IMG/VR virus record: IMGVR_UViG_2695420343_000002
Strand: one strand, 5' to 3'
Source: a virus
Lineage: Duplodnaviria; Heunggongvirae; Uroviricota; Caudoviricetes
Length of the DNA stretch: 46,924 nt
Shown here: piece after piece, positions 1 to 46,924 of the stretch
Numbering within the stretch: the stretch's first letter is position 1
How the letters are laid out: each line of letters begins with the position of its first letter
Translations under genes and position numbers: made by a program
The notes under the pieces: model-generated
What the model was told of the DNA's origin: nothing
Databases searched by the model: none
The model's input: only the letters and a program-made list of their open reading frames with translations

Positions 1-431
1 TGTTCTCTTCGATTTGCTCACGCTCAGCTTGGTCAATAACTCCATCAGCAGTGCCTTGCGTAAGTACTGGGAATGCTTGCCAATCCATTCTATTGACTCC
101 ATCAGCCGCTGATAATGTCCCATTGTCAATGTCATCAATGACCACCAGCGGCACAAACACCCATTACTACGACGCTATTGCATCTGTTACATGCCTGTAC
201 CACTGGCATCCTGTAAAACCATGGCCCACTCAAGTGGAAAAATTTGATCCCCACCGCTACGCAGTCTGTTATGCAATTGATCTTTTGCTGGGGTGATATC
301 ATCAGATTTATACAAACCAAGAATTTCTGCTGCTTCCTCATAGCCATGAGGTAAATCAGCAATCGTTCTTCGTATTGCTGCCACCAGCCATGCTGTTGTT
401 TATCAACTTTCCATTCAGGTTCTTTACCCAC
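1..431 (-). pseudogene. CII-like/YdaT-family early regulator, truncated at window start and frame-broken copy of 39568-40152
   Basis: Same DNA as 39715-40152 with several single-base length differences; track ORF 135-431 keeps only the first 12 residues ([12 protein letters not shown]) in the same frame. Confidence 0.45.
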
Positions 432-458
432 GGTTAATTCCTCATTTCTGTGGTGTTT

Positions 459-654
459 TTATGCCGCAGCACTGTTAGTCTTTTGATATAAAGACACGTC
501 AACTTTCAGTTTCCCGTTAGTAATTTTTCTAACTGGTACGCTCGGCCTTCAGGAATAATCTCAGGCCACTCTGAAACAGACGGATGCTTAATACCTAGGC
601 TTCGGCGGTTTTACAAACTCCGCCGAAATAATTAATCACGTCGGATTTCCGCAT
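459..654 (-). pseudogene. Cro-like (YdaS-family HTH) gene, frame-broken copy of 40180-40377
   Basis: No intact ORF here; two 1-bp length differences versus copy B (taatttttct vs taattttttct, cctaggc vs cctagggc). Confidence 0.4.
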
Positions 655-687
655 TTCTGTCTCCCGTTAAATTACGTTAAGCAGAAA

Positions 688-703
688 TGTAGGATATCCA
701 ACA
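688..703. promoter_or_regulatory. Operator-like 16-bp site TGTAGGATATCCAACA (copy of 40411-40426)
   Basis: Near-palindromic site between divergent cro-like and cI genes; same motif recurs downstream of cI. Confidence 0.45.
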
Positions 704-749
704 TACCAATGTCAAGAATCCTACATGGGCATGTGGTAGGATTGCCTAC

Positions 750-1400
750 ATGATGAACATGAGTGATCGTATTCGCCAAAGGCGAAAAGAACTGAACCTG
801 ACACAACAAGCACTGGCTGATTTGACTGGTGTGAACCGTGTCACGGTTACTGGATGGGAAAAGGACGACTACCAACCAAATGGAGCCAACCTTCAAGCCC
901 TAGCCAACGCACTTAAATGCGATCCTCTGTGGCTTGTTAGCGGAAAAGCTCGCCTGAACCAAAGATAAATCTAAAACCTGAAATATTCGCAGTTAAAAAA
1001 GTCCCCCTCATCTCGTGGTTCAGGCGGTTCATGGACAATGACGGAGCCTGGTGTCAGGAAAGAAGATGCTGAAGAGTGGGTTTATACTACCGCCCTTGTA
1101 TCAGAAATGGCATTTGCACTACGGGTCCGTGGTGATTCAATGACCAATCCCCTCGGCTCACCATCGATACCAGAAGGTTCTATCGTTATCGTAGAGCCAG
1201 ATATTATTGATACAGAGTGTATTAACGGAAAAATCGTTGTTGCCCATATCAATGGTGGGCAAGAAGCGACACTCAAAAAATTTGTTGAGGACTGGCCGAA
1301 CAGGTATCTCGTCCCACTAAATCCTAACTATAAAACTATTGAATGCGGTGAGAACTGCAGAATAGTTGGTCTTGTCAAACAAGTAATAATGGATTTTTGA
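750..1400 (+). pseudogene. CI-type prophage repressor (HTH + S24 peptidase), frame-broken copy of 40473-41126
   Basis: Track splits it into 750-968 and 1038-1400; copy B is one 217-aa ORF with the same residues. Confidence 0.55.
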
Positions 1401-1424
1401 CACATCTTCCTCACTATCGCAAAA

Positions 1425-1446
1425 CCGGGGTATCCCCGGTTTTTTT
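1425..1446 (+). terminator. Rho-independent terminator after cI (copy of 41151-41172)
   Basis: Hairpin CCGGGGTATCCCCGG followed by T7 run, 25 bp after the cI stop. Confidence 0.7.
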
Positions 1447-1463
1447 ATGAGCCTATCTTTTTA

Positions 1464-1514
1464 TGTAGGATAACCAACATAAACTCTTGACACTCACATG
1501 TTGGATATCCTACA
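1464..1514. promoter_or_regulatory. Inverted pair of operator-like sites flanking a TTGACA hexamer (copy of 41190-41240)
   Basis: TGTAGGATAACCAACA and TGTTGGATATCCTACA in inverted orientation, 18 bp apart. Confidence 0.45.
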
Positions 1515-1633
1515 TTTGTTTTTAGAGTTGTGGTGAATGCGCAGGCTGATGCGCGAAAGACATTGCAGCTATTGCGGAAAAGAGCTGTTCGGCGGGGCCA
1601 TTAAACGCCCGTATCTGGAGGTTAAAGAACAAA

Positions 1634-1909
1634 ATGAAAGTCCAGATTTTAAACAATAGTGGTGAAGTCGTTTGGTCATACGACATAGCCGCTCCTGTAG
1701 ATCAGAGCGGCGATAGCTGGACCAATGGGAAACATCAGATTATGGCTGGAGTTGTATTCTCTTTACGCCGTGCTTTGGAACAGGCTGAAGTATTTCCATC
1801 AGACCCTGAATGGAAATGGCCTTTTTCTATTTGTCCAAATTCGGAGAGCACATTTCAGAAAATTGGTCAGAAAGTCGCACTCGAAGAGCATCAGCCAACT
1901 GTTTCCTGA
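1634..1909 (+). CDS. Hypothetical protein downstream of cI (copy of 41360-41635)
   Basis: GGAGG 8 nt upstream of ATG; 91-aa ORF; no recognisable motif. Confidence 0.5.
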   Translation: MKVQILNNSGEVVWSYDIAAPVDQSGDSWTNGKHQIMAGVVFSLRRALEQAEVFPSDPEWKWPFSICPNSESTFQKIGQKVALEEHQPTVS

Positions 1910-2072
1910 TTTTTTCAGGTAACTCGTCGGCATCGCAGAAACAACAACGCTCGATCATGTTGAAAGCCGATTCGTAGAACTGTTTCTGCTGAGTGTCGCT
2001 GAGACAGGAAAAGAGCGACGTTACGATGATTTTATTAATTGCATTATCAAGTTCTTTTTCATCAAAAGTCAT
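1827..2072 (-). CDS. Hypothetical protein, convergent with and overlapping the previous ORF (copy of 41553-41798)
   Basis: AAGGA 7 nt upstream of ATG; 81-aa ORF; 83-nt 3' overlap with 1634-1909 leaves one of the two in doubt. Confidence 0.45.
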   Translation of the reverse strand: MTFDEKELDNAINKIIVTSLFSCLSDTQQKQFYESAFNMIERCCFCDADELPEKIRKQLADALRVRLSDQFSEMCSPNLDK

Positions 2073-2506
2073 TTGATTTTCCTTTTATGTATACGGGCTT
2101 AAAAGGATACCACCGAGCCTGAAGTGGTGAAAAGACAGGCACATAACAGCTAAGTATTTTCAACCAGAGAGAATCCTTAGCGTTGTGGTGAATGCGGCTC
2201 AGCGCACGCGGTTAAGGTTGAGGCTGACAGTCGACCTTCTGTGGATACCCACCCGCCTGGTGTGCAACCTTCGCCAGGCACCGGAGGCACCCGGCACCAC
2301 AACTTTATGCTGTGTGTAGTCCTCGCGGTACCAGTTTGTACACTTGCTTCCGGCTGGTACCGCTCTTTTACAAAACAGAGAAGAGCATCACCGGACGACG
2401 GGCTCATAACCCAATCCATCCGGGCGGCTGCCACCGCAGGTGTTCTTCTCTGTTTTGTGGAGAAACCAACCGACCTTGCAGGGTCGATATGATGAGGAGC
2501 AGCAAA

Positions 2507-2868
2507 ATGGCTAGCGAACGCAGTACTGATGTGCAGGCATTTATCGGGAGCTGGACGGCGGCGTATTTGAAACCAAAATCGGCGCAGTTCTCAGTGAAGT
2601 CGCTTCCGGTGTGATGAACACGAAAACCAAAGGGAAGGTCTCACTCAACCTGGAAATCGAACCATTTGATGAGAACCGTGTGAAAATCAAACACAAACTC
2701 TCATATATTCGCCCGACTAACCGCGGGAAAATTTCCGAAGAAGACACCACCGAAACGCCGATGTATGTCAATCGCGGTGGTCGCCTGACTATTCTGCAGG
2801 AAGACCAGGGACAATTACTGACTCTTGCCGGTGAACCTGACGGAAAACTCCGCGCAGCAGGTCATTAA
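2507..2868 (+). pseudogene. YfdP-like early protein, frame-broken copy of 42236-42598
   Basis: Track gives 2312-2614 and 2611-2868 in different frames; copy B has one ORF; difference is atcgggag vs atcggggag. Confidence 0.45.
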
Positions 2869-2933
2869 TATCGTTTTTAATAAACTGATTATTTATCTCA
2901 TCACTGAATATTTTTATATAGTGAGGACTTATT

Positions 2934-3758
2934 ATGTCTCAGAACTTAGACGCAACCGCAATTAATCAAATCCATGCCCTTATTTCTGCTCAGGGTGTTA
3001 ATGAAATTATCAGTAAGATTGGTGCCGATGCTGTGGCATTGCCTGAGAATTTCCGCATTCATGATCTGGAAAAATTTAATTTAAATCGCTTCCGTTTCCG
3101 TGGTGCGCTTTCCACTGCCAGCATCGATGACTTTACCCGTTATTCTAAAGATCTTGCAGATGAAGGCACCCGCTGCTTTATCGATGCTGATAATATGCGT
3201 GCCGTCAGTGTGCTTAACCTGGGTACTATTGATGAACCAGGTCACGCAGATAACACCGCCACACTCAAACTGAAAAAGACAGCACCGTTCTCTGCTCTGT
3301 TGTCTGTTAACGGCGAGCGTAACTCCCAGAAATCACTGGCAGAATGGATTGAAGACTGGGCCGACTACCTTGTGGGCTTTGATGCTAATGGTGACGCCAT
3401 TCAGGCAACAAAAGCGGCTGCGGCAATCCGTAAAATCACGATTGAAGCAAACCAGACCGCTGATTTTGAAGATAATGACTTCAGCGGCAAACGCTCCCTG
3501 ATGGAATCTGTCGAAGCGAAGACCAAAGACATTATGCCAGTGGCATTTGAATTTAAATGCGTTCCGTTTGAAGGTCTGAAAGAACGTCCGTTTAAATTAC
3601 GCCTCAGCATTATCACTGGCGATCGTCCTGTACTGGTTCTGCGCATTATTCAGCTGGAAGCAGTGCAGGAAGATATGGCTAACGAATTTCGTGATCTGCT
3701 TGTTGAGAAATTCAAAGACAGCAAAGTAGAAACCTTTATTGGTACTTTCACCGCCTGA
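2934..3758 (+). CDS. YfdQ-like phage early protein (274 aa)
   Basis: Intact 274-aa ORF; length and position after a YfdP-like gene match the KplE1 yfdPQRS block as I recall it. Confidence 0.75.
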
Positions 3759-3885
3759 TTTCATTACTGCAAATGCCCCTGCGGGGGCATTTATGGAAAC
3801 GTAATTAACTCAATAATCACCGGATGGTGAGGGCTTCCTTTTACCCAAACTCAGCGCGGTGCAGCGCATATACGTGGAGAACAAA

Positions 3886-4422
3886 ATGTCATTTATTAAA
3901 ACTTTTTCCGGGAAGCATTTTTATTATGACAGGATAAATAAAGACGACATCGATATTAACGATATCGCGGTTTCTCTTTCAAATATCTGTCGCTTTGCCG
4001 GTCATCTTTCGCACTTCTACAGCGTCGCCCAACATGCGGTTCTTTGCAGCCAGCTGGTGCCGCAGGAATTTGCTTTTGAAGCGTTAATGCATGATGCAAC
4101 AGAAGCGTATTGCCAGGACATTCCCGCACCACTGAAACGCCTTCTTCCTGACTATAAACAAATGGAAGAAAAAATAGACTCCGTAATCCGTGAGAAATAC
4201 GGATTACCCCCAGTTATGAGTACGCCCGTGAAATATGCCGATCTCATCATGCTGGCAACCGAACGCCGCGATCTCGGGCTTGATGATGGCTCTTTCTGGC
4301 CTGTACTGGAAGGTATCCCGGCAACAGAGATGTTCAACGTGATTCCACTGGCACCGGGCCATGCCTACGGGATGTTTATGGAACGCTTTAACGAGTTATC
4401 GGAGTTACGCAAATGCGCATGA
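3886..4422 (+). CDS. HD-domain phosphohydrolase (YfdR-like)
   Basis: H..H and HD motifs (SVAQHAV, ALMHDATEAY); ATG at 3886 has GGAGA 6 nt upstream; track start 3859 is a GTG. Confidence 0.75.
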   Translation: MSFIKTFSGKHFYYDRINKDDIDINDIAVSLSNICRFAGHLSHFYSVAQHAVLCSQLVPQEFAFEALMHDATEAYCQDIPAPLKRLLPDYKQMEEKIDSVIREKYGLPPVMSTPVKYADLIMLATERRDLGLDDGSFWPVLEGIPATEMFNVIPLAPGHAYGMFMERFNELSELRKCA

Positions 4423-4775
4423 ATGTTTTCGAAATGGAAGGGTTTCTTCGTGGGAGATGTGTACCGCGAGATCTGAAAGTAAATGAAACAGATGCTGAAT
4501 ACCTGGTGCGTAAATTCGATGCGCTTGAAGCTAAATGTGCAGCACAGGAAAACAAAGTAATACCAGTGTCAACTGAACTGCCACCAGCAAATGAAAGTGT
4601 TTTGTTATTCGATGCTAACGGAGAAGGCTGGCTAATTGGCTGGCGTTCTCTCTGGTACACCTGGGGACAAAAAGAAACCGGAGAATGGCAGTGGACATTT
4701 CAGGTCGGGGACCTTGAAAACGTCAATATCACTCACTGGGCAGTAATGCCAAAAGCACCGGAGGCTGGAGCATAA
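4413..4775 (+). CDS. DUF551-like protein (YfdS-like)
   Basis: 120 aa; C-terminal W-rich region ending NITHWAVMPKAPE resembles the DUF551 signature. Confidence 0.65.
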   Translation: MRMNVFEMEGFLRGRCVPRDLKVNETDAEYLVRKFDALEAKCAAQENKVIPVSTELPPANESVLLFDANGEGWLIGWRSLWYTWGQKETGEWQWTFQVGDLENVNITHWAVMPKAPEAGA

Positions 4776-5353
4776 TGACCACTTTTACTGACAAAGAACT
4801 GATTAAAGAAATTAAAGAGCGTATCAGCAGCCTTGACGTGCGAGACGATATTGAGCGCCGTGCTTATGAAATTGCACTGGCATCACTGGGAGCAGAACCT
4901 GTAAGCCAAACTTACAACTTGCCAGAATTAATCGAAGGCATGGAGGTTTCCATTGATGTAAGCACTTGTGATGCGGATTTAGGTAATCGCTATTTCGGTA
5001 CCGTCACCGAGGCGTTAGAACTTGATACTGCCAAGAATGGTTACATCCTCCTGGTTCAGGACGCAGAGCCAAACTTCGATATAAATGGCAACTCTCCGGT
5101 AACTCCGGATGGTTGGGTCATGGTGCCGAAGAAACTAACCGCTGAGAACGGCGCTAAGGGTGTGCTATCCGGTGAATTTTCAGAAACTACGTTTATAAGC
5201 TGCCCGGAATGCTTTGGCGATGATGATTGCGATACCTGCGACGGGAGCGGACGTATTGAAATTAAAGTGCCAGTCACGTGGTCGACCATAAAATCTATCT
5301 GGGATAAAGGTATCGAGTATTTTGCAGCAAAACCATCACAAGAGGTGAAGTGA
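4775..5353 (+). CDS. Hypothetical protein with C-terminal zinc-finger (CPEC...CDTCDGSG)
   Basis: 192-aa ORF; start overlaps previous stop (ATGA); CxxC plus CxxCxGxG motif. Confidence 0.65.
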   Translation: MTTFTDKELIKEIKERISSLDVRDDIERRAYEIALASLGAEPVSQTYNLPELIEGMEVSIDVSTCDADLGNRYFGTVTEALELDTAKNGYILLVQDAEPNFDINGNSPVTPDGWVMVPKKLTAENGAKGVLSGEFSETTFISCPECFGDDDCDTCDGSGRIEIKVPVTWSTIKSIWDKGIEYFAAKPSQEVK

Positions 5354-5925
5354 TGAACAACTTAATGATCGACCTTGAGACGATGGGGAAAAATAAGGAT
5401 GCACCGATCGTTTCCATTGGCGCGGTGTTCTTTACCCCAGAAACCGGTGACATCGGACAAGAATTCTATGCGGTTGTCAGCCTGGACAGTGCTATGAAGC
5501 AAGGAGCTACACCTGACGGCGATACCATCCTGTGGTGGTTGAAACAGAGCCCTGAAGCACGAGCTGCAATCTGTATTGATGATACTTTATCGATCAGCGA
5601 TGCACTCTCTGAATTGAGTCATTTCATTAATCAGCATGCAGACAATATAAAATATTTAAAAGTCTGGGGTAACGGGGCCACCTTCGACAACGTAATTTTA
5701 CGTGGAGCTTACGAGCGAGCAGGACAAATCTGCCCGTGGGCGTACTGGAATGACCACGATGTACGCACGATCGTTACGCTTGGGCGTTCCATCGGATTCG
5801 ACCCCAAAATGGACATGCCTTTCGATGGCGAACGGCACAACGCCCTGGCTGATGCCCGTCATCAGGCAAAATATGTTTCCGCTATCTGGCAGAAATTAAT
5901 TCCTGCCACCAGCACAGAATTATGA
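5350..5925 (+). CDS. DEDDh-type 3'-5' exonuclease
   Basis: MIDLETMG (D-x-E) near the N-terminus and H-x4-D near the C-terminus (HNALADARHQ). Confidence 0.7.
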   Translation: MMNNLMIDLETMGKNKDAPIVSIGAVFFTPETGDIGQEFYAVVSLDSAMKQGATPDGDTILWWLKQSPEARAAICIDDTLSISDALSELSHFINQHADNIKYLKVWGNGATFDNVILRGAYERAGQICPWAYWNDHDVRTIVTLGRSIGFDPKMDMPFDGERHNALADARHQAKYVSAIWQKLIPATSTEL

Positions 5926-5961
5926 TTTTCCCGGGTGCAGCCGGTTTTGATGGAGAAAATT

Positions 5962-6243
5962 ATGAACACCTTGTTTTTACTGATGGCTGAATTCAATACC
6001 CCAAACATTGAACTCTCAGCAGTTAGCCAAAAGTACTTTGGTATGAGTCCAGCCACGGCAGAAGCAAAAGCAAACGCTTGTAAGTTGCCCGTTCCAACAT
6101 ATCGCATCGGCACATCACAAAAAGCAAAACGTTGCATCAATATTCAAGATCTTGCGGAATACATAGACAAAAGGCGAGAAGAAGGACGTATCGAGTGGGA
6201 ACAGGTCAGAACAGTCAAACAGAAGGACAAAGAACATCACTAA
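5962..6243 (+). CDS. Excisionase-like DNA-binding protein (TorI/PrtN-like)
   Basis: Small protein starting MNTLFLLMAEF; last gene before the int junction; GGAGA 7 nt upstream of ATG at 5962. Confidence 0.5.
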   Translation: MNTLFLLMAEFNTPNIELSAVSQKYFGMSPATAEAKANACKLPVPTYRIGTSQKAKRCINIQDLAEYIDKRREEGRIEWEQVRTVKQKDKEHH

Positions 6244-6273
6244 AGAAAAAACCCGCCTGAAGGCGGGTTTTCA
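6243..6273. terminator. Bidirectional rho-independent terminator
   Basis: ACCCGCC-TGAA-GGCGGGT hairpin flanked by an A-run and a T-run, between convergent genes. Confidence 0.7.
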
Positions 6274-6290
6274 AAAAGCACCAGCTATGA

Positions 6291-6464
6291 TCATGCTGCT
6301 TTGCGACGACGAAGCTTACCCTGCTGCTCTTTACCAGAGACAGTAGCGTGAGTGAACGCATTAGGAGCAGCCTTCATCAGAACTTCAACAGCAGCACCCA
6401 TACCTGCGAATGCTTTCATTGTGTCGAACTTAACCTGTGGCTTGGTTGCTTTTTGATCTTTCAT
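6291..6464 (-). CDS. Small basic protein, 57 aa, hypothetical (below track cutoff)
   Basis: Translated by hand: MKDQKATKPQVKFDTMKAFAGMGAAVEVLMKAAPNAFTHATVSGKEQQGKLRRRKAA; GGGAG 8 nt upstream of ATG. Confidence 0.5.
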   Translation of the reverse strand: MKDQKATKPQVKFDTMKAFAGMGAAVEVLMKAAPNAFTHATVSGKEQQGKLRRRKAA

Positions 6465-6535
6465 AGAAAACTCCCGAGACAGTAAAGGCGTCTCTAACCC
6501 TTTCTTTAAAGCTAGCTTGTTTCGCTAACTTATGC

Positions 6536-6556
6536 CAATCGATCATGTCGATTGGT
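6536..6556. promoter_or_regulatory. Palindrome CCAATCGA-N5-TCGATTGG upstream of the small ORF
   Basis: Perfect 8-bp inverted arms, 5-bp spacer, about 70 bp upstream of the 6464 start codon. Confidence 0.4.
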
Positions 6557-6660
6557 GACATCGTTTCTTAGTAGTTTAAGCACAAAACGACTGCCATAGA
6601 TGTACCTTTAAGGTAATCTGGACGGGTATCCTACAATTTGTAGACCCTTCTCGTCTATAC

Positions 6661-7197
6661 CTACTGAGCAAATTTAAGAAAGATATCCTGCAGCTCATCA
6701 ATGACTGCCGACATCACATAACCGCACTGTTCCATGCGGAAACCAAAAGACTCGTAATACTGCACCAGTTCTGGTACTGGCTCTACAATGTGGACAACTT
6801 TACATTCAACAGCTTTACAAAATATAAAAGCACTCATAAGAGTGAGTAAAACCATGCGCCCTTTCAATGGGTGAGATTCATCTTCTCTAGAAAACCTTTC
6901 GATCATATGGATACGAAAGATGTTTTCTTCAACCCCATAAACACAAATTGCTGCTCCTGATGGTATTCCCTGAACCCGACCTTGCTGAACAAGTTTTATG
7001 CAGAACTCATACTTTTCTCTGGAGTTGCCATAGGTACTTAACGCATAGTCCCATTCAAGCTCACCATAGCCACCACACAGAATCTTGTAATCATCATCAC
7101 TGAGCGGACCAACAGCAAGAGGTAAGCCGACATGATCAATAATCAACTGGATATTGTTACGTACTGATTGACCTATCTCGTCCAGGGTAAGCATCAT
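6661..7197 (-). CDS. Putative GNAT-fold N-acetyltransferase (accessory gene)
   Basis: 178-aa ORF; C-terminal YYESFGF resembles the GNAT motif; looks AT-rich by eye; no search run. Confidence 0.5.
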   Translation of the reverse strand: MMLTLDEIGQSVRNNIQLIIDHVGLPLAVGPLSDDDYKILCGGYGELEWDYALSTYGNSREKYEFCIKLVQQGRVQGIPSGAAICVYGVEENIFRIHMIERFSREDESHPLKGRMVLLTLMSAFIFCKAVECKVVHIVEPVPELVQYYESFGFRMEQCGYVMSAVIDELQDIFLKFAQ

Positions 7198-7533
7198 GGC
7201 CTCTCAAGCGGAACACTAAAAGTCGCATTATATCTCATTCTTAAGCCGCGTATGGATTACACCTTGAAATGAAAACGCCGGGTTCCCAATAGGCTCCCAC
7301 AGAGTGTATAACTGCTTGTTTTTCAACAACGGTACATCCTATCAAGCATAGGAGCAATGCTAAACCGAGAATTCCAGTAAACACCAGTTTTTTCAGGCAT
7401 CACGCTGGTTTGATTAATTTTTTGTGTTTCATGATTATCGTGCATTTTTGAACATTTCAGGCTATTTTTCTCGCGTTAGGTTCCCGCACAGGTTCCCACG
7501 TTTTATGGGAACCCGAAATAACGAGGTCGTGTA
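7198..7533. other. Noncoding region upstream of int with GGTTCCC repeats; candidate attP or integrase arm-site region
   Basis: GGTTCCC appears three times in direct orientation plus once inverted (GGGAACC) within 60 bp of the int start. Confidence 0.3.
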
Positions 7534-8631
7534 ATGGCGTACTATAACATAGAGAAACGACTAAAATCCGATGGCACACCACGCTATCGCTGTAATGTGA
7601 TTATCAAAGAAAAAGGTGTTATCACTTACAGGGAAAGCAAAACATTCCCTAAACATGCTCATGCCAAAACATGGGGCACACAGAAAGTGATGGAATTAGA
7701 TCTATATGGCATTCCATCATCAAATGCAGTTGACGGACTTACAGTCCGTGACTTACTACACAAATATTTAAATGACCCAAATGCCGGAGGTAAAGCAGGC
7801 CGTACTAAAAGATATGTGCTGGAACTGCTTATGGATAGTGACATCTCCGCGATCAAACTATCTGAACTGACAGAAAATGACGTAATTGAACATTGCAGGC
7901 TAAGAAACAACGCTGGTGCAGGTCCTGCAACAGTCAGCCACGATGTTAGTTATCTTGGCAGTGTTCTGGATGCGGCCAAACCTGTATACGGAATTAATTA
8001 CACATCAAACCCGGCGAAAAGCGCTCGCCCATATCTACTTAAACTTGGTTTGATTGGTAAATCAAACCGTCGTAATCGTAGACCAGCATCTGATGAACTG
8101 GACATGCTCATTGCAGGCCTTCAACAACGATCTACTCATAAATGCTCAAAAATTCCGTTCGTTGATATCCTCAAATTTTCTGTATGGTCCTGTATGCGAA
8201 TCGGAGAAGTATGCCGGTTACGATGGGAAGATCTCGACCAGGAACAAAAATCTATACTCGTAAGAGACAGGAAAGATCCACGCAAAAAGGAAGGTAACCA
8301 CATGAAAGTAGCCTTGCTTGGGGAAGCCTGGGATATCGTCCAACGACAGCCCCAAAAATCGGAATTCATTTTTCCATATAACAGCACTTCTGTTACTGCG
8401 GGATTTCAGAGAGTAAGAAGCAAATTAGGTATTAAGGATCTGCGATACCATGATTTGCGTAGAGAAGGGGCAAGTCGCTTATTTGAGGCTGGTTTTAGTA
8501 TTGAGGAAGTCGCCCAAGTTACAGGGCATCGTTCATTAAACGTGCTATGGCAGGTATATACCGAACTGTATCCGAAATCTTTACATAATCGTTTTGAAGA
8601 GCTCCAAAGGAGCAGAAATAAGACCTCTTGA
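7534..8631 (+). CDS. int: Tyrosine-type phage integrase
   Basis: 365 aa; RYHDLRREGAS box and GHRS...VLWQVYTELY tyrosine region; ACGAGG upstream of ATG. Confidence 0.9.
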   Translation: MAYYNIEKRLKSDGTPRYRCNVIIKEKGVITYRESKTFPKHAHAKTWGTQKVMELDLYGIPSSNAVDGLTVRDLLHKYLNDPNAGGKAGRTKRYVLELLMDSDISAIKLSELTENDVIEHCRLRNNAGAGPATVSHDVSYLGSVLDAAKPVYGINYTSNPAKSARPYLLKLGLIGKSNRRNRRPASDELDMLIAGLQQRSTHKCSKIPFVDILKFSVWSCMRIGEVCRLRWEDLDQEQKSILVRDRKDPRKKEGNHMKVALLGEAWDIVQRQPQKSEFIFPYNSTSVTAGFQRVRSKLGIKDLRYHDLRREGASRLFEAGFSIEEVAQVTGHRSLNVLWQVYTELYPKSLHNRFEELQRSRNKTS

Positions 8632-8660
8632 CACTGTTTATCCATACAGTTAAAAATAAT

Positions 8661-8679
8661 GCTGTATACAAACACAGTA
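8661..8679. promoter_or_regulatory. LexA (SOS) box
   Basis: gCTGTatacaaacACAGta matches the CTGT-N8-ACAG consensus, 14 bp upstream of the dinI-like start. Confidence 0.7.
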
Positions 8680-8692
8680 TGGAGGGACTTTT

Positions 8693-8941
8693 ATGCGTAT
8701 TGAAATCTGCATAGCCAAAGAAAAAATGACTAAAATGCCAACCGGTGCTGTGGATGCGTTAAAGGAAGAATTAACCCGACGCATCAGTAAGCGTTATGAC
8801 GATGTTGAGGTGTTAGTAAAAGCCACCAGCAATGATGGCCTTTCTGTTACACGCACCGCAGATAAGGATTCTGCAAAAACTTTTGTTCAGGAGACTCTGA
8901 AAGATACCTGGGAATCTGCTGACGAGTGGTTTGTTCACTAA
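8693..8941 (+). CDS. dinI: DinI-family protein
   Basis: 82 aa; [11 protein letters not shown]...[11 protein letters not shown] aligns by eye with E. coli DinI along its length; GGAGGG RBS. Confidence 0.85.
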
Positions 8942-9194
8942 TAAACACGTAAAATCTGTAACGGCTGGAAATCATTCAATACTCGCACTATCGAAAGTTC
9001 ACCAGCCAACCGCAGCGCGTTCTTGCATACGACGTGGCTGCGGTCTCAACTCCGTCCCCCACCAATCATGATTGGGCAGTACCAGTACAGCACTAGTAAA
9101 AACTGGAAATAAGCAGTCTCAGCAAAATACCGGCCAGACGGTGAGAAGACAAAAAAGATACGCAAAGTAGCCGCGGCCCTTAGTGACATGAAAT

Positions 9195-9214
9195 CCCGCT
9201 ATACGGGCTTTTTT
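9195..9214 (+). terminator. Weak terminator-like hairpin plus T-run
   Basis: CCCG-CTATA-CGGG then C TTTTTT; only a 4-bp stem. Confidence 0.3.
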
Positions 9215-9289
9215 GTATCTGCACACGATTGATTATTAGGTCCGTATAGCTAATAGTGGTCTTAACCTACATATAGAATCAGAGACTTT

Positions 9290-9985
9290 ATGAAAAAGGA
9301 AATACTCAAGGCTCTTTGCCCTACATGCGGTGGGTTACGTAACTGCACTGTGCATGGGAAGCTAACCACTAGCTGGGAGGATTCCCAATATCCAGTTTAT
9401 GGGTACCATTACCATCACCTACTCCAATGCAATGGCTGTGATACTGTCTTCTATCACCACAACGAACACTTCAGTGAGCATACTACCCACGAATATCGTG
9501 ATGGTGAATTTGTAGAAACGCCTATAGATATGATCACTACCTATCCTGCCGCTGAAACATTTCAAGCTCCGATATGGTTATCCAAGCTTGAATCAGTTGA
9601 TCGTCAGCTCTTTCAAATATTTAATGAAATGTATTCTTCATATACTTCTGACCATTTCATTCTTTCGTCCATCGGTTTACGGACGATTTTTGATCGAACT
9701 GCTGAACTGTTACAAATTCACCCCGGTTTGCCGCTTGGTGAAAAAGTTGAAAAATTAAAACAAGATGGAGTCATAGGCGACACTGAGGCATGCGTTATAT
9801 CTTCAGTAATTGATGCAGGAAACGCCGCCGCACATCGCAGTTGGAGCCCGAATAAAAGTGAGTTCGAACAAATGCTAGAAGCTATAGAAAGTTTTGTCCA
9901 AAGAACTATCTTGGGCAAAAAATCACTTGAACATATAACCAAACAACTCCCACCTCGGGTTACAAGACCTAAAAATAGTGCATAA
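9290..9985 (+). CDS. Zinc-ribbon plus DUF4145-like domain protein (candidate accessory or defence gene)
   Basis: N-terminal CPTCGG...C..H...CNGC; C-terminal GLRTIFDRTAELL...LGEKVEKLKQDGVI...IDAGNAAAHRS fits my recollection of DUF4145; AT-rich by eye. Confidence 0.55.
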   Translation: MKKEILKALCPTCGGLRNCTVHGKLTTSWEDSQYPVYGYHYHHLLQCNGCDTVFYHHNEHFSEHTTHEYRDGEFVETPIDMITTYPAAETFQAPIWLSKLESVDRQLFQIFNEMYSSYTSDHFILSSIGLRTIFDRTAELLQIHPGLPLGEKVEKLKQDGVIGDTEACVISSVIDAGNAAAHRSWSPNKSEFEQMLEAIESFVQRTILGKKSLEHITKQLPPRVTRPKNSA

Positions 9986-10011
9986 TCCGCGATCATCAAT
10001 GTGGCGTAAGG

Positions 10012-10604
10012 CTATGGTTTACTTGCTACAGGGAATTTTTTATACACCGTTGAAATACCCAGATCATAAATCAGTGCGACTTGCTGCTGATATATTCCCG
10101 ATTCAATCAACCTGCCAGCCTGCCCCCATTGTTCTACTGTCAGCTTTGGCTTTCGCCCACCGTTCCTCCCTTCTTGTCGTGCTGCGGCAAAGCCGCCCTA
10201 GTACGTTCGACAATAAACTCTCGCTCCATTTCAGCCAGGGCACCCATCACATGAAAGAAAAAGCGCCCCATTGGTGTGCTGGTATCAATAGCATCCGTCA
10301 GGCTGCGAAAATTAACGCCACGTTCGCGCAACTCTTCCACCAGCACGACAAGATGCCGCATACTGCGCCCCAGTCGGTCCAGTTTCCAGACCACCAGCGT
10401 GTCACCTGCCGATAATGTCCTGAGCAGCTTTTTCAGTCCTGGTCTGTCGGACTTTGTACCGCTTATCTTGTCTTCAAAAATCAGCTCACATCCTGCACAG
10501 TTCAACGCATTACGTTGTAGATCGGTGTTCTGGTCATTTGTTGATACGCGAACATAGCCAATAAGCATGATTGCTCCTCCTGACAAAAACAGGAACGATG
10601 CCAT
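10012..10604 (-). CDS. Pin/Gin/Hin-family DNA invertase, frame-broken
   Basis: N-terminal MLIGYVRVSTNDQNTDLQRNAL catalytic domain (track 10140-10604); the HTH tail GRNGGRKPKLTVEQW...STVYKKFP is in another frame down to 10012; shift lies in a G-run near 10186-10199. Confidence 0.7.
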
Positions 10605-10627
10605 TTGCTCGTTATTTCTGCATTTTC

Positions 10628-10647
10628 ATAAACCTTGGTTTGGGAGA
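10628..10647. repeat. Invertase crossover site (gix/hix-like), left
   Basis: ATAAACCTTGGTTTGGGAGAG; an 18-bp core AAACCTTGGTTTGGGAGA is repeated inverted at 12447-12466. Confidence 0.7.
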
Positions 10648-10993
10648 GGCGGCGAAAAGGGATGTGGGCACAGGAGATAATCAGATACCGGATATGGGAG
10701 CATTCGCTTCTGGTTCGGGATGGTTCAGGCTACCAGGTGGATATATTGTTCAGTTTGGCACTTTTGCAGGAAACACGACCCGCTTTATCAGTGGACACTT
10801 CCCTATACCATTCCCTAATCAGCCGATGGTTTCAGTCAGTGTTATGTCTGATGCCGTTCAGTCAGACCCGTCGATTCCTGCCCCGCAGGTTTTGTCTGTA
10901 AATTTTGAACATATCAGTAATTCAGCGTGGCGTGTGGCAACCAGTGATATCTCATATCAATACAGATTCAGTTATATTTCGATAGGACGGTAG
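10631..10993 (+). CDS. Alternative tail-fibre C-terminal variable segment (promoterless, expressed after inversion)
   Basis: Frame shares the NLGLGE residues encoded by the crossover site with the tail fibre at 12001-12747; track ORF 10571 starts with TTG. Confidence 0.55.
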   Translation, partial: NLGLGEAAKRDVGTGDNQIPDMGAFASGSGWFRLPGGYIVQFGTFAGNTTRFISGHFPIPFPNQPMVSVSVMSDAVQSDPSIPAPQVLSVNFEHISNSAWRVATSDISYQYRFSYISIGR

Positions 10994-10995
10994 AA

Positions 10996-11436
10996 ATGCA
11001 GAAATATATTTTCAGTGCCGATAAAAATGCGTTTTTCCCTGTGGAGCTTAAAATCGCTTATCAGGAATCCGGCGAATGGCCCGGTGATGGAATCGAAATT
11101 GACGACACTGTTGCCGCCGAATTTATGAAGGAAGCACCAGAAGGAAAATACAGAGGCGTCATCGACGGAATGCCTGCATGGATTGATATTCCACCGCCAA
11201 CTCATGAGGAACAAATTGCCGCAGCCGAACTGGAAAAGCAGCAATTGATTAATCAGGTCAACGAATACATAAACAGTAAGCAATGGCCTGGTAAAGCGGC
11301 GATTGGTCGCCTGAAAGGTGAGGAACTGGCGCAATATAATTTGTGGCTGGATTATCTGGACACACTGGAACTGGTCGATACTTCCGGTGCGCCAGATATT
11401 GAATGGCCTACGCCTCCGGCAGTTCAGGCCAGATGA
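10996..11436 (+). CDS. Tail fibre assembly protein (alternative copy)
   Basis: 146 aa; C-terminal TSGAPDIEWPTPP typical of tail-fibre assembly chaperones. Confidence 0.7.
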   Translation: MQKYIFSADKNAFFPVELKIAYQESGEWPGDGIEIDDTVAAEFMKEAPEGKYRGVIDGMPAWIDIPPPTHEEQIAAAELEKQQLINQVNEYINSKQWPGKAAIGRLKGEELAQYNLWLDYLDTLELVDTSGAPDIEWPTPPAVQAR

Positions 11437-12001
11437 CATCCGGCGCGGTGCTGGTATCTGTTACCGTCATCGCGTCAATGTAATCCAGCACGGCGTTAAG
11501 TCGGGTTGTTTCTGCCTGCGTCAGCTTCCGTCCGGCCTGTAATTTCAGTTGAATCAGACTGATGGAAGCCATTGCAGCATCAATCAGCGACTGGCGCTGT
11601 GCTTCTGCTGCGTCTACTGCGGCACTATGCTGTGCCTCAGTATCTGTCACCCATTTCTCACCATCCCATTTATCGTATGGCGTTAACGGTGAAAGCGTGA
11701 CATAACCGTCTTTGATGGCACCGATATAATCCACTGTAACAGCTGCGCCATTTTCGATTGAGTAAACAGTCTCATTGCGGTGGTCTTCTTCATGGCTCCA
11801 TCCCTTACCCGTAAATACTGCCACTTTCCCCGGAATGTATTCGCCCGGGTCAATACCAGTGGAACAGGCGGGCATACTTACGCCAGTATTAATATATTCA
11901 TCAGACCAGCCCGTATACTCAGATGTTTCAGCATCATAATAAAAACAACGCATATCGCCCGGCACTGTAGCCAGCCCATTTTCATCAAAAACAGGTTTCA
12001 T
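11408..12001 (-). CDS. Tail fibre assembly protein (currently expressed orientation)
   Basis: 197 aa; C-terminal TSTAPDVIWPELPEA; immediately downstream of the tail fibre gene. Confidence 0.7.
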   Translation of the reverse strand: MKPVFDENGLATVPGDMRCFYYDAETSEYTGWSDEYINTGVSMPACSTGIDPGEYIPGKVAVFTGKGWSHEEDHRNETVYSIENGAAVTVDYIGAIKDGYVTLSPLTPYDKWDGEKWVTDTEAQHSAAVDAAEAQRQSLIDAAMASISLIQLKLQAGRKLTQAETTRLNAVLDYIDAMTVTDTSTAPDVIWPELPEA

Positions 12002-12747
12002 TATTTAGCCCTCACCAGAAAGTTAAATGCAATATTTCGCGGTCTGACAGCAACAAAATTCACACCATCACCCACAGAGTTACTGGTGAAATTAAATCGT
12101 GAAAATCCTGGCTGATTTCCGGCGATGCCATCATGAAAGTTAATTGCGTGTCCCGCACCTCCGCCTATATTCCCGGCAAACTGAGAAAAGTTTGTAGCTT
12201 CCTGCCAGCTTAATAATTCGCGACCGCCATCGGCACCTCGCCCGTCATCCCAGATACGAATGAAATCACCGCGGGCTTCAGGTAATACCAGTGAAGGAAA
12301 CACTTTCGCCAGCACAGGGTAATCAGAGGCAGAAAATTTCGCCCCGTTGAACTTCAAAAACACCATACTGGACCAGCTGTCGATTACAGTATTTGGCATT
12401 GCAGCGGACGGCCAGAAGAACGGAACGCCAATAGCTGGAGCACCTTCTCCCAAACCAAGGTTTTCGAGAGCCGTTTTCACCGTGCCATCCGATTTGATAT
12501 CACCAAACGGATTCTTGCGGCTTAACAGCAGAGCACGAAGCGCGGTAAGCAACTGGTCGTGCCGCGCCTTCTCCAGACTGGCACCGGAGGCTTCCACCAC
12601 GCTGCAAAGCTCCTCCTGCAACATGTCAAAGTAGTCATCATCCAGATCGGTGGCAGGCGTGCCGGTCTGGGGGTTACCACGGGTAAAACCGTTCTTACCC
12701 GCGCCGAACTTATCCTTCTGCGCGGTTTTCGTGTCTATACGATGCAT
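12001..12747 (-). CDS. Tail fibre protein (constant N-terminus outside, variable C-terminus inside the invertible segment)
   Basis: 248 aa; crossover site lies in-frame at codons for ALENLGLGE. Confidence 0.7.
12447..12466. repeat. Invertase crossover site (gix/hix-like), right
   Basis: CTCCCAAACCAAGGTTTTCG is the inverted partner of 10628-10647. Confidence 0.7.
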
Positions 12748-12750
12748 GGA

Positions 12751-13335
12751 TTACTCCGGATATTTAAAAATTACGTAGGTATGCGACGGGCAGAGTTTGT
12801 TAAGCACACACTCGACAACGGTGTCACCCCAGATACGCAGTGCGGAATCACAGGGATCGCCACATGTCATCCAGGTGGTGTTGGTGGCTGCTGGCATGTT
12901 GACCTGCCAGTAATACCGCCATTCCGGCGCATTCACCGCGTCAGTACAGGCCGATGAGCAGGTGAACGTGCTTTTGTCGTATCGCGTGATGGTGGCATCT
13001 GGTCTGCCCAGGGCAGCAAGCTGTGCAAGATAAAAATCCTCGTTGATGCCGCCCGCCAGGTTAACCTTCGCATCCAGCCGTTGCTGACGCTGGCGAAGGG
13101 TCTGTGTCCCTGCGGGAATACATTCATCCGGCAGACCGCACAGACGCTCCCAGCGGTTTATCAGTTCAGTGGTGGTGCGCGGATCCAGCTCCCGCATCAG
13201 GGCATCCGCACGCTGATGAACGCGGGTTAATGACGGTGCCGCACCGGCAATCGACGGATCGCTGGCTGACCACGCCGGACCGGGGGGCAACAGTGCCGAC
13301 AACAGACGGATGTAATCATCGTTTGTCACGTCCAT
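12751..13335 (-). CDS. Mu gp48 / YmfQ-like tail protein (DUF2313-like)
   Basis: 194 aa, same length and position as e14 YmfQ upstream of the tail fibre. Confidence 0.6.
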
Positions 13336-14384
13336 GAAATCGTCCCCAGTACCGCCAGTTCATTTTTTGCAATGGAGATATTGTCTGCCGGTGCAAGCAA
13401 CTGATGGCTGTATTCCCCGTTCGCACCGGAAATCGCCTCACTGATACGCGATACCTTCAGTTCTCCCTGCGGATAACCATCACGCAGCAGGAACGAACGC
13501 AACTCCGCGGTGATGGCAGCCCGTATTTCCGGTGTGTCCGGCGTCACACGGATATGAAAATCCACCGTATGCGCCACCGGCCTGAATACATACAAATCAG
13601 AGCCTGCCACCGGGGCCAGTGGCTCAATGTGTTGTCTTGCCGCCGTTTCCGTTGATTCTTCCGGAATGGGGTTAATCAGGTCACTGCCGGCAATCATCAC
13701 ACCGACAGTCCCCGTTCCCATCCAGTGGCGGTATGTCCATGCGCGGGTAATGCCGGGAACTTCTTTAGCCCAGACGACATAGTCCCCGTCAGCCCCGCCC
13801 TGAGGCGTCCAGTAATACCGCTCAATGACGCGGGCGCGCCACGTTTCCAGCTCTTCAGTATCAAATCCACCTGTCAGTGTATCTGCCACGCCGGAAGACG
13901 GCAGACCATTCACCGGCGTGACCAGGATTAATGACGTACCGTCGTCAGCGTTACCGACCGCGCCTGCACTTGAGCAGGCGATCGGCACGCGCAGGACACC
14001 ACCGGAGCTGGTTGCATCGGCAGTTGCCGTGTACTGCACCAGGTCATCGCGCTGAATAACACTCCCGGCGGTCACCTTCAGGCCATCGCTGACACCTTCC
14101 CAGCGCATATACCCGCTGGCAGCCGTGGCCCCCTTGCGCGGACACCGTTTCATCGCAGCATGTCGCGCCAGCCAGGACTCATCGCACAGGTCAGGCAGCA
14201 TATTCATTGCCAGATAATCGATGTACCCGTAAACCGTATGCAGCGCCGCCGCATACACCTTTGCCCGCACGTCTTCATCCATGCGCCGGAGCGTGTCGCT
14301 GACGTCCAGCCTGGCGAATAAATCGTTACGGAGCATACTGATATTTTCTGCCAGCGTCGGGCGCTGAAATTCACTGTCCGCCAT
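13326..14384 (-). CDS. Baseplate J-like protein (Mu gp47-like)
   Basis: 352 aa; position between gp46-like and gp48-like genes. Confidence 0.65.
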
Positions 14385-14799
14385 GCGTTATCGCACTCCA
14401 CAGATCATCAAAAGAAATCATTACCGGTCCGTCACGACGCCAGAGAGTGATACTGTTACCCAGCTCATTAATCCCGGTGCGGCGGATATCCAGATCAATA
14501 CGGGACACCACGCCGTCATCAATCATCCATTGCAGGCATTCGCGGATATACCCCCTTACCGTCTGCACCAGCTGATTGGTCAGTTTGCTGCGCTGAAGCA
14601 GCCACAGTCGGGAGCCGTAACGGTCATTCTGTACCGCAGGCCAGGTATCCCCCCACCATCCCATCGGGACGTCGGCGTTGTCATCAGGCTCCGCCCGCCG
14701 CCAGGTGAACAGGGAAATCACCACGGCGCGGGTCAGCGGATCCAGCGGTGCGCTGGCGCAGGTGCGTTTACCGTTCACCGTCAGCCACAGTTCCATCAT
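14371..14799 (-). CDS. Mu gp46-like baseplate protein
   Basis: 142 aa; position and size. Confidence 0.6.
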   Translation of the reverse strand: MMELWLTVNGKRTCASAPLDPLTRAVVISLFTWRRAEPDDNADVPMGWWGDTWPAVQNDRYGSRLWLLQRSKLTNQLVQTVRGYIRECLQWMIDDGVVSRIDLDIRRTGINELGNSITLWRRDGPVMISFDDLWSAITHGGQ

Positions 14800-15344
14800 G
14801 CCTCCATCGCTTTATCAGGTTTGTCGGTGTTACTTCCCTGACCGTTCTCTCTGTGACGATGCCCGTTATAGGCAAGCCGCATCGCTGACATGGTGGTGCC
14901 GCCGGAGTCGCACAGGTCTTTCACCTGTCCGGTCACTTCCAGGTCCATTTCAAAACGTGCTCTGGGCGCATTGCGAAACGTGATCGTTTTACCTGCACCG
15001 TCCACCACGATCCCCTCCCGGGTCAGCGTCACGGACTGCCCCTGATCGTCATAGACAGCCACCTCCCCCGTTTGCAGCCCTTTCAGGCGGTAGCGACGGT
15101 CCGACACCGTAACAACCACCGCATGAGAACGGTCGCCATCCGGAAACAACACCACCGCTTCCGCACCGCTGTTTGCCCTTGCGGTAAAACCGTAGGGTTC
15201 AAGATGTTCAACCCCGGCTTTGGGTTCACCGGCAATCAGGGACACATCCACGGTCTGACATTTCGTGGCGGCACTGATGCTTTTCACCACGGCCCGCCCA
15301 ATCAGGCCGAGGAGTTGTCGCTGCATGGCTTCAATCGTCCTCAT
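14796..15344 (-). CDS. Baseplate spike/assembly protein V-like (Mu gp45-like)
   Basis: 182 aa; position after the P-like gene. Confidence 0.55.
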   Translation of the reverse strand: MRTIEAMQRQLLGLIGRAVVKSISAATKCQTVDVSLIAGEPKAGVEHLEPYGFTARANSGAEAVVLFPDGDRSHAVVVTVSDRRYRLKGLQTGEVAVYDDQGQSVTLTREGIVVDGAGKTITFRNAPRARFEMDLEVTGQVKDLCDSGGTTMSAMRLAYNGHRHRENGQGSNTDKPDKAMEA

Positions 15345-16423
15345 CAGAACGGGTCCTCCTGTACTCTGGCTTTTTTCTTTTTCCGCGCGCCGGGGGCTTC
15401 GGGTTCAGGCAGATAAGCATCAGGTGGGCCGACACGGATTTCCGTCAGGGTGCCGTTCTGGTCCTGAGTAAACGTGACTTCCGAAACAAGCAGTTCGGTA
15501 TTGTCGAAACCACAGACCGGATCAAAGACAATCACCCGCTGGTTGGGCTGCCACAGCGTACCGTTACCCTGTCGCCAGCCCTGCACCACATAGGTGGTTT
15601 CATCCGTCCGCGCCGCCCGTTGTCGGGCTTCAAAGTCCGCACGGGCAATACAGCCTGCCCCCGTAGCCTGCCCTGTCTGCCTGATATACATCGGACGGTA
15701 ACGGGCAATAAATGCGTCCTCTGTGCGGGCCCGCAGCGCGGTGGTGGTGGCCTCACCGAAATCATCGTCGTTTCCGGCACGCTGCCCCGCCACCTGGTAA
15801 ACAGAAAACCGCTCCCGGATACTCTTCTCCGTATCGCAGGAAAGGATGTTTTCCCCGAGTACCAGCGCAGTATGTGCCCGCGTTGAGCCAATACCGCCAA
15901 TCACCAGCCTGCCGTGCGGGTCGTCGTAAGCCAGTGCCTGCTGCTGACCGAGTATTTTGTTGATTACCTCAATCACCGTTTCACCGTGATCAGGCTGGAC
16001 ATCAGGAATAACACCCGACGGCGCACCGTTGTTCACCACCTCAATGCCGAAAGGCGCAGCAAGCGCCTGCGCAATCTGTACCAGCGATCGTCCGTTAAAC
16101 TGTGTCGGTTCGGCTGCACAGTCAATCAGGTCAGCCGTCAGACTACGTCCGGCAATACCGGTGCTGACCGAACGGGCATCGTAACGAACGGGGGTCGCCT
16201 CCACCCAGCCGGTGATCACCAGCTCATCACCAATCAGCACTTCCACTTTTGAACCATTTTTAATGCGCGGCTGAAGCGTGGTGATACCCTCATCTCCCGG
16301 CCACTGGCGGGTGATCTCCACGCTGAAATCCCGCGCCAGCCGTTCAATACCGGCACCGATGCGCACCGATGTCCAGCCATTCCACTCCCGGCCATTTACC
16401 CGTAGCGTGACGTTATCGTTCAT
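15344..16423 (-). CDS. Mu gpP-like baseplate/tail protein
   Basis: 359 aa; follows the DNA-circulation gene as in Mu. Confidence 0.6.
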   Translation of the reverse strand: MNDNVTLRVNGREWNGWTSVRIGAGIERLARDFSVEITRQWPGDEGITTLQPRIKNGSKVEVLIGDELVITGWVEATPVRYDARSVSTGIAGRSLTADLIDCAAEPTQFNGRSLVQIAQALAAPFGIEVVNNGAPSGVIPDVQPDHGETVIEVINKILGQQQALAYDDPHGRLVIGGIGSTRAHTALVLGENILSCDTEKSIRERFSVYQVAGQRAGNDDDFGEATTTALRARTEDAFIARYRPMYIRQTGQATGAGCIARADFEARQRAARTDETTYVVQGWRQGNGTLWQPNQRVIVFDPVCGFDNTELLVSEVTFTQDQNGTLTEIRVGPPDAYLPEPEAPGARKKKKARVQEDPF

Positions 16424-17880
16424 TGCACTGGCACCTTCAGAGGGATCACCGGCACAAAGCCGGGATGCGTAATGGCATTACGCCGGATAATGTCCGCGTC
16501 ACGCGCCGCGTTATCAAACCAGGTCGCCGCCAGCACCAGCGCGGGTAAGACCTCATCCGGCGTGCGCTGAATGATCCGAGCAGACTGTTCAAGGCGCGTG
16601 TTGATATCCGCATTCAGATCTGCTTTCACCCGGCGCAGCGCCAGAAACAGCGCATCACTGGTTGTACGGGACAACTCCTTATCAATTGCCGTATTCAGTG
16701 TGTCGCGAATGTCAGTCAGTTCTTCCCACGTTGGCAGGTCAACCGTGTTTTTCACCGCCGGTGCATTGTTCAGTGCCGGATGCGTGACGGAAGGCCAGCC
16801 GGTGCTCTGCGCGGAAGTTGTTGACTGCCCCACTGCGGCATTCTGCATCACCGCGGAAGTTGTTGACTGCCCCACTGCGGCATTCTGCATCACCGCGGAA
16901 GTTGTTGACTGCCCCACTGCGGCATTCTGCATCACCGCGGAAGTTGTTGGCGCAGGCAATCGGGTGACGGCATACGCCGCTTCGCTGATTGCGGTCGCAC
17001 GAAGGGTGCTGGCAACCACGTTACGCTGCTGCGTCGCCGTGGCGGTGGTTTTACTGTCCGTTTTCCAGACGCCGCGCGGTTGCAGATCGCTGCCGAGGCT
17101 GACACCGGAAAGCGTTTTGATCATGGTGACCAGGTCGCTGGCGTTACCATAAAGGCGTTTCCCGGTACGCCACATTTTCTGCACCTGCTCAACGAAATTT
17201 TTGCCTGACGATGGCGGCGGCAGAAGTACCGAGATATCCCCCTGCAACAGCCTGGCGGCATCCGATACGGCAGAATCCACCACTTTCATCGCATCAGAAA
17301 CATACCCCAGCATTATGCTGGCATTACCGATAACGTCGTTCTGCACGAAATCCGCCACACCATCGATACTGAAACCGCTGAAGCTGTCACTGATGCAGTC
17401 ATCCAGTGCAGAACAGGATGACATCAGCGTCTGCGCCGTCGCCGCACCTGATGTGGGGTAAGAGAGTTCTCCCGCTTCGACAAACTTCAGGTCAAAGCGG
17501 ACAATACGCCCTTCACTTTTCGATGTGCTGACCCGAACCTCTCCGTCAACACAGACTTTCAGCTCACCGTAAGTCGGGTGGACAAGCGTGCCGGGACCGG
17601 GTTTATTCAGCGCGTCAATCAGGCGATCGCGCTGGTCAAAGCAGTCATCGCCCACCACATAAGCCGTGATGGACGGGCGGAAAGTGACTTTTCCCAGATC
17701 TTCGGTATAGGGTTTGTCGCGGTTCGGATATTCGTGTGTTTCCACACGGCGACCTGTTCCCGCACTTTCTTCTTCAACCTTAAACGGCACACCGCGAAAT
17801 GACGCGTCCTGAAGCCTGTCTTTCCACGTCATATAAACTCCGGATATAAAAAAGCCCACCGAAGTGGGCATGAAAGACAT
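16420..17880 (-). CDS. DNA circulation protein (Mu gpN-like)
   Basis: 486 aa directly downstream of the tape-measure region; contains three in-frame repeats AVMQNAAVGQSTTS. Confidence 0.65.
   Translation of the reverse strand: MSFMPTSVGFFISGVYMTWKDRLQDASFRGVPFKVEEESAGTGRRVETHEYPNRDKPYTEDLGKVTFRPSITAYVVGDDCFDQRDRLIDALNKPGPGTLVHPTYGELKVCVDGEVRVSTSKSEGRIVRFDLKFVEAGELSYPTSGAATAQTLMSSCSALDDCISDSFSGFSIDGVADFVQNDVIGNASIMLGYVSDAMKVVDSAVSDAARLLQGDISVLLPPPSSGKNFVEQVQKMWRTGKRLYGNASDLVTMIKTLSGVSLGSDLQPRGVWKTDSKTTATATQQRNVVASTLRATAISEAAYAVTRLPAPTTSAVMQNAAVGQSTTSAVMQNAAVGQSTTSAVMQNAAVGQSTTSAQSTGWPSVTHPALNNAPAVKNTVDLPTWEELTDIRDTLNTAIDKELSRTTSDALFLALRRVKADLNADINTRLEQSARIIQRTPDEVLPALVLAATWFDNAARDADIIRRNAITHPGFVPVIPLKVPVQ
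16811..16950. repeat. 42-bp tandem repeat, about 3.3 units, in-frame within the gpN-like gene
   Basis: GAAGTTGTTGAC recurs at 16814, 16856, 16898 and 16940. Confidence 0.85.
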
Positions 17881-17895
17881 AAATTAATGTAAGGT

Positions 17896-18273
17896 TTACC
17901 CTGCTATTTTTTGAGCCAGATGAGCCTGCAATTTATAAATGTTTGCTCCTTTACTGAACTGTTTTTTTATCGGTTCTGCAATACCAGAAATCCATATCTT
18001 CATTTCAGCATCAAGATCAAGATGCCCGGCGGTTTCAATAGAAAAGTTTGTCACAGATTTATAAGGAATCGAACGATACTCTACTTTTTTCCCTGTGACA
18101 CCCTGCTTATCAATAAAAATTAACCTTCTGTTAGTCAGAATAATTTGGTCACGAATGAGTTTATAGGCAAGTTCGACATTTTCTCCCTCACCTAAAACAG
18201 CCCCTAATTCCTGTTGTGCATCTGATGCATTAATTTCACCGGCATTACCTATAATGGCATGTAACAGACCCAT
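17896..18273 (-). CDS. PH-like domain protein (bacterial PH-domain-like), moron inside the tail module
   Basis: ILTNRRLIFIDKQG...VEYRSIPYKSVTNFSIE...LDLDAEMKIWISG pattern; AT-rich by eye; likely start MGLLHAII with GAAGGGA RBS (track ORF extends to 18354). Confidence 0.55.
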   Translation of the reverse strand: MGLLHAIIGNAGEINASDAQQELGAVLGEGENVELAYKLIRDQIILTNRRLIFIDKQGVTGKKVEYRSIPYKSVTNFSIETAGHLDLDAEMKIWISGIAEPIKKQFSKGANIYKLQAHLAQKIAG

Positions 18274-18325
18274 AGATTTCCCTTCAGTTGATAACAAACT
18301 TAAAGACAAATTATATCTGGTTCCG

Positions 18326-20161
18326 TCATCTGCCAATATGCGTATAGCCAACATCGTGATTTATATCAAAACCGCTGGATCGCGTTTCCATAACCCGCAT
18401 ACCCGGAGGCGAATTCACAAAAGAGACCTTGATCTCACCGTCAACTTTTGGCGCAGAAGCTTTGTTAATCATGAAGGGATTCGGGCCTGTAGCATCGGAG
18501 GCGTTGTTTGACTGAGCCGGATCTACCGCCGGATAAGGTGTGTATCCCCGTGGCGGTATTCCCGTCCCATAAGCATCATAAGCACCCGCGCCCCACTGCG
18601 CCGAGTTAATGGCATCGACCGTGTCACCGGAACTGTCGGTAAACCACTCAATAATTGGCTTCAGCTTGTCCCACATATCCTGAAACCACTTAACAACCGG
18701 TCCCCAGTTATTGATTACCATCCCCAGCGGCGACCAGGCAAAAACCTTCTTCAGAAGTTCCCAGCCAGCCTCAAAATAAGGACCAATGGTTTCCCAGAGC
18801 TTCTTGAAATAAGGTCCAACAACATCCCAGTTAGTGATAATTAATCCCGCAGCCAAGGCAATCGCCGTCGCAATCATGCCAATCGGCGTCATCGACATGA
18901 TCCTGCTGACGATACTGATGGCACTGCCCACGCCCATCAATCCCAGTTTCAGAATCGCAAGACCGGCAGCAAGCCCGACGACGCCGCGAATAACCCGGGG
19001 ATTTTCATCCGCAAACTTCGTGAATTTTTCCCCCAACTCCCCCAGCCATTGCGTGATATTTTTGGCGTCACCAGAAAATGCGCCGCCAATAGCCGCAAGG
19101 CCGTTAGTTGCGGTCCCCGTCATTGCCTCCCACAGGTTGGACAGCGTACCAAGCTGTGCCTGAACACGTTTATTCAGGCTGGCCTGTTTATTCATCTTCT
19201 GCTGGATCTGATCGTAGCCATCCTTTCCTTTATCGATTAGTGCATTGACCACCTGAAGGGTTTCGGCATCATCACCAAATATTGCCTTAAGTACACCTGT
19301 TCGCTTAACGTCGGTCAGTTTTCGCAGCTTTGCCAGTTGCCTGAACATGTTATCAAGACCGCCAAAACTTCCTTTGCCGTCAGTAAAATCGAGCTGTACC
19401 CCGAGTCTCTGGCGGGCCATGACTTTATTGACGTCCCTGATTTTCTTAACGCTTAATCCGGACTGGATAACTTTTCGCAGGGCATTACCTGCCGACTCCC
19501 CGTTCATCCCCATCTGATCCATCATGACGCTGATGGGGGCAAGGCTCTGTGCAGCCTGAAGACCGTCCTTGTTCACCATCTTCAGAACAGAACTGGTTTT
19601 AGTGAAGAAGGACAACATGTTGGTATCGTCAACGCCCAGATAAAACGCCTTCTGGATAGTGTCGAACAGCCCCATCATGTCTTCTGACGCCGTTCCGGTA
19701 GCATCCTGCATCTTTGCAGCAAACTCAGCAGCCGCTTCCGGTGTTTTTTTCAGTTGTACCGCAAGATAAGCTGTCGCTTTACCCACACCACCAAGAATGT
19801 TTTCTGCCGGGATCCCCTGACGCACCAGCATCTGCATCATGTTCTGGAAATCAGCCGTTGTACCGGGTAGCTGGTTACCCAGGCCAATAGCCAGTTTATT
19901 GATGTCCTGAAAGCTCTTTCCAACCTCGCCGTTCGCATCCATCATGGCGACTTTCAGCCCGGTGGCGGCGTTTTCCTGATCGGCATAAGATTTCAGGGAA
20001 AGCGTCAGACCCGCTGCCAGTCCGCCACCAAGCGCCAGCCCACCCTGTGACGCTTCTTCCGCCTGGCGTTTAAATCCCCGGATTTTCTTTTGCATTTTCG
20101 ACAGCGCGGGAGAAAGCCTGTCGACACCGGTGATCAACGCCTTAAGCTCAAATTCAGCCAT
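18326..20161 (-). CDS. Tail tape measure protein
   Basis: 611 aa, helical and Gly/Ala-rich, preceded by a frameshifted chaperone pair. Confidence 0.85.
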   Translation of the reverse strand: MAEFELKALITGVDRLSPALSKMQKKIRGFKRQAEEASQGGLALGGGLAAGLTLSLKSYADQENAATGLKVAMMDANGEVGKSFQDINKLAIGLGNQLPGTTADFQNMMQMLVRQGIPAENILGGVGKATAYLAVQLKKTPEAAAEFAAKMQDATGTASEDMMGLFDTIQKAFYLGVDDTNMLSFFTKTSSVLKMVNKDGLQAAQSLAPISVMMDQMGMNGESAGNALRKVIQSGLSVKKIRDVNKVMARQRLGVQLDFTDGKGSFGGLDNMFRQLAKLRKLTDVKRTGVLKAIFGDDAETLQVVNALIDKGKDGYDQIQQKMNKQASLNKRVQAQLGTLSNLWEAMTGTATNGLAAIGGAFSGDAKNITQWLGELGEKFTKFADENPRVIRGVVGLAAGLAILKLGLMGVGSAISIVSRIMSMTPIGMIATAIALAAGLIITNWDVVGPYFKKLWETIGPYFEAGWELLKKVFAWSPLGMVINNWGPVVKWFQDMWDKLKPIIEWFTDSSGDTVDAINSAQWGAGAYDAYGTGIPPRGYTPYPAVDPAQSNNASDATGPNPFMINKASAPKVDGEIKVSFVNSPPGMRVMETRSSGFDINHDVGYTHIGR

Positions 20162-20336
20162 GTGTGCGTTTCTCCTGCTCTATCCTGTTTGCCTGACTGA
20201 CCAGCAAGGGAATTTCACTGATCGGCATATTCAGCAATTCGAAGGGATTAATGCGCCAGTAACTGGCGCAGTCAAAGAAGCGATCAGTGAGGTATTCAGC
20301 CGTCAGGCCTGGAGGAAAAAACCGGCCACAAGCCAC
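20154..20336 (-). CDS. Tail assembly chaperone frameshift extension
   Basis: Overlaps the 3' end of 20303-20572 in another frame and ends 8 nt into the tape-measure gene. Confidence 0.5.
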   Translation of the reverse strand: MACGRFFPPGLTAEYLTDRFFDCASYWRINPFELLNMPISEIPLLVSQANRIEQEKRTHG

Positions 20337-20572
20337 GCCGCTGCATTCAGGTCTGCCGGAGACATCTGGTCGACAGAGCTTTGCGGCACTTTCGCCAGCC
20401 GCACGATGTATTTCGATACCACATGCGCCAGAAGTCTGACGGACTCATCCTGATTCATCTGGTAGGGATATCCCAGCTCGCGGACATCTTTCCCGGTGGG
20501 CTCATCAAACTCCAGTACGGAGAGTGTCTCGCCATGAGCGGTAATCGGTTTCTTTAACTCAAGCTCTTTCAT
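20303..20572 (-). CDS. Tail assembly chaperone
   Basis: 89 aa between tube and tape-measure genes. Confidence 0.65.
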   Translation of the reverse strand: MKELELKKPITAHGETLSVLEFDEPTGKDVRELGYPYQMNQDESVRLLAHVVSKYIVRLAKVPQSSVDQMSPADLNAAAWLVAGFFLQA

Positions 20573-20928
20573 TACTGGTAATCCCCTTCTTCACCGTGGA
20601 ACTCAAGATCGACCGTGCCTTCTTCGGCATTATGGTTCGCTTCGCCGTGCAGCCAGGCAGACGACAGTACATAGACCTGACCGTTCGCCAGCTCGGCAGT
20701 GATGGTCATCTCATCAGACGAGGTGATTTTGCTCACCGGAAAATTCTTCGGCACCTTGAAGGTCCCTTTGACATAAGGTGCACGGTGAGTTTCCTTGCGG
20801 TCCACTGAACCGTCCAGGCCGATGATGTCATCGTTAACCGTTTTGTTCATGGGCACCTCAATGCCGCCGGTCAGCGATAGCTGCTGACCGTCAATTTTGA
20901 AATAACAGGTTCCCCCGATACGGGCCAT
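20572..20928 (-). CDS. Tail tube protein (Mu-like)
   Basis: 118 aa immediately after the sheath gene. Confidence 0.7.
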   Translation of the reverse strand: MARIGGTCYFKIDGQQLSLTGGIEVPMNKTVNDDIIGLDGSVDRKETHRAPYVKGTFKVPKNFPVSKITSSDEMTITAELANGQVYVLSSAWLHGEANHNAEEGTVDLEFHGEEGDYQ

Positions 20929-22424
20929 TATGCAGACTCCTCTGAATACTGAAGACGGAACTGGTTAACCACGGCAAAGACACGCAACTGGTTAACATAG
21001 TCAGGCGGGAACAGCGTGTTCAGGCGGTTCGGATCGCTGGCATCACGCTCCACAACCAGGTACTGCTTAAACAGTTCGTAGTTTTCCACGATCCCCGCAC
21101 GCTCGAGCTGACGGTAGGTTGCCAGCAGTTCCCCTTTGATCACCGCCGGGGTGACAATCGCCTGACCGGGACCAAAGCGGGTACCGTCACTGGCAAGCTT
21201 GTGACGCCCGTACTTACTGGTAATGACGGATTTCAGTTTGCGCAGTACATACGCGCTGGTATGCAGCGTCTCACTGTCGAGGTAGCTGTTATCCGCAACC
21301 CCGTAAGCGTTTTTCCTGTACGTGGTGACATCACGCTGAATGCGCAGTACCCCACTTTCGACATACGCCGTTGCCACGCCATGAGACAGCAGGGTCTGTT
21401 GCTCGGTCATCGTGAACCGTTTCCCCTTCGGCGCAGGCAGCATACCCACCAGCTCACCGGTCTGCGTGGGACGTGCCGGATCGTTGCGAATAAACACCGC
21501 TGCGCGGGCGGTACGGCTTGCCGCCAGCTCGTCGGCTGGCGTCTGAGTGTCTTTTTCGTATCCCGCCAGGGTAATGTGCTGCTGGTTAAACTGGTCACCT
21601 GCGGTCACCAGTTCTGACAGCGTGCCGATCTTTGCCGTATACACATGACCATACAGCTGACGCGCATAGCTCCAGCGACCGCTGGTATCGTTCATCTCGG
21701 TCACCAGCGTGTTAACGGAGGCCGTGTCGTTGAACGGCAGGCCGATATAATCAAACGGCTCATCCGCCATTGCAGCCACCGCGCCGGTGAGAACCGGAGC
21801 GCCCGTTCCGGCGGTACCCGTCGCCACGGCAATCTGTACGCCCGCTGGCAGCACTTCGCCCCCACCAAACCCGTAGTAATTGAGGCTGACAGGAATTTCA
21901 TTCCCGCAAAGCCCCTTATGACGCGCGGTCAGTGTGACCACGCCTGCCGAAGATGAAGCCGTAAACGGCAGGGCCGGAACGGCATTGATGGCATCTTTGA
22001 TACTGCCGGCAATCGTCGCAACGTTATCGCCGTTGGTCACCGGTGCCTGTACGCGGGTACGTCCCACATAAACATTAACCGTGCCGGTTTCGGTTGCCGC
22101 CCCGGTCACCGTCAGCGTAACCGTTGCCGCCGCGCCCGTGGATTCAGGAACGGCAATCACATACAGCTCACCAAACGGGTCGGTCTGGCGATAAGCCTCG
22201 ACCATACGCGCCAGCTGACTTCCCGCACCACAAATCTGGCGTGCATAGTCTGCCGACGGCATCAGCACCAGACTGTTGGCAACAATCTCTGCACCGTTAT
22301 TGGCATGACCAATCAGCAGCGATGCTCCGCTGTCCTGTGCAGTATTCGCCGCCTGGTTATCCATTTCCGCATAAAACAGCGGAACCAGCGTATTCGACGG
22401 AATGGTGTTAAAGCTTATCGTCAT
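20928..22424 (-). CDS. Contractile tail sheath protein
   Basis: 498 aa; size, composition and position upstream of the tube gene. Confidence 0.8.
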   Translation of the reverse strand: MTISFNTIPSNTLVPLFYAEMDNQAANTAQDSGASLLIGHANNGAEIVANSLVLMPSADYARQICGAGSQLARMVEAYRQTDPFGELYVIAVPESTGAAATVTLTVTGAATETGTVNVYVGRTRVQAPVTNGDNVATIAGSIKDAINAVPALPFTASSSAGVVTLTARHKGLCGNEIPVSLNYYGFGGGEVLPAGVQIAVATGTAGTGAPVLTGAVAAMADEPFDYIGLPFNDTASVNTLVTEMNDTSGRWSYARQLYGHVYTAKIGTLSELVTAGDQFNQQHITLAGYEKDTQTPADELAASRTARAAVFIRNDPARPTQTGELVGMLPAPKGKRFTMTEQQTLLSHGVATAYVESGVLRIQRDVTTYRKNAYGVADNSYLDSETLHTSAYVLRKLKSVITSKYGRHKLASDGTRFGPGQAIVTPAVIKGELLATYRQLERAGIVENYELFKQYLVVERDASDPNRLNTLFPPDYVNQLRVFAVVNQFRLQYSEESA

Positions 22425-22578
22425 CGGTGTTCACCTTTTTATTCACGCGCCGGATATCACCCGCTGCTTCACGGCGCAGCCAGTAGTTGTTCTCATCAAC
22501 ATTTCGCCCTTCGGTGGGCAAAAGGTCACCGCGGGCAGGGTCAGGCACTGACCGCCCTTTAACAGGTTTCACAAACAT
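22408..22578 (-). CDS. Small tail-module protein, DUF2635-like (below track cutoff)
   Basis: Hand translation: MFVKPVKGRSVPDPARGDLLPTEGRNVDENNYWLRREAAGDIRRVNKKVNTDDDKL; starts 8 nt after the upstream stop. Confidence 0.5.
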   Translation of the reverse strand: MFVKPVKGRSVPDPARGDLLPTEGRNVDENNYWLRREAAGDIRRVNKKVNTDDDKL

Positions 22579-22586
22579 GAAGATTC

Positions 22587-23147
22587 TCAGGAAGGAAGGG
22601 TTATTTCGGTGTGATGTTCGATATCGCCGTCAGGCCCGTTACCGGGATCGAGATAATCAACATCAATCGCCAGCGTTCGCAGTTCATCCAGACTGTTCAG
22701 GTCATCCTGCTGGCGGGTATCGTCTTCGGTCAGCTCGCTGATGACCGAAAAATCGAACTGATAAATCAGCTCATGACGATTCAGATCCAGCAGCGTGCCG
22801 CCGTCATAGGTAATCGGGTTACCGCACGCTTCCGGGTTCCAGCCCAGCAGGGCCTTAAAGAGCATCTGCCGGACATCGTCCACCACATCATACGAAGCAA
22901 ACTGACCGCGCTCATCACGCCCGTTACTCAGTATGACAACCACGGAGAAGCCCTCTTTCAGCTCCTGCCAGTAGTCGGTCTGGCTTTTGTTTTCTCCCGG
23001 AGAGTCATCACCCGGTACCACATACGCCGCCGGGAGTCTCAGCTTTCCGACCTCCGGCAGATTTTTGAACTGTGCCGCGCCTGCCACCCGGTTTTCAAAA
23101 TACGGGCAGCGGGCACGCAGCGCAGCAATAACAGGCGTCAGTTTCAT
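22587..23147 (-). CDS. Tail completion/terminator-like protein (Mu gp37-like)
   Basis: 186 aa between head-tail genes and sheath; call is by position only. Confidence 0.45.
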   Translation of the reverse strand: MKLTPVIAALRARCPYFENRVAGAAQFKNLPEVGKLRLPAAYVVPGDDSPGENKSQTDYWQELKEGFSVVVILSNGRDERGQFASYDVVDDVRQMLFKALLGWNPEACGNPITYDGGTLLDLNRHELIYQFDFSVISELTEDDTRQQDDLNSLDELRTLAIDVDYLDPGNGPDGDIEHHTEITLPS

Positions 23148-23650
23148 CTGTGTCGTCGCTCCGGCTTCAGTGATTTACGCAATTCCCGCGCCAGAAAATA
23201 GCGTGTCCAGCTGCGGTTCTTTTCAAGAGTTTCCACCATGAAGTTATTACGTGGAGCCAGTCGCCAGCCGCTGCCACCGGATGCACCACGATGATGACTA
23301 CGACGACGTTTTGCTCCTCCCCGGACACCAAAAAACAGAAACGCCGGATAGAAGTCACCAGAGATCATCCGGTTCCCCTTCCCGTTGCGCTGGTTAGGGG
23401 CAATGCGTGTCATAAAACCGGCTCGCTTTTTACTGGCTCTCGGCACCATATAACCAATCGAACGAGCCAGGCGTCCGGTCTGATAACCGGGGTTTTCACC
23501 CGGTGCCGACCGCGCACGGCGCATCACCAGCCGACGGGCATCACGCATATGACGCTGCCCAATCGTGACAAACGCCCGCCGGACACGGGCGCGGTTAAAG
23601 CGCATCTCGGCGGGCTGCTGAACATCAACGTGAAAAAAGGGAGTCACCAT
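23144..23650 (-). CDS. HK97 gp10-like head-tail protein
   Basis: 168 aa, basic, follows the head-tail joining gene. Confidence 0.5.
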   Translation of the reverse strand: MVTPFFHVDVQQPAEMRFNRARVRRAFVTIGQRHMRDARRLVMRRARSAPGENPGYQTGRLARSIGYMVPRASKKRAGFMTRIAPNQRNGKGNRMISGDFYPAFLFFGVRGGAKRRRSHHRGASGGSGWRLAPRNNFMVETLEKNRSWTRYFLARELRKSLKPERRHR

Positions 23651-24035
23651 TGCTGCCTCCGTGACTCTGCCTACATTCGCCCAGCTCCGTACACTCCAGC
23701 AGCAGAAAGCGCCGCGCCCCGTTCAGATCACGCTGACGTTTCACCCGGTACACACTGTCATCACAGACCACCTCATAATCAGCAGTGATCCCCCGGCGGT
23801 AACGAATGGTGATGTAATGGGTGATGGCGTCCCCGGTCTGCGCGGTTTCCTGCCAGGTGGTGGCACTGGTCTGGATAACCTTCGCCCATGTCCGGAACGT
23901 AACCGGGTATTGAGGCTCCACGCCAAAGTTATCCGCGGGCATATCCACCCGCTGGCGGATCAGGACGCGTTTATTCAGTTCACCGGGGTCCGGCAGAATG
24001 TAGGTTGCGCTGGTCTGCGCCTGACGAATTTTCAT
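23625..24035 (-). CDS. Head-tail joining (head closure) protein
   Basis: 136 aa after the gp6-like connector. Confidence 0.55.
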   Translation of the reverse strand: MKIRQAQTSATYILPDPGELNKRVLIRQRVDMPADNFGVEPQYPVTFRTWAKVIQTSATTWQETAQTGDAITHYITIRYRRGITADYEVVCDDSVYRVKRQRDLNGARRFLLLECTELGECRQSHGGSNGDSLFSR

Positions 24036-24355
24036 TGCGGAAAGTACCTGTACGGGCCGACAAGCCAGCCAAAACTCTGCGGCATGTCGAGTTTCTCCAC
24101 TTCCGTAACCGACGAGCGGTTTTCGTAAAAATGGCTGATAAGCATCAGCATCCCCAGACGAATATCATCCGGCAGGTGCAGCCCGTCCGGATCGCTGTCC
24201 GGAATGGTTTCATCCGGAGCATAGAGCTTCCGGTTCAGATACGTTTCCGTCCGCTTTTGCGCCGCACAGGCCAGCAGTTGCAGATGGCGGTCATCAGCAT
24301 CGAAATCCTCATCCAGCCTGAGTTGGGCTTTAATCTCTTCCATTGTCAGAAGCAT
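24032..24355 (-). CDS. Head-tail connector (gp6-like)
   Basis: 107 aa, acidic, downstream of the capsid gene. Confidence 0.55.
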   Translation of the reverse strand: MLLTMEEIKAQLRLDEDFDADDRHLQLLACAAQKRTETYLNRKLYAPDETIPDSDPDGLHLPDDIRLGMLMLISHFYENRSSVTEVEKLDMPQSFGWLVGPYRYFPQ

Positions 24356-24367
24356 ACTCAGCCCTCT

Positions 24368-24559
24368 TTACTGGTCGTGGCTTTTTTTCTCTTTTGTCGC
24401 TTTACTGCTTTTTGCACTGGTTCCGCGCTCTGCTAACCCGGCCTGAAGTGCAATCTCCTGCACCCGGGCAGGAAGCGCCCCGTCGTCATACTCACCGGCC
24501 CGAATGACCTCAACACGCATACCGTCCGGTGACCATTTCAGATCTTGTTTCAGGATCAT
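24368..24559 (-). CDS. Hypothetical small head-module protein
   Basis: 63-aa ORF between capsid and connector genes. Confidence 0.4.
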   Translation of the reverse strand: MILKQDLKWSPDGMRVEVIRAGEYDDGALPARVQEIALQAGLAERGTSAKSSKATKEKKSHDQ

Positions 24560-24608
24560 GATTCTTCACCCGTCAGAACAGGGGGCGCGGTTCCACGCCC
24601 CTGAGTGA

Positions 24609-25814
24609 TTACGCCGCTGCAATCTTCAGCAGTTTGATGGCCTGCGAATCGACCAGCATCCCGCCGGTGCGCTTGGTGGTATAAAAACCGACAAACGGTT
24701 TATTGGTGTACGGGTCACGCAGAATGCGGGTGCCGATACGGTCAACGATGGTGTAACCCCGTTTGAAGTTACCAAATGCAATGGCTTTCGCATCAGCGGC
24801 GATATCCGGCATCTGTTCGTTTTCAGCGATACCGTAACCCGCCAGAGAGGACGGCTGCCCCAGTTCCAGCCCCGGACGCCACAGATAGTTACCCTCGGTG
24901 TCTTTCAGCAGACGGATGGCAAACAGGCTGTTGTTGTTCATCATGAACTTCGCGCCAGTGCGGTGTGCCTTACGCAGCGTGTAAATCAGTTTGATAATGG
25001 CGTCTGCGGTCACCGCGGTCGCTTCGCCGGATACAATATGCTGAAGTTTGCCGAACGCCCGGACCTTGTCGTTTTCATCAGTGGATTCATACGCCAGGAA
25101 CCCTTTCGGCTTCTTGGTGCCATCGCCTGAGGTAAAGGCAATTTCTTCCTGTTCGGCAAATTCAGTTGCCAGCTCGCTGTTGATCCAGGCCTCCACGTTG
25201 AAGAAGGCATCGTCCAGCATTTTCTGGGTAGCCTGCGGGTTGCCGTAAATTTCCCCCATGAGAGGTTCAATCAGCTCCAGTCTGGAGGTGGCAGTCTGGG
25301 ATCGCGTATCCGTTTCCCCCACCCATCCGGAAGCCGTACCGCCCAGATTCACCAGTTTTTTGTAGTCGGAACCGCCAACAGTGATCACCGTAGCTTCCTG
25401 GCGCATCACCACTTCATCTTTCAGCAGGGTGAGAATGTTGCGATCCAGTGCTTCCGGCACGGCATAGCCACCGTCTTCATCGGTGCCCACCTGTAATGCC
25501 TTGCGCTCCAGATCGCGCAGACCGTCTTCACGGCCTTTACGCAGAAAGCCCACAAACGCTTCTTTATGCTCAGTGGCCAGTTTATTTTGCACACCACCTG
25601 CCGGACGTTTCAGCTCAAGCAGCTCTTTTTCAAGATCGCTTTTGAGATTTTCCAGCTCGCTGAGTTTCCCGTTCAGGGTTTCCACCTGCCCGGCAAGTTT
25701 GCCTTTTTCCTGCTCAATCGCATCCACGCGCTTGTCGTTCTTTGCCTTGAAGTCGTCAAACTTCTGCTGCAGCTCCTGCGCGACCTGTTCCACATCTTTA
25801 ATATCAACCGCCAT
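24609..25814 (-). CDS. Major capsid protein, HK97 family
   Basis: 401 aa with N-terminal coiled-coil delta domain, directly after the prohead protease. Confidence 0.85.
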   Translation of the reverse strand: MAVDIKDVEQVAQELQQKFDDFKAKNDKRVDAIEQEKGKLAGQVETLNGKLSELENLKSDLEKELLELKRPAGGVQNKLATEHKEAFVGFLRKGREDGLRDLERKALQVGTDEDGGYAVPEALDRNILTLLKDEVVMRQEATVITVGGSDYKKLVNLGGTASGWVGETDTRSQTATSRLELIEPLMGEIYGNPQATQKMLDDAFFNVEAWINSELATEFAEQEEIAFTSGDGTKKPKGFLAYESTDENDKVRAFGKLQHIVSGEATAVTADAIIKLIYTLRKAHRTGAKFMMNNNSLFAIRLLKDTEGNYLWRPGLELGQPSSLAGYGIAENEQMPDIAADAKAIAFGNFKRGYTIVDRIGTRILRDPYTNKPFVGFYTTKRTGGMLVDSQAIKLLKIAAA

Positions 25815-25828
25815 CGTATTTCTCCTGA

Positions 25829-26515
25829 TTAGAAGTTCAGATTTTTCAGTGCATTCAGTGCAGAGCCCACATCCTCAGCGTCGCGCAGGGACAGTGCGCC
25901 ATAGCCCCCGGCCATGAATGCTTTGGCCTGGGTACGGGAGAGTCCGACATCACGCAGGACTCTTTCGATTTTTTTCTGTTCAGGGATTTCCCCGCGGGCC
26001 AGCGCGTTCTTGACGTCGCTGATCCGCGCCTCGTCGTTAGACGGAAACGTCACCAGACTGACTTCCCAGAGGTCGATTTCTTTCAGCAAAAAGGCTTCTT
26101 TCGTCCGGTCGTATTCCCAGTCTTTCAGGACGTACCCAATAGAAAGGCCGGTTAACGAACCGGCCTTCATGTGTGCATGTGCGCGTTTTGCCAGGGGATC
26201 ATCATCAATGAGCAACCGCCCCCTGACGTAAAGCCCGACATCGTCTTCCTTCATTTCGGTGTAAACTCCGATGGGCTCATCCATGCGGTGCTGCCAGAGC
26301 AGCGCAGGTAACGCTTTTCTGTCACTCCACGCCCGCAGGGAAGCAGCAAATGCCCCGGACATCACCACATCATCGTGGCTGTCCTTTACACCAAAGACGG
26401 AGCCATACCCTTCAAACTCACCGGAGTCACTGACAGATTTCAGACTCAGCGGTACATCAAGACGTTGTTTCGTCTGCATTGGCGTTATCCTTCTGCTTAC
26501 CGGCTTTACTGCCAT
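25829..26515 (-). CDS. Prohead protease, HK97 family
   Basis: 228 aa between portal and capsid genes. Confidence 0.8.
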   Translation of the reverse strand: MAVKPVSRRITPMQTKQRLDVPLSLKSVSDSGEFEGYGSVFGVKDSHDDVVMSGAFAASLRAWSDRKALPALLWQHRMDEPIGVYTEMKEDDVGLYVRGRLLIDDDPLAKRAHAHMKAGSLTGLSIGYVLKDWEYDRTKEAFLLKEIDLWEVSLVTFPSNDEARISDVKNALARGEIPEQKKIERVLRDVGLSRTQAKAFMAGGYGALSLRDAEDVGSALNALKNLNF

Positions 26516-27698
26516 CGGAGGGTTTCGTGGTCATGTTCATCGGTGTGAGATAGACATCACCACCGGGACGCGGATTCATATCTTCCAGGTCGCGGCAGTC
26601 ATTGGGAGAGTAAATTCCCCAGTTGATCCCGGTGGCGTAGGCTTCAAAACGGGACTTCATATCCCCGCGCAGTAACGCCCCGGCGTTAAATTTGGCGTAA
26701 TAAACGCCCTGCTTACTTTTTCGTACCAGTCCGGTGTTGATCCGCTGTTCGATGCGGGTCAGATACGGCACCAGTGAATAGTTGATAAATCCCAGCCCCA
26801 GCTCTTCGATATTGTTGAAGGTGGCGCGATCGGTGTTCTGCACCATGTGCAACGGCACCCGGAACAGACGACAGATTTCTTCAAGCTGAAACTTGCGGGT
26901 TTCCAGGAACTGGCTGTCCTCGGCGTTCAGCGCCATCGACTTCCAGTCCAGCCCCATCTCAAGGATCATCGGGCGGTGAGCATTGCCAAGCCCGGTGTGA
27001 CGCTCCTCAAAATCTTTCTTCAGGCGCTCATAAGCCTGATCTGACAGCGTCTGCTCTGTACGCAACACACCCGACGTCACCGCGCCATTGCTGAACAGTC
27101 TGGCCCCGTGCTCTTCGGTCGCTGCCGCCAGCGATATTGCCTCGCGGGCATAGGCGACGGGATTCAGCCCCACCAGTCCGTCCAGCGTCAGCGTGCGCAC
27201 ATGCCAGATATCCTCCTGGCTCAGTACATCCGTGGAGCCATCCGGGAATGTGACCTGATAGACCGGCTCCCAGCTACTGTTAAGCTTCGGTACCACACAG
27301 CCGGGATCGACGGGCAGCAGTTCAGCCACTTCGCCAAATGCTTTCACTTTGTAGGCGTAAAAGTTTCCCCGCAGGCACAGACAGGTGACCACCAGCTCCC
27401 AGAACTCCTGCGGCGTCATATAGCCATTGGGATGCGTGGAGATCAGCTTATGCAGACGTTCGCCAGTGGCTCTCTGCTTCAGGCTGCCGTTCAGGTGATA
27501 CAGGTTGCAGGGCAACATCCCGACCGACTCCGCCAGCACCCTGACACAGGAAAAAACCGCCGTCAGTCGCATGGCCCGCTGGCTGCTGATCTGCTTTCCG
27601 GTATAGGTGTCGTAGGACAAACCGATAGCATCCGCCAGCTCTGCTGGCGTGGTCACCGGTGCGTCACTTTTTCGTTGAAATAATCCCGAAAAGAACAC
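26457..27698 (-). CDS. Portal protein, HK97 family
   Basis: 413 aa following the large terminase. Confidence 0.85.
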   Translation of the reverse strand: MFFSGLFQRKSDAPVTTPAELADAIGLSYDTYTGKQISSQRAMRLTAVFSCVRVLAESVGMLPCNLYHLNGSLKQRATGERLHKLISTHPNGYMTPQEFWELVVTCLCLRGNFYAYKVKAFGEVAELLPVDPGCVVPKLNSSWEPVYQVTFPDGSTDVLSQEDIWHVRTLTLDGLVGLNPVAYAREAISLAAATEEHGARLFSNGAVTSGVLRTEQTLSDQAYERLKKDFEERHTGLGNAHRPMILEMGLDWKSMALNAEDSQFLETRKFQLEEICRLFRVPLHMVQNTDRATFNNIEELGLGFINYSLVPYLTRIEQRINTGLVRKSKQGVYYAKFNAGALLRGDMKSRFEAYATGINWGIYSPNDCRDLEDMNPRPGGDVYLTPMNMTTKPSDGSKAGKQKDNANADETTS

Positions 27699-27880
27699 TA
27701 TTTACCTCCGCCGACAGACGACTGTGTACGGTCGAGATATCGCGCCACCAGCCACGACCAGAACAGGCACAACGCCCCGGCAACAACAAACCCCGCCGGG
27801 GGATAAATCAGCCAGGCACCATACGCCAGCAAAAGCGCACCCAGCACGCCCACCAGAGGCGCGAGAATCAGCATGATCAT
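27698..27880 (-). CDS. Small membrane protein, hypothetical
   Basis: 60 aa, two hydrophobic segments, between terminase and portal. Confidence 0.4.
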
Positions 27881-27891
27881 AATTACCTCAG

Positions 27892-29625
27892 TTAAAGCGA
27901 GCGGATCCCGTAGGACTCAATGTGGTCGGACAGCGTGTCTTCTTTCTCATACAGCATGGCTCTGCCAACCGCCATAATCAGCGCAACTGCACCATCGATT
28001 TTGTTTTCCGCCTGCTCTTTGACGGGCTTCACCACATCATCGTTACCCGGAATGGTTTTGCCGATCACGTTGCCGATACACCAGGTCATGATGGGATTGC
28101 CATCATGATGAAAGCGCCCCGATTCAATTGCCGCTTCCAGCTCTTTCATCGGGTCGGACATGTTGGTGTAGTTCTGAATGATGGTGATGGGATTCAGGTC
28201 TTCATCAGCAAGGTCATGTGACAGCCCGGTCGCCCCGAAGGGGTCGATGGGTGACTCGCTGACCGGGCTGATTTTGTTCGCCGCTTTGGCCTCTTCGAGG
28301 ATGTAGCGATAATCCACCTCTGCACCATCGGTAACGGTCAGGACGCCCATTTCCACCCATTTCTGAAAGCGTTCGGCTGTCCGGCGATCTTCATTTTTCT
28401 CGACGCTGTACACCGTGTCATACGGTACCCAGAAACGCGGGGCCACACTGTAGTAATGCGTTTTACCGTCAATCTCGCGGGTATAAAGTCGCGCCATGCT
28501 GTTCATATCCAGCTTACGCGCCAGGTCAAAGGCCAGAATGCACGGCTGCCCCTCGAACTGCTCAAGGGTCAGTGATTTATCCTCGCAGCTCTGCCAGCTC
28601 ACCAGGTTGAAATACGCCGAACGCGCCGACACCCAGATATTGAGGTGTTTTGTTTTAAAGACGTTTGCCAGACGGGCGTTATTTTTCGCACGCTGCTGCT
28701 GACTTAACAAAAATTCGCGATAAACCGACACGCCAATATTCGGGTTAGCTTTTTCCAGCACCTGCGGGTCGGTCCAGTCATCGCCTTCGTCAACGGTATA
28801 GATGATCCCGAACAGTTCATCGTTGGGTACCGACCCGTTGAGCATCTCGATAACTTCCCTTCGCTTGTCGTAGCACGGCCCCTCAATGTTGTACCCGGCA
28901 GTAGTAATGGCCCACATCAGTGGCTGACGTCGCGCCCCCATCCCGGTAAGCATCGTGGTGTAAAGCGCATCGGTGGCGTGCTCGTGATATTCATCCACCA
29001 CCGCACAGTGGGGTGATGAACCATCACCGGGGTTACCGATCAGCGGTTCAAACCGCGCGCCATCCTCCGGACGATTCATGTTTGAGGCGTTAACCTCAAT
29101 CCCGAACGCTTCCGTCAGCATGGGTGTGCGTTTACACATCAGTCGCGCCGGGCGAAAGACTTCCCACGCCTGTTTCTCTGTCGTGGCACCGGAATACACT
29201 TCCGCGCCAAACTCGTTATCACAGGCAAAACAATACAGGGCAACACCGGCAGAGATTGCCGATTTGCCGTTCTTACGGGGGATTTCGGTATACACCTCCC
29301 GGAAGCGGCGCAGCCGGGACCCTTTATTGACCCAGCCAAACGCACAGCAGACCACAAATAGCTGCCACGGCTCCAGCGTGATGGGCATCCTCTTGAATGC
29401 CCACTCACCCTTGGTGTGCGGCAACAGCTGAATAAATTTGGCGGCCCGTTCAGCCAGGTCCTTGTCGAAGCGGTAACGAAACGACTTACTTTTTTCCGCC
29501 ATCAGGTCATCAAGATGGCGCTGGCAGGCCTGAATCACAAACTGGCAGGCCACAATCTTTCCGCGCACAACATCACGGGCATACTGATTGGCAGCATTTA
29601 CGTTGGGGTAAGATTTCCGGCTCAT
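27892..29625 (-). CDS. Terminase large subunit
   Basis: 577 aa; [36 protein letters not shown] region typical of TerL ATPase/nuclease. Confidence 0.9.
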
Positions 29626-30125
29626 GACTCGATGATTTTCAGAAACGGGTTAGTGGCTTTCTTCTGCCCCGCCAGGCCAATCAGACGCTGGCGGCTGCTG
29701 GGGTCGAGTCCGAGCATTGCCCCCGTGCTGCTCATCTCGGACTCCTGTTCTTTTTTGGCGGTCAGCTCCGGATTTTTGACCCTGCCGCCCATTGCACCGG
29801 TGATGGTGTTGCCCTGTATGGCAATATTTTTCACGGCACGTCGCCAGAACTCATAGGCCACGCACCACCGCTCAAGCACCGCGAGGTCAGTCACGCACAA
29901 CAGGCCCTGACCGCAGAGTTCTTTGGTTGTCAGTTGCCACATGATCGTGGCGAGAGGGAGATCTTCTTCAGCGAACCACTCTGGTGGCTCAACACCTTTG
30001 ATGGGCGTAAAAACAGGTTCATCTTTGTTCAGGGCTCGCTTGCCGGGGTTTCCGGCCAGCGCCTTGCGCGCCGTTGGCTTGGGGCGACGCCCGGAACGCC
30101 CCGCCGTTCCAGCCATATGCGGCAC
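29622..30125 (-). CDS. Terminase small subunit (P27-family-like)
   Basis: 167 aa overlapping the TerL start, preceded by an HNH gene. Confidence 0.75.
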
Positions 30126-30166
30126 TCCTGGTTAAATTTCATTTTTCGCGGGTATAAAAAAACGAT

Positions 30167-30215
30167 GGGGCGGGCAGTCCGGAAGACGTCAGGCCGCAGG
30201 GATTTGACCCGCCCC
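30167..30215. other. Candidate cos / packaging-site region
   Basis: GC-rich inverted repeat GGGGCGGG ... CCCGCCCC between the HNH and TerS genes. Confidence 0.3.
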
Positions 30216-30241
30216 TCCCCTCAGGCAGTTGAGAATAATTA

Positions 30242-30592
30242 TCACTTCAACCGTTCACGGGCCGTCTTCGCCTTATGACACGGCCAGCACAGACTCTGCA
30301 GATTACAGTCGGCATCAGTGCCGCCATGCGCTTTAGGGATGATGTGGTCAACAGTTTTCGCCTCACGCACCACACCAGCACGTAGACATAGCTGACACAG
30401 GCCTTTGTCACGCTTCAGGACACGCACGCGGATAACATCCCACTTCGAACCATAACCGCGCTGATGACGAGATTGTCCTGGCTTGTATTGCTTCCAGCCT
30501 TCGCTTTTGTGGCTTTCGCAGTAGCCTGACGGGTCTGTGGTGGTATTACGGCAACCTCGAGCACGGCAGGCTTTCGGGATTCGTGGCGGCAT
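30242..30592 (-). CDS. HNH endonuclease (terminase-associated)
   Basis: 116 aa; CxxC...HIIPKAHGG...CxxCH layout. Confidence 0.85.
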   Translation of the reverse strand: MPPRIPKACRARGCRNTTTDPSGYCESHKSEGWKQYKPGQSRHQRGYGSKWDVIRVRVLKRDKGLCQLCLRAGVVREAKTVDHIIPKAHGGTDADCNLQSLCWPCHKAKTARERLK

Positions 30593-30878
30593 ATGTACTA
30601 ATCTCCGATTTATCCAAATTTAACTGCCATAATGCCGACATTCTCTGCCATTGTTGGCTCCGTTTATCCGTTAAAAGGGATATCAGTTAAGTTATCCCGT
30701 GCAGAGTATAAGCCATTGTCGAGACCACTCATTGAATGGCCTCTGCAATAACCGATGTCTTTCCATCAGTCCGCCACCACAAAGAATCTTTTTTGCCATA
30801 AGGCTGGAGGTTCATCTTTCAGTGGCTGCCAGTGTTATTTCCCCACTTACTGGCTTGGGTTGTTTCGCGGTGCTGCCG

Positions 30879-31421
30879 TTAATTGGTGAGTCCGGGGATT
30901 ACGGTTTGCCCGTGCTGTTCAAGGCGTTCAATTCTAGCCAGCAGCTGTGGCTTCTTAATTTTTCCCCAGCGATTTAGCAGGCGACCTGACATGCTGGCAA
31001 CATCCTTCTCTTTCATGTACTCCAGCATTACGGCATTTCGCTCTTCTTCAAATTGACGATTACCAACCTGAAGCATGGCGTACATCCAGTTGAATGCGTT
31101 GATGTAAGCAATTTTGATACGCATTGCTTCTTTTTTGGTGTAGGACATAACCAAAAGCATCAACCCATCCTTACGTAGCCGATAGAATTTTTGTGGCTTA
31201 CCATTCTGTAACTCATTGTTTTTATAGCAAACCTCAAAATTGAGTTTTGCATCAAACTCTTCAGGACAAGCAGCGATAGTTCTTTCTACATCACGCACAA
31301 CGTTGTCATGTCGCTTACGAAATGCTTTCGCCACCATAAATGAATCGGTGACAGGGTCATTGTTGGTAATAAAAACCAGTTCTTTGAAATCAATGCCGTC
31401 AACGATAGTTGGATAATTCAT
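30879..31421 (-). CDS. Rha-family phage regulatory protein
   Basis: 180 aa; N-terminal FRKRHDNVVRDVERTI resembles the Rha domain motif. Confidence 0.65.
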   Translation of the reverse strand: MNYPTIVDGIDFKELVFITNNDPVTDSFMVAKAFRKRHDNVVRDVERTIAACPEEFDAKLNFEVCYKNNELQNGKPQKFYRLRKDGLMLLVMSYTKKEAMRIKIAYINAFNWMYAMLQVGNRQFEEERNAVMLEYMKEKDVASMSGRLLNRWGKIKKPQLLARIERLEQHGQTVIPGLTN

Positions 31422-31568
31422 CGGTAATTACCTTTTAGTGATGAACCTTGTCACACAGGATTCCGGCCCACAGAAAGGCACCGATAACCAAACCGGCATC
31501 CTCAAGGGTCATCCTGAAAGGCTCTGTGTTCATAAGTCGCGCGTGTGAAGCGCATTTACTGAGGACAT

Positions 31569-31592
31569 AAAAAAGCCCCGCTTCTGCGAGGC
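31569..31592 (-). terminator. Rho-independent terminator after the lysis cassette
   Basis: On the minus strand GCCTCGCAGAAGCGGGGC followed by TTTTTT, about 45 bp after the Rz stop. Confidence 0.55.
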
Positions 31593-31634
31593 ATTTTCCT
31601 GAAAGTCACTTGTTAAATTTCAGTGAAGTTAAAA

Positions 31635-32096
31635 TTATTTTAAGCACTGAGTCCTAATATACTCCTGCAGGTAGTTAACCTGCGCGGTTATCCTGTCGAT
31701 TCCACTTCGGAGACGGTAATAATTGAGTTCAGCATCTGCTGTAAGTCCTGGGCTTTCTCCATCGCCCATGCCGCTGGCTCCGGTCGTTGACTTTGCACAG
31801 GTGGCGGCGACTTGCAGGCGCTTACGACCAGCAGAAACATCAGCACGGAGACTTTCGATAGTCGCGTTAGCATCAGCAAGCTCCTTTGTATATCTGGCAT
31901 CGAGTTCTGCTACGTCACGTTGACGCTTCTGCATATCAGAGATCGTCGCCATAGCCGAATCTAATGCCATAGCGTTTTCGTCGCGCTGTTTTTTGTATTC
32001 AATGGCTTTATTGTGGTAATGATTAGCTGACCAGACAAGACCACCAGCAATACAAGCAATAAACGTTAAAATGAGCGCCCAATAACTCGTCTTCAT
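31635..32096 (-). CDS. Rz-like i-spanin
   Basis: 153 aa with N-terminal TM segment and coiled coil; overlaps the endolysin stop. Confidence 0.8.
   Translation of the reverse strand: MKTSYWALILTFIACIAGGLVWSANHYHNKAIEYKKQRDENAMALDSAMATISDMQKRQRDVAELDARYTKELADANATIESLRADVSAGRKRLQVAATCAKSTTGASGMGDGESPGLTADAELNYYRLRSGIDRITAQVNYLQEYIRTQCLK
31688..31900 (-). CDS. Rz1-like o-spanin lipoprotein, embedded in Rz in another frame
   Basis: Lipobox LLVVSAC followed by Pro-rich KSPPPVQSQRPEPAAWAM; true start may be the internal Met at 31873. Confidence 0.75.
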   Translation of the reverse strand: MPDIQRSLLMLTRLSKVSVLMFLLVVSACKSPPPVQSQRPEPAAWAMEKAQDLQQMLNSIITVSEVESTG

Positions 32097-32707
32097 ACCA
32101 GCAGCGCCGCCCGCGCCTTGTTGTATCGAATCTTACGATCCTCAATACCGTTCAGACCGCCGTTAATGATGCGCGTAACACGATTAATATCGGCACCGTA
32201 GACCATGCAGCCTTTAGATGTGTAGAACCATGCAGCTGAGCGCGCGGCCTGTAGATCCTGCTCCAGTTGTTCAGGTGAAGTCACCAGATCTAACTTCAGC
32301 GCCGCGCCACAGATGCGATAATTATGGAGGCCAGTGATTTGAATTAATCCTCTACCGCGATATTTCCAGCCATCACCTGGTGCTTTGTTACCCAGTCGGT
32401 TGCTATACACAAGATTGGCAATAGCATCCTGACGAGCTGCATGTCCGGATGTTCTGCCAAGGGCATCAGCCTGCTGCTGTGTGATCCTCTTTCCGAACGT
32501 CGCCACAAGCGCAGATGGTGTGTAGTTAAAATTTTCAACTACGGCGCTAAACCCCATCGACTCATGGCCTACCTGAGCGATAAACATTGCCTGATCCGCT
32601 GGTGCTGTAATGCCGAATTCCTTCATCGCCGCATCAATGTGCGGAAACCAGCGCGCAGCCAGCCCGGCGCTAATACCAGCCGCCTTTTGAAATAATTGTT
32701 GGTTCAT
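32093..32707 (-). CDS. Endolysin, glycoside hydrolase family 19-like
   Basis: 204 aa; FIAQVGHES...YRGRGLIQITG resembles chitinase-class-I/GH19 lysozyme motifs. Confidence 0.75.
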   Translation of the reverse strand: MNQQLFQKAAGISAGLAARWFPHIDAAMKEFGITAPADQAMFIAQVGHESMGFSAVVENFNYTPSALVATFGKRITQQQADALGRTSGHAARQDAIANLVYSNRLGNKAPGDGWKYRGRGLIQITGLHNYRICGAALKLDLVTSPEQLEQDLQAARSAAWFYTSKGCMVYGADINRVTRIINGGLNGIEDRKIRYNKARAALLV

Positions 32708-32988
32708 TAGTGCCTCAGATGATCAACCAGACGTGCAACGTTGCCTCTGACGGCCACCAGCACGGAAAGAAAAATAGTGTTCGCCACGATAATGGGCCAT
32801 GAGGAATGAGGATAAATCCCACAGAGATAGGCCAACGGAACAGCACTGTATGTAACAGTAATCAGCCAGGCTAAACGTGAAACCCAAGGACGATGCCGCG
32901 AATCACCACGACGATAAAACATCAGAGTAATAACAACACAAGCACATAACAGCGCATTTATAGTTGCTGTCGGGTCATTTAGCTCCAC
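32707..32988 (-). CDS. Holin/antiholin-like membrane protein
   Basis: 93 aa, three hydrophobic segments, directly upstream of the endolysin. Confidence 0.55.
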   Translation of the reverse strand: MELNDPTATINALLCACVVITLMFYRRGDSRHRPWVSRLAWLITVTYSAVPLAYLCGIYPHSSWPIIVANTIFLSVLVAVRGNVARLVDHLRH

Positions 32989-33361
32989 CTGAACCTCCCC
33001 GGCGCGTTATGAGCGCCACCAGCGAGCCGATATCCTGATTATTCAGGAACGTCAGGATTTTAACGGCTAAAGCAGAGACGATTACGGCACCAATAGCATC
33101 CAGAGGTTTATCACTGTATCCGGTCAAGTTCGCCAGCTTGGAGCCAACCAACCCAGAGCAAAGAATCCCGGCAATATATGACACGATAAAATATGCCAGT
33201 CGGCGCGATGCACTCAGATCTGCTGCTGTTGCTATGTAGAATACAGCCCCTGCAAATGCGCCAAATACAACGCCGTAATCAGTTCCGGTCAGCAGTCCAT
33301 AAACACTGGCACCCGTCAGGACACCACCAGCCAGCCCAGTACCGGAAATCGGATCGGACAT
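32975..33361 (-). CDS. Holin-like membrane protein
   Basis: 128 aa, Gly/Ala-rich hydrophobic segments, first gene of the lysis cassette. Confidence 0.55.
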   Translation of the reverse strand: MSDPISGTGLAGGVLTGASVYGLLTGTDYGVVFGAFAGAVFYIATAADLSASRRLAYFIVSYIAGILCSGLVGSKLANLTGYSDKPLDAIGAVIVSALAVKILTFLNNQDIGSLVALITRRGGSGGAK

Positions 33362-33440
33362 TTAGCCCCCTCTTAATTGCTGTTGGTCCTCTCAGATATG
33401 AGGGGAAGGGATCTTAATGACAGTCTGTTTATTATTTCAG

Positions 33441-33698
33441 TCAAATACTACCCTGTTGATGATTTCTCAGAAGCGAACTTGACTCCCAGGGGAAACTCAA
33501 CTTTCCGTTAAAACCACCAGCAGACATTCGTTCAATTTCCACAGAAATATCACTGAGCCGTTCTTCAAGCTCTGCTTTTTCTTTTACCAGACGGTTATAG
33601 CGGCTTAGATGAAGCTTTTGCTGCTCCAGCCAGTCTTCAAGCTGTTCAACAGTCATACCAGGGTTAAAAAAATATGGCTGCTGCTTTTCGCCCTGCAT
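33441..33698 (-). CDS. Hypothetical coiled-coil protein (85 aa)
   Basis: Start MQGEKQQ has GGAGG 7 nt upstream; the longer track ORF to 33767 would read through the terminator hairpin. Confidence 0.45.
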   Translation of the reverse strand: MQGEKQQPYFFNPGMTVEQLEDWLEQQKLHLSRYNRLVKEKAELEERLSDISVEIERMSAGGFNGKLSFPWESSSLLRNHQQGSI

Positions 33699-33710
33699 TA
33701 TTGACCTCCA

Positions 33711-33738
33711 GAAAAGCAAAAACCCCGCCGAAGCGAGG
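33711..33738 (-). terminator. tR'-like terminator downstream of the Q-like gene
   Basis: On the minus strand CCTCGC-TTCG-GCGGGG followed by TTTTT. Confidence 0.55.
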
Positions 33739-33788
33739 TTTGTTATGATTTCGTTAACGGCAGACATACAAAGCCCATCGTTAGGAGA

Positions 33789-33817
33789 ATCCTAACCAGA
33801 TTTTTTGAAAAATGCAA
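33789..33817 (-). promoter_or_regulatory. Candidate late promoter (pR'-like)
   Basis: Minus strand TTGCAT-N17-TAGGAT between the Q-like gene and the terminator. Confidence 0.3.
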
Positions 33818-33848
33818 GCATCATGTCGCCATCTTCGGCGAAAATCAT

Positions 33849-34643
33849 TTATCTTGTCACTTTTCTCAATTGTGTCTCTGCATATGCTTCTTCCTGCCAG
33901 CACTTTGTAACCAGTTTATCAATGACATCTGCATATCCTTTGTACCACTGATAATCCGTCAGGTCCGGTACCAGTTTCTGGACATGATGCCGCGCCAGTG
34001 TGGTTGGTAAACGGCTAAACCGGTTTCCATTGCAACGCCCACAAATCTTATAAACAGGCGTGCCATGAAGCCGGGTCCTTTTTTCATCTAGGACAATACC
34101 TTTACCCTTACACCCTCTGCACGCTGTGCTGACTTCTCCCTTACCATGACAATGCTGACATAGTTCCTTCACCCACTCTTCCTTGATAACAGATTCCCCG
34201 CTTCTGGAGTGTTTCACCACTTCGCGCAATACATTATGAAATCCAGTACCAGCACAATGCTCACAGCGAGCCTTACTTGCCGCAGACCTGGAATAATCAG
34301 CAAAGGCAAAATTCACAAGGTAAGGGATGAGCTGTAACCGGGTTTCTTCACTCAATTTATTCAATGTCGGATTATCCAGTGCCATCGCGTAATTGAGCAG
34401 ACCTTCAATCGCAAATTGAGGATCCTGAACACCAACTTTTGCCAGGAATAAGGCAAACCCAAGCGGTGCTTTCGACTGCACCATCCCCTGCGCAGCCATC
34501 ACATCCGTAATCGTTAAACCACCTGAGCCTGTCGCCGGTGCGTCATCGCTCAATTTTGGAGATTTTGGGGAGTAATATTTTGGTAAGGCTTCAAGGTTCA
34601 TGCTCGTTCTCCACTTACGCCAATACGCCAATTGCCAGCGCAC
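33849..34643 (-). CDS. Late-gene antiterminator Q-like protein with CxxCxGxG zinc-finger repeats
   Basis: Three repeats CEHCAGTG, CQHCHGKG, CRGCKGKG; immediately upstream of the promoter/terminator unit and lysis genes; start may be the internal Met at 34601. Confidence 0.55.
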   Translation of the reverse strand: MRWQLAYWRKWRTSMNLEALPKYYSPKSPKLSDDAPATGSGGLTITDVMAAQGMVQSKAPLGFALFLAKVGVQDPQFAIEGLLNYAMALDNPTLNKLSEETRLQLIPYLVNFAFADYSRSAASKARCEHCAGTGFHNVLREVVKHSRSGESVIKEEWVKELCQHCHGKGEVSTACRGCKGKGIVLDEKRTRLHGTPVYKICGRCNGNRFSRLPTTLARHHVQKLVPDLTDYQWYKGYADVIDKLVTKCWQEEAYAETQLRKVTR

Positions 34644-35610
34644 GATCGATAAAACGAAATATCAGCTCCAGCTGAGAGCCATACTTCTCTTCAAATGCCA
34701 CGGTATCCGCATGCAGCTCGTCGTGATGCTTTCTGCACAAAGGCAACACAAAGAGGTCATGCGCTTTTGTACCCATTCCACCCTGACCGTGGCCTATCAG
34801 GTGGTGGGGATCATCAGCAGGCTTTCCACAACATGCACACGGCTGTGTCTTAACCCAGCGCGTGTACTTTTCATTAACCCAGCGGCGGCGTTTTGGGCGT
34901 AACATAAAAGACTCCGGCGACTCCGGATCCACTTTCAGCGCCAGCACCTTTTTCGCCTTATCCTGGATGATGCTGGTGGCAGGAACCGAAGGCACAAGGT
35001 CACTTTCCCGGGTGACAGACGGCACAACAGGCTTCGGTAATCTCAGTGCCTTACGGGCTGCACTTTCCGGTAAGGCATCCGCCAGGTCATTACGAATCAG
35101 CCACCAGCACAGTTCCGGCATTGTCACGGCATGGTTATCATCAAAACCGAGATCCAGACGGACTACAGACAACACCCAGCGGGCACAGTTATCCGTTGCC
35201 ATTGATTCCAGCCGTTCCGTGAACTGATCGCGCAGCTGGTTATCGCAGTGCCAGCACAGACGGATCGCGCCCGGCGCGTGTCGCATTGTGGTCATGTTCT
35301 CGCTGTGCCAGTCGGAATGAGGCCACTGGCAGCCTTTTTCACGAAGTAACCAGCTTTCAAGACATTCCACGCCACCAGCACGACGGATCACTGCCTCATT
35401 GCGGAACACGGCCCTAACGGCAGGATCATCCGCCAGCGGTTGTGATGCCGCCGGAACGGCACCACTGGCGAAAGATGAATAACGTTCCGGCTCAGGCTCC
35501 AGCAGGACACGCCCCTGCATAAACAGGGGCATCAGCTCTGAACCTGGTCTGAACAATACAATCCCCATACGCGGGGCTATTTCAGGGGTCAGTAGTGCTC
35601 TCACGGTCAC
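34615..35610 (-). CDS. DUF968-like protein (YdfU-like)
   Basis: 331 aa; C-terminal CACCGKP...HHLIGHG...LPLCRKHHDELH. Confidence 0.55.
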   Translation of the reverse strand: MTVRALLTPEIAPRMGIVLFRPGSELMPLFMQGRVLLEPEPERYSSFASGAVPAASQPLADDPAVRAVFRNEAVIRRAGGVECLESWLLREKGCQWPHSDWHSENMTTMRHAPGAIRLCWHCDNQLRDQFTERLESMATDNCARWVLSVVRLDLGFDDNHAVTMPELCWWLIRNDLADALPESAARKALRLPKPVVPSVTRESDLVPSVPATSIIQDKAKKVLALKVDPESPESFMLRPKRRRWVNEKYTRWVKTQPCACCGKPADDPHHLIGHGQGGMGTKAHDLFVLPLCRKHHDELHADTVAFEEKYGSQLELIFRFIDRALAIGVLA

Positions 35611-35611
35611 C

Positions 35612-36409
35612 TCAATGAACGGTATCGAGCAGCTTTAACAGCTCAGGGAATCGGGATTCGAAGAAATGCGGCTGCGTCTCGCGCGGATTTGCGGGACTGG
35701 TGATGTTCTTGCCGAACATGCAGCCTTTCGCTGTCAGCGACCAGAATTTTTTGATGTTGTTAATCGCGGTACGGCTGTATCGTTCGCGCTGCTCGACGAT
35801 CCCCAGCTTCACCATCTGGTGATATGCCTGATTAGCTGTCAGGCGGATACCATACTGCTTCAGCAGTGCACTCAGTGACAGCGTGGGACGGCTTGAGCCA
35901 TCAGGCGCGTCAGCAGGAGCATCAATGGCATAGCGCGGTGCCAGATTCGGTAAGCCAACAGCCTCCTGGAGTTTCTGACAGGCACCAAGCACTGAAGAGT
36001 TAGACAGGTTTAACTCCCGGCGCATAAAGTCCAGCAGAATCACGCCAGCCTGCATCTTGTCAGCAGCCTGCCCGGATAATTTTTCCGATGCGCTGGTTAC
36101 CATATCGAAAGTACGGATCACCTTCAGATGGAATGACGGGCTGATCCACATTGCATAGGCATACACCAGTTCTTTGCAGACATACGTCCCCTGGTTATTT
36201 CCGCCACGAATAACGTTAACTGGTTCTATATTGACCGAGTTGCAAATCTGCAACTCGCTTATTAAACGTTCAGTTTGCTCATTGCGGAGCCAGAATGCAG
36301 GCTTATGCTTATCCAGAGAACCAGCAGCCCTGTGCAGATCGTTCAGGCTGTAACGCCCATAAGCATCACGACGAACTTCAATACCATCAATAACCATCAG
36401 ATTATTCAT
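35612..36409 (-). CDS. KilA-N domain protein
   Basis: N-terminal region ...GTYVCKELVYAYAMWISPSFHLKVIRTFD resembles the KilA-N pattern. Confidence 0.6.
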   Translation of the reverse strand: MNNLMVIDGIEVRRDAYGRYSLNDLHRAAGSLDKHKPAFWLRNEQTERLISELQICNSVNIEPVNVIRGGNNQGTYVCKELVYAYAMWISPSFHLKVIRTFDMVTSASEKLSGQAADKMQAGVILLDFMRRELNLSNSSVLGACQKLQEAVGLPNLAPRYAIDAPADAPDGSSRPTLSLSALLKQYGIRLTANQAYHQMVKLGIVEQRERYSRTAINNIKKFWSLTAKGCMFGKNITSPANPRETQPHFFESRFPELLKLLDTVH

Positions 36410-36428
36410 ACTTCGTTTCTCCTCTTAA

Positions 36429-36818
36429 TCAGGCGGCTGCACCCGCCGGTTTCTCGTACTTACTGATAGTGATCTCGACCTTCCCTTCCGGGATAACCGG
36501 TCCCCACTCCACCAGCATTCTTTTCACCTGACTGTCGTCTTCCCACACACCCGCGTGGGTCAGGGCGTCAAACAGCGCCTTGTTATAGTTGTCCAGATCG
36601 CGGATCCGGTTATCCGGAGGAAACAACACGATCTCCACTGAAGCAGGTGCCGACGTTGGTTTTGGCAGACGACGTAACTGCTCAACTATTGCTGCACACG
36701 CCGCGCTCTGGAATTTGCGCCCCGCCGCGCTTATCAGGCTCTTACCAGCAAACGCCCCTTTGTTGGGGTGTCGCCAGTACGTGTTCACGCTGGGCGGGAA
36801 AGGCAGGATCAGCTTCAT
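36429..36818 (-). CDS. rusA: Holliday-junction resolvase RusA
   Basis: 129 aa; RDLDNYNKALFDALTHAGVWEDDSQV matches the RusA catalytic core of E. coli RusA. Confidence 0.8.
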   Translation of the reverse strand: MKLILPFPPSVNTYWRHPNKGAFAGKSLISAAGRKFQSAACAAIVEQLRRLPKPTSAPASVEIVLFPPDNRIRDLDNYNKALFDALTHAGVWEDDSQVKRMLVEWGPVIPEGKVEITISKYEKPAGAAA

Positions 36819-37141
36819 ACTTTCAGGCCTCTCTCATGTAACCAGTGAGTTGCACGCAGCCTTGCGTTTTCCTCACCGGCAAGCAGTGAGCGGATAATTC
36901 CGACCACCTCGCTGTCGTCGTCCTTCATCGCGGTATGAATCTTTATCCCCCGGGCCACGCCACGCTTTATCGTGATGACGCCTTTTTTCTCCAGTGCGCG
37001 AAGATGTTCTACCGCAGCATTCACTGAACGGTATCCCAGCATGGTTGCCACCTCCTGATTGGTTGGCGGGAAGCCACGTTCTTTCTGGTAAGAAATCAGC
37101 ATATCCAGCACCTGCTGCTGGCATTGAGTTAATGTCGTCAT
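36815..37141 (-). CDS. LexA DNA-binding-domain-only protein (no S24 peptidase domain)
   Basis: 108 aa aligning to LexA residues about 1-75 (LTQCQQQVLDML...GFPPTNQEVATMLGYRSVNAAVEHLRALEKKGVI...ARGI); no Ala-Gly cleavage site or Ser/Lys protease domain. Confidence 0.7.
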   Translation of the reverse strand: MTTLTQCQQQVLDMLISYQKERGFPPTNQEVATMLGYRSVNAAVEHLRALEKKGVITIKRGVARGIKIHTAMKDDDSEVVGIIRSLLAGEENARLRATHWLHERGLKV

Positions 37142-37791
37142 GCCGCCATCTCCCTGACCAGTTTTTCTGCCTGCTGGCGAACCTGCGCCAGAAAGGCCTC
37201 ACCACATGCCTCAAGTTCATCGCGCCCGATGTAGCTGATTGCCGGTCCCTTCCAGGTCTTGTCGAAAACAGCAATAGCACCAGCGAAGAAAGCGCCTGTC
37301 GGCACCTGCTTCTCATCCTTCGGGATAAACCAGGCAGGCAGTTCAAAACCAATACGCCCGCGAATAAAAGCAATATGATCTGCATCTTCCGGCCACCACA
37401 CTTCGCTGGTGGCAGCTTTGATCAGGAAAACATAGCGCCCGCCTTTATCACGCATGGCACTGGCATGCTTCATGATGTAACGCATGCCGGTGATGTATTG
37501 CCCCTCATGCTGACTGGCGCGGCTGTATGGGGGATTACCAAAGGCAGCACCTTTAAGCTCCGCAAGGCGTTCTGACCAGTCATGCGCCAGCGCGTTGTCT
37601 TCCGCCGTGTAATACGCAGCACATTTGGCGTTATCACCGTCAGTGAACAGATCCAGAACAAACGGGCCAAACAGGGTGTTAATTCCCCAGAAAATGTTGT
37701 CCGGCGTGCGCCACTGATCGCCCACTTCCTTCAGTTCATGGGCTGGTTTGTTCCGCAGTTCCGCCAGCGCCTGGCAATATTTATTACTCAT
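37138..37791 (-). CDS. DNA N6-adenine methyltransferase (phage Dam-like)
   Basis: FGNPPYS catalytic motif; likely start MSNKYCQ at 37791 overlapping the upstream stop (track ORF extends to 37824). Confidence 0.75.
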   Translation of the reverse strand: MSNKYCQALAELRNKPAHELKEVGDQWRTPDNIFWGINTLFGPFVLDLFTDGDNAKCAAYYTAEDNALAHDWSERLAELKGAAFGNPPYSRASQHEGQYITGMRYIMKHASAMRDKGGRYVFLIKAATSEVWWPEDADHIAFIRGRIGFELPAWFIPKDEKQVPTGAFFAGAIAVFDKTWKGPAISYIGRDELEACGEAFLAQVRQQAEKLVREMAA

Positions 37792-38285
37792 TAAGCCCCC
37801 ACGTAATTCCCTGAGAGATACCACTCTTCACCTGATGCAGCCCGCTTACTGCTTTTCCGTAAACACCGTTCACGACGCGCCAGAAAATTGTTTCGTTCTG
37901 GCTGGGAGTGGCTTTCACGGAATGCCGCCATCCACACCGTTGCAGCACGACGGTATAAGCCCCTCGACTCCAGTTCTTCAGCCTGGCGGGTCAGGCACAA
38001 AATCACCCGGGGGTCGTTAGTGCCGACATAGAACTTGCGCACAGGTCTGGTTTCACGAACTGGTTGTGGTTCCGGCTCCTGCGCTCTCTCAGTCAGGCGC
38101 GAGAAATGTCTGCGTGTATCTCCTTCACAACGGTGAGCCACACGCCCACTCTGACGTAACTTGCTTGCTGACTGCAGAACGCGCTGCCGTGAGTAACCTG
38201 CAAAAGCATCCGCAATGTCTCCGGAAGTACACCCCGGATGGGCTTCAATGAATTTCTGAACTTCATTCAAAAGACTCATGATCAC
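37791..38285 (-). CDS. Hypothetical protein, possibly PerC/YfdN-like
   Basis: 164 aa; LYRRAATVWMAAF region; position between the initiator and Dam as in KplE1. Confidence 0.4.
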   Translation of the reverse strand: MIMSLLNEVQKFIEAHPGCTSGDIADAFAGYSRQRVLQSASKLRQSGRVAHRCEGDTRRHFSRLTERAQEPEPQPVRETRPVRKFYVGTNDPRVILCLTRQAEELESRGLYRRAATVWMAAFRESHSQPERNNFLARRERCLRKSSKRAASGEEWYLSGNYVGA

Positions 38286-39223
38286 CCCCTGAATCCTGCC
38301 GGGATCTGGCTGTAGTCCACGTTGTCGTAACTGGATTTGAAGTACGGATCTTCACGTTTTTCTGTGTATGTGCTGACGGACGGCGATAAGCGCAGGGAAA
38401 GCTCATCCCATTTTTCCCGCAGCTTCGACGGGCTGAGCACGTTACGGCACCAGAACGGATCGCGGCTGACGCGGCTGTACATCTCGCAGATTTGTTTGTG
38501 AGTACGACCATCCTGCACACACATCAGGCGAATTTCGTTTGCCCAGGCTGTCCAGTTCGGTTCTTTGGGACGAACCACCTCGCCGTCACATTCGGCAGCC
38601 TGCTCGTACAGGGCGATGATTTTTTTCCAGAGCCACTGTGCGCAGGTCAAATCATCCTGCGTCCCCCACTGGCGTTTTTTAGGGCTGAATACAACCGCAT
38701 CAGGATGGCGAGTTAAAAAATCCTGTTCAGCCGTCTGCGTGTCCGGTTGCGAAGCGTCCGGACGAGAAGGTTTTTTATCTGACGGATCATGTTTTGATTT
38801 TACTGACGGATCCCCGCCAGATTCTGACGGGTGAAAACCCGCTTTTTTGCCAGATTTCGACGCATCAAATTTTGACGGGTCAGATTTTGATGCGTCAGAT
38901 TTTGACGGGTCAGAATCTGACAGTTGAGAAAATGCCGCTGCCTGAAGCTTCGCAACGTTAAGCTGATAAACATTCGACGCATTGCGGTTACCCTGGCGAC
39001 GCGCCTTACGCGTTAACCAGCCTTCTGCTTCCAGCCGTGCGATAGCCGTTCTGACGGTACTCATCCCCGCGCCAATCTGGCGGGCAATGGTTTCAATTGA
39101 TGGCCAGCACACACCTTCGTCATTACTGAAATCAGCCAGGCGGGCCATAATTGCCACGCTGGATAATTTCATGCCTGACGCTGCGCAACCATCCCATACA
39201 TAGCCGGTTAATTTAGTGCTCAT
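38282..39223 (-). CDS. Replication initiator O-like protein (N-terminal HTH) with internal iteron repeats
   Basis: N-terminal [17 protein letters not shown]...TIARQIGAGMSTVRTAIARLEAEGWL; central low-complexity DSDPSKSDASKSDPSKFDASKS encoded by tandem DNA repeats. Confidence 0.65.
   Translation of the reverse strand: MSTKLTGYVWDGCAASGMKLSSVAIMARLADFSNDEGVCWPSIETIARQIGAGMSTVRTAIARLEAEGWLTRKARRQGNRNASNVYQLNVAKLQAAAFSQLSDSDPSKSDASKSDPSKFDASKSGKKAGFHPSESGGDPSVKSKHDPSDKKPSRPDASQPDTQTAEQDFLTRHPDAVVFSPKKRQWGTQDDLTCAQWLWKKIIALYEQAAECDGEVVRPKEPNWTAWANEIRLMCVQDGRTHKQICEMYSRVSRDPFWCRNVLSPSKLREKWDELSLRLSPSVSTYTEKREDPYFKSSYDNVDYSQIPAGFRG
38777..38922. repeat. Iteron-like direct repeats (candidate origin inside the initiator gene)
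   Basis: About 8 copies of (A)TTTTGACGGGTCAG-like 15-bp units; three consecutive units at 38868, 38883 and 38898. Confidence 0.6.
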
Positions 39224-39571
39224 GACCGACCTCTATTTCCCTGAATTTACGACGAAACTGTTCGAGCGGACTGAAGCACTCATGCTCATAGCCTTCGCGG
39301 AGGTAGATAACCCGTTGTGTTTCCGGTTCCCAACGAATGACTCTGACGGGCACTCCGTAGTGATCTTTGAACCAGCGGTTAACTTGTCGCAAAGGACTGT
39401 CTCCTTCTGCCGGTTGAAATCCCCCACAGCCCACTCTGCAAAGCTGTGGGTTACAATTTCCCTGTCACCTGGTACATTCACTGCATAGCAATACTCCACC
39501 TTCGCTTTTCCACCCGGTACAGGAAGCGCAATCAGTTGCGAGCGACGGTAGTGTGTTGTTAAACTGTTCAT
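39213..39571 (-). CDS. Hypothetical early protein, apparently frame-broken
   Basis: N-terminal half in track ORF 39233-39571, C-terminal half in 39213-39434 (GTG start in track); frames meet at a C5/G5 run at 39421-39425. Confidence 0.45.
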
Positions 39572-40152
39572 GCGTTAGTTTCTCCACAACCAGAAGCAAT
39601 CGACGCCACGACGCCCGGAGCTGCACACTCGCGGGCGTTACTCTTTTCCGGCGCACAAAAAACACGAAATAACAGTGTTAAATGCTCCTGCCACTTCGCC
39701 ATTACTTGGTAGCTGTTCTCTTCGATTTGCTCACGCTCAGCTTGGTCAATAACTCCATCAGCAGTTGCCTTGCGTAAGTACTGGGAATGCTTGCCAATCC
39801 ATTCTATTGACTCCATCAGCCGCTGATTAATGTCACCATTGTCAATGTCATCAATGACCACCAGCGGCACAAACACCCCATTACTACGACGGGCTATTGC
39901 ATCTGTTACATGCCTGGTACCACTGGCATCCTGTAAAACCATGGCCCACTCAAGTGGAAAAATTTGATCCCCACCGCTACGCAGTCTGTTATGCAATTGA
40001 TCTTTTGCTGGGGTGATATCATCAGATTTATACAAACCAAGAATTTCTGCTGCTTCCTCATAGCCATGAGGTAAATCAGCAATCGTTCTTCGTATTGCTG
40101 CCACCAGCCATGCTGGTTGTTTATCAACTTTCCATTCAGGTTCTTTACCCAC
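39568..40152 (-). CDS. CII-like / YdaT-family early regulatory protein (putative)
   Basis: 194 aa directly downstream of the cro-like gene in the rightward early operon; call is by position and family recollection. Confidence 0.45.
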
Positions 40153-40179
40153 GGTTAATTCCTCATTTCTGTGGTGTTT

Positions 40180-40377
40180 TTATGCCGCAGCACTGTTAGT
40201 CTTTTGATATAAAGACACGTCAACTTTCAGTTTCCCGTTAGTAATTTTTTCTAACTGGTACGCTCGGCCTTCAGGAATAATCTCAGGCCACTCTGAAACA
40301 GACGGATGCTTAATACCTAGGGCTTCGGCGGTTTTACAAACTCCGCCGAAATAATTAATCACGTCGGATTTCCGCAT
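40180..40377 (-). CDS. Cro-like HTH protein (YdaS family)
   Basis: 65 aa; GGVCKTAEALGIKHPSVSEW pattern; divergent from cI across an operator-rich spacer. Confidence 0.75.
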   Translation of the reverse strand: MRKSDVINYFGGVCKTAEALGIKHPSVSEWPEIIPEGRAYQLEKITNGKLKVDVSLYQKTNSAAA

Positions 40378-40404
40378 TTCTGTCTCCCGTTAAATTACGT
40401 TAAG

Positions 40405-40475
40405 CAGAAATGTAGGATATCCAACATACCAATGTCAAGAATCCTACATGGGCATGTGGTAGGATTGCCTACATG
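40405..40475. promoter_or_regulatory. Operator cluster between the cro-like gene and cI
   Basis: TGTAGGATATCCAACA at 40411-40426; inverted AATCCTACA/TGTGGTAGGATT at 40439-40465; GTAGGATTGCCTACA abutting the cI start. Confidence 0.5.
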
Positions 40476-41126
40476 ATGAACATGAGTGATCGTATTCGCC
40501 AAAGGCGAAAAGAACTGAACCTGACACAACAAGCACTGGCTGATTTGACTGGTGTGAACCGTGTCACGGTTACTGGATGGGAAAAGGACGACTACCAACC
40601 AAATGGAGCCAACCTTCAAGCCCTAGCCAACGCACTTAAATGCGATCCTCTGTGGCTTGTTAGCGGAAAAGGCTCGCCTGAACCAAAGATAAATCTAAAA
40701 CCTGAAATATTCGCAGTTAAAAAAGTCCCCCTCATCTCGTGGGTTCAGGCGGGTTCATGGACAATGACGGAGCCTGGTGTCAGGAAAGAAGATGCTGAAG
40801 AGTGGGTTTATACTACCGCCCTTGTATCAGAAATGGCATTTGCACTACGGGTCCGTGGTGATTCAATGACCAATCCCCTCGGCTCACCATCGATACCAGA
40901 AGGTTCTATCGTTATCGTAGAGCCAGATATTATTGATACAGAGTGTATTAACGGAAAAATCGTTGTTGCCCATATCAATGGTGGGCAAGAAGCGACACTC
41001 AAAAAATTTGTTGAGGACTGGCCGAACAGGTATCTCGTCCCACTAAATCCTAACTATAAAACTATTGAATGCGGTGAGAACTGCAGAATAGTTGGTCTTG
41101 TCAAACAAGTAATAATGGATTTTTGA
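40473..41126 (+). CDS. cI: CI-type prophage repressor (HTH_XRE + S24 LexA-like peptidase)
   Basis: 217 aa; LTQQALADLTGVNRVTVTGWE HTH; VRGDSMTNPLG Ser motif and K in LKKF for autocleavage. Confidence 0.9.
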   Translation: MMNMSDRIRQRRKELNLTQQALADLTGVNRVTVTGWEKDDYQPNGANLQALANALKCDPLWLVSGKGSPEPKINLKPEIFAVKKVPLISWVQAGSWTMTEPGVRKEDAEEWVYTTALVSEMAFALRVRGDSMTNPLGSPSIPEGSIVIVEPDIIDTECINGKIVVAHINGGQEATLKKFVEDWPNRYLVPLNPNYKTIECGENCRIVGLVKQVIMDF

Positions 41127-41150
41127 CACATCTTCCTCACTATCGCAAAA

Positions 41151-41172
41151 CCGGGGTATCCCCGGTTTTTTT
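41151..41172 (+). terminator. Rho-independent terminator after cI
   Basis: CCGGGGTATCCCCGG hairpin followed by T7. Confidence 0.75.
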
Positions 41173-41189
41173 ATGAGCCTATCTTTTTA

Positions 41190-41240
41190 TGTAGGATAAC
41201 CAACATAAACTCTTGACACTCACATGTTGGATATCCTACA
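41190..41240. promoter_or_regulatory. Second operator pair downstream of cI, flanking a TTGACA hexamer
   Basis: TGTAGGATAACCAACA at 41190-41205 and TGTTGGATATCCTACA at 41225-41240, inverted relative to each other. Confidence 0.5.
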
Positions 41241-41359
41241 TTTGTTTTTAGAGTTGTGGTGAATGCGCAGGCTGATGCGCGAAAGACATTGCAGCTATTG
41301 CGGAAAAGAGCTGTTCGGCGGGGCCATTAAACGCCCGTATCTGGAGGTTAAAGAACAAA

Positions 41360-41635
41360 ATGAAAGTCCAGATTTTAAACAATAGTGGTGAAGTCGTTTG
41401 GTCATACGACATAGCCGCTCCTGTAGATCAGAGCGGCGATAGCTGGACCAATGGGAAACATCAGATTATGGCTGGAGTTGTATTCTCTTTACGCCGTGCT
41501 TTGGAACAGGCTGAAGTATTTCCATCAGACCCTGAATGGAAATGGCCTTTTTCTATTTGTCCAAATTCGGAGAGCACATTTCAGAAAATTGGTCAGAAAG
41601 TCGCACTCGAAGAGCATCAGCCAACTGTTTCCTGA
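41360..41635 (+). CDS. Hypothetical protein downstream of cI (exclusion-gene position)
   Basis: GGAGG RBS; 91 aa; no motif recognised. Confidence 0.5.
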   Translation: MKVQILNNSGEVVWSYDIAAPVDQSGDSWTNGKHQIMAGVVFSLRRALEQAEVFPSDPEWKWPFSICPNSESTFQKIGQKVALEEHQPTVS

Positions 41636-41798
41636 TTTTTTCAGGTAACTCGTCGGCATCGCAGAAACAACAACGCTCGATCATGTTGAAAGCCGATTCG
41701 TAGAACTGTTTCTGCTGAGTGTCGCTGAGACAGGAAAAGAGCGACGTTACGATGATTTTATTAATTGCATTATCAAGTTCTTTTTCATCAAAAGTCAT
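41553..41798 (-). CDS. Hypothetical protein, convergent with and overlapping the previous ORF
   Basis: AAGGA RBS; 81 aa; overlaps the neighbour by 83 nt. Confidence 0.45.
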   Translation of the reverse strand: MTFDEKELDNAINKIIVTSLFSCLSDTQQKQFYESAFNMIERCCFCDADELPEKIRKQLADALRVRLSDQFSEMCSPNLDK

Positions 41799-42235
41799 TT
41801 GATTTTCCTTTTATGTATACGGGCTTAAAAGGATACCACCGAGCCTGAAGTGGTGAAAAGACAGGCACATAACAGCTAAGTATTTTCAACCAGAGAGAAT
41901 CCTTAGCGTTGTGGTGAATGCGGCTCAGCGCACGCGGGTTAAGGTTGAGGCTGACAGTCGACCTTCTGTGGATACCCACCCGCCTGGTGTGCAACCTTCG
42001 CCAGGCACCGGGAGGCACCCGGCACCACAACTTTATGCTGTGTGTAGTCCTCGCGGTACCAGTTTGTACACTTGCTTCCGGCTGGTACCGCTCTTTTTAC
42101 AAAACAGAGAAGAGCATCACCGGACGACGGGCTCATAACCCAATCCATCCGGGCGGCTGCCACCGCAGGTGTTCTTCTCTGTTTTGTGGAGAAACCAACC
42201 GACCTTGCAGGGTCGATATGATGAGGAGCAGCAAA

Positions 42236-42598
42236 ATGGCTAGCGAACGCAGTACTGATGTGCAGGCATTTATCGGGGAGCTGGACGGCGGCGTATTTGA
42301 AACCAAAATCGGCGCAGTTCTCAGTGAAGTCGCTTCCGGTGTGATGAACACGAAAACCAAAGGGAAGGTCTCACTCAACCTGGAAATCGAACCATTTGAT
42401 GAGAACCGTGTGAAAATCAAACACAAACTCTCATATATTCGCCCGACTAACCGCGGGAAAATTTCCGAAGAAGACACCACCGAAACGCCGATGTATGTCA
42501 ATCGCGGTGGTCGCCTGACTATTCTGCAGGAAGACCAGGGACAATTACTGACTCTTGCCGGTGAACCTGACGGAAAACTCCGCGCAGCAGGTCATTAA
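42236..42598 (+). CDS. YfdP-like early protein (120 aa)
   Basis: GAGGAG 8 nt upstream of ATG at 42236; the longer track ORF from 41918 is a read-through of the leader. Confidence 0.6.
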   Translation: MASERSTDVQAFIGELDGGVFETKIGAVLSEVASGVMNTKTKGKVSLNLEIEPFDENRVKIKHKLSYIRPTNRGKISEEDTTETPMYVNRGGRLTILQEDQGQLLTLAGEPDGKLRAAGH

Positions 42599-42663
42599 TA
42601 TCGTTTTTAATAAACTGATTATTTATCTCATCACTGAATATTTTTATATAGTGAGGACTTATT

Positions 42664-43488
42664 ATGTCTCAGAACTTAGACGCAACCGCAATTAATCAAA
42701 TCCATGCCCTTATTTCTGCTCAGGGTGTTAATGAAATTATCAGTAAGATTGGTGCCGATGCTGTGGCATTGCCTGAGAATTTCCGCATTCATGATCTGGA
42801 AAAATTTAATTTAAATCGCTTCCGTTTCCGTGGTGCGCTTTCCACTGCCAGCATCGATGACTTTACCCGTTATTCTAAAGATCTTGCAGATGAAGGCACC
42901 CGCTGCTTTATCGATGCTGATAATATGCGTGCCGTCAGTGTGCTTAACCTGGGTACTATTGATGAACCAGGTCACGCAGATAACACCGCCACACTCAAAC
43001 TGAAAAAGACAGCACCGTTCTCTGCTCTGTTGTCTGTTAACGGCGAGCGTAACTCCCAGAAATCACTGGCAGAATGGATTGAAGACTGGGCCGACTACCT
43101 TGTGGGCTTTGATGCTAATGGTGACGCCATTCAGGCAACAAAAGCGGCTGCGGCAATCCGTAAAATCACGATTGAAGCAAACCAGACCGCTGATTTTGAA
43201 GATAATGACTTCAGCGGCAAACGCTCCCTGATGGAATCTGTCGAAGCGAAGACCAAAGACATTATGCCAGTGGCATTTGAATTTAAATGCGTTCCGTTTG
43301 AAGGTCTGAAAGAACGTCCGTTTAAATTACGCCTCAGCATTATCACTGGCGATCGTCCTGTACTGGTTCTGCGCATTATTCAGCTGGAAGCAGTGCAGGA
43401 AGATATGGCTAACGAATTTCGTGATCTGCTTGTTGAGAAATTCAAAGACAGCAAAGTAGAAACCTTTATTGGTACTTTCACCGCCTGA
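42664..43488 (+). CDS. YfdQ-like phage early protein (274 aa)
   Basis: Identical translation to 2934-3758. Confidence 0.75.
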
Positions 43489-43615
43489 TTTCATTACTGC
43501 AAATGCCCCTGCGGGGGCATTTATGGAAACGTAATTAACTCAATAATCACCGGATGGTGAGGGCTTCCTTTTACCCAAACTCAGCGCGGTGCAGCGCATA
43601 TACGTGGAGAACAAA

Positions 43616-44152
43616 ATGTCATTTATTAAAACTTTTTCCGGGAAGCATTTTTATTATGACAGGATAAATAAAGACGACATCGATATTAACGATATCGCGG
43701 TTTCTCTTTCAAATATCTGTCGCTTTGCCGGTCATCTTTCGCACTTCTACAGCGTCGCCCAACATGCGGTTCTTTGCAGCCAGCTGGTGCCGCAGGAATT
43801 TGCTTTTGAAGCGTTAATGCATGATGCAACAGAAGCGTATTGCCAGGACATTCCCGCACCACTGAAACGCCTTCTTCCTGACTATAAACAAATGGAAGAA
43901 AAAATAGACTCCGTAATCCGTGAGAAATACGGATTACCCCCAGTTATGAGTACGCCCGTGAAATATGCCGATCTCATCATGCTGGCAACCGAACGCCGCG
44001 ATCTCGGGCTTGATGATGGCTCTTTCTGGCCTGTACTGGAAGGTATCCCGGCAACAGAGATGTTCAACGTGATTCCACTGGCACCGGGCCATGCCTACGG
44101 GATGTTTATGGAACGCTTTAACGAGTTATCGGAGTTACGCAAATGCGCATGA
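43616..44152 (+). CDS. HD-domain phosphohydrolase (YfdR-like)
   Basis: Identical to 3886-4422; H..H and HD motifs. Confidence 0.75.
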   Translation: MSFIKTFSGKHFYYDRINKDDIDINDIAVSLSNICRFAGHLSHFYSVAQHAVLCSQLVPQEFAFEALMHDATEAYCQDIPAPLKRLLPDYKQMEEKIDSVIREKYGLPPVMSTPVKYADLIMLATERRDLGLDDGSFWPVLEGIPATEMFNVIPLAPGHAYGMFMERFNELSELRKCA

Positions 44153-44505
44153 ATGTTTTCGAAATGGAAGGGTTTCTTCGTGGGAGATGTGTACCGCGAG
44201 ATCTGAAAGTAAATGAAACAGATGCTGAATACCTGGTGCGTAAATTCGATGCGCTTGAAGCTAAATGTGCAGCACAGGAAAACAAAGTAATACCAGTGTC
44301 AACTGAACTGCCACCAGCAAATGAAAGTGTTTTGTTATTCGATGCTAACGGAGAAGGCTGGCTAATTGGCTGGCGTTCTCTCTGGTACACCTGGGGACAA
44401 AAAGAAACCGGAGAATGGCAGTGGACATTTCAGGTCGGGGACCTTGAAAACGTCAATATCACTCACTGGGCAGTAATGCCAAAAGCACCGGAGGCTGGAG
44501 CATAA
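44143..44505 (+). CDS. DUF551-like protein (YfdS-like)
   Basis: Identical to 4413-4775. Confidence 0.65.
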   Translation: MRMNVFEMEGFLRGRCVPRDLKVNETDAEYLVRKFDALEAKCAAQENKVIPVSTELPPANESVLLFDANGEGWLIGWRSLWYTWGQKETGEWQWTFQVGDLENVNITHWAVMPKAPEAGA

Positions 44506-45083
44506 TGACCACTTTTACTGACAAAGAACTGATTAAAGAAATTAAAGAGCGTATCAGCAGCCTTGACGTGCGAGACGATATTGAGCGCCGTGCTTATGAA
44601 ATTGCACTGGCATCACTGGGAGCAGAACCTGTAAGCCAAACTTACAACTTGCCAGAATTAATCGAAGGCATGGAGGTTTCCATTGATGTAAGCACTTGTG
44701 ATGCGGATTTAGGTAATCGCTATTTCGGTACCGTCACCGAGGCGTTAGAACTTGATACTGCCAAGAATGGTTACATCCTCCTGGTTCAGGACGCAGAGCC
44801 AAACTTCGATATAAATGGCAACTCTCCGGTAACTCCGGATGGTTGGGTCATGGTGCCGAAGAAACTAACCGCTGAGAACGGCGCTAAGGGTGTGCTATCC
44901 GGTGAATTTTCAGAAACTACGTTTATAAGCTGCCCGGAATGCTTTGGCGATGATGATTGCGATACCTGCGACGGGAGCGGACGTATTGAAATTAAAGTGC
45001 CAGTCACGTGGTCGACCATAAAATCTATCTGGGATAAAGGTATCGAGTATTTTGCAGCAAAACCATCACAAGAGGTGAAGTGA
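44505..45083 (+). CDS. Hypothetical protein with C-terminal zinc-finger (CPEC...CDTCDGSG)
   Basis: Identical to 4775-5353. Confidence 0.65.
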   Translation: MTTFTDKELIKEIKERISSLDVRDDIERRAYEIALASLGAEPVSQTYNLPELIEGMEVSIDVSTCDADLGNRYFGTVTEALELDTAKNGYILLVQDAEPNFDINGNSPVTPDGWVMVPKKLTAENGAKGVLSGEFSETTFISCPECFGDDDCDTCDGSGRIEIKVPVTWSTIKSIWDKGIEYFAAKPSQEVK

Positions 45084-45655
45084 TGAACAACTTAATGATC
45101 GACCTTGAGACGATGGGGAAAAATAAGGATGCACCGATCGTTTCCATTGGCGCGGTGTTCTTTACCCCAGAAACCGGTGACATCGGACAAGAATTCTATG
45201 CGGTTGTCAGCCTGGACAGTGCTATGAAGCAAGGAGCTACACCTGACGGCGATACCATCCTGTGGTGGTTGAAACAGAGCCCTGAAGCACGAGCTGCAAT
45301 CTGTATTGATGATACTTTATCGATCAGCGATGCACTCTCTGAATTGAGTCATTTCATTAATCAGCATGCAGACAATATAAAATATTTAAAAGTCTGGGGT
45401 AACGGGGCCACCTTCGACAACGTAATTTTACGTGGAGCTTACGAGCGAGCAGGACAAATCTGCCCGTGGGCGTACTGGAATGACCACGATGTACGCACGA
45501 TCGTTACGCTTGGGCGTTCCATCGGATTCGACCCCAAAATGGACATGCCTTTCGATGGCGAACGGCACAACGCCCTGGCTGATGCCCGTCATCAGGCAAA
45601 ATATGTTTCCGCTATCTGGCAGAAATTAATTCCTGCCACCAGCACAGAATTATGA
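45080..45655 (+). CDS. DEDDh-type 3'-5' exonuclease
   Basis: Identical to 5350-5925. Confidence 0.7.
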   Translation: MMNNLMIDLETMGKNKDAPIVSIGAVFFTPETGDIGQEFYAVVSLDSAMKQGATPDGDTILWWLKQSPEARAAICIDDTLSISDALSELSHFINQHADNIKYLKVWGNGATFDNVILRGAYERAGQICPWAYWNDHDVRTIVTLGRSIGFDPKMDMPFDGERHNALADARHQAKYVSAIWQKLIPATSTEL

Positions 45656-45691
45656 TTTTCCCGGGTGCAGCCGGTTTTGATGGAGAAAATT

Positions 45692-45973
45692 ATGAACACC
45701 TTGTTTTTACTGATGGCTGAATTCAATACCCCAAACATTGAACTCTCAGCAGTTAGCCAAAAGTACTTTGGTATGAGTCCAGCCACGGCAGAAGCAAAAG
45801 CAAACGCTTGTAAGTTGCCCGTTCCAACATATCGCATCGGCACATCACAAAAAGCAAAACGTTGCATCAATATTCAAGATCTTGCGGAATACATAGACAA
45901 AAGGCGAGAAGAAGGACGTATCGAGTGGGAACAGGTCAGAACAGTCAAACAGAAGGACAAAGAACATCACTAA
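45692..45973 (+). CDS. Excisionase-like DNA-binding protein (TorI/PrtN-like)
   Basis: Identical to 5962-6243. Confidence 0.5.
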   Translation: MNTLFLLMAEFNTPNIELSAVSQKYFGMSPATAEAKANACKLPVPTYRIGTSQKAKRCINIQDLAEYIDKRREEGRIEWEQVRTVKQKDKEHH

Positions 45974-46003
45974 AGAAAAAACCCGCCTGAAGGCGGGTTT
46001 TCA
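45973..46003. terminator. Bidirectional rho-independent terminator
   Basis: Same hairpin as 6243-6273. Confidence 0.7.
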
Positions 46004-46020
46004 AAAAGCACCAGCTATGA

Positions 46021-46194
46021 TCATGCTGCTTTGCGACGACGAAGCTTACCCTGCTGCTCTTTACCAGAGACAGTAGCGTGAGTGAACGCATTAGGAGCAG
46101 CCTTCATCAGAACTTCAACAGCAGCACCCATACCTGCGAATGCTTTCATTGTGTCGAACTTAACCTGTGGCTTGGTTGCTTTTTGATCTTTCAT
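46021..46194 (-). CDS. Small basic protein, 57 aa, hypothetical
   Basis: Copy of 6291-6464. Confidence 0.5.
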   Translation of the reverse strand: MKDQKATKPQVKFDTMKAFAGMGAAVEVLMKAAPNAFTHATVSGKEQQGKLRRRKAA

Positions 46195-46264
46195 AGAAAA
46201 CTCCCGAGACAGTAAAGGCGTCTCTAACCCTTTCTTTAAAGCTAGCTTGTTTCGCTAACTTATG

Positions 46265-46285
46265 CCAATCGATCATGTCGATTGG
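46265..46285. promoter_or_regulatory. Palindrome CCAATCGA-N5-TCGATTGG
   Basis: Copy of 6536-6556. Confidence 0.4.
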
Positions 46286-46390
46286 TGACATCGTTTCTTA
46301 GTAGTTTAAGCACAAAACGACTGCCATAGATGTACCTTTAAGGTAATCTGGACGGGTATCCTACAATTTGTAGACCCTTCTCGTCTATAC

Positions 46391-46924
46391 CTACTGAGCA
46401 AATTTAAGAAAGATATCCTGCAGCTCATCAATGACTGCCGACATCACATAACCGCACTGTTCCATGCGGAAACCAAAAGACTCGTAATACTGCACCAGTT
46501 CTGGTACTGGCTCTACAATGTGGACAACTTTACATTCAACAGCTTTACAAAATATAAAAGCACTCATAAGAGTGAGTAAAACCATGCGCCCTTTCAATGG
46601 GTGAGATTCATCTTCTCTAGAAAACCTTTCGATCATATGGATACGAAAGATGTTTTCTTCAACCCCATAAACACAAATTGCTGCTCCTGATGGTATTCCC
46701 TGAACCCGACCTTGCTGAACAAGTTTTATGCAGAACTCATACTTTTCTCTGGAGTTGCCATAGGTACTTAACGCATAGTCCCATTCAAGCTCACCATAGC
46801 CACCACACAGAATCTTGTAATCATCATCACTGAGCGGACCAACAGCAAGAGGTAAGCCGACATGATCAATAATCAACTGGATATTGTTACGTACTGATTG
46901 ACCTATCTCGTCCAGGGTAAGCAT
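46391..46924 (-). CDS. Putative GNAT-fold N-acetyltransferase, 5' end cut by the window edge
   Basis: Copy of 6661-7197 lacking only the first codon. Confidence 0.5.
   Translation of the reverse strand: MLTLDEIGQSVRNNIQLIIDHVGLPLAVGPLSDDDYKILCGGYGELEWDYALSTYGNSREKYEFCIKLVQQGRVQGIPSGAAICVYGVEENIFRIHMIERFSREDESHPLKGRMVLLTLMSAFIFCKAVECKVVHIVEPVPELVQYYESFGFRMEQCGYVMSAVIDELQDIFLKFAQ

Follow-up and report, generated by a model that had tools for sequence, protein, structure and literature searches.

In lambda-type systems, the binding sites of the initiator do double duty, as regulatory sites and as origin. The documented origin of lambda itself lies midway along gene O (PMC7466680, PMC3349717): four 18-bp iterons, approximately 20-24 bp apart and each with internal dyad symmetry, lie in the DNA for the linker between the DNA-binding domain (Phage_rep_O) and the C-terminal domain, a 38-bp tract of 20% GC follows directly after them, and the P gene comes behind. 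In phi80, four annotated gp15-binding sites occupy the equivalent position in gene 15 (36663-36739 of JX871397), the iterons being of the GGAAA/TTCCC type with a spacing of about 21 bp, and gene 14 is the P analogue. A further group, the 'O-only' phages, accounts for 34 of 314 Enterobacterales lambdoid phages (Genome Res 2025, PMC12315714). According to that survey, no member has been studied and how they replicate is not understood; origin, iterons and a DnaT-like tail are not described there.

The window analysed here (the whole stretch of DNA, 46,924 nt) resembles the 'O-only' phages by gene content, with an O homologue and neither helicase nor loader. Its initiator gene carries a set of repeats at a position that matches the annotated O and gp15 sites of lambda and phi80, in agreement with the lambda-like arrangement claimed by the initial annotation. 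The repeats have dyad symmetry, as in lambda. Moreover, the lambda sequence to the right of the AT-rich tract, TCG TCA GAG AAT TCT GGC GAA TCC (SSENSGES), resembles CCG TCA GAA TCT GGC GGG GAT CC (PSESGGD) of the window. In contrast to lambda, the window combines 10-bp cores that recur every 15 bp with three spaced units; in place of the AT-rich tract there is a patch that reaches 30% GC at the lowest, the DNA-binding domain is HTH_36 instead of Phage_rep_O, and there is no P gene. The N-terminal domain and iterons of phi80 are likewise unrelated to those of the window, and the window phage lacks a counterpart of gene 14.

Plasmid iterons (RepA, pi, TrfA) are typically about 17-22 bp long, recur with a period of about 22 bp and lie outside the rep gene, together with DnaA boxes and an AT-rich region. 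A winged-helix initiator on direct repeats, with a copy number that varies between relatives, would be common to these plasmids and the window, but the latter differs in its 15-bp period, in the location of the repeats inside the gene and in the lack of an AT-rich block. Known iteron origins have spacings of about 21-24 bp, whereas a 15-bp spacing puts adjacent sites on nearly opposite faces of the helix, a point against the origin reading. The best reading of the locus is a lambda-style origin in the initiator gene in a variant form, with an HTH_36 domain, 10-bp palindromic cores, a modest AT patch, GATC sites and no P.

The initiator and its repeat units

The initiator, encoded on the minus strand, matches PHROG 391 ('replication initiation O-like') over its full length (E 8e-136), with residues 1-313 aligned to all 298 positions of the profile, and is 100% identical to its counterpart in phage vB_EcoM-720R4 and 98.9% identical to that of SfIV/SfII. 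In the AlphaFold model, a winged helix at the N-terminus is followed by a disordered linker (residues 102-159 with pLDDT below 50), then by a C-terminal domain like that of lambda O and phi80 gp15, and finally by a disordered tail. The C-terminal domain aligns by BLASTP with lambda O (31% identity, E 7e-26) and with phi80 gp15 (36% identity, E 4e-25), and some relatives of the protein bear the database name 'Replication protein 15'. The N-terminal domain gives no BLASTP alignment to either protein and no Pfam match to Phage_rep_O, the lambda O N-terminal family, at E up to 0.01; it matches HTH_36 at aa 23-70 (39014-39157, E 4.3e-11), and its closest folds in Foldseek are winged helices of the MarR/ArsR type (E ~1e-3), generic ones, with no specific initiator structure among the matches. 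The term 'O-like initiator' is thus appropriate for the C-terminal domain and not for the DNA-binding domain.

Table 1. Features of the initiator locus in window coordinates; unit sequences are those of the plus strand.
Feature	Coordinates	Strand	Sequence or basis
Initiator gene, 313 aa	38282-39223	-	ORF list; PHROG 391; AlphaFold domain layout
Winged-helix DNA-binding domain, aa 1-100	38924-39223	-	Pfam HTH_36; AlphaFold helix/strand order
C-terminal helical domain, aa 162-280	38384-38740	-	BLASTP; pLDDT 84-95
C-terminal peptide SQIPAGFRG	38285-38311	-	8/9 residues of the E. coli DnaT C-terminus (SQIPPGFRG)
Module junction	38745-38781		coding ...DKKPSRPDASQPD; partner switch in recombinant relatives
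40-bp segment of highest AT content in the gene (30% GC)	38767-38806		overlaps distal units; weak unwinding candidate
Distal units	38780-38813		TGACGGATCA + TGACGGATCC; GATC Dam site in each; kept in all winged-helix classes
Unit 1	38780-38789		TGACGGATCA; GATC at 38785-38788
Unit 2	38804-38813		TGACGGATCC; GATC at 38809-38812
Unit 3, isolated	38825-38834		TGACGGGTGA; coding strand TTT CAC CCG TCA GAA TCT GGC
Class-specific tandem array, five units, exact 15-bp period	38851-38927		unit starts 38858, 38873, 38888, 38903, 38918
Unit 4	38858-38867		CGACGCATCA
Unit 5	38873-38882		TGACGGGTCA
Unit 6	38888-38897		TGATGCGTCA
Unit 7	38903-38912		TGACGGGTCA
Unit 8	38918-38927		TGACAGTTGA

Eight TGAY-NN-RTCA units lie inside the gene at 38780-38927 (Table 1). 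The initial annotation had described about eight TGACGG(G/A)T units, three of them in 15-bp phase, in the coding sequence of a low-complexity Asp/Ser/Lys linker. Five copies are exact TGACGG[GA]T and three are degenerate; the register extends to five units, including two exact ones at a distance of 30 bp; and the units all keep to the frame of the minus-strand ORF, where they encode residues 101-150, SDSDPSKSDASKSDPSKFDASKS...GGDPSVKSKHDPS, between the winged helix and the C-terminal domain. Tandem Repeats Finder, the check suggested at that stage, recovers the period-15 array (38851-38914, 4.3 copies, 81% matches). The treatment of TGACGG(G/A)T as a single element has to be abandoned, as it pools two sub-elements: the G copies form the class-specific 15-bp tandem array, and the A copies are two GATC sites common to all classes. 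On the coding strand, the array unit reads TCT GAC NNR TCA AAA and its core is the palindrome TGAC-NN-GTCA, which gives dyad symmetry within each repeat and also shows up as inverted repeats I1-I10. The period is 15 bp and the conserved core 10-12 bp, rather than repeats of about 18-19 bp two helical turns apart.

Exact TGACGGRT occurs 11 times in the 46.9-kb window, compared with an expectation of 2.75, and none of 100 shuffles reached 11. Five of these matches, all on the same strand, fall within the 131-bp repeat stretch. Similarly, 8 of the 10 matches to TCAAAATCTGAC (at most 2 mismatches) lie within 38816-38921. One further tandem array is present in the window (16810-16949), but it has no relation to the initiator repeats, and no second iteron-like array or repeat cluster is found elsewhere in it.

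Codon constraint and co-variation with the winged helix

The comparison set comprised about 70 relatives from many Enterobacterales genera, with codon statistics on 61 loci. At conserved amino acids, the major-codon frequency is 0.93 in the linker block versus 0.55 in the winged-helix domain, and the codon entropy in the same genes is 0.26 versus 1.45 bit (Mann-Whitney p = 7e-8 for linker versus winged-helix codon constraint). In pairwise comparisons, identical residues are encoded by identical codons at a fraction of 0.88-0.91 in the block versus 0.39-0.45 in the domain, and eight linker-block codons are 100% invariant. As protein, the block is no more conserved than the winged-helix domain. 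The bias is evident for Ser TCA+TCT (86% in the linker versus 21%), Lys AAA (98% versus 58%) and Val GTA (70% versus 16%).

The array unit is kept as DNA across the 61 loci, with its Ser TCA/TCT and Lys AAA codons near-fixed and its middle codon free: the first two bases of the latter vary (Pro, Ala, Thr, Gly, Arg, Val and others) between fixed flanking wobble bases, and the second Ser codon changes residue (TTT, CCT, ACT, TAT, TGT) while retaining its third T. Outside the array, the block consensus is TTT nAC CCg nCA GAA TCT GGn GGg GAT CCG TcA GTA, of which the isolated unit is the first part, with TTT, GAA and TCT codons 97-100% invariant. Since linker codons are near-frozen while the amino acids vary, selection acts on the DNA and not on the peptide, and by these sequence comparisons the repeats owe their conservation to their DNA sequence rather than to the peptide. 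Some protein-level selection may act on the distal pair, because the units share one frame and 'DPSV...DPS' is invariant as protein.

In this distal pair, the GAT, TCA and GTA codons are 100% invariant over the 61 loci. GATCCRYYA is present at about two per gene in winged-helix classes A, B and C, with a GATC spacing that differs by class (24 versus 18 bp), and GATCCRTCAG is found in the window in the distal-unit region only. The two invariant GATC sites may link firing to Dam methylation or SeqA.

The repeats are also inherited together with the N-terminal domain. Phage phiNP matches 38745-39222 only, mEp460 matches 38282-38781 only, and in 57 genome loci the similarity is limited to aa 1 to ~168; in mEp460, the N-terminus is an unrelated one that brings its own repeats and is joined at SRPDASQPD. 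As recombinants switch partner at the junction, two exchangeable units can be distinguished, the winged helix with the repeats and the C-terminal domain. Three winged-helix classes are distinguished, each with its own repeat sequence and all with a 15-bp period; the recognition helices STVRTAI, TTVSAAI and STVITAI go with the units TGAC-NN-RTCA, TTGACCCCTCAA and TGAACGTYCA, respectively, the co-variation sample being small (7 loci for class B, 3 for class C). In class B, one 12-mer occurs in both orientations, in register, and encodes DPS or EGS, while in class C one DNA sequence encodes SERS or PETER and the unit is the perfect palindrome TGAACGTTCA. Only a reader of duplex DNA accounts for both the two-orientation 12-mer and the dual coding, and the winged helix is the presumed reader. 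The copy number of the repeats extends from about 0 to 9 among relatives, and the tandem array is entirely missing from the genes of some proteins with 99% identity, which may weigh against an origin role.

Two other sources of constraint were considered and rejected. A sigma-70 scan of 38500-39300 gave no internal promoter, so that the constrained element is not a promoter. Other-frame ORFs are open across the repeats, but the free positions and the two-orientation palindromic pattern fit a duplex site rather than an overlapping gene. The single terminator-like hairpin (38828-38841) is not kept in relatives.

The putative origin and alternative readings

Taken together, the repeats are probably cis-acting double-stranded DNA iterons read by the winged helix of their own gene, and jointly the origin of the SfII/SfIV/CPS-53-type lambdoid prophage. 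The proposal of the initial annotation, a probable origin formed by iterons in the linker DNA of the initiator, is supported by the synonymous constraint confined to the linker, the co-inheritance and co-variation, and the two-orientation 12-mer. Furthermore, in isolated phages (SfII, SfIV and others) the module of winged helix and repeats is the only recognisable replication gene.

In the mechanism that may be envisaged, transcription of the rightward operon after induction (leftward in window coordinates) would supply the initiator, whose N-terminal domain would bind the TGA-N4-TCA cores, five in the 15-bp array and then three spaced ones, yielding a dense nucleoprotein array comparable to the lambda O-some. 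This array, together with transcription through it, would destabilise nearby DNA, the 30%-GC patch that overlaps the distal units being the sole candidate. Finally, the lambda-O-like C-terminal domain and the DnaT-like tail would recruit host DnaB-DnaC directly, as proposed because the phage has no P gene. The AT-rich unwinding region expected just downstream of the repeats did not materialise as a lambda-like block: the minimum of 30% GC, at about the 2nd percentile among 40-bp segments of the window, compares with 20% in lambda and overlaps the distal repeats.

This modest AT content bears on a regulatory reading, in which the repeats bind the initiator but serve mainly autorepression by roadblock or copy-number control by pairing, with firing elsewhere in the phage. 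Constraint and co-variation indeed show binding-site behaviour and not firing, no strong AT-rich unwinding element lies beside the repeats, and near relatives lack the tandem array. We nevertheless regard this reading as unlikely: no iteron-like array or cluster of repeats is present elsewhere in the window, the repeats coincide exactly in position with the annotated sites for lambda O and phi80 gp15, proteins with a homologous C-terminal domain, and the lambda origin is itself mid-gene, the same sites doing both jobs in lambda-type systems. Far less credible, and strongly disfavoured, is the idea of a low-complexity linker made by slippage, with selection on a flexible acidic/Ser peptide only and functionless DNA. 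The region does encode a disordered linker, every unit is in frame, and unit number changes by multiples of 5 residues, as slippage predicts; yet the block, whose amino acids vary, shows much stronger conservation of synonymous sites than the folded domain beside it, the codons are fixed on rare TCA and GTA, and sister classes encode different peptides from the same DNA in both orientations.

The single-stranded fold of the 181-nt repeat region is very stable (-55.2 kcal/mol, z = -5.06; none of 200 shuffles equally stable), which could suggest an mRNA hairpin for translation or stability of the initiator, or an ssDNA hairpin for primosome assembly or priming after opening, the latter also hinted at by the DnaT-like tail. 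However, any tandem array of palindromic units will have hairpin potential, the distal block lies outside the centroid hairpin despite its conservation, and the co-variation partner is a winged helix that binds double strands; as unit number and central bases vary, no fixed hairpin structure is conserved, and a single-strand element is very improbable. A different reader (SeqA, Dam, another host protein or a neighbouring phage regulator) would most readily concern the GATC pair, GATCCGTCA, which is common to all three classes and consequently does not co-vary with the initiator, and whose GAT codon is invariant, with GATC preserved; in addition, methyltransferase genes very often come after the initiator gene. 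Against such a reader, SfIV keeps its GATC sites without a phage methylase, and the GATC spacing is unequal between classes. The distal units are moreover one base off the class A units (GAT for GAC), and the TGA-N4-TCA core is common to all classes, so that the initiator may read the distal units too; a separate reader appears highly implausible.

Tail, loader genes and prevalence

The similarity of the tail to DnaT is restricted to the last nine residues (8/9, pairwise E 0.009), with no further significant segment and no DnaT family match in Pfam or NCBIfam. The label 'primosomal protein I' results from this short match and not from domain homology; the annotations 'primosomal protein', 'DNA replication protein O' and 'helix-turn-helix domain-containing protein' among relatives are names only. 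At least 51 of 80 related loci encode a tail of the IPxGFRG type. In the set checked, no lambda-P gene comes after IPxGFRG loci, one of which is followed by a DnaC-like gene, whereas in the loci examined '...HWNSPEAWENTL' tails have Phage_lambda_P (Pfam) next door; tail type thus tracks the loader gene in these loci. Beside the window initiator there is no P-type helicase-loader gene, the next genes being PerC-like, Dam, LexA-like and RusA. In several E. coli genomes, the downstream gene, a PerC-family regulator, carries the RefSeq name yfdN, that of a CPS-53 prophage gene of K-12.

On this sequence pattern, SQIPAGFRG is a candidate host-recruitment motif standing in for the P partner. Passages retrieved from a 2026 preprimosome structure paper mention no role for the extreme C-terminus of DnaT. 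It is conceivable, albeit doubtful, that the tail plugs the origin-bound complex into the host partner of DnaT (DnaC-DnaB or PriA/PriB), giving a P-independent lambdoid replicon with the linker array as origin and with firing controlled by methylation through the GATC sites and the methyltransferases.

A literature search returned no published experiments on the window initiator or its close relatives and, for the exact site sequences, unrelated primer matches only; the genome papers on SfIV and SfI contain no discussion of an origin. Among plasmids, no natural mini-replicon was found, the matches being prophages in megaplasmids or mislabelled chromosomes, and in two 15-kb records from this search the initiator gene is split into fragments.

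Of 5426 complete E. coli genomes, 1576 contain the initiator gene at a coverage of at least 80%, and the Shigella serotype-converting phages SfII and SfIV carry the same gene. The replication of this common lambda-like phage type is previously unstudied. For lambdoid phages with an O homologue and no loader, the question of replication becomes directly testable, as the locus supplies an origin candidate with base-level sites, the specificity classes A, B and C for swaps, and a candidate host-recruitment peptide. It is also a clear case of protein-coding codons dictated by an overlapping DNA signal, which bears on the annotation, the dN/dS analysis and the recoding of such genes.

Repeat array within the initiator gene

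The cluster of TGACGG(G/A)T repeats that the initial annotation had pointed out in the initiator gene is confirmed by the + strand sequence. Eight units are present, the final five (38858 to 38927) spaced exactly 15 bp apart, and Tandem Repeats Finder recovers a period-15 array of 4.3 copies at 38851-38914. Exact TGACGGRT matches number 11 in the window (2.75 expected; 11 reached in 0 of 100 shuffles), with five of them falling in the repeat region, as do 8 of the 10 near-matches to TCAAAATCTGAC. On the coding strand the tandem unit reads TCT GAC NNR TCA AAA, its conserved duplex core being the palindrome TGAC-NN-GTCA. Because the units are palindromic, the single-stranded repeat region (38760-38940, minus strand) folds into a long hairpin of -55.2 kcal/mol (z = -5.06, 0/200 shuffles equally stable), giving the putative origin the potential to form a cruciform or hairpin. 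No promoter-like site was found in the repeat region. Elsewhere in the window, a perfect 42-bp tandem repeat (16810-16949; 3.3 copies, 100% match) in the minus-strand ORF 16420-17880 encodes TTSAVMQNAAVGQS three times in a 486-aa structural-region protein and bears no relation to the initiator repeats.

Repeat units (+ strand reading), initiator domains and neighbouring genes
Feature	Position	Strand	Remark
TGACGGATCA	38780-38789	+	distal unit; GATC Dam site 38785-38788
TGACGGATCC	38804-38813	+	distal unit; GATC Dam site 38809-38812
TGACGGGTGA	38825-38834	+	
CGACGCATCA	38858-38867	+	
TGACGGGTCA	38873-38882, 38903-38912	+	two copies
TGATGCGTCA	38888-38897	+	
TGACAGTTGA	38918-38927	+	
cI-like repressor	40473-41126	+	
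cro-like	40180-40377	-	
CII/YmfL-like	39568-40152	-	
DUF4222	39213-39434	-	adjoins initiator gene, after CII/YmfL-like
Initiator	38282-39223	-	313 aa; encloses repeats
PerC-like	37791-38285	-	
Dam methylase	37138-37824	-	phage's own
LexA-like, then RusA			after Dam methylase in gene order
Winged helix	aa 1-103		AlphaFold
Disordered stretch	aa 102-159		pLDDT <50, AlphaFold
Helical domain	aa 162-280		confident, AlphaFold
Disordered tail			C-terminal to helical domain, AlphaFold

The gene is part of the early-right operon of a lambdoid prophage. It matches its counterpart in phage vB_EcoM-720R4 at 100% identity and those in Shigella phages SfIV and SfII at 98.9%; in these phages it is annotated as 'primosomal protein', 'DNA replication protein O' or 'O protein family'. 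Furthermore, it is very common in E. coli, occurring at a coverage of at least 80% in 1576 of 5426 complete genomes. In the AlphaFold model, built on 25 relatives, the residues encoded by the repeats (aa 101-150) form the linker named in the initial annotation, which the model shows to be disordered. The protein gives a full-length PHROGs match to 'replication initiation O-like' (E 8e-136); in Pfam, HTH_36 is matched at aa 23-70 (E 4.3e-11) and Phage_rep_O is not. Homology to lambda O (31% identity, E 7e-26) and phi80 gp15 (36%, E 4e-25) is confined to the C-terminal domain; the N-terminal domain is unrelated to theirs and resembles only generic MarR/ArsR-type winged helices in Foldseek. The designation 'O-like' thus holds for the C-terminal domain and fails for the N-terminal one.

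Codon constraint in the linker

A scan with one genome per species yielded 80 loci, of which 61 non-identical ones carrying the window's N-terminal class were used in the codon tests. These span many Enterobacterales genera, among them Escherichia, Citrobacter, Enterobacter, Kosakonia, Kluyvera, Buttiauxella, Pantoea, Providencia, Yersinia, Rahnella, Ewingella, Tatumella and Rosenbergiella. Codon choice in the linker differs sharply from that in the winged-helix domain of the same genes: TCA or TCT for Ser (86% vs 21%), AAA for Lys (98% vs 58%) and GTA for Val (70% vs 16%). When only columns with a conserved amino acid are compared (14 in the linker block, 65 in the winged-helix domain), the commonest codon has a frequency of 0.93 vs 0.55 and the codon entropy is 0.26 vs 1.45 bit (p = 7e-8, Mann-Whitney), with TTT, GAA, GAT, TCA, GTA, TCA, GAT and TCA being 100% invariant in the block. 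Between sequence pairs, identical residues share the same codon in 88-91% of cases in the block vs 39-45% in the winged-helix domain, while the amino-acid identity of the block (0.71-0.74) is no higher than that of the domain. This pattern, in which residues change more and synonymous sites far less, is the hallmark of a non-protein constraint overlapping the coding sequence. In the tandem unit, positions one and two of the middle codon vary freely (CCG, GCA, ACG, GGG, CGG, GTG and others), and the second Ser codon may swap its amino acid (TTT, CCT, ACT, TAT, TGT) with the third-position T retained.

Two elements and the likely pairing of repeats with the winged helix

The single motif of the initial annotation proves to be two elements merged. 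The 'G' copies (TGACGGGT) belong to a class-specific tandem array, and the 'A' copies (TGACGGAT) make up a distal pair of sites, GATCCGTCA, which are kept, synonymous bases included, in all three HTH_36 winged-helix classes (A, containing the window initiator, B and C) and in the outlying loci L018 and L057. Each distal unit holds one GATC site, the GAT codons of both being 100% invariant in the 61 relatives, with a GATC-to-GATC spacing of 24 bp in class A vs 18 bp in class B. Relatives carry between about 0 and 9 units; five related proteins (P0015, P0016, P0018, P0029, P0034; up to 99% identical) are without the tandem array and keep the distal GGDPSV...DPS block. P0034 was found on 128 Salmonella contigs. 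In many related loci, judging by N-terminal sequences, the gene immediately after the initiator gene encodes Dam, a different adenine methylase or a C5-cytosine methylase.

The initiators switch partners between their N- and C-terminal domains. Similarity to the window protein is limited to aa 1 to about 168 in 57 of the 80 loci, which have a different C-terminal domain; the match to phage phiNP is restricted to 38745-39222, and that to phage mEp460 to 38282-38781. In the latter (L091, mEp460_4F5, 1501-2481, minus strand), an unrelated N-terminal domain is fused at SRPDASQPD to the same C-terminal domain, and the linker has repeats of its own (ATC RGG TCA AAA YG: ATC AGG TCA AAA TGC, ATT GGT TCA AAA CGA, ATC GGG TCA AAA TGG) together with three copies of ACAGAGAAT. 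Therefore, each DNA-binding domain is inherited together with its own repeats, and repeats embedded in the gene seem to be typical of these modular initiators in general. Within HTH_36, the three classes have three units, all with a 15-bp period: TGAC-NN-RTCA with recognition helix STVRTAI (class A), TTGACCCCTCAA with TTVSAAI or NTVTAAI (class B) and TGAACGTYCA with STVITAI or STVIGLI (class C). This co-variation is suggestive and, with 7 and 3 loci in classes B and C, not statistical. In class B, one 12-mer is found both forward and reversed, always in exact 15-bp phase (L013: forward starts at gene nt 356, 371, 401, 416, 446, 461; reverse at 386, 431, 476), coding D-P-S forward and E-G-S reverse, and in class C the same DNA is translated as SERS in one genome and as PETER in a second; both findings argue for a reader of duplex DNA.

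Relation to the lambda origin

Lambda has its origin midway along gene O (PMC7466680, PMC3349717), and the lambda and phi80 records annotate O- and gp15-binding sites inside the gene at a place equivalent to the window repeats. The lambda-like arrangement proposed initially is supported by position and by the homologous C-terminal domain. The expected AT-rich unwinding region is not evident as a strong tract: directly after the lambda iterons the GC content falls to 20% over 40 bp, whereas the lowest GC in the window gene is a modest 30% (38767-38806, about the 2nd percentile for the window), overlapping the distal units. Just right of their AT-rich tracts, lambda (L088 661-690 = 39160-39189) and phi80 (L082 36782-36811) carry TCG TCA GAG AAT TCT GGC GAA TCC TCT GAC (SSENSGESSD), which resembles the window's invariant block CCG TCA GAA TCT GGC GGG GAT CCG TCA (PSESGGDPS) and may go back to one ancestral origin or linker segment.

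The initiator gene is followed by neither a P gene nor a DnaC or helicase gene. According to PMC12315714, 34 of 314 lambdoid phages have an O homologue alone; the paper notes that these phages have never been investigated and that how they replicate is not understood. The initiator ends in SQIPAGFRG (last 9 codons, 38285-38311, minus strand), which shares 8 of 9 residues with the end of E. coli K-12 DnaT, SQIPPGFRG. At least 51 of the 80 loci encode a tail of the IPxGFRG type (47 by script, plus L022, L027, L032 and L033 from its 'other' list), and the gene behind such a tail is PerC-like or encodes a DNA methyltransferase (by N-terminal sequence; Pfam-confirmed for L023), except in L068, where a DnaC-like gene follows. 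Tails of the ...HWNSPEAWENTL type (L008, L013, L059) and ...DGIENDLVSAGVLP (L009) precede Phage_lambda_P (Pfam, E 1e-51 to 1e-62), and ...GGTDDDFI (L073) a DnaC-like (IstB) gene. IPxGFRG tails thus coincide with absence of a lambda-P gene, a correlation only, which suggests that the tail replaces the P partner.

Collectively, the comparative sequence evidence shows genuine, non-random repeats that are under constraint as duplex DNA, are tied to the winged helix of the very initiator that contains them and are positioned like the O- and gp15-binding sites. Their most likely function, which we regard as probable, is that of origin iterons, where we infer binding, unwinding and firing. The literature searched yielded no account of this putative origin. 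With a different DNA-binding fold family, 10-bp palindromes packed at 15 bp, a universal GATC pair, and neither a strong AT-rich tract nor a P gene, the system is a variant of the lambda scheme that stands outside the lambda-O N-terminal family.

Follow-up and report, generated by a model that had tools for sequence, protein, structure and literature searches.

Repeated 16-bp palindromes on both sides of a phage cI gene as putative operators of a lambdoid immunity switch

A near-palindromic 16-bp sequence recurs on both sides of the cI gene of the phage genome studied here, and its copies are very probably the operators through which cI and Cro act on PR, PRM and PL in a lambdoid immunity switch. 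We analysed a window of 46,924 bp (IMG/VR record IMGVR_UViG_2695420343_000002), which is the whole stretch of DNA available, together with related loci from phage and bacterial genomes. As read from these sequences, the layout is that of an OR with three sites and an OL with two sites, combined with a P22-type Cro and a cI predicted to undergo SOS cleavage. The features by which a lambdoid switch is recognised occur together: divergent cI and cro genes, a repressor with an HTH and an autocleavage domain, palindromes over PR and PRM, a second cluster over PL, and covariation of the sites with the proteins. Within the array of palindromes over PR and PRM, the OR2 and PRM components are assigned by conservation only.

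The analysis defines a putative operator, with half-site TGTAGGAT, and a promoter layout for an immunity specificity without an earlier described operator. The operator sequence was printed in no paper of the searchable literature, which was queried with operator strings, Stx2c-phage operators and the matching phages, and the same literature yielded no binding, footprint or transcript-start data for this immunity type. Knowing where the sites lie should help annotation and make it possible to predict homo- and heteroimmunity between these prophages, to design induction reporters, including reporters of Stx-phage induction, and to compare the module with 933W and its two-site OL.

Recurrence of the 16-bp sites and spread of the module

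Positions 1-7194 of the window repeat positions 39714-46924 with 0 substitutions and 17 single-base deletions, all of which are found in the first copy (1-7194), mostly in short homopolymer runs. This overlap of the window ends has the appearance of a circular or concatemeric long-read assembly, and the non-redundant genome amounts to ~39.7 kb of the window. The operators consequently have an assembly-overlap duplicate at 688-703, 1464-1479 and 1499-1514 (within 688..1514). Because the window ends overlap, we rejected the matches at 688, 1464 and 1499 as an independent second locus.

Exact matches to the 16-mer TGTAGGATAWCCAACA are located at 40411-40426 (plus strand), in the cro-cI spacer, and at 41190-41205 (plus strand) and 41225-41240 (minus strand), both past the cI terminator. 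The first-pass annotation had placed repeats of this 16-mer on both sides of cI at the correct coordinates and had described both downstream copies as inverted, which is true only of the copy at 41225. The orientation error at 41190 is of small consequence, since 14 of the 16 positions in each 16-mer are self-complementary; the sequences are near-palindromes of the half-site TGTAGGAT or TGTTGGAT. When up to three mismatches were allowed, 12 strand-hits were obtained against 0.66 expected, a count that none of 100 shuffles reached.

Sites were also scored across the unique 39.7 kb by the number of matches, out of 16, to the palindromic consensus TGTWGGATATCCWACA. Four sites scored at least 13/16, at 40411 (16), 40458 (13), 41190 (15) and 41225 (16), compared with 0.36 expected and a maximum of two in 200 first-order Markov simulations. 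The genome-wide scan proposed at the outset thus found the motif not to be scattered, all four sites lying in this one region, and chance recurrence of the 16-mer is excluded. Matches at 41512, 46350 and 46407 were rejected as extra operators: their score of 12/16 is at chance level (3.5 expected), and they fall inside genes or at the 3′ end of a gene.

The structural genes of the phage are ~97% identical to those of the Shigella/E. coli myoviruses SfII, SfI and SfIV and of vB_EcoM-689R6, and its immunity region is 99.6-100% identical to that of six phage records, namely vB_EcoM-720R4, SKA5, the Stx1 phage Lys8385Vzw and three Stx2c-converting phages. The immunity module was found in 140 of 5426 complete E. 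coli genomes (~2.6%) and is conserved at 99% or more in all but one of 142 matching records (140 E. coli genomes); its carriers are SfI/SfII-like myoviruses and Stx1- and Stx2c-converting phages. Of the 98 IMG/VR contigs with a 19-mer that includes OL1/OR1 and the -10 hexamer, 67 contain it as a divergent pair, at a spacing of 815 bp in 53 cases, which indicates that PR/OR1 and PL/OL1 travel as one module with cI. In the description of Lys8385Vzw, CI and Cro are stated to be absent from that phage (PMC7946995). It follows from this statement that the switch went unrecognised in Lys8385Vzw, which carries the exact module, with the repressor annotated as a 'LexA family transcriptional repressor'.

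Genes, promoters and operators of the cI region

The cro gene (40180..40377, minus strand) encodes a 65-aa protein of the Pfam P22_Cro family (PF14549, E 7.6e-22) with the putative recognition segment GIKHPSVSEW, and a CII-like gene (39568-40152) comes after it. Across a 95-bp spacer, cI (40473..41126, plus strand) runs divergently and encodes a 217-aa repressor with an N-terminal HTH domain (Pfam HTH_3, 1.1e-15) and a C-terminal S24 autopeptidase domain (Peptidase_S24, 3.7e-25). Lambda cI (3bdn) matches residues 9-210 of the repressor (E 7e-25), and the N-domain of P22 c2, the closest among solved structures, matches residues 4-66 (E 4e-14). No variation among 20 homologues was seen at the Ala-Gly cleavage site A93-G94 or the Ser/Lys dyad formed by S131 and K177, from which cI should be RecA/SOS-cleavable. 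An intrinsic terminator of cI (41147..41176, plus strand) lies between cI and OL2, that is, before the downstream pair of sites, as had been annotated. It consists of the hairpin AAAACCGGGG-UAU-CCCCGGUUUU followed by U7, with a dG of -15.2 kcal/mol and a z of -3.1 by direct folding. A promoter/terminator scan missed this element, probably by carrying the stem on into the A/U tracts; direct folding recovers the hairpin.

The two best sigma-70 matches within 40100-42300, tied at 10/12 in a consensus scan, are a divergent pair of the form TTGACA-N18-TACATT that we designate PR and PL. PR (40409..40438, minus strand) comprises TTGACA at 40438..40433, an 18-nt spacer and TACATT at 40414..40409, with a predicted start at about 40402. 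PL (41213..41242, plus strand) comprises TTGACA at 41213-41218, an 18-nt spacer and TACATT at 41237-41242, with a predicted start at about 41250. In a 17-locus alignment the GTCAA of the PR -35 element and the PR -10 element are conserved, and the TTGACA and TACATT of PL are conserved in both immunity groups described below. A 20-nt core, ATGTTGGATATCCTACATTT, is common to PR and PL and contains the strongest operator.

This operator is present once at each promoter. OR1 (40411..40426, TGTAGGATATCCAACA, 16/16 to TGTWGGATATCCWACA) spans the PR -10 element and spacer, with its centre about -16.5 from the predicted PR start, and OL1 (41225..41240, TGTTGGATATCCTACA, 16/16) spans the PL spacer and -10 element, with its centre at about -17.5. 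Read in promoter orientation the two are identical, each covering spacer and four bases of the -10 element. OL2 (41190..41205, TGTAGGATAACCAACA, 15/16) is placed 7 bp upstream of the PL -35 element, with its centre at about -52.5. OL2 and OL1 accordingly bracket the -35 element at 41213-41218, the TTGACA hexamer that the first-pass annotation had seen to be flanked by the downstream pair, and OL1 covers the -10 element. A third OL site was sought within 60 bp of OL1 or OL2, where nothing scored 11/16 or higher. An 11/16 match at 41342 was rejected as an OL site; it lies 102 bp past OL1 and overlaps the ribosome-binding site of orf91.

On the PR side, the annotation had further noted GTAGGA/TCCTAC half-sites next to the cI start codon. 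They are present at 40441-40448 and 40458-40473, with the ATG of cI at 40473, and belong to two further sites. OR3 (40458..40473, GGTAGGATTGCCTACA, 13/16) has as its final base the A of the cI ATG, and the block TGGTAGGATTGCCTACATG at this site is nearly invariant in 17 loci from different genera. OR2 (40433..40448, TGTCAAGAATCCTACA) is a weak site that covers the PR -35 element. Its score of 11/16 is by itself background, with ~25 such sites expected per genome, and we infer the assignment from its position and from the conservation of its outer half-site in relatives. OR2 contains one perfect half-site, with the GTAGGA/TCCTAC-type half-site at 40441-40448; the outer half-site CYTAC does not vary across 17 relatives, and the flanking spacer is unconserved. 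Centre-to-centre distances are 22 bp from OR1 to OR2, 25 bp from OR2 to OR3 and 35 bp from OL2 to OL1, and OR1 and OL1 are 814 bp apart. The likeness to lambda OL/OR seen earlier in two clusters about 800 bp apart is borne out by the conserved layout, the covariation described below and the overlap of the sites with promoters.

The candidate PRM (40457..40465, plus strand) is an extended -10 element, TGgTAGGAT, inside OR3. In the 17-locus alignment its T, G and TAGGAT columns vary little or not at all, and no other promoter-like element upstream of cI is conserved; the OR2-OR3 spacer is unconserved. Transcription starting 7-8 nt past the extended -10 element, at 40472/40473, would produce a leaderless cI mRNA, an outcome that we favour with some reserve on the basis of this alignment. 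Since OR3 holds the sole conserved promoter element upstream of cI, occupancy of OR3 would block PRM directly. In lambda-style activation OR2 is centred near -42 from the PRM start. If PRM starts at 40473, the centre of the present OR2 is near -32.5, roughly one helical turn closer, and for this reason positive autoregulation may not operate as it does in lambda. With an extended -10 PRM buried in OR3 and OR2 at about -32, cI may lack lambda-style positive autoregulation.

Covariation of the operators with recognition helices

We scanned one genome per species and recovered 77 loci with relatives of the repressor, 76 of which had upstream sequence and were used. Where the repressor carries the helix GV[NS]RVT[VIL]TGWE (GVNRVTVTGWE in the present repressor), a site of at least 13/16 was found within 120 bp upstream in 21 of 21 loci, and where it carries another helix such a site was found in none of 55 (Fisher p = 3e-19, a value that overstates independence because the loci are related). 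The arrangement is as constant as the motif: an OR1-type site lies at -62 or -63 from the cI start in all 21 loci, a site at -15, corresponding to OR3, is present in 20 of them, and downstream sites occur at about +55 and +90 past the repressor stop codon. Past the stop codon the same-helix loci carry TTGACA-N18-TACATT with OL1 over the -10 element, and in 15 of 16 aligned same-helix relatives a second site is located 35 bp from OL1, upstream of the -35 element (33 bp in locus L034). In a footprint alignment, conservation was confined to the operators and the promoter hexamers. Two subgroups of the half-site can be distinguished, TGTTGGAT in the present phage and TGTAAGTT in Enterobacter and Kluyvera prophages.

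A sister clade of enterobacterial prophage repressors, 50-55% identical to the present one, carries the helix GVSRVSVTKWE. Its loci have OR1, OR3, OL2 and OL1 at the same positions, the same succession OL2-N7-TTGAC-N6-OL1/TACATT and the same 35-bp OL spacing. However, their sites read GGTAAC-N4-GGTACA, with a GGTAAC/GGTACC-like half-site in place of TGTAGGAT, and their Cro proteins have the segment HPAVCRW, where the TGTAGGAT group has HPSVSEW or HASVSGW. The sister clade is presumably heteroimmune. By this comparison the operator half-site covaries with the putative recognition helices of both cI and Cro. A joint change of helix and half-site, with hexamers and spacing kept, is what an immunity-specific operator predicts, and it is hard to square with a recombination scar or a chance repeat.

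The sites could instead serve mainly Cro or another HTH protein, such as a CII-like activator, with cI acting elsewhere or on another sequence. The Cro helix, too, covaries with operator type, and covariation alone cannot split cI from Cro. Nevertheless, the motif follows the cI recognition helix perfectly (21/21 versus 0/55), the OL pair adjoins cI and is ~0.85 kb away from cro, and the spacer is devoid of any other repeated palindrome. To our knowledge, cI and Cro share operators in all lambdoid switches studied, which also counts against a separation of the two proteins, and CII-type activators act on direct repeats at PRE-type promoters, not on palindromes over a -10 element. We consider this explanation very improbable.

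Even less credence can be given to the view that the PR region was duplicated to give a non-functional downstream pair, for example as a recombination scar at a module boundary, with no role in regulating the downstream genes. Duplication could account for the identical 20-nt core of PR and PL, but OL2, the -35 element, OL1 and the -10 element keep the 35-bp spacing in most relatives, down to ~50% repressor identity, and the sister clade has the same layout with a different half-site, which requires selection on both sites. Moreover, sites and hexamers are conserved and the sequence between them is not, and PL points into an operon that contains an excisionase gene. Chance or an artefact of the self-overlapping assembly has a negligible probability and is already refuted: half of the twelve raw strand-hits do lie in the duplicated contig end, but once the overlap is discounted, a stretch of 830 bp still contains three exact sites and one of 13/16, where 0.36 are expected in the whole genome, and the same sites occur in independent phage and bacterial records.

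The left operon, the proposed circuit and known switches

PL points away from cI into a left operon of recombination genes that ends in an excisionase gene. The genes that we place under PL and OL (41360..45973, plus strand), based on PHROG/Pfam matches and on how identical phages are annotated, are, in order, orf91 (41360-41635, plus strand, with a GGAGG ribosome-binding site), a yfdP-like gene, a yfdQ-like gene (DUF2303), an HD-family dNMP phosphatase gene, an eae-like gene, an exonuclease gene and the excisionase gene (45665-45973, plus strand), after which there is a hairpin. The earlier proposal, which extended control by the repressor to the genes downstream of cI, gains support from the position of OL over PL and from this excisionase-ended operon. 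The same stretch includes a convergent ORF, orf81 (41553-41798), and an STnc100-like RNA (41878-42100), which matches Rfam RF02076 over the full-length model at 49.1 bits, above the gathering threshold of 47 bits. STnc100 is a prophage sRNA related to PasD (bioRxiv 10.64898/2026.05.13.724894).

The PL leader (41250..41338, plus strand) is a 5′ fragment of a structured RNA element common to heteroimmune phages. With segments in mEp460, Stx2a phages and P1 it shares 97-99% identity, and the homology begins at 41250, the predicted PL start, and ends at 41338. In Lys8385Vzw the leader block extends to a ~190-nt RNA, which has GUUGUGGUG/CACCACAAC as its closing element and terminates in a strong hairpin with a U5 tail. 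The window has an insert of ~0.7 kb that breaks up the block at 41338 and contains orf91, the convergent orf81 and a second complete, divergent copy of the RNA, the STnc100 match. Neither 41250-41338 nor the intact Lys8385Vzw version gave an RF02076 match reaching E 0.1. What the leader RNA has in common with STnc100 is limited to the 5′ GTTGTGGTGAATGCG and the 3′ terminator, and we therefore do not class the leader as an STnc100 RNA. We also considered the PL leader as an HK022 put RNA (~70-nt, two-stem) and rejected this assignment, as no likeness was seen when the HK022 PL-putL sequence was read side by side with it; Rfam returned no match for either region. STnc100 was likewise rejected as a general trait of the repressor family, with no matches in 20 related loci.

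To reach most of the left-operon genes, PL transcripts would have to pass the convergent ORF and also a hairpin (about 42060-42098) that resembles a strong terminator, and no N-like antiterminator was recognised. One speculative and rather unlikely reading is that PL fires into a structured, terminator-ended, STnc100-related RNA, such that the repressor would directly gate an sRNA or attenuator placed before the recombination and excision genes. In the same doubtful scheme, the first copy of the leader RNA would have been cut by the 0.7-kb moron insertion, and the second complete copy follows. If this were true, read-through to the recombination and excision genes would depend on antitermination.

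For the switch itself we propose the following circuit. In a lysogen, cI dimers bound at OR1 and OL1 would occlude both promoters, PR and PL, at their -10 regions. Occlusion of PR would silence cro, cII and replication, and occlusion of PL would silence the left operon, from orf91 through the yfdP/yfdQ-like genes and the exonuclease gene to the excisionase gene. OR2, over the PR -35 element, would probably be filled cooperatively from OR1. PRM would be shut off once cI or Cro fills OR3, which would provide negative autoregulation and a target for Cro. RecA-stimulated self-cleavage of cI at Ala93-Gly94 would lift repression, and Cro could then act on the same sites. OL2 probably stabilises the occupancy of OL1 and may take part in OL-OR looping over ~0.8 kb. 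Cooperativity across 35 bp and looping are both tentative elements of this circuit, somewhat less likely than not.

The present module resembles that of lambda in its divergent cI and cro genes, in a tripartite OR over PR and PRM, and in a second cluster of operators that covers PL, across cI from OR. It further shares with lambda a predicted SOS-cleavable repressor, homologous to lambda cI in its C-terminal domain (E 7e-25), as well as a cI mRNA that is probably leaderless and a PL operon that ends in xis; in its genes and their order the left operon matches the lambda PL operon. The differences lie in the dimensions. The putative operators are 16 bp long with half-site TGTAGGAT, whereas lambda sites are 17 bp long. 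OL has two sites spaced 35 bp apart, compared with three in lambda spaced about 24 bp apart; since adjacent lambda sites are 24 bp apart, the OL2-OL1 spacing is longer by approximately one helical turn. OL is 0.8 kb from OR here and 2.4 kb from OR in lambda, because rexAB is absent from the present module. In addition, OR3 contains the PRM -10 element and the start codon, and an N gene was not recognised.

The P22 c2/Cro pair of immC, from a Salmonella phage, is related through the proteins: among solved structures, P22 c2 is the closest to the HTH domain of the present cI, and Cro belongs to the P22_Cro family. The P22 recognition helix reads VSNVAISQWE and that of the present cI VNRVTVTGWE, and P22 operators are 18 bp long with TTAA-type half-sites unrelated to TGTAGGAT.

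A precedent for the five-site layout is provided by the Stx phage 933W: of the five natural sites for its repressor, OR contains three and OL only two, OL3 being absent (PMC3317979), and the two OL sites surround PL (PMC4587872). The 933W repressor was reported to bind adjacent sites without cooperativity (PMC3317979). The present module and 933W have in common the three-OR/two-OL layout and the Stx-phage context, the present module occurring in Stx1 and Stx2c phages, and they differ in repressor and operator sequences. Set against the lambda paradigm, the arrangement described here is textbook and nothing is added conceptually; what is new is the operator sequence.

A structured RNA in the PL leader

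The leader of PL, the predicted promoter pointing into the left operon, carries at 41250-41338 the 5' fragment of a structured RNA that ends in a terminator, and the counterpart region in the Stx1 phage Lys8385Vzw lies at 5099-5300 of its locus, L002. This RNA is 97-99% identical to sequences of heteroimmune phages (mEp460, Stx2a phages) and of P1, and the homology of 41250-41338 to these begins where PL transcription is predicted to start. A second copy (41878-42100), located 0.6 kb downstream of the first, is complete and divergent and matches Rfam STnc100 with 49.1 bits; both copies open with GTTGTGGTGAATGCG. The window also contains a ~0.7-kb insert at 41339-42052, missing in Lys8385Vzw, mEp460 and Stx2a_1447, with two genes of unknown function, orf91 (+, phrog_3195) and the convergent orf81 (41553-41798, -, phrog_3311). 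This insert looks like a moron cassette set within the PL leader RNA.

PL is separated from the yfdP/yfdQ/exonuclease/xis genes by a strong hairpin, GGTACCAG...CTGGTACC, with a T-run after it (~42060-42098). Neither an N-like antiterminator nor a put-like RNA was recognised for early-left (PL) transcription.

Overlapping ends and other features of the window

The first 7.2 kb of the window (1-7194) repeats the last 7.2 kb (39714-46924) with no substitutions. The copies are distinguished by 17 one-base deletions, every one of which is in the first copy and most of which fall in homopolymers; such deletions, for example at 947, frameshift the first cI copy. The self-overlap is probably the end of a long-read circular or concatemer assembly. 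Two operator-like matches agreeing with the 16-bp palindromic consensus at 12/16 positions (46350-46365 and 46407-46422) lie, with a spacing of 57 bp, at the 3' end of a minus-strand gene adjoining xis and int, and the count of 12/16 matches equals the chance expectation. Elsewhere, 3.3 perfect copies of a 42-bp unit stand in tandem (16810-16949) within a 486-aa ORF (16420-17880, -), in which they would give an in-frame 14-aa repeat.

The immunity module of Lys8385Vzw

Contrary to the published description of Lys8385Vzw, according to which CI and Cro are absent (PMC7946995), the cI/cro/OR/OL module is present in this phage (L002 4031-4977), where the annotation gives a LexA family repressor and a hypothetical protein. 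Its early-right region (L002 2877-3075, -) matches the Rfam families C4 antisense RNA (75 bits) and isrK (62 bits), and these matches indicate a putative antirepressor control module of the P1/P7 immI type. No counterpart of the C4/isrK module was seen in the scanned stretch of the window, 39000-44000.

PL regions in relatives

In many relatives from both immunity groups, the window type and its sister clade, a conserved string, CATCAACAGCGAACAGGCAGGACGCC, is found ~10-40 nt downstream of PL. The window lacks this string, which may represent a leader element or one resembling nut. Sister-clade repressors, which carry the helix GVSRVSVTKWE (loci L020-L044), are accompanied by GGTAAC-N4-GGTACA operators in the same layout. 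Similar-looking GTAC-containing sites, TGTACTATTGGTAC and GAACTTTAAGTACA, occur in the HK022 PL region (L084 830-870), even though the cI of HK022 is from a different family.

Follow-up and report, generated by a model that had tools for sequence, protein, structure and literature searches.

The window, by which we mean the whole stretch of 46,924 nucleotides that was analysed, carries at 42236-45655 six co-directional genes on the + strand, namely yfdP, yfdQ, yfdR, yfdS, a zinc-knuckle gene and a DEDDh 3'-5' exonuclease gene, with a PrtN-type excisionase gene at the end of the run (Table 1). The region lies downstream of cI, and a candidate pL-like promoter is found directly past the cI terminator hairpin (~41148-41172). 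A divergent pR-like site at 40438-40409 on the - strand, upstream of cro, has both hexamers identical to those of this candidate, and promoter-like matches in the region are no commoner than in shuffled sequence. The last five genes, from yfdR to the excisionase, are packed with overlaps or gaps of at most 9 nt (yfdS overlaps yfdR by 10 nt, and the start of the zinc-knuckle gene overlaps the yfdS stop codon in ATGA), while the gaps ahead of them measure 65 nt between yfdP and yfdQ and 127 nt between yfdQ and yfdR. Spacing and consensus signals thus suggest an operon, although a single uninterrupted transcript is not established, as opposite-strand open reading frames lie between the putative pL and yfdP and a hairpin lies between yfdQ and yfdR. 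A strong, terminator-like hairpin starts 4 nt past the stop codon of the excisionase gene; as the + strand has just TTTC after the stem, termination of the + transcript there would likely be weak. The leader is conserved as well, and in it a match to the sRNA family STnc100, in the same orientation as yfdP, lies ~135 nt ahead of that gene. This match falls inside a block that is common to many phage records as one unit and extends from ~41836 (query position 637, ~400 nt upstream of yfdP) to yfdS.

Table 1. Features of the yfdP-to-excisionase region and its surroundings in the window.
Feature	Coordinates	Strand	Evidence or remark
Second copy of the six genes	2506-5925	+	Assembly overlap
Candidate early-left pL-like promoter, TTGACA-18-TACATT	41213-41242	+	Consensus scan, 10/12 matches; function putative
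ORF between putative pL and yfdP	41553-41798	-	phrog_3311 match
Match to Rfam sRNA family STnc100	41878-42100	+	RF02076, 49.1 bits (gathering score 47), full model 1-206
ORF between putative pL and yfdP	41939-42163	-	phrog_3651 match
yfdP, 120 aa	42236-42598	+	phrog_204 E=5e-49; 98% identity to K-12 YfdP
yfdQ, 274 aa, DUF2303	42664-43488	+	PF10065 E=4e-93; phrog_210 E=5e-120; 100% identity to K-12 YfdQ
yfdR, 178 aa, HD-domain phosphohydrolase annotated 5'-deoxynucleotidase	43616-44152	+	phrog_318 E=4e-110; 97% identity to K-12 YfdR
yfdS, 120 aa	44143-44505	+	phrog_583 E=1e-82; 96% identity to K-12 YfdS
Zinc-knuckle gene, Ead/Ea22-type mosaic, 192 aa	44505-45083	+	phrog_60 E=3e-42
DEDDh 3'-5' exonuclease, Rv2179c-like/T4 DexA-like, 190 aa	45083-45655	+	PF16473 E=3e-75; phrog_255 E=4e-93
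Excisionase-like gene, PrtN family, last of the run	45665-45973	+	PF11112 E=4e-23; phrog_1300 'excisionase' E=8e-40
GC-rich hairpin with A/T-run flanks, bidirectional terminator-like	45977-46002		11-bp stem, 6 GC pairs, reported on the - strand

The module is seen twice in the window because the assembly overlaps at its ends by 7.2 kb: positions 1-7194 repeat 39714-46924 save for 17 one-base deletions, all at 51-2545 of the first copy. This end repeat reflects a circular genome whose assembly overlaps itself and not a biological duplication, and the source is a temperate SfV/SfII-like phage of ~39.7 kb with structural genes of an SfV/SfII-type myovirus and an apparently complete genome. When the early-left and early-right genes were scanned with Pfam, neither Gam nor an annealing protein or 5'-3' exonuclease came up, but RusA alone. 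Neither the six genes nor the rest of the early genes that were scanned gave a Pfam or PHROG match to components of Red, RecET, Erf or Sak systems (a single-strand annealing protein, a 5'-3' exonuclease or an anti-RecBCD protein), so the original prediction that none of the six is a canonical Red/RecET recombinase holds. The replication module has an O-like initiator only. Chi sites number 24 in the window, equivalent to 20 in the unique genome, 18 of them on the - strand, against an expectation of ~1.7 per 46.9-kb window. Chi-rich lambdoid phages lacking a recombination module ("LLS type", class A) have been described as relying on host RecBCD and many Chi sites, and their early-left operon carries yfbR/yfdR-yfdQ-yfdP (PMC12315714, Genome Res 2025). 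In gene content and Chi count our phage has the features that define this class (no recombination module, an O-only replication module and at least four Chi sites biased to one strand), and it shares the early-left yfdR/yfbR-like, yfdQ and yfdP genes. The likeness is one of class criteria, and the structural genes here are of the SfV/SfII myovirus type.

YfdP homologues have the precomputed Pfam assignment PF27127, and the AF2 model of YfdP (pLDDT 79.6) consists of a long helix and three long strands, with no significant fold match in the PDB. YfdQ is similar in sequence to the PDB entry 9o7m, 'YfdQ Protein' (E=2e-44; 36 chains in one entry), a chain of which is 96% identical to the YfdQ homologue of the Xanthomonas phage Usaquen. 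The AF2 model of YfdQ itself (pLDDT 79.7) had no PDB fold match at E<0.1, and in BFVD it matched further members of DUF2303 along with phage proteins that are unnamed or uncharacterised.

For the HD gene the most likely start is the ATG at 43616, which gives a product of 178 aa like that of K-12 yfdR, rather than at the GTG at 43589. Of the metal-binding motif H...HD...D, H50 and H69-D70 are seen in YfdR, and among solved structures the HD protein Atu1052 (PDB 2gz4, E=9e-14) comes nearest. YfdR is a 5'-deoxynucleotidase in RefSeq, its PHROG is named 'deoxyribonucleoside 5' monophosphate phosphatase', and a weak activity of the 5'-deoxynucleotidase type has been reported for it (PMC4776307, citing Zimmerman 2008). 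As the score against the YfbR-like family PF12917 (25.0 bits) is below the cut-off of 25.9, and that against NCBIfam PRK03826 is 20.4 with a cut-off of 122, YfdR is a distant YfbR relative and no equivalog. BLASTP found no detectable similarity between YfdR and T5 Dmp (best E=3.6).

YfdS is built from a modular N-terminal segment and a C-terminal DUF551 domain (22.2 bits against a cut-off of 22.0; E=2.7e-4). The next protein, which has no Pfam or PDB sequence match and a pI of 4.3, contains in its acidic C-terminal domain a knuckle of the DnaJ type, C143-x2-C146-x5-C152-x2-C155-G-S-G. Its 7,715 relatives go by source names that include 'molecular chaperone DnaJ', 'ead/Ea22-like' and 'DUF551'. 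Identity as a DnaJ chaperone, the PGAP name for close relatives, was rejected, as there is no DnaJ or DnaJ_CXXCXGXG Pfam match and one four-cysteine knuckle only; judged by domain content, the DnaJ name is an over-annotation. Instead, the protein fits the Ead/Ea22-like pattern of a common N-terminal segment with interchangeable C-terminal domains: residues 1-47 match several PHROGs with differing C-termini, and matches in close loci are restricted to the N-terminal part. The Ead_Ea22 domain PF13935 is carried by some relatives and is absent from the window protein in Pfam searches. The Ea22 family of the lambda exo-xis region is alike in its position between early-left functions and xis and in its mosaic build, with a common N-terminal segment and swappable acidic C-terminal domains that include DUF551. 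The DnaJ-type knuckle of the window protein is a difference, none being described for lambda Ea22 in the Ea22 paper.

The exonuclease gene probably starts at the ATG at 45083. The PF16473 match of its product spans profile positions 1-177, and the DEDDh catalytic residues D7, E9, D112, H162 and D167 are all kept. Residues 4-141 align with PDB 8kel/8ken (E=3e-10), which is T4 DexA, an enzyme that scavenges host DNA (PMC12153337). DexA is longer, 227 aa compared to 190 aa here, and its S87 and D90 have kept equivalents in S80 and D83; while DexA is tied to T4-type DNA metabolism genes, the window gene is tied to an excisionase gene. EcD, a homologue of DexA from E. coli that gives protection from T4, is of the HREX type: it has lost the D90 equivalent and is a dimer-only form specific for 5hmC DNA (PMC12153337). 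We considered the window exonuclease as an HREX-type EcD and rejected this identity, given that D83 is kept and that the termini of EcD deduced from its cloning primers (MIDTET... at the N-terminus and ...TIPETY at the C-terminus) are both unlike those of the window protein; no protein with EcD termini is encoded in any of the loci compared. The excisionase gene corresponds in position and length (309 bp) to the gp25 excisionase of mEp460.

The layout and gene identities of the original prediction, six co-directional genes downstream of the immunity region that end at an excisionase-like gene, are borne out in strand and coordinates. Profile searches gave families for all six products, with large-family matches far beyond chance to the YfdP-like, YfdQ-like, HD, DUF551-like, zinc-finger and DEDDh types, and the motifs described (the CxxC plus CxxCxGxG zinc finger and the HD and DEDDh residues) were found; the fold searches with the YfdP and YfdQ models had no significant PDB match. 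The description as nuclease-rich goes too far, with one nuclease among the six products.

The closest well-known counterpart is yfdP-yfdT (b2359-b2363) of the K-12 prophage CPS-53 (KpLE1), in which the order, strand and lengths of yfdP, yfdQ, yfdR and yfdS are identical and the proteins nearly so (Table 1). Beyond yfdS, K-12 has a short yfdT (101 aa), a ypdJ remnant and the TorI excisionase, whereas the window has in their place the 192-aa zinc-knuckle protein, a full DEDDh exonuclease and the PrtN-type excisionase. Similarity of the zinc-knuckle protein to YfdT is limited to residues 1-42 (88%), there is no similarity to YpdJ, and the excisionase shows no similarity to TorI. The K-12 copy belongs to a defective prophage, while ours is found in an apparently complete phage genome. 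For the K-12 orthologues the published function is DnaA binding and inhibition of initiation at oriC (PMC4776307), which differs from what the original prediction had put forward.

Most of the region is also 97-98% identical in DNA to mEp460 (gp35-gp25), SfV (orf29-33), vB_EcoM-720R4 and related Stx and lambdoid phages. The layout is shared with mEp460, which runs from cI through yfdP, the DUF2303 gene, the HD gene and a yfdS-like gene to the exonuclease, the excisionase, two minus-strand genes and the integrase; between yfdS and the exonuclease, however, mEp460 has five genes (two hypothetical, one ead/Ea22-like, one small hypothetical and one DUF551) in contrast to the single zinc-knuckle gene here. 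The SfV match ends inside yfdS, at query position 3430. Gene order and lengths agree with those of both mEp460 and SfV.

The region was matched by 249 phage records. Of 5426 complete E. coli genomes, 3416 (63%) contain parts of it and 251 at least 80% of it. Since the yfdP-yfdQ-yfdR-yfdS cluster of E. coli prophages is so widespread and already annotated, its presence here is an ordinary finding. The first three genes are found with fixed spacing in 77 of 80 close loci. Of the 61 close loci of sufficient length, 36 have a full-length yfdS and 16 have the exonuclease, which in every case (16/16) is directly followed by a PrtN-type excisionase; a close zinc-knuckle gene (at least 90% identical) together with the other five genes was seen in only one. 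What is conserved is a yfdPQR(S) cassette, to which the zinc-knuckle gene and the exonuclease-excisionase pair have been joined as mosaic add-ons, and the six genes do not form a single fixed module. Over larger distances we grouped YfdQ proteins into 22 lineages (clusters at 85% identity), with YfdP-YfdQ homologues in Pseudomonas, Vibrio and Xanthomonas phages. A YfdP homologue is directly upstream of YfdQ in all 22 clusters, an HD gene follows downstream in 18, and the exonuclease is present in 6. Our addition is that phages of Escherichia, Vibrio, Pseudomonas and Xanthomonas share YfdP-YfdQ as a conserved unit, with the HD gene usually next in line. As the HD gene is missing in four lineages, YfdP-YfdQ must have a role that does not depend on YfdR.

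The identities of the genes follow directly from these matches, while for their function we infer by orthology. The reading that we prefer, with a probability of roughly 60%, is that the region would make up the accessory portion of the pL-type, early-left transcription unit in a Chi-rich lambdoid SfV/SfII-like phage, with a role at oriC like that of the K-12 genes. [quoted passage not shown] By analogy, induction or infection would de-repress the operon, YfdR would occupy the Phe46 surface of DnaA domain I that DiaA and DnaB use, and YfdR and YfdQ, together with YfdS or a YfdT-like protein, would damp initiation at the host oriC; the exonuclease could trim 3' DNA ends or oligonucleotides, like T4 DexA. 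Functional equivalence between YfdT and the zinc-knuckle protein is an assumption here, as just 42 N-terminal residues are common to both. The DnaA effect was seen on overexpression only, loss of yfdQRST caused no phenotype, and the authors themselves concede that an artefact is possible (PMC4776307).

The best surviving alternative, although an unlikely one, is that the genes serve the nucleotide pool by scavenging host DNA, the exonuclease degrading DNA ends or oligonucleotides to dNMPs that the HD enzyme dephosphorylates, which would reshape the deoxynucleotide pool in lytic growth, with T4 DexA and, at the level of function, the T5 Dmp deoxynucleotidase as analogues. The nucleotide-pool manipulation suggested originally is a weak case that draws on the activity reported for YfdR and on the exonuclease. 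It would agree with the RefSeq and PHROG names of YfdR, with the complete catalytic residues of a homologue of the scavenging DexA (PMC12153337) and with the recurrence of an HD gene and a 3'-5' exonuclease gene beside YfdP-YfdQ: they are adjacent in Pseudomonas phage pAN, near YfdP-YfdQ, and the exonuclease comes directly after yfdR in lineages L114 and L116. On the other hand, the lack of sequence similarity between YfdR and T5 Dmp argues against it, the frequency of the exonuclease in close loci and in lineages makes its pairing with the HD gene optional, and dephosphorylation of dNMPs would starve the phage's own replication of precursors.

A benefit to the lysogen, through stress tolerance by yfdQ and yfdS or a DexA-like defence against phages with modified DNA (the published 'HREX' idea), is quite unlikely. 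Deletions of yfdQ and yfdS in CPS-53 were reported as H2O2- or MMS-sensitive (PMC4776307), and the protection by EcD gives a precedent for such a defence; but genes downstream of a repressor-controlled promoter would be expected to be silent in the lysogen, and the window exonuclease differs from EcD in the D90 equivalent and in the termini. Improbable too is the anti-defence role of the original prediction. On this reading at least one product would counter the host's restriction or abortive-infection systems, perhaps through the breakdown of signal nucleotides or through DNA mimicry. All six products are acidic (pI 4.3-5.7), most of these early genes have no assigned function, and the HD and DEDDh folds could in principle degrade nucleotide signals. 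We found no evidence for this role: PADLOC gave one weak, generic DEDDh match, the fold searches with YfdP and YfdQ returned nothing related, and neither a family match nor a paper in the literature searched ties these families to anti-defence. In addition, a YfdP-YfdQ-HD order fixed across wide phylogenetic distances suits a life-cycle function better than arms-race cargo, and the K-12 phenotype concerns replication initiation.

The least probable alternative is an unrecognised recombination or DNA-repair module in which YfdP-YfdQ and the exonuclease would replace Red/RecET. In its favour, the six genes are located where lambda has its recombination genes, the early genes scanned encode no known single-strand annealing protein, distant homologues adjoin SSB, recombinase and exonuclease genes, a yfdQ deletion was reported as weakly MMS-sensitive (PMC4776307) and the PDB entry of the YfdQ homologue contains 36 chains. 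Against it, P13374 has YfdP-YfdQ with Gam-like, RecT, exonuclease and SSB genes directly upstream, ArgO145 likewise combines YfdP-YfdQ with a complete recombination module (PMC12315714), the YfdP and YfdQ models match no solved fold significantly, and the many Chi sites with their strand bias suggest that the phage depends on RecBCD of the host. The missing Red/RecET genes are already explained for this class of phages by RecBCD and abundant Chi, a feature that the window genome has.

Six open reading frames on the plus strand occupy exactly the positions of the original prediction (42236-45655), and each of them strongly matches a large phage protein family (see the table). The six-gene layout stands with corrected gene starts; nuclease-rich overstates the content of the cluster, as nucleases account for one of the six products. 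The start of yfdR was set by the K-12 annotation, an alternative GTG at 43589 being less likely. YfdP, YfdQ, YfdR, and YfdS are 98, 100, 97, and 96% identical to the proteins of CPS-53/KpLE1, a cryptic prophage of Escherichia coli K-12 in which the order and lengths of the four genes equal those found here. The zinc-knuckle protein, with the motif C143-x2-C146-x5-C152-x2-C155-G-S-G, is 88% identical to YfdT of the same prophage within its first 42 residues only, and its 7,715 relatives carry source names such as "molecular chaperone DnaJ," "ead/Ea22-like," and "DUF551." This YfdT-like N terminus and the mixed names of the relatives point to a mosaic protein of the Ea22 type from the lambdoid exo-xis region (PMC10834534). 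The name DnaJ was discarded: one zinc knuckle is its sole basis, which makes it an over-annotation. As predicted, the run ends at an excisionase gene, whose PrtN-family product is unrelated, by sequence comparison, to TorI, the excisionase of CPS-53/KpLE1.

Coordinates of the features discussed in the text
Feature	Position	Strand	Remarks
yfdP	42236-42598	+	phrog_204, E=5e-49
yfdQ	42664-43488	+	DUF2303, E=4e-93
yfdR (HD gene)	43616-44152	+	phrog_318, E=4e-110; weak YfbR-like and HD_3 Pfam matches
yfdS	44143-44505	+	phrog_583; DUF551 barely above cutoff
Zinc-knuckle gene	44505-45083	+	phrog_60; no Pfam match
Exonuclease gene	45083-45655	+	PF16473, Rv2179c-like, E=3e-75
Excisionase gene	45665-45973		PrtN family
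177/178-aa protein	46391-46924 = 6661-7197	-	phrog_4350
Small ORF	46021-46194	-	Between excisionase and integrase genes
Terminator-like hairpin	~41148-41172		After cI
Candidate promoter	41213-41242	+	TTGACA-18-TACATT; hexamers same as in divergent site upstream of cro
Strong hairpin	45977-46002		After excisionase gene
cI, second copy	40473-41126		Intact, 217 aa
cI, first copy	1038-1400		Disrupted by one-base errors
O-like initiator	38282-39223	-	phrog_391
Chi sites within module	44311-44318; 45636-45643	-
STnc100 match	41878-42100	+	yfdP leader
ORF overlapping STnc100 match	41939-42163	-	phrog_3651
DUF4145 protein	9290-9985	+	phrog_1305, "DNA binding protein"
Integrase gene	7534-8631	+
Tandem repeat	16810-16949		42-nt period
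ORF containing tandem repeat	16420-17880	-	486 aa; tail region

Positions 1-7194 of the window recur at 39714-46924, the sole differences being 17 single-base deletions that all fall at positions 51-2545 of the first copy. An end repeat with so few one-base deletions indicates a circular genome of ~39.7 kb (~39.73 kb) assembled with an end overlap, so the modules at 42236-45655 and 2506-5925 are the same genes, and a biological duplication of the module was dropped in favor of this explanation. The contig start is of low quality and error-prone, and only the second copy of cI is intact. The structural genes are 97% identical to those of the Shigella and E. coli myoviruses SfII, SfI, SfIV, and vB_EcoM-689R6. 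The early region is lambdoid and codes for a P22-type Cro, a CII-like activator, an S24 cI repressor, an O-like initiator, Dam, and RusA, together with Q, holin, endolysin, and Rz. In the tail region, one ORF contains an exact tandem repeat made of three overlapping copies of a 56-nt unit.

The cluster is ordinary, widespread, and routinely annotated, and it is among the commonest gene sets of E. coli prophages. The DNA of the region is 97 to 98% identical to that of phages vB_EcoM-720R4, mEp460 (with the same layout from cI to integrase), and SfV; matches to it were found in 249 phage records. Of 5,426 complete E. coli genomes, 3,416 contain parts of it and 251 contain 80% or more. The product names in RefSeq are YfdP, YfdQ family, yfdR 5'-deoxynucleotidase, molecular chaperone DnaJ, and 3'-5' exonuclease. 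Much is already known as well, since the K-12 orthologues have been studied genetically and biochemically and the absence of Red/RecET has a published explanation.

The six genes do not travel as one unit. Among 80 IMG/VR loci with a YfdQ at least 99% identical to that of the window (the close set), yfdP-yfdQ-yfdR are found at fixed spacing in 77, and the other three end before a complete yfdR. Of the 61 close loci long enough to judge, 36 have a full-length yfdS and 16 have the exonuclease, which is always followed by the PrtN excisionase (16/16). The exonuclease lies at distances of 1.5 to 4.1 kb from yfdR, and a single locus of the close set has all six genes including a close copy of the zinc-knuckle gene. 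A diverse set, combined with four annotated phages and two loci of the close set, was grouped by YfdQ at 85% identity, which gave 22 clusters. In every cluster (22/22), the gene directly before YfdQ codes for a YfdP homologue; an HD gene lies 0.85 to 2.8 kb downstream in 18, and a homologous exonuclease is present in 6. Pseudomonas phage pAN codes consecutively for a YfdP-like protein, YfdQ, two proteins of unknown function, a 3'-5' exonuclease, and a phosphohydrolase; in Vibrio phage 24E35.2 the order is DnaQ-like exonuclease, YfdP-like protein, YfdQ, and SSB, and in Xanthomonas phage Usaquen the YfdP-like and YfdQ genes stand upstream of recombinase, exonuclease, and SSB genes. The ORFs upstream of YfdQ in these three phages are 33 to 38% identical to YfdP. 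From the cluster counts and the annotated phages, we conclude that the conserved unit is YfdP-YfdQ, usually with the HD gene, and that the remainder of the operon is a mosaic juxtaposition.

What is modestly new is this strict YfdP-YfdQ linkage, with frequent linkage to the HD gene, across distant gammaproteobacterial phages. The pair is kept together from phages of Escherichia to those of Vibrio, Pseudomonas, and Xanthomonas, usually followed by an HD phosphohydrolase, and this linkage makes it a sensible target for functional work. Knowing what the pair does in the lytic cycle would close a real gap in the understanding of lambdoid phages; the question concerns a known family rather than a new system.

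AlphaFold2 models were obtained for YfdQ (pLDDT of 79.7) and YfdP (pLDDT of 79.6); in the YfdP model, three long antiparallel strands come after a long helix. In Foldseek searches of the PDB, the YfdQ model gave nothing below an E value of 0.1 and the YfdP model nothing below 8e-3, with TM-scores of at most 0.4 for both. The matches of YfdP were generic and partial, covering a helix and curved sheet (NTF2-like folds and the CaMKII hub). In BFVD, YfdQ matched other DUF2303 proteins and unnamed or uncharacterized phage proteins. Sequence searches of the PDB found no significant match for YfdP, YfdS, or the zinc-knuckle protein, a PARP14 macrodomain match of YfdP (E=0.2) being attributed to chance; YfdQ matched 9o7m, an entry of 36 chains titled "YfdQ Protein," at an E value of 2e-44. 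Xanthomonas phage Usaquen has a YfdQ homologue (locus L086, 4004-4828) with 96% identity to the 9o7m sequence. The entry is absent from the Foldseek matches of the YfdQ model, and a literature search on 9o7m, DUF2303, and YfdQ structure found no paper describing it.

The best-supported role for the conserved core is the damping of host DnaA-dependent initiation during lytic development. Noguchi and Katayama studied the K-12 genes and reported that yfdQ and yfdR in multicopy, together with either yfdS or yfdT, suppress over-initiation and inhibit initiation at oriC in vivo as well as in extracts, with yfdP being dispensable (PMC4776307). [quoted passage not shown] As the window proteins are 96 to 100% identical to their K-12 orthologues, they should act in the same way. 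Confidence in the DnaA-damping role is limited because the evidence comes from overexpression only; the authors themselves cautioned that the oriC effect could be an overexpression artifact, and deletion of the K-12 genes gave no phenotype (PMC4776307).

A bolder reading, to which we give a probability of roughly one in ten, is that YfdP-YfdQ-YfdR serve lambdoid phages with only an O-type initiator, and without a helicase loader, as a dedicated means of seizing host replication. On DnaA domain I, YfdR would cover the face to which DnaB and DiaA bind, and YfdP and YfdQ might assemble into a large complex, a guess made from the 36 chains of the homologue structure alone. Together, they would shut down oriC and free host DnaB(-DnaC) or redirect it to the phage origin. 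The replication module of the window (37138-39571) apparently consists of a single O-like initiator, flanked by a protein of unknown function, a PerC-like activator, and Dam, and no lambda P, DnaC, or DnaB-type helicase loader was found in it. [quoted passage not shown] So is the presence of the same initiator family in 96 of 134 YfdQ-bearing loci, and no loader-like protein cluster was found in their 6-kb upstream flanks. These absences are not evidence for a takeover, since the 134 loci are closely related and come without a control set.

The other readings are possible but weaker than DnaA damping. Manipulation of the nucleotide pool, one of the two functions originally proposed, would agree with the RefSeq annotation of YfdR as a 5'-deoxynucleotidase; the nucleotide affinity of YfdR is much lower than that of the 5'-deoxynucleotidase YfbR (PMC4776307). 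T5 Dmp was rejected as a YfdR homologue. A benefit to the lysogen is a similarly weaker possibility. Outside the six-gene module, two minus-strand genes between the excisionase and the integrase, in the same arrangement as in mEp460, could be lysogen-expressed cargo, and a DUF4145 gene just 3' of the integrase, outside the structural operon, may be cargo near the attachment site.

Cryptic recombination, in which the module would hide recombination functions, is again possible and less well supported. The absence of Red/RecET was confirmed for the early genes, as Pfam and PHROG scans of them detected no annealing protein, 5'-3' exonuclease, or Gam-like protein, RusA being the sole match. Chi (GCTGGTGG) occurs 24 times in the window, where 1.7 sites are expected in 46.9 kb; this corresponds to 20 sites in the unique genome, 18 of them on the minus strand, and two of the sites lie within the six-gene module. 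The genome thus belongs to the "class A, no Rec module, high Chi" type defined around phage LLS (PMC12315714). Genes similar to yfbR/yfdR, yfdQ, and yfdP are common in the early-left operons of such Rec-less, Chi-rich phages (Genome Research 2025, PMC12315714). The same paper argues that a hidden recombination function is unlikely for them, given that phages with full Rec modules carry them too (PMC12315714). Phage P13374, where YfdP-YfdQ come immediately after Gam-like, RecT, exonuclease, and SSB genes, agrees with this coexistence. Stray DnaQ-type nuclease genes tend to adjoin int (PMC12315714).

The exonuclease, which has no K-12 counterpart, retains the catalytic DEDDh residues (D7, E9, D112, H162, and D167) and is homologous to T4 DexA (PDB entries 8kel/8ken, E=3e-10; PMC12153337). 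DexA is reported to scavenge host DNA, and EcD, an E. coli homologue, to defend against T4 (PMC12153337). EcD lacks residues equivalent to DexA S87 and D90, whereas the window exonuclease keeps them. The window exonuclease is probably not the published EcD, as the EcD termini, inferred from primers, differ; no EcD-like ORF was found in any fetched locus. The anti-defense function first proposed for the module is possible and weaker than DnaA damping, and none of the analyses supported it, PADLOC giving a weak generic DEDDh match only.

As for operon signals, the five genes from yfdR to the excisionase overlap or are at most 9 nt apart, and hairpins were found after cI, between yfdQ and yfdR, and after the excisionase gene. 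Promoter-like matches such as the candidate downstream of cI are no commoner than in shuffled sequence, and the opposite strand carries PHROG-matching ORFs between this candidate and yfdP. In the conserved yfdP leader, the Rfam sRNA family STnc100 is matched over its full length (49.1 bits; gathering score, 47), on the same strand as yfdP and ~135 nt upstream; this match overlaps a minus-strand ORF.
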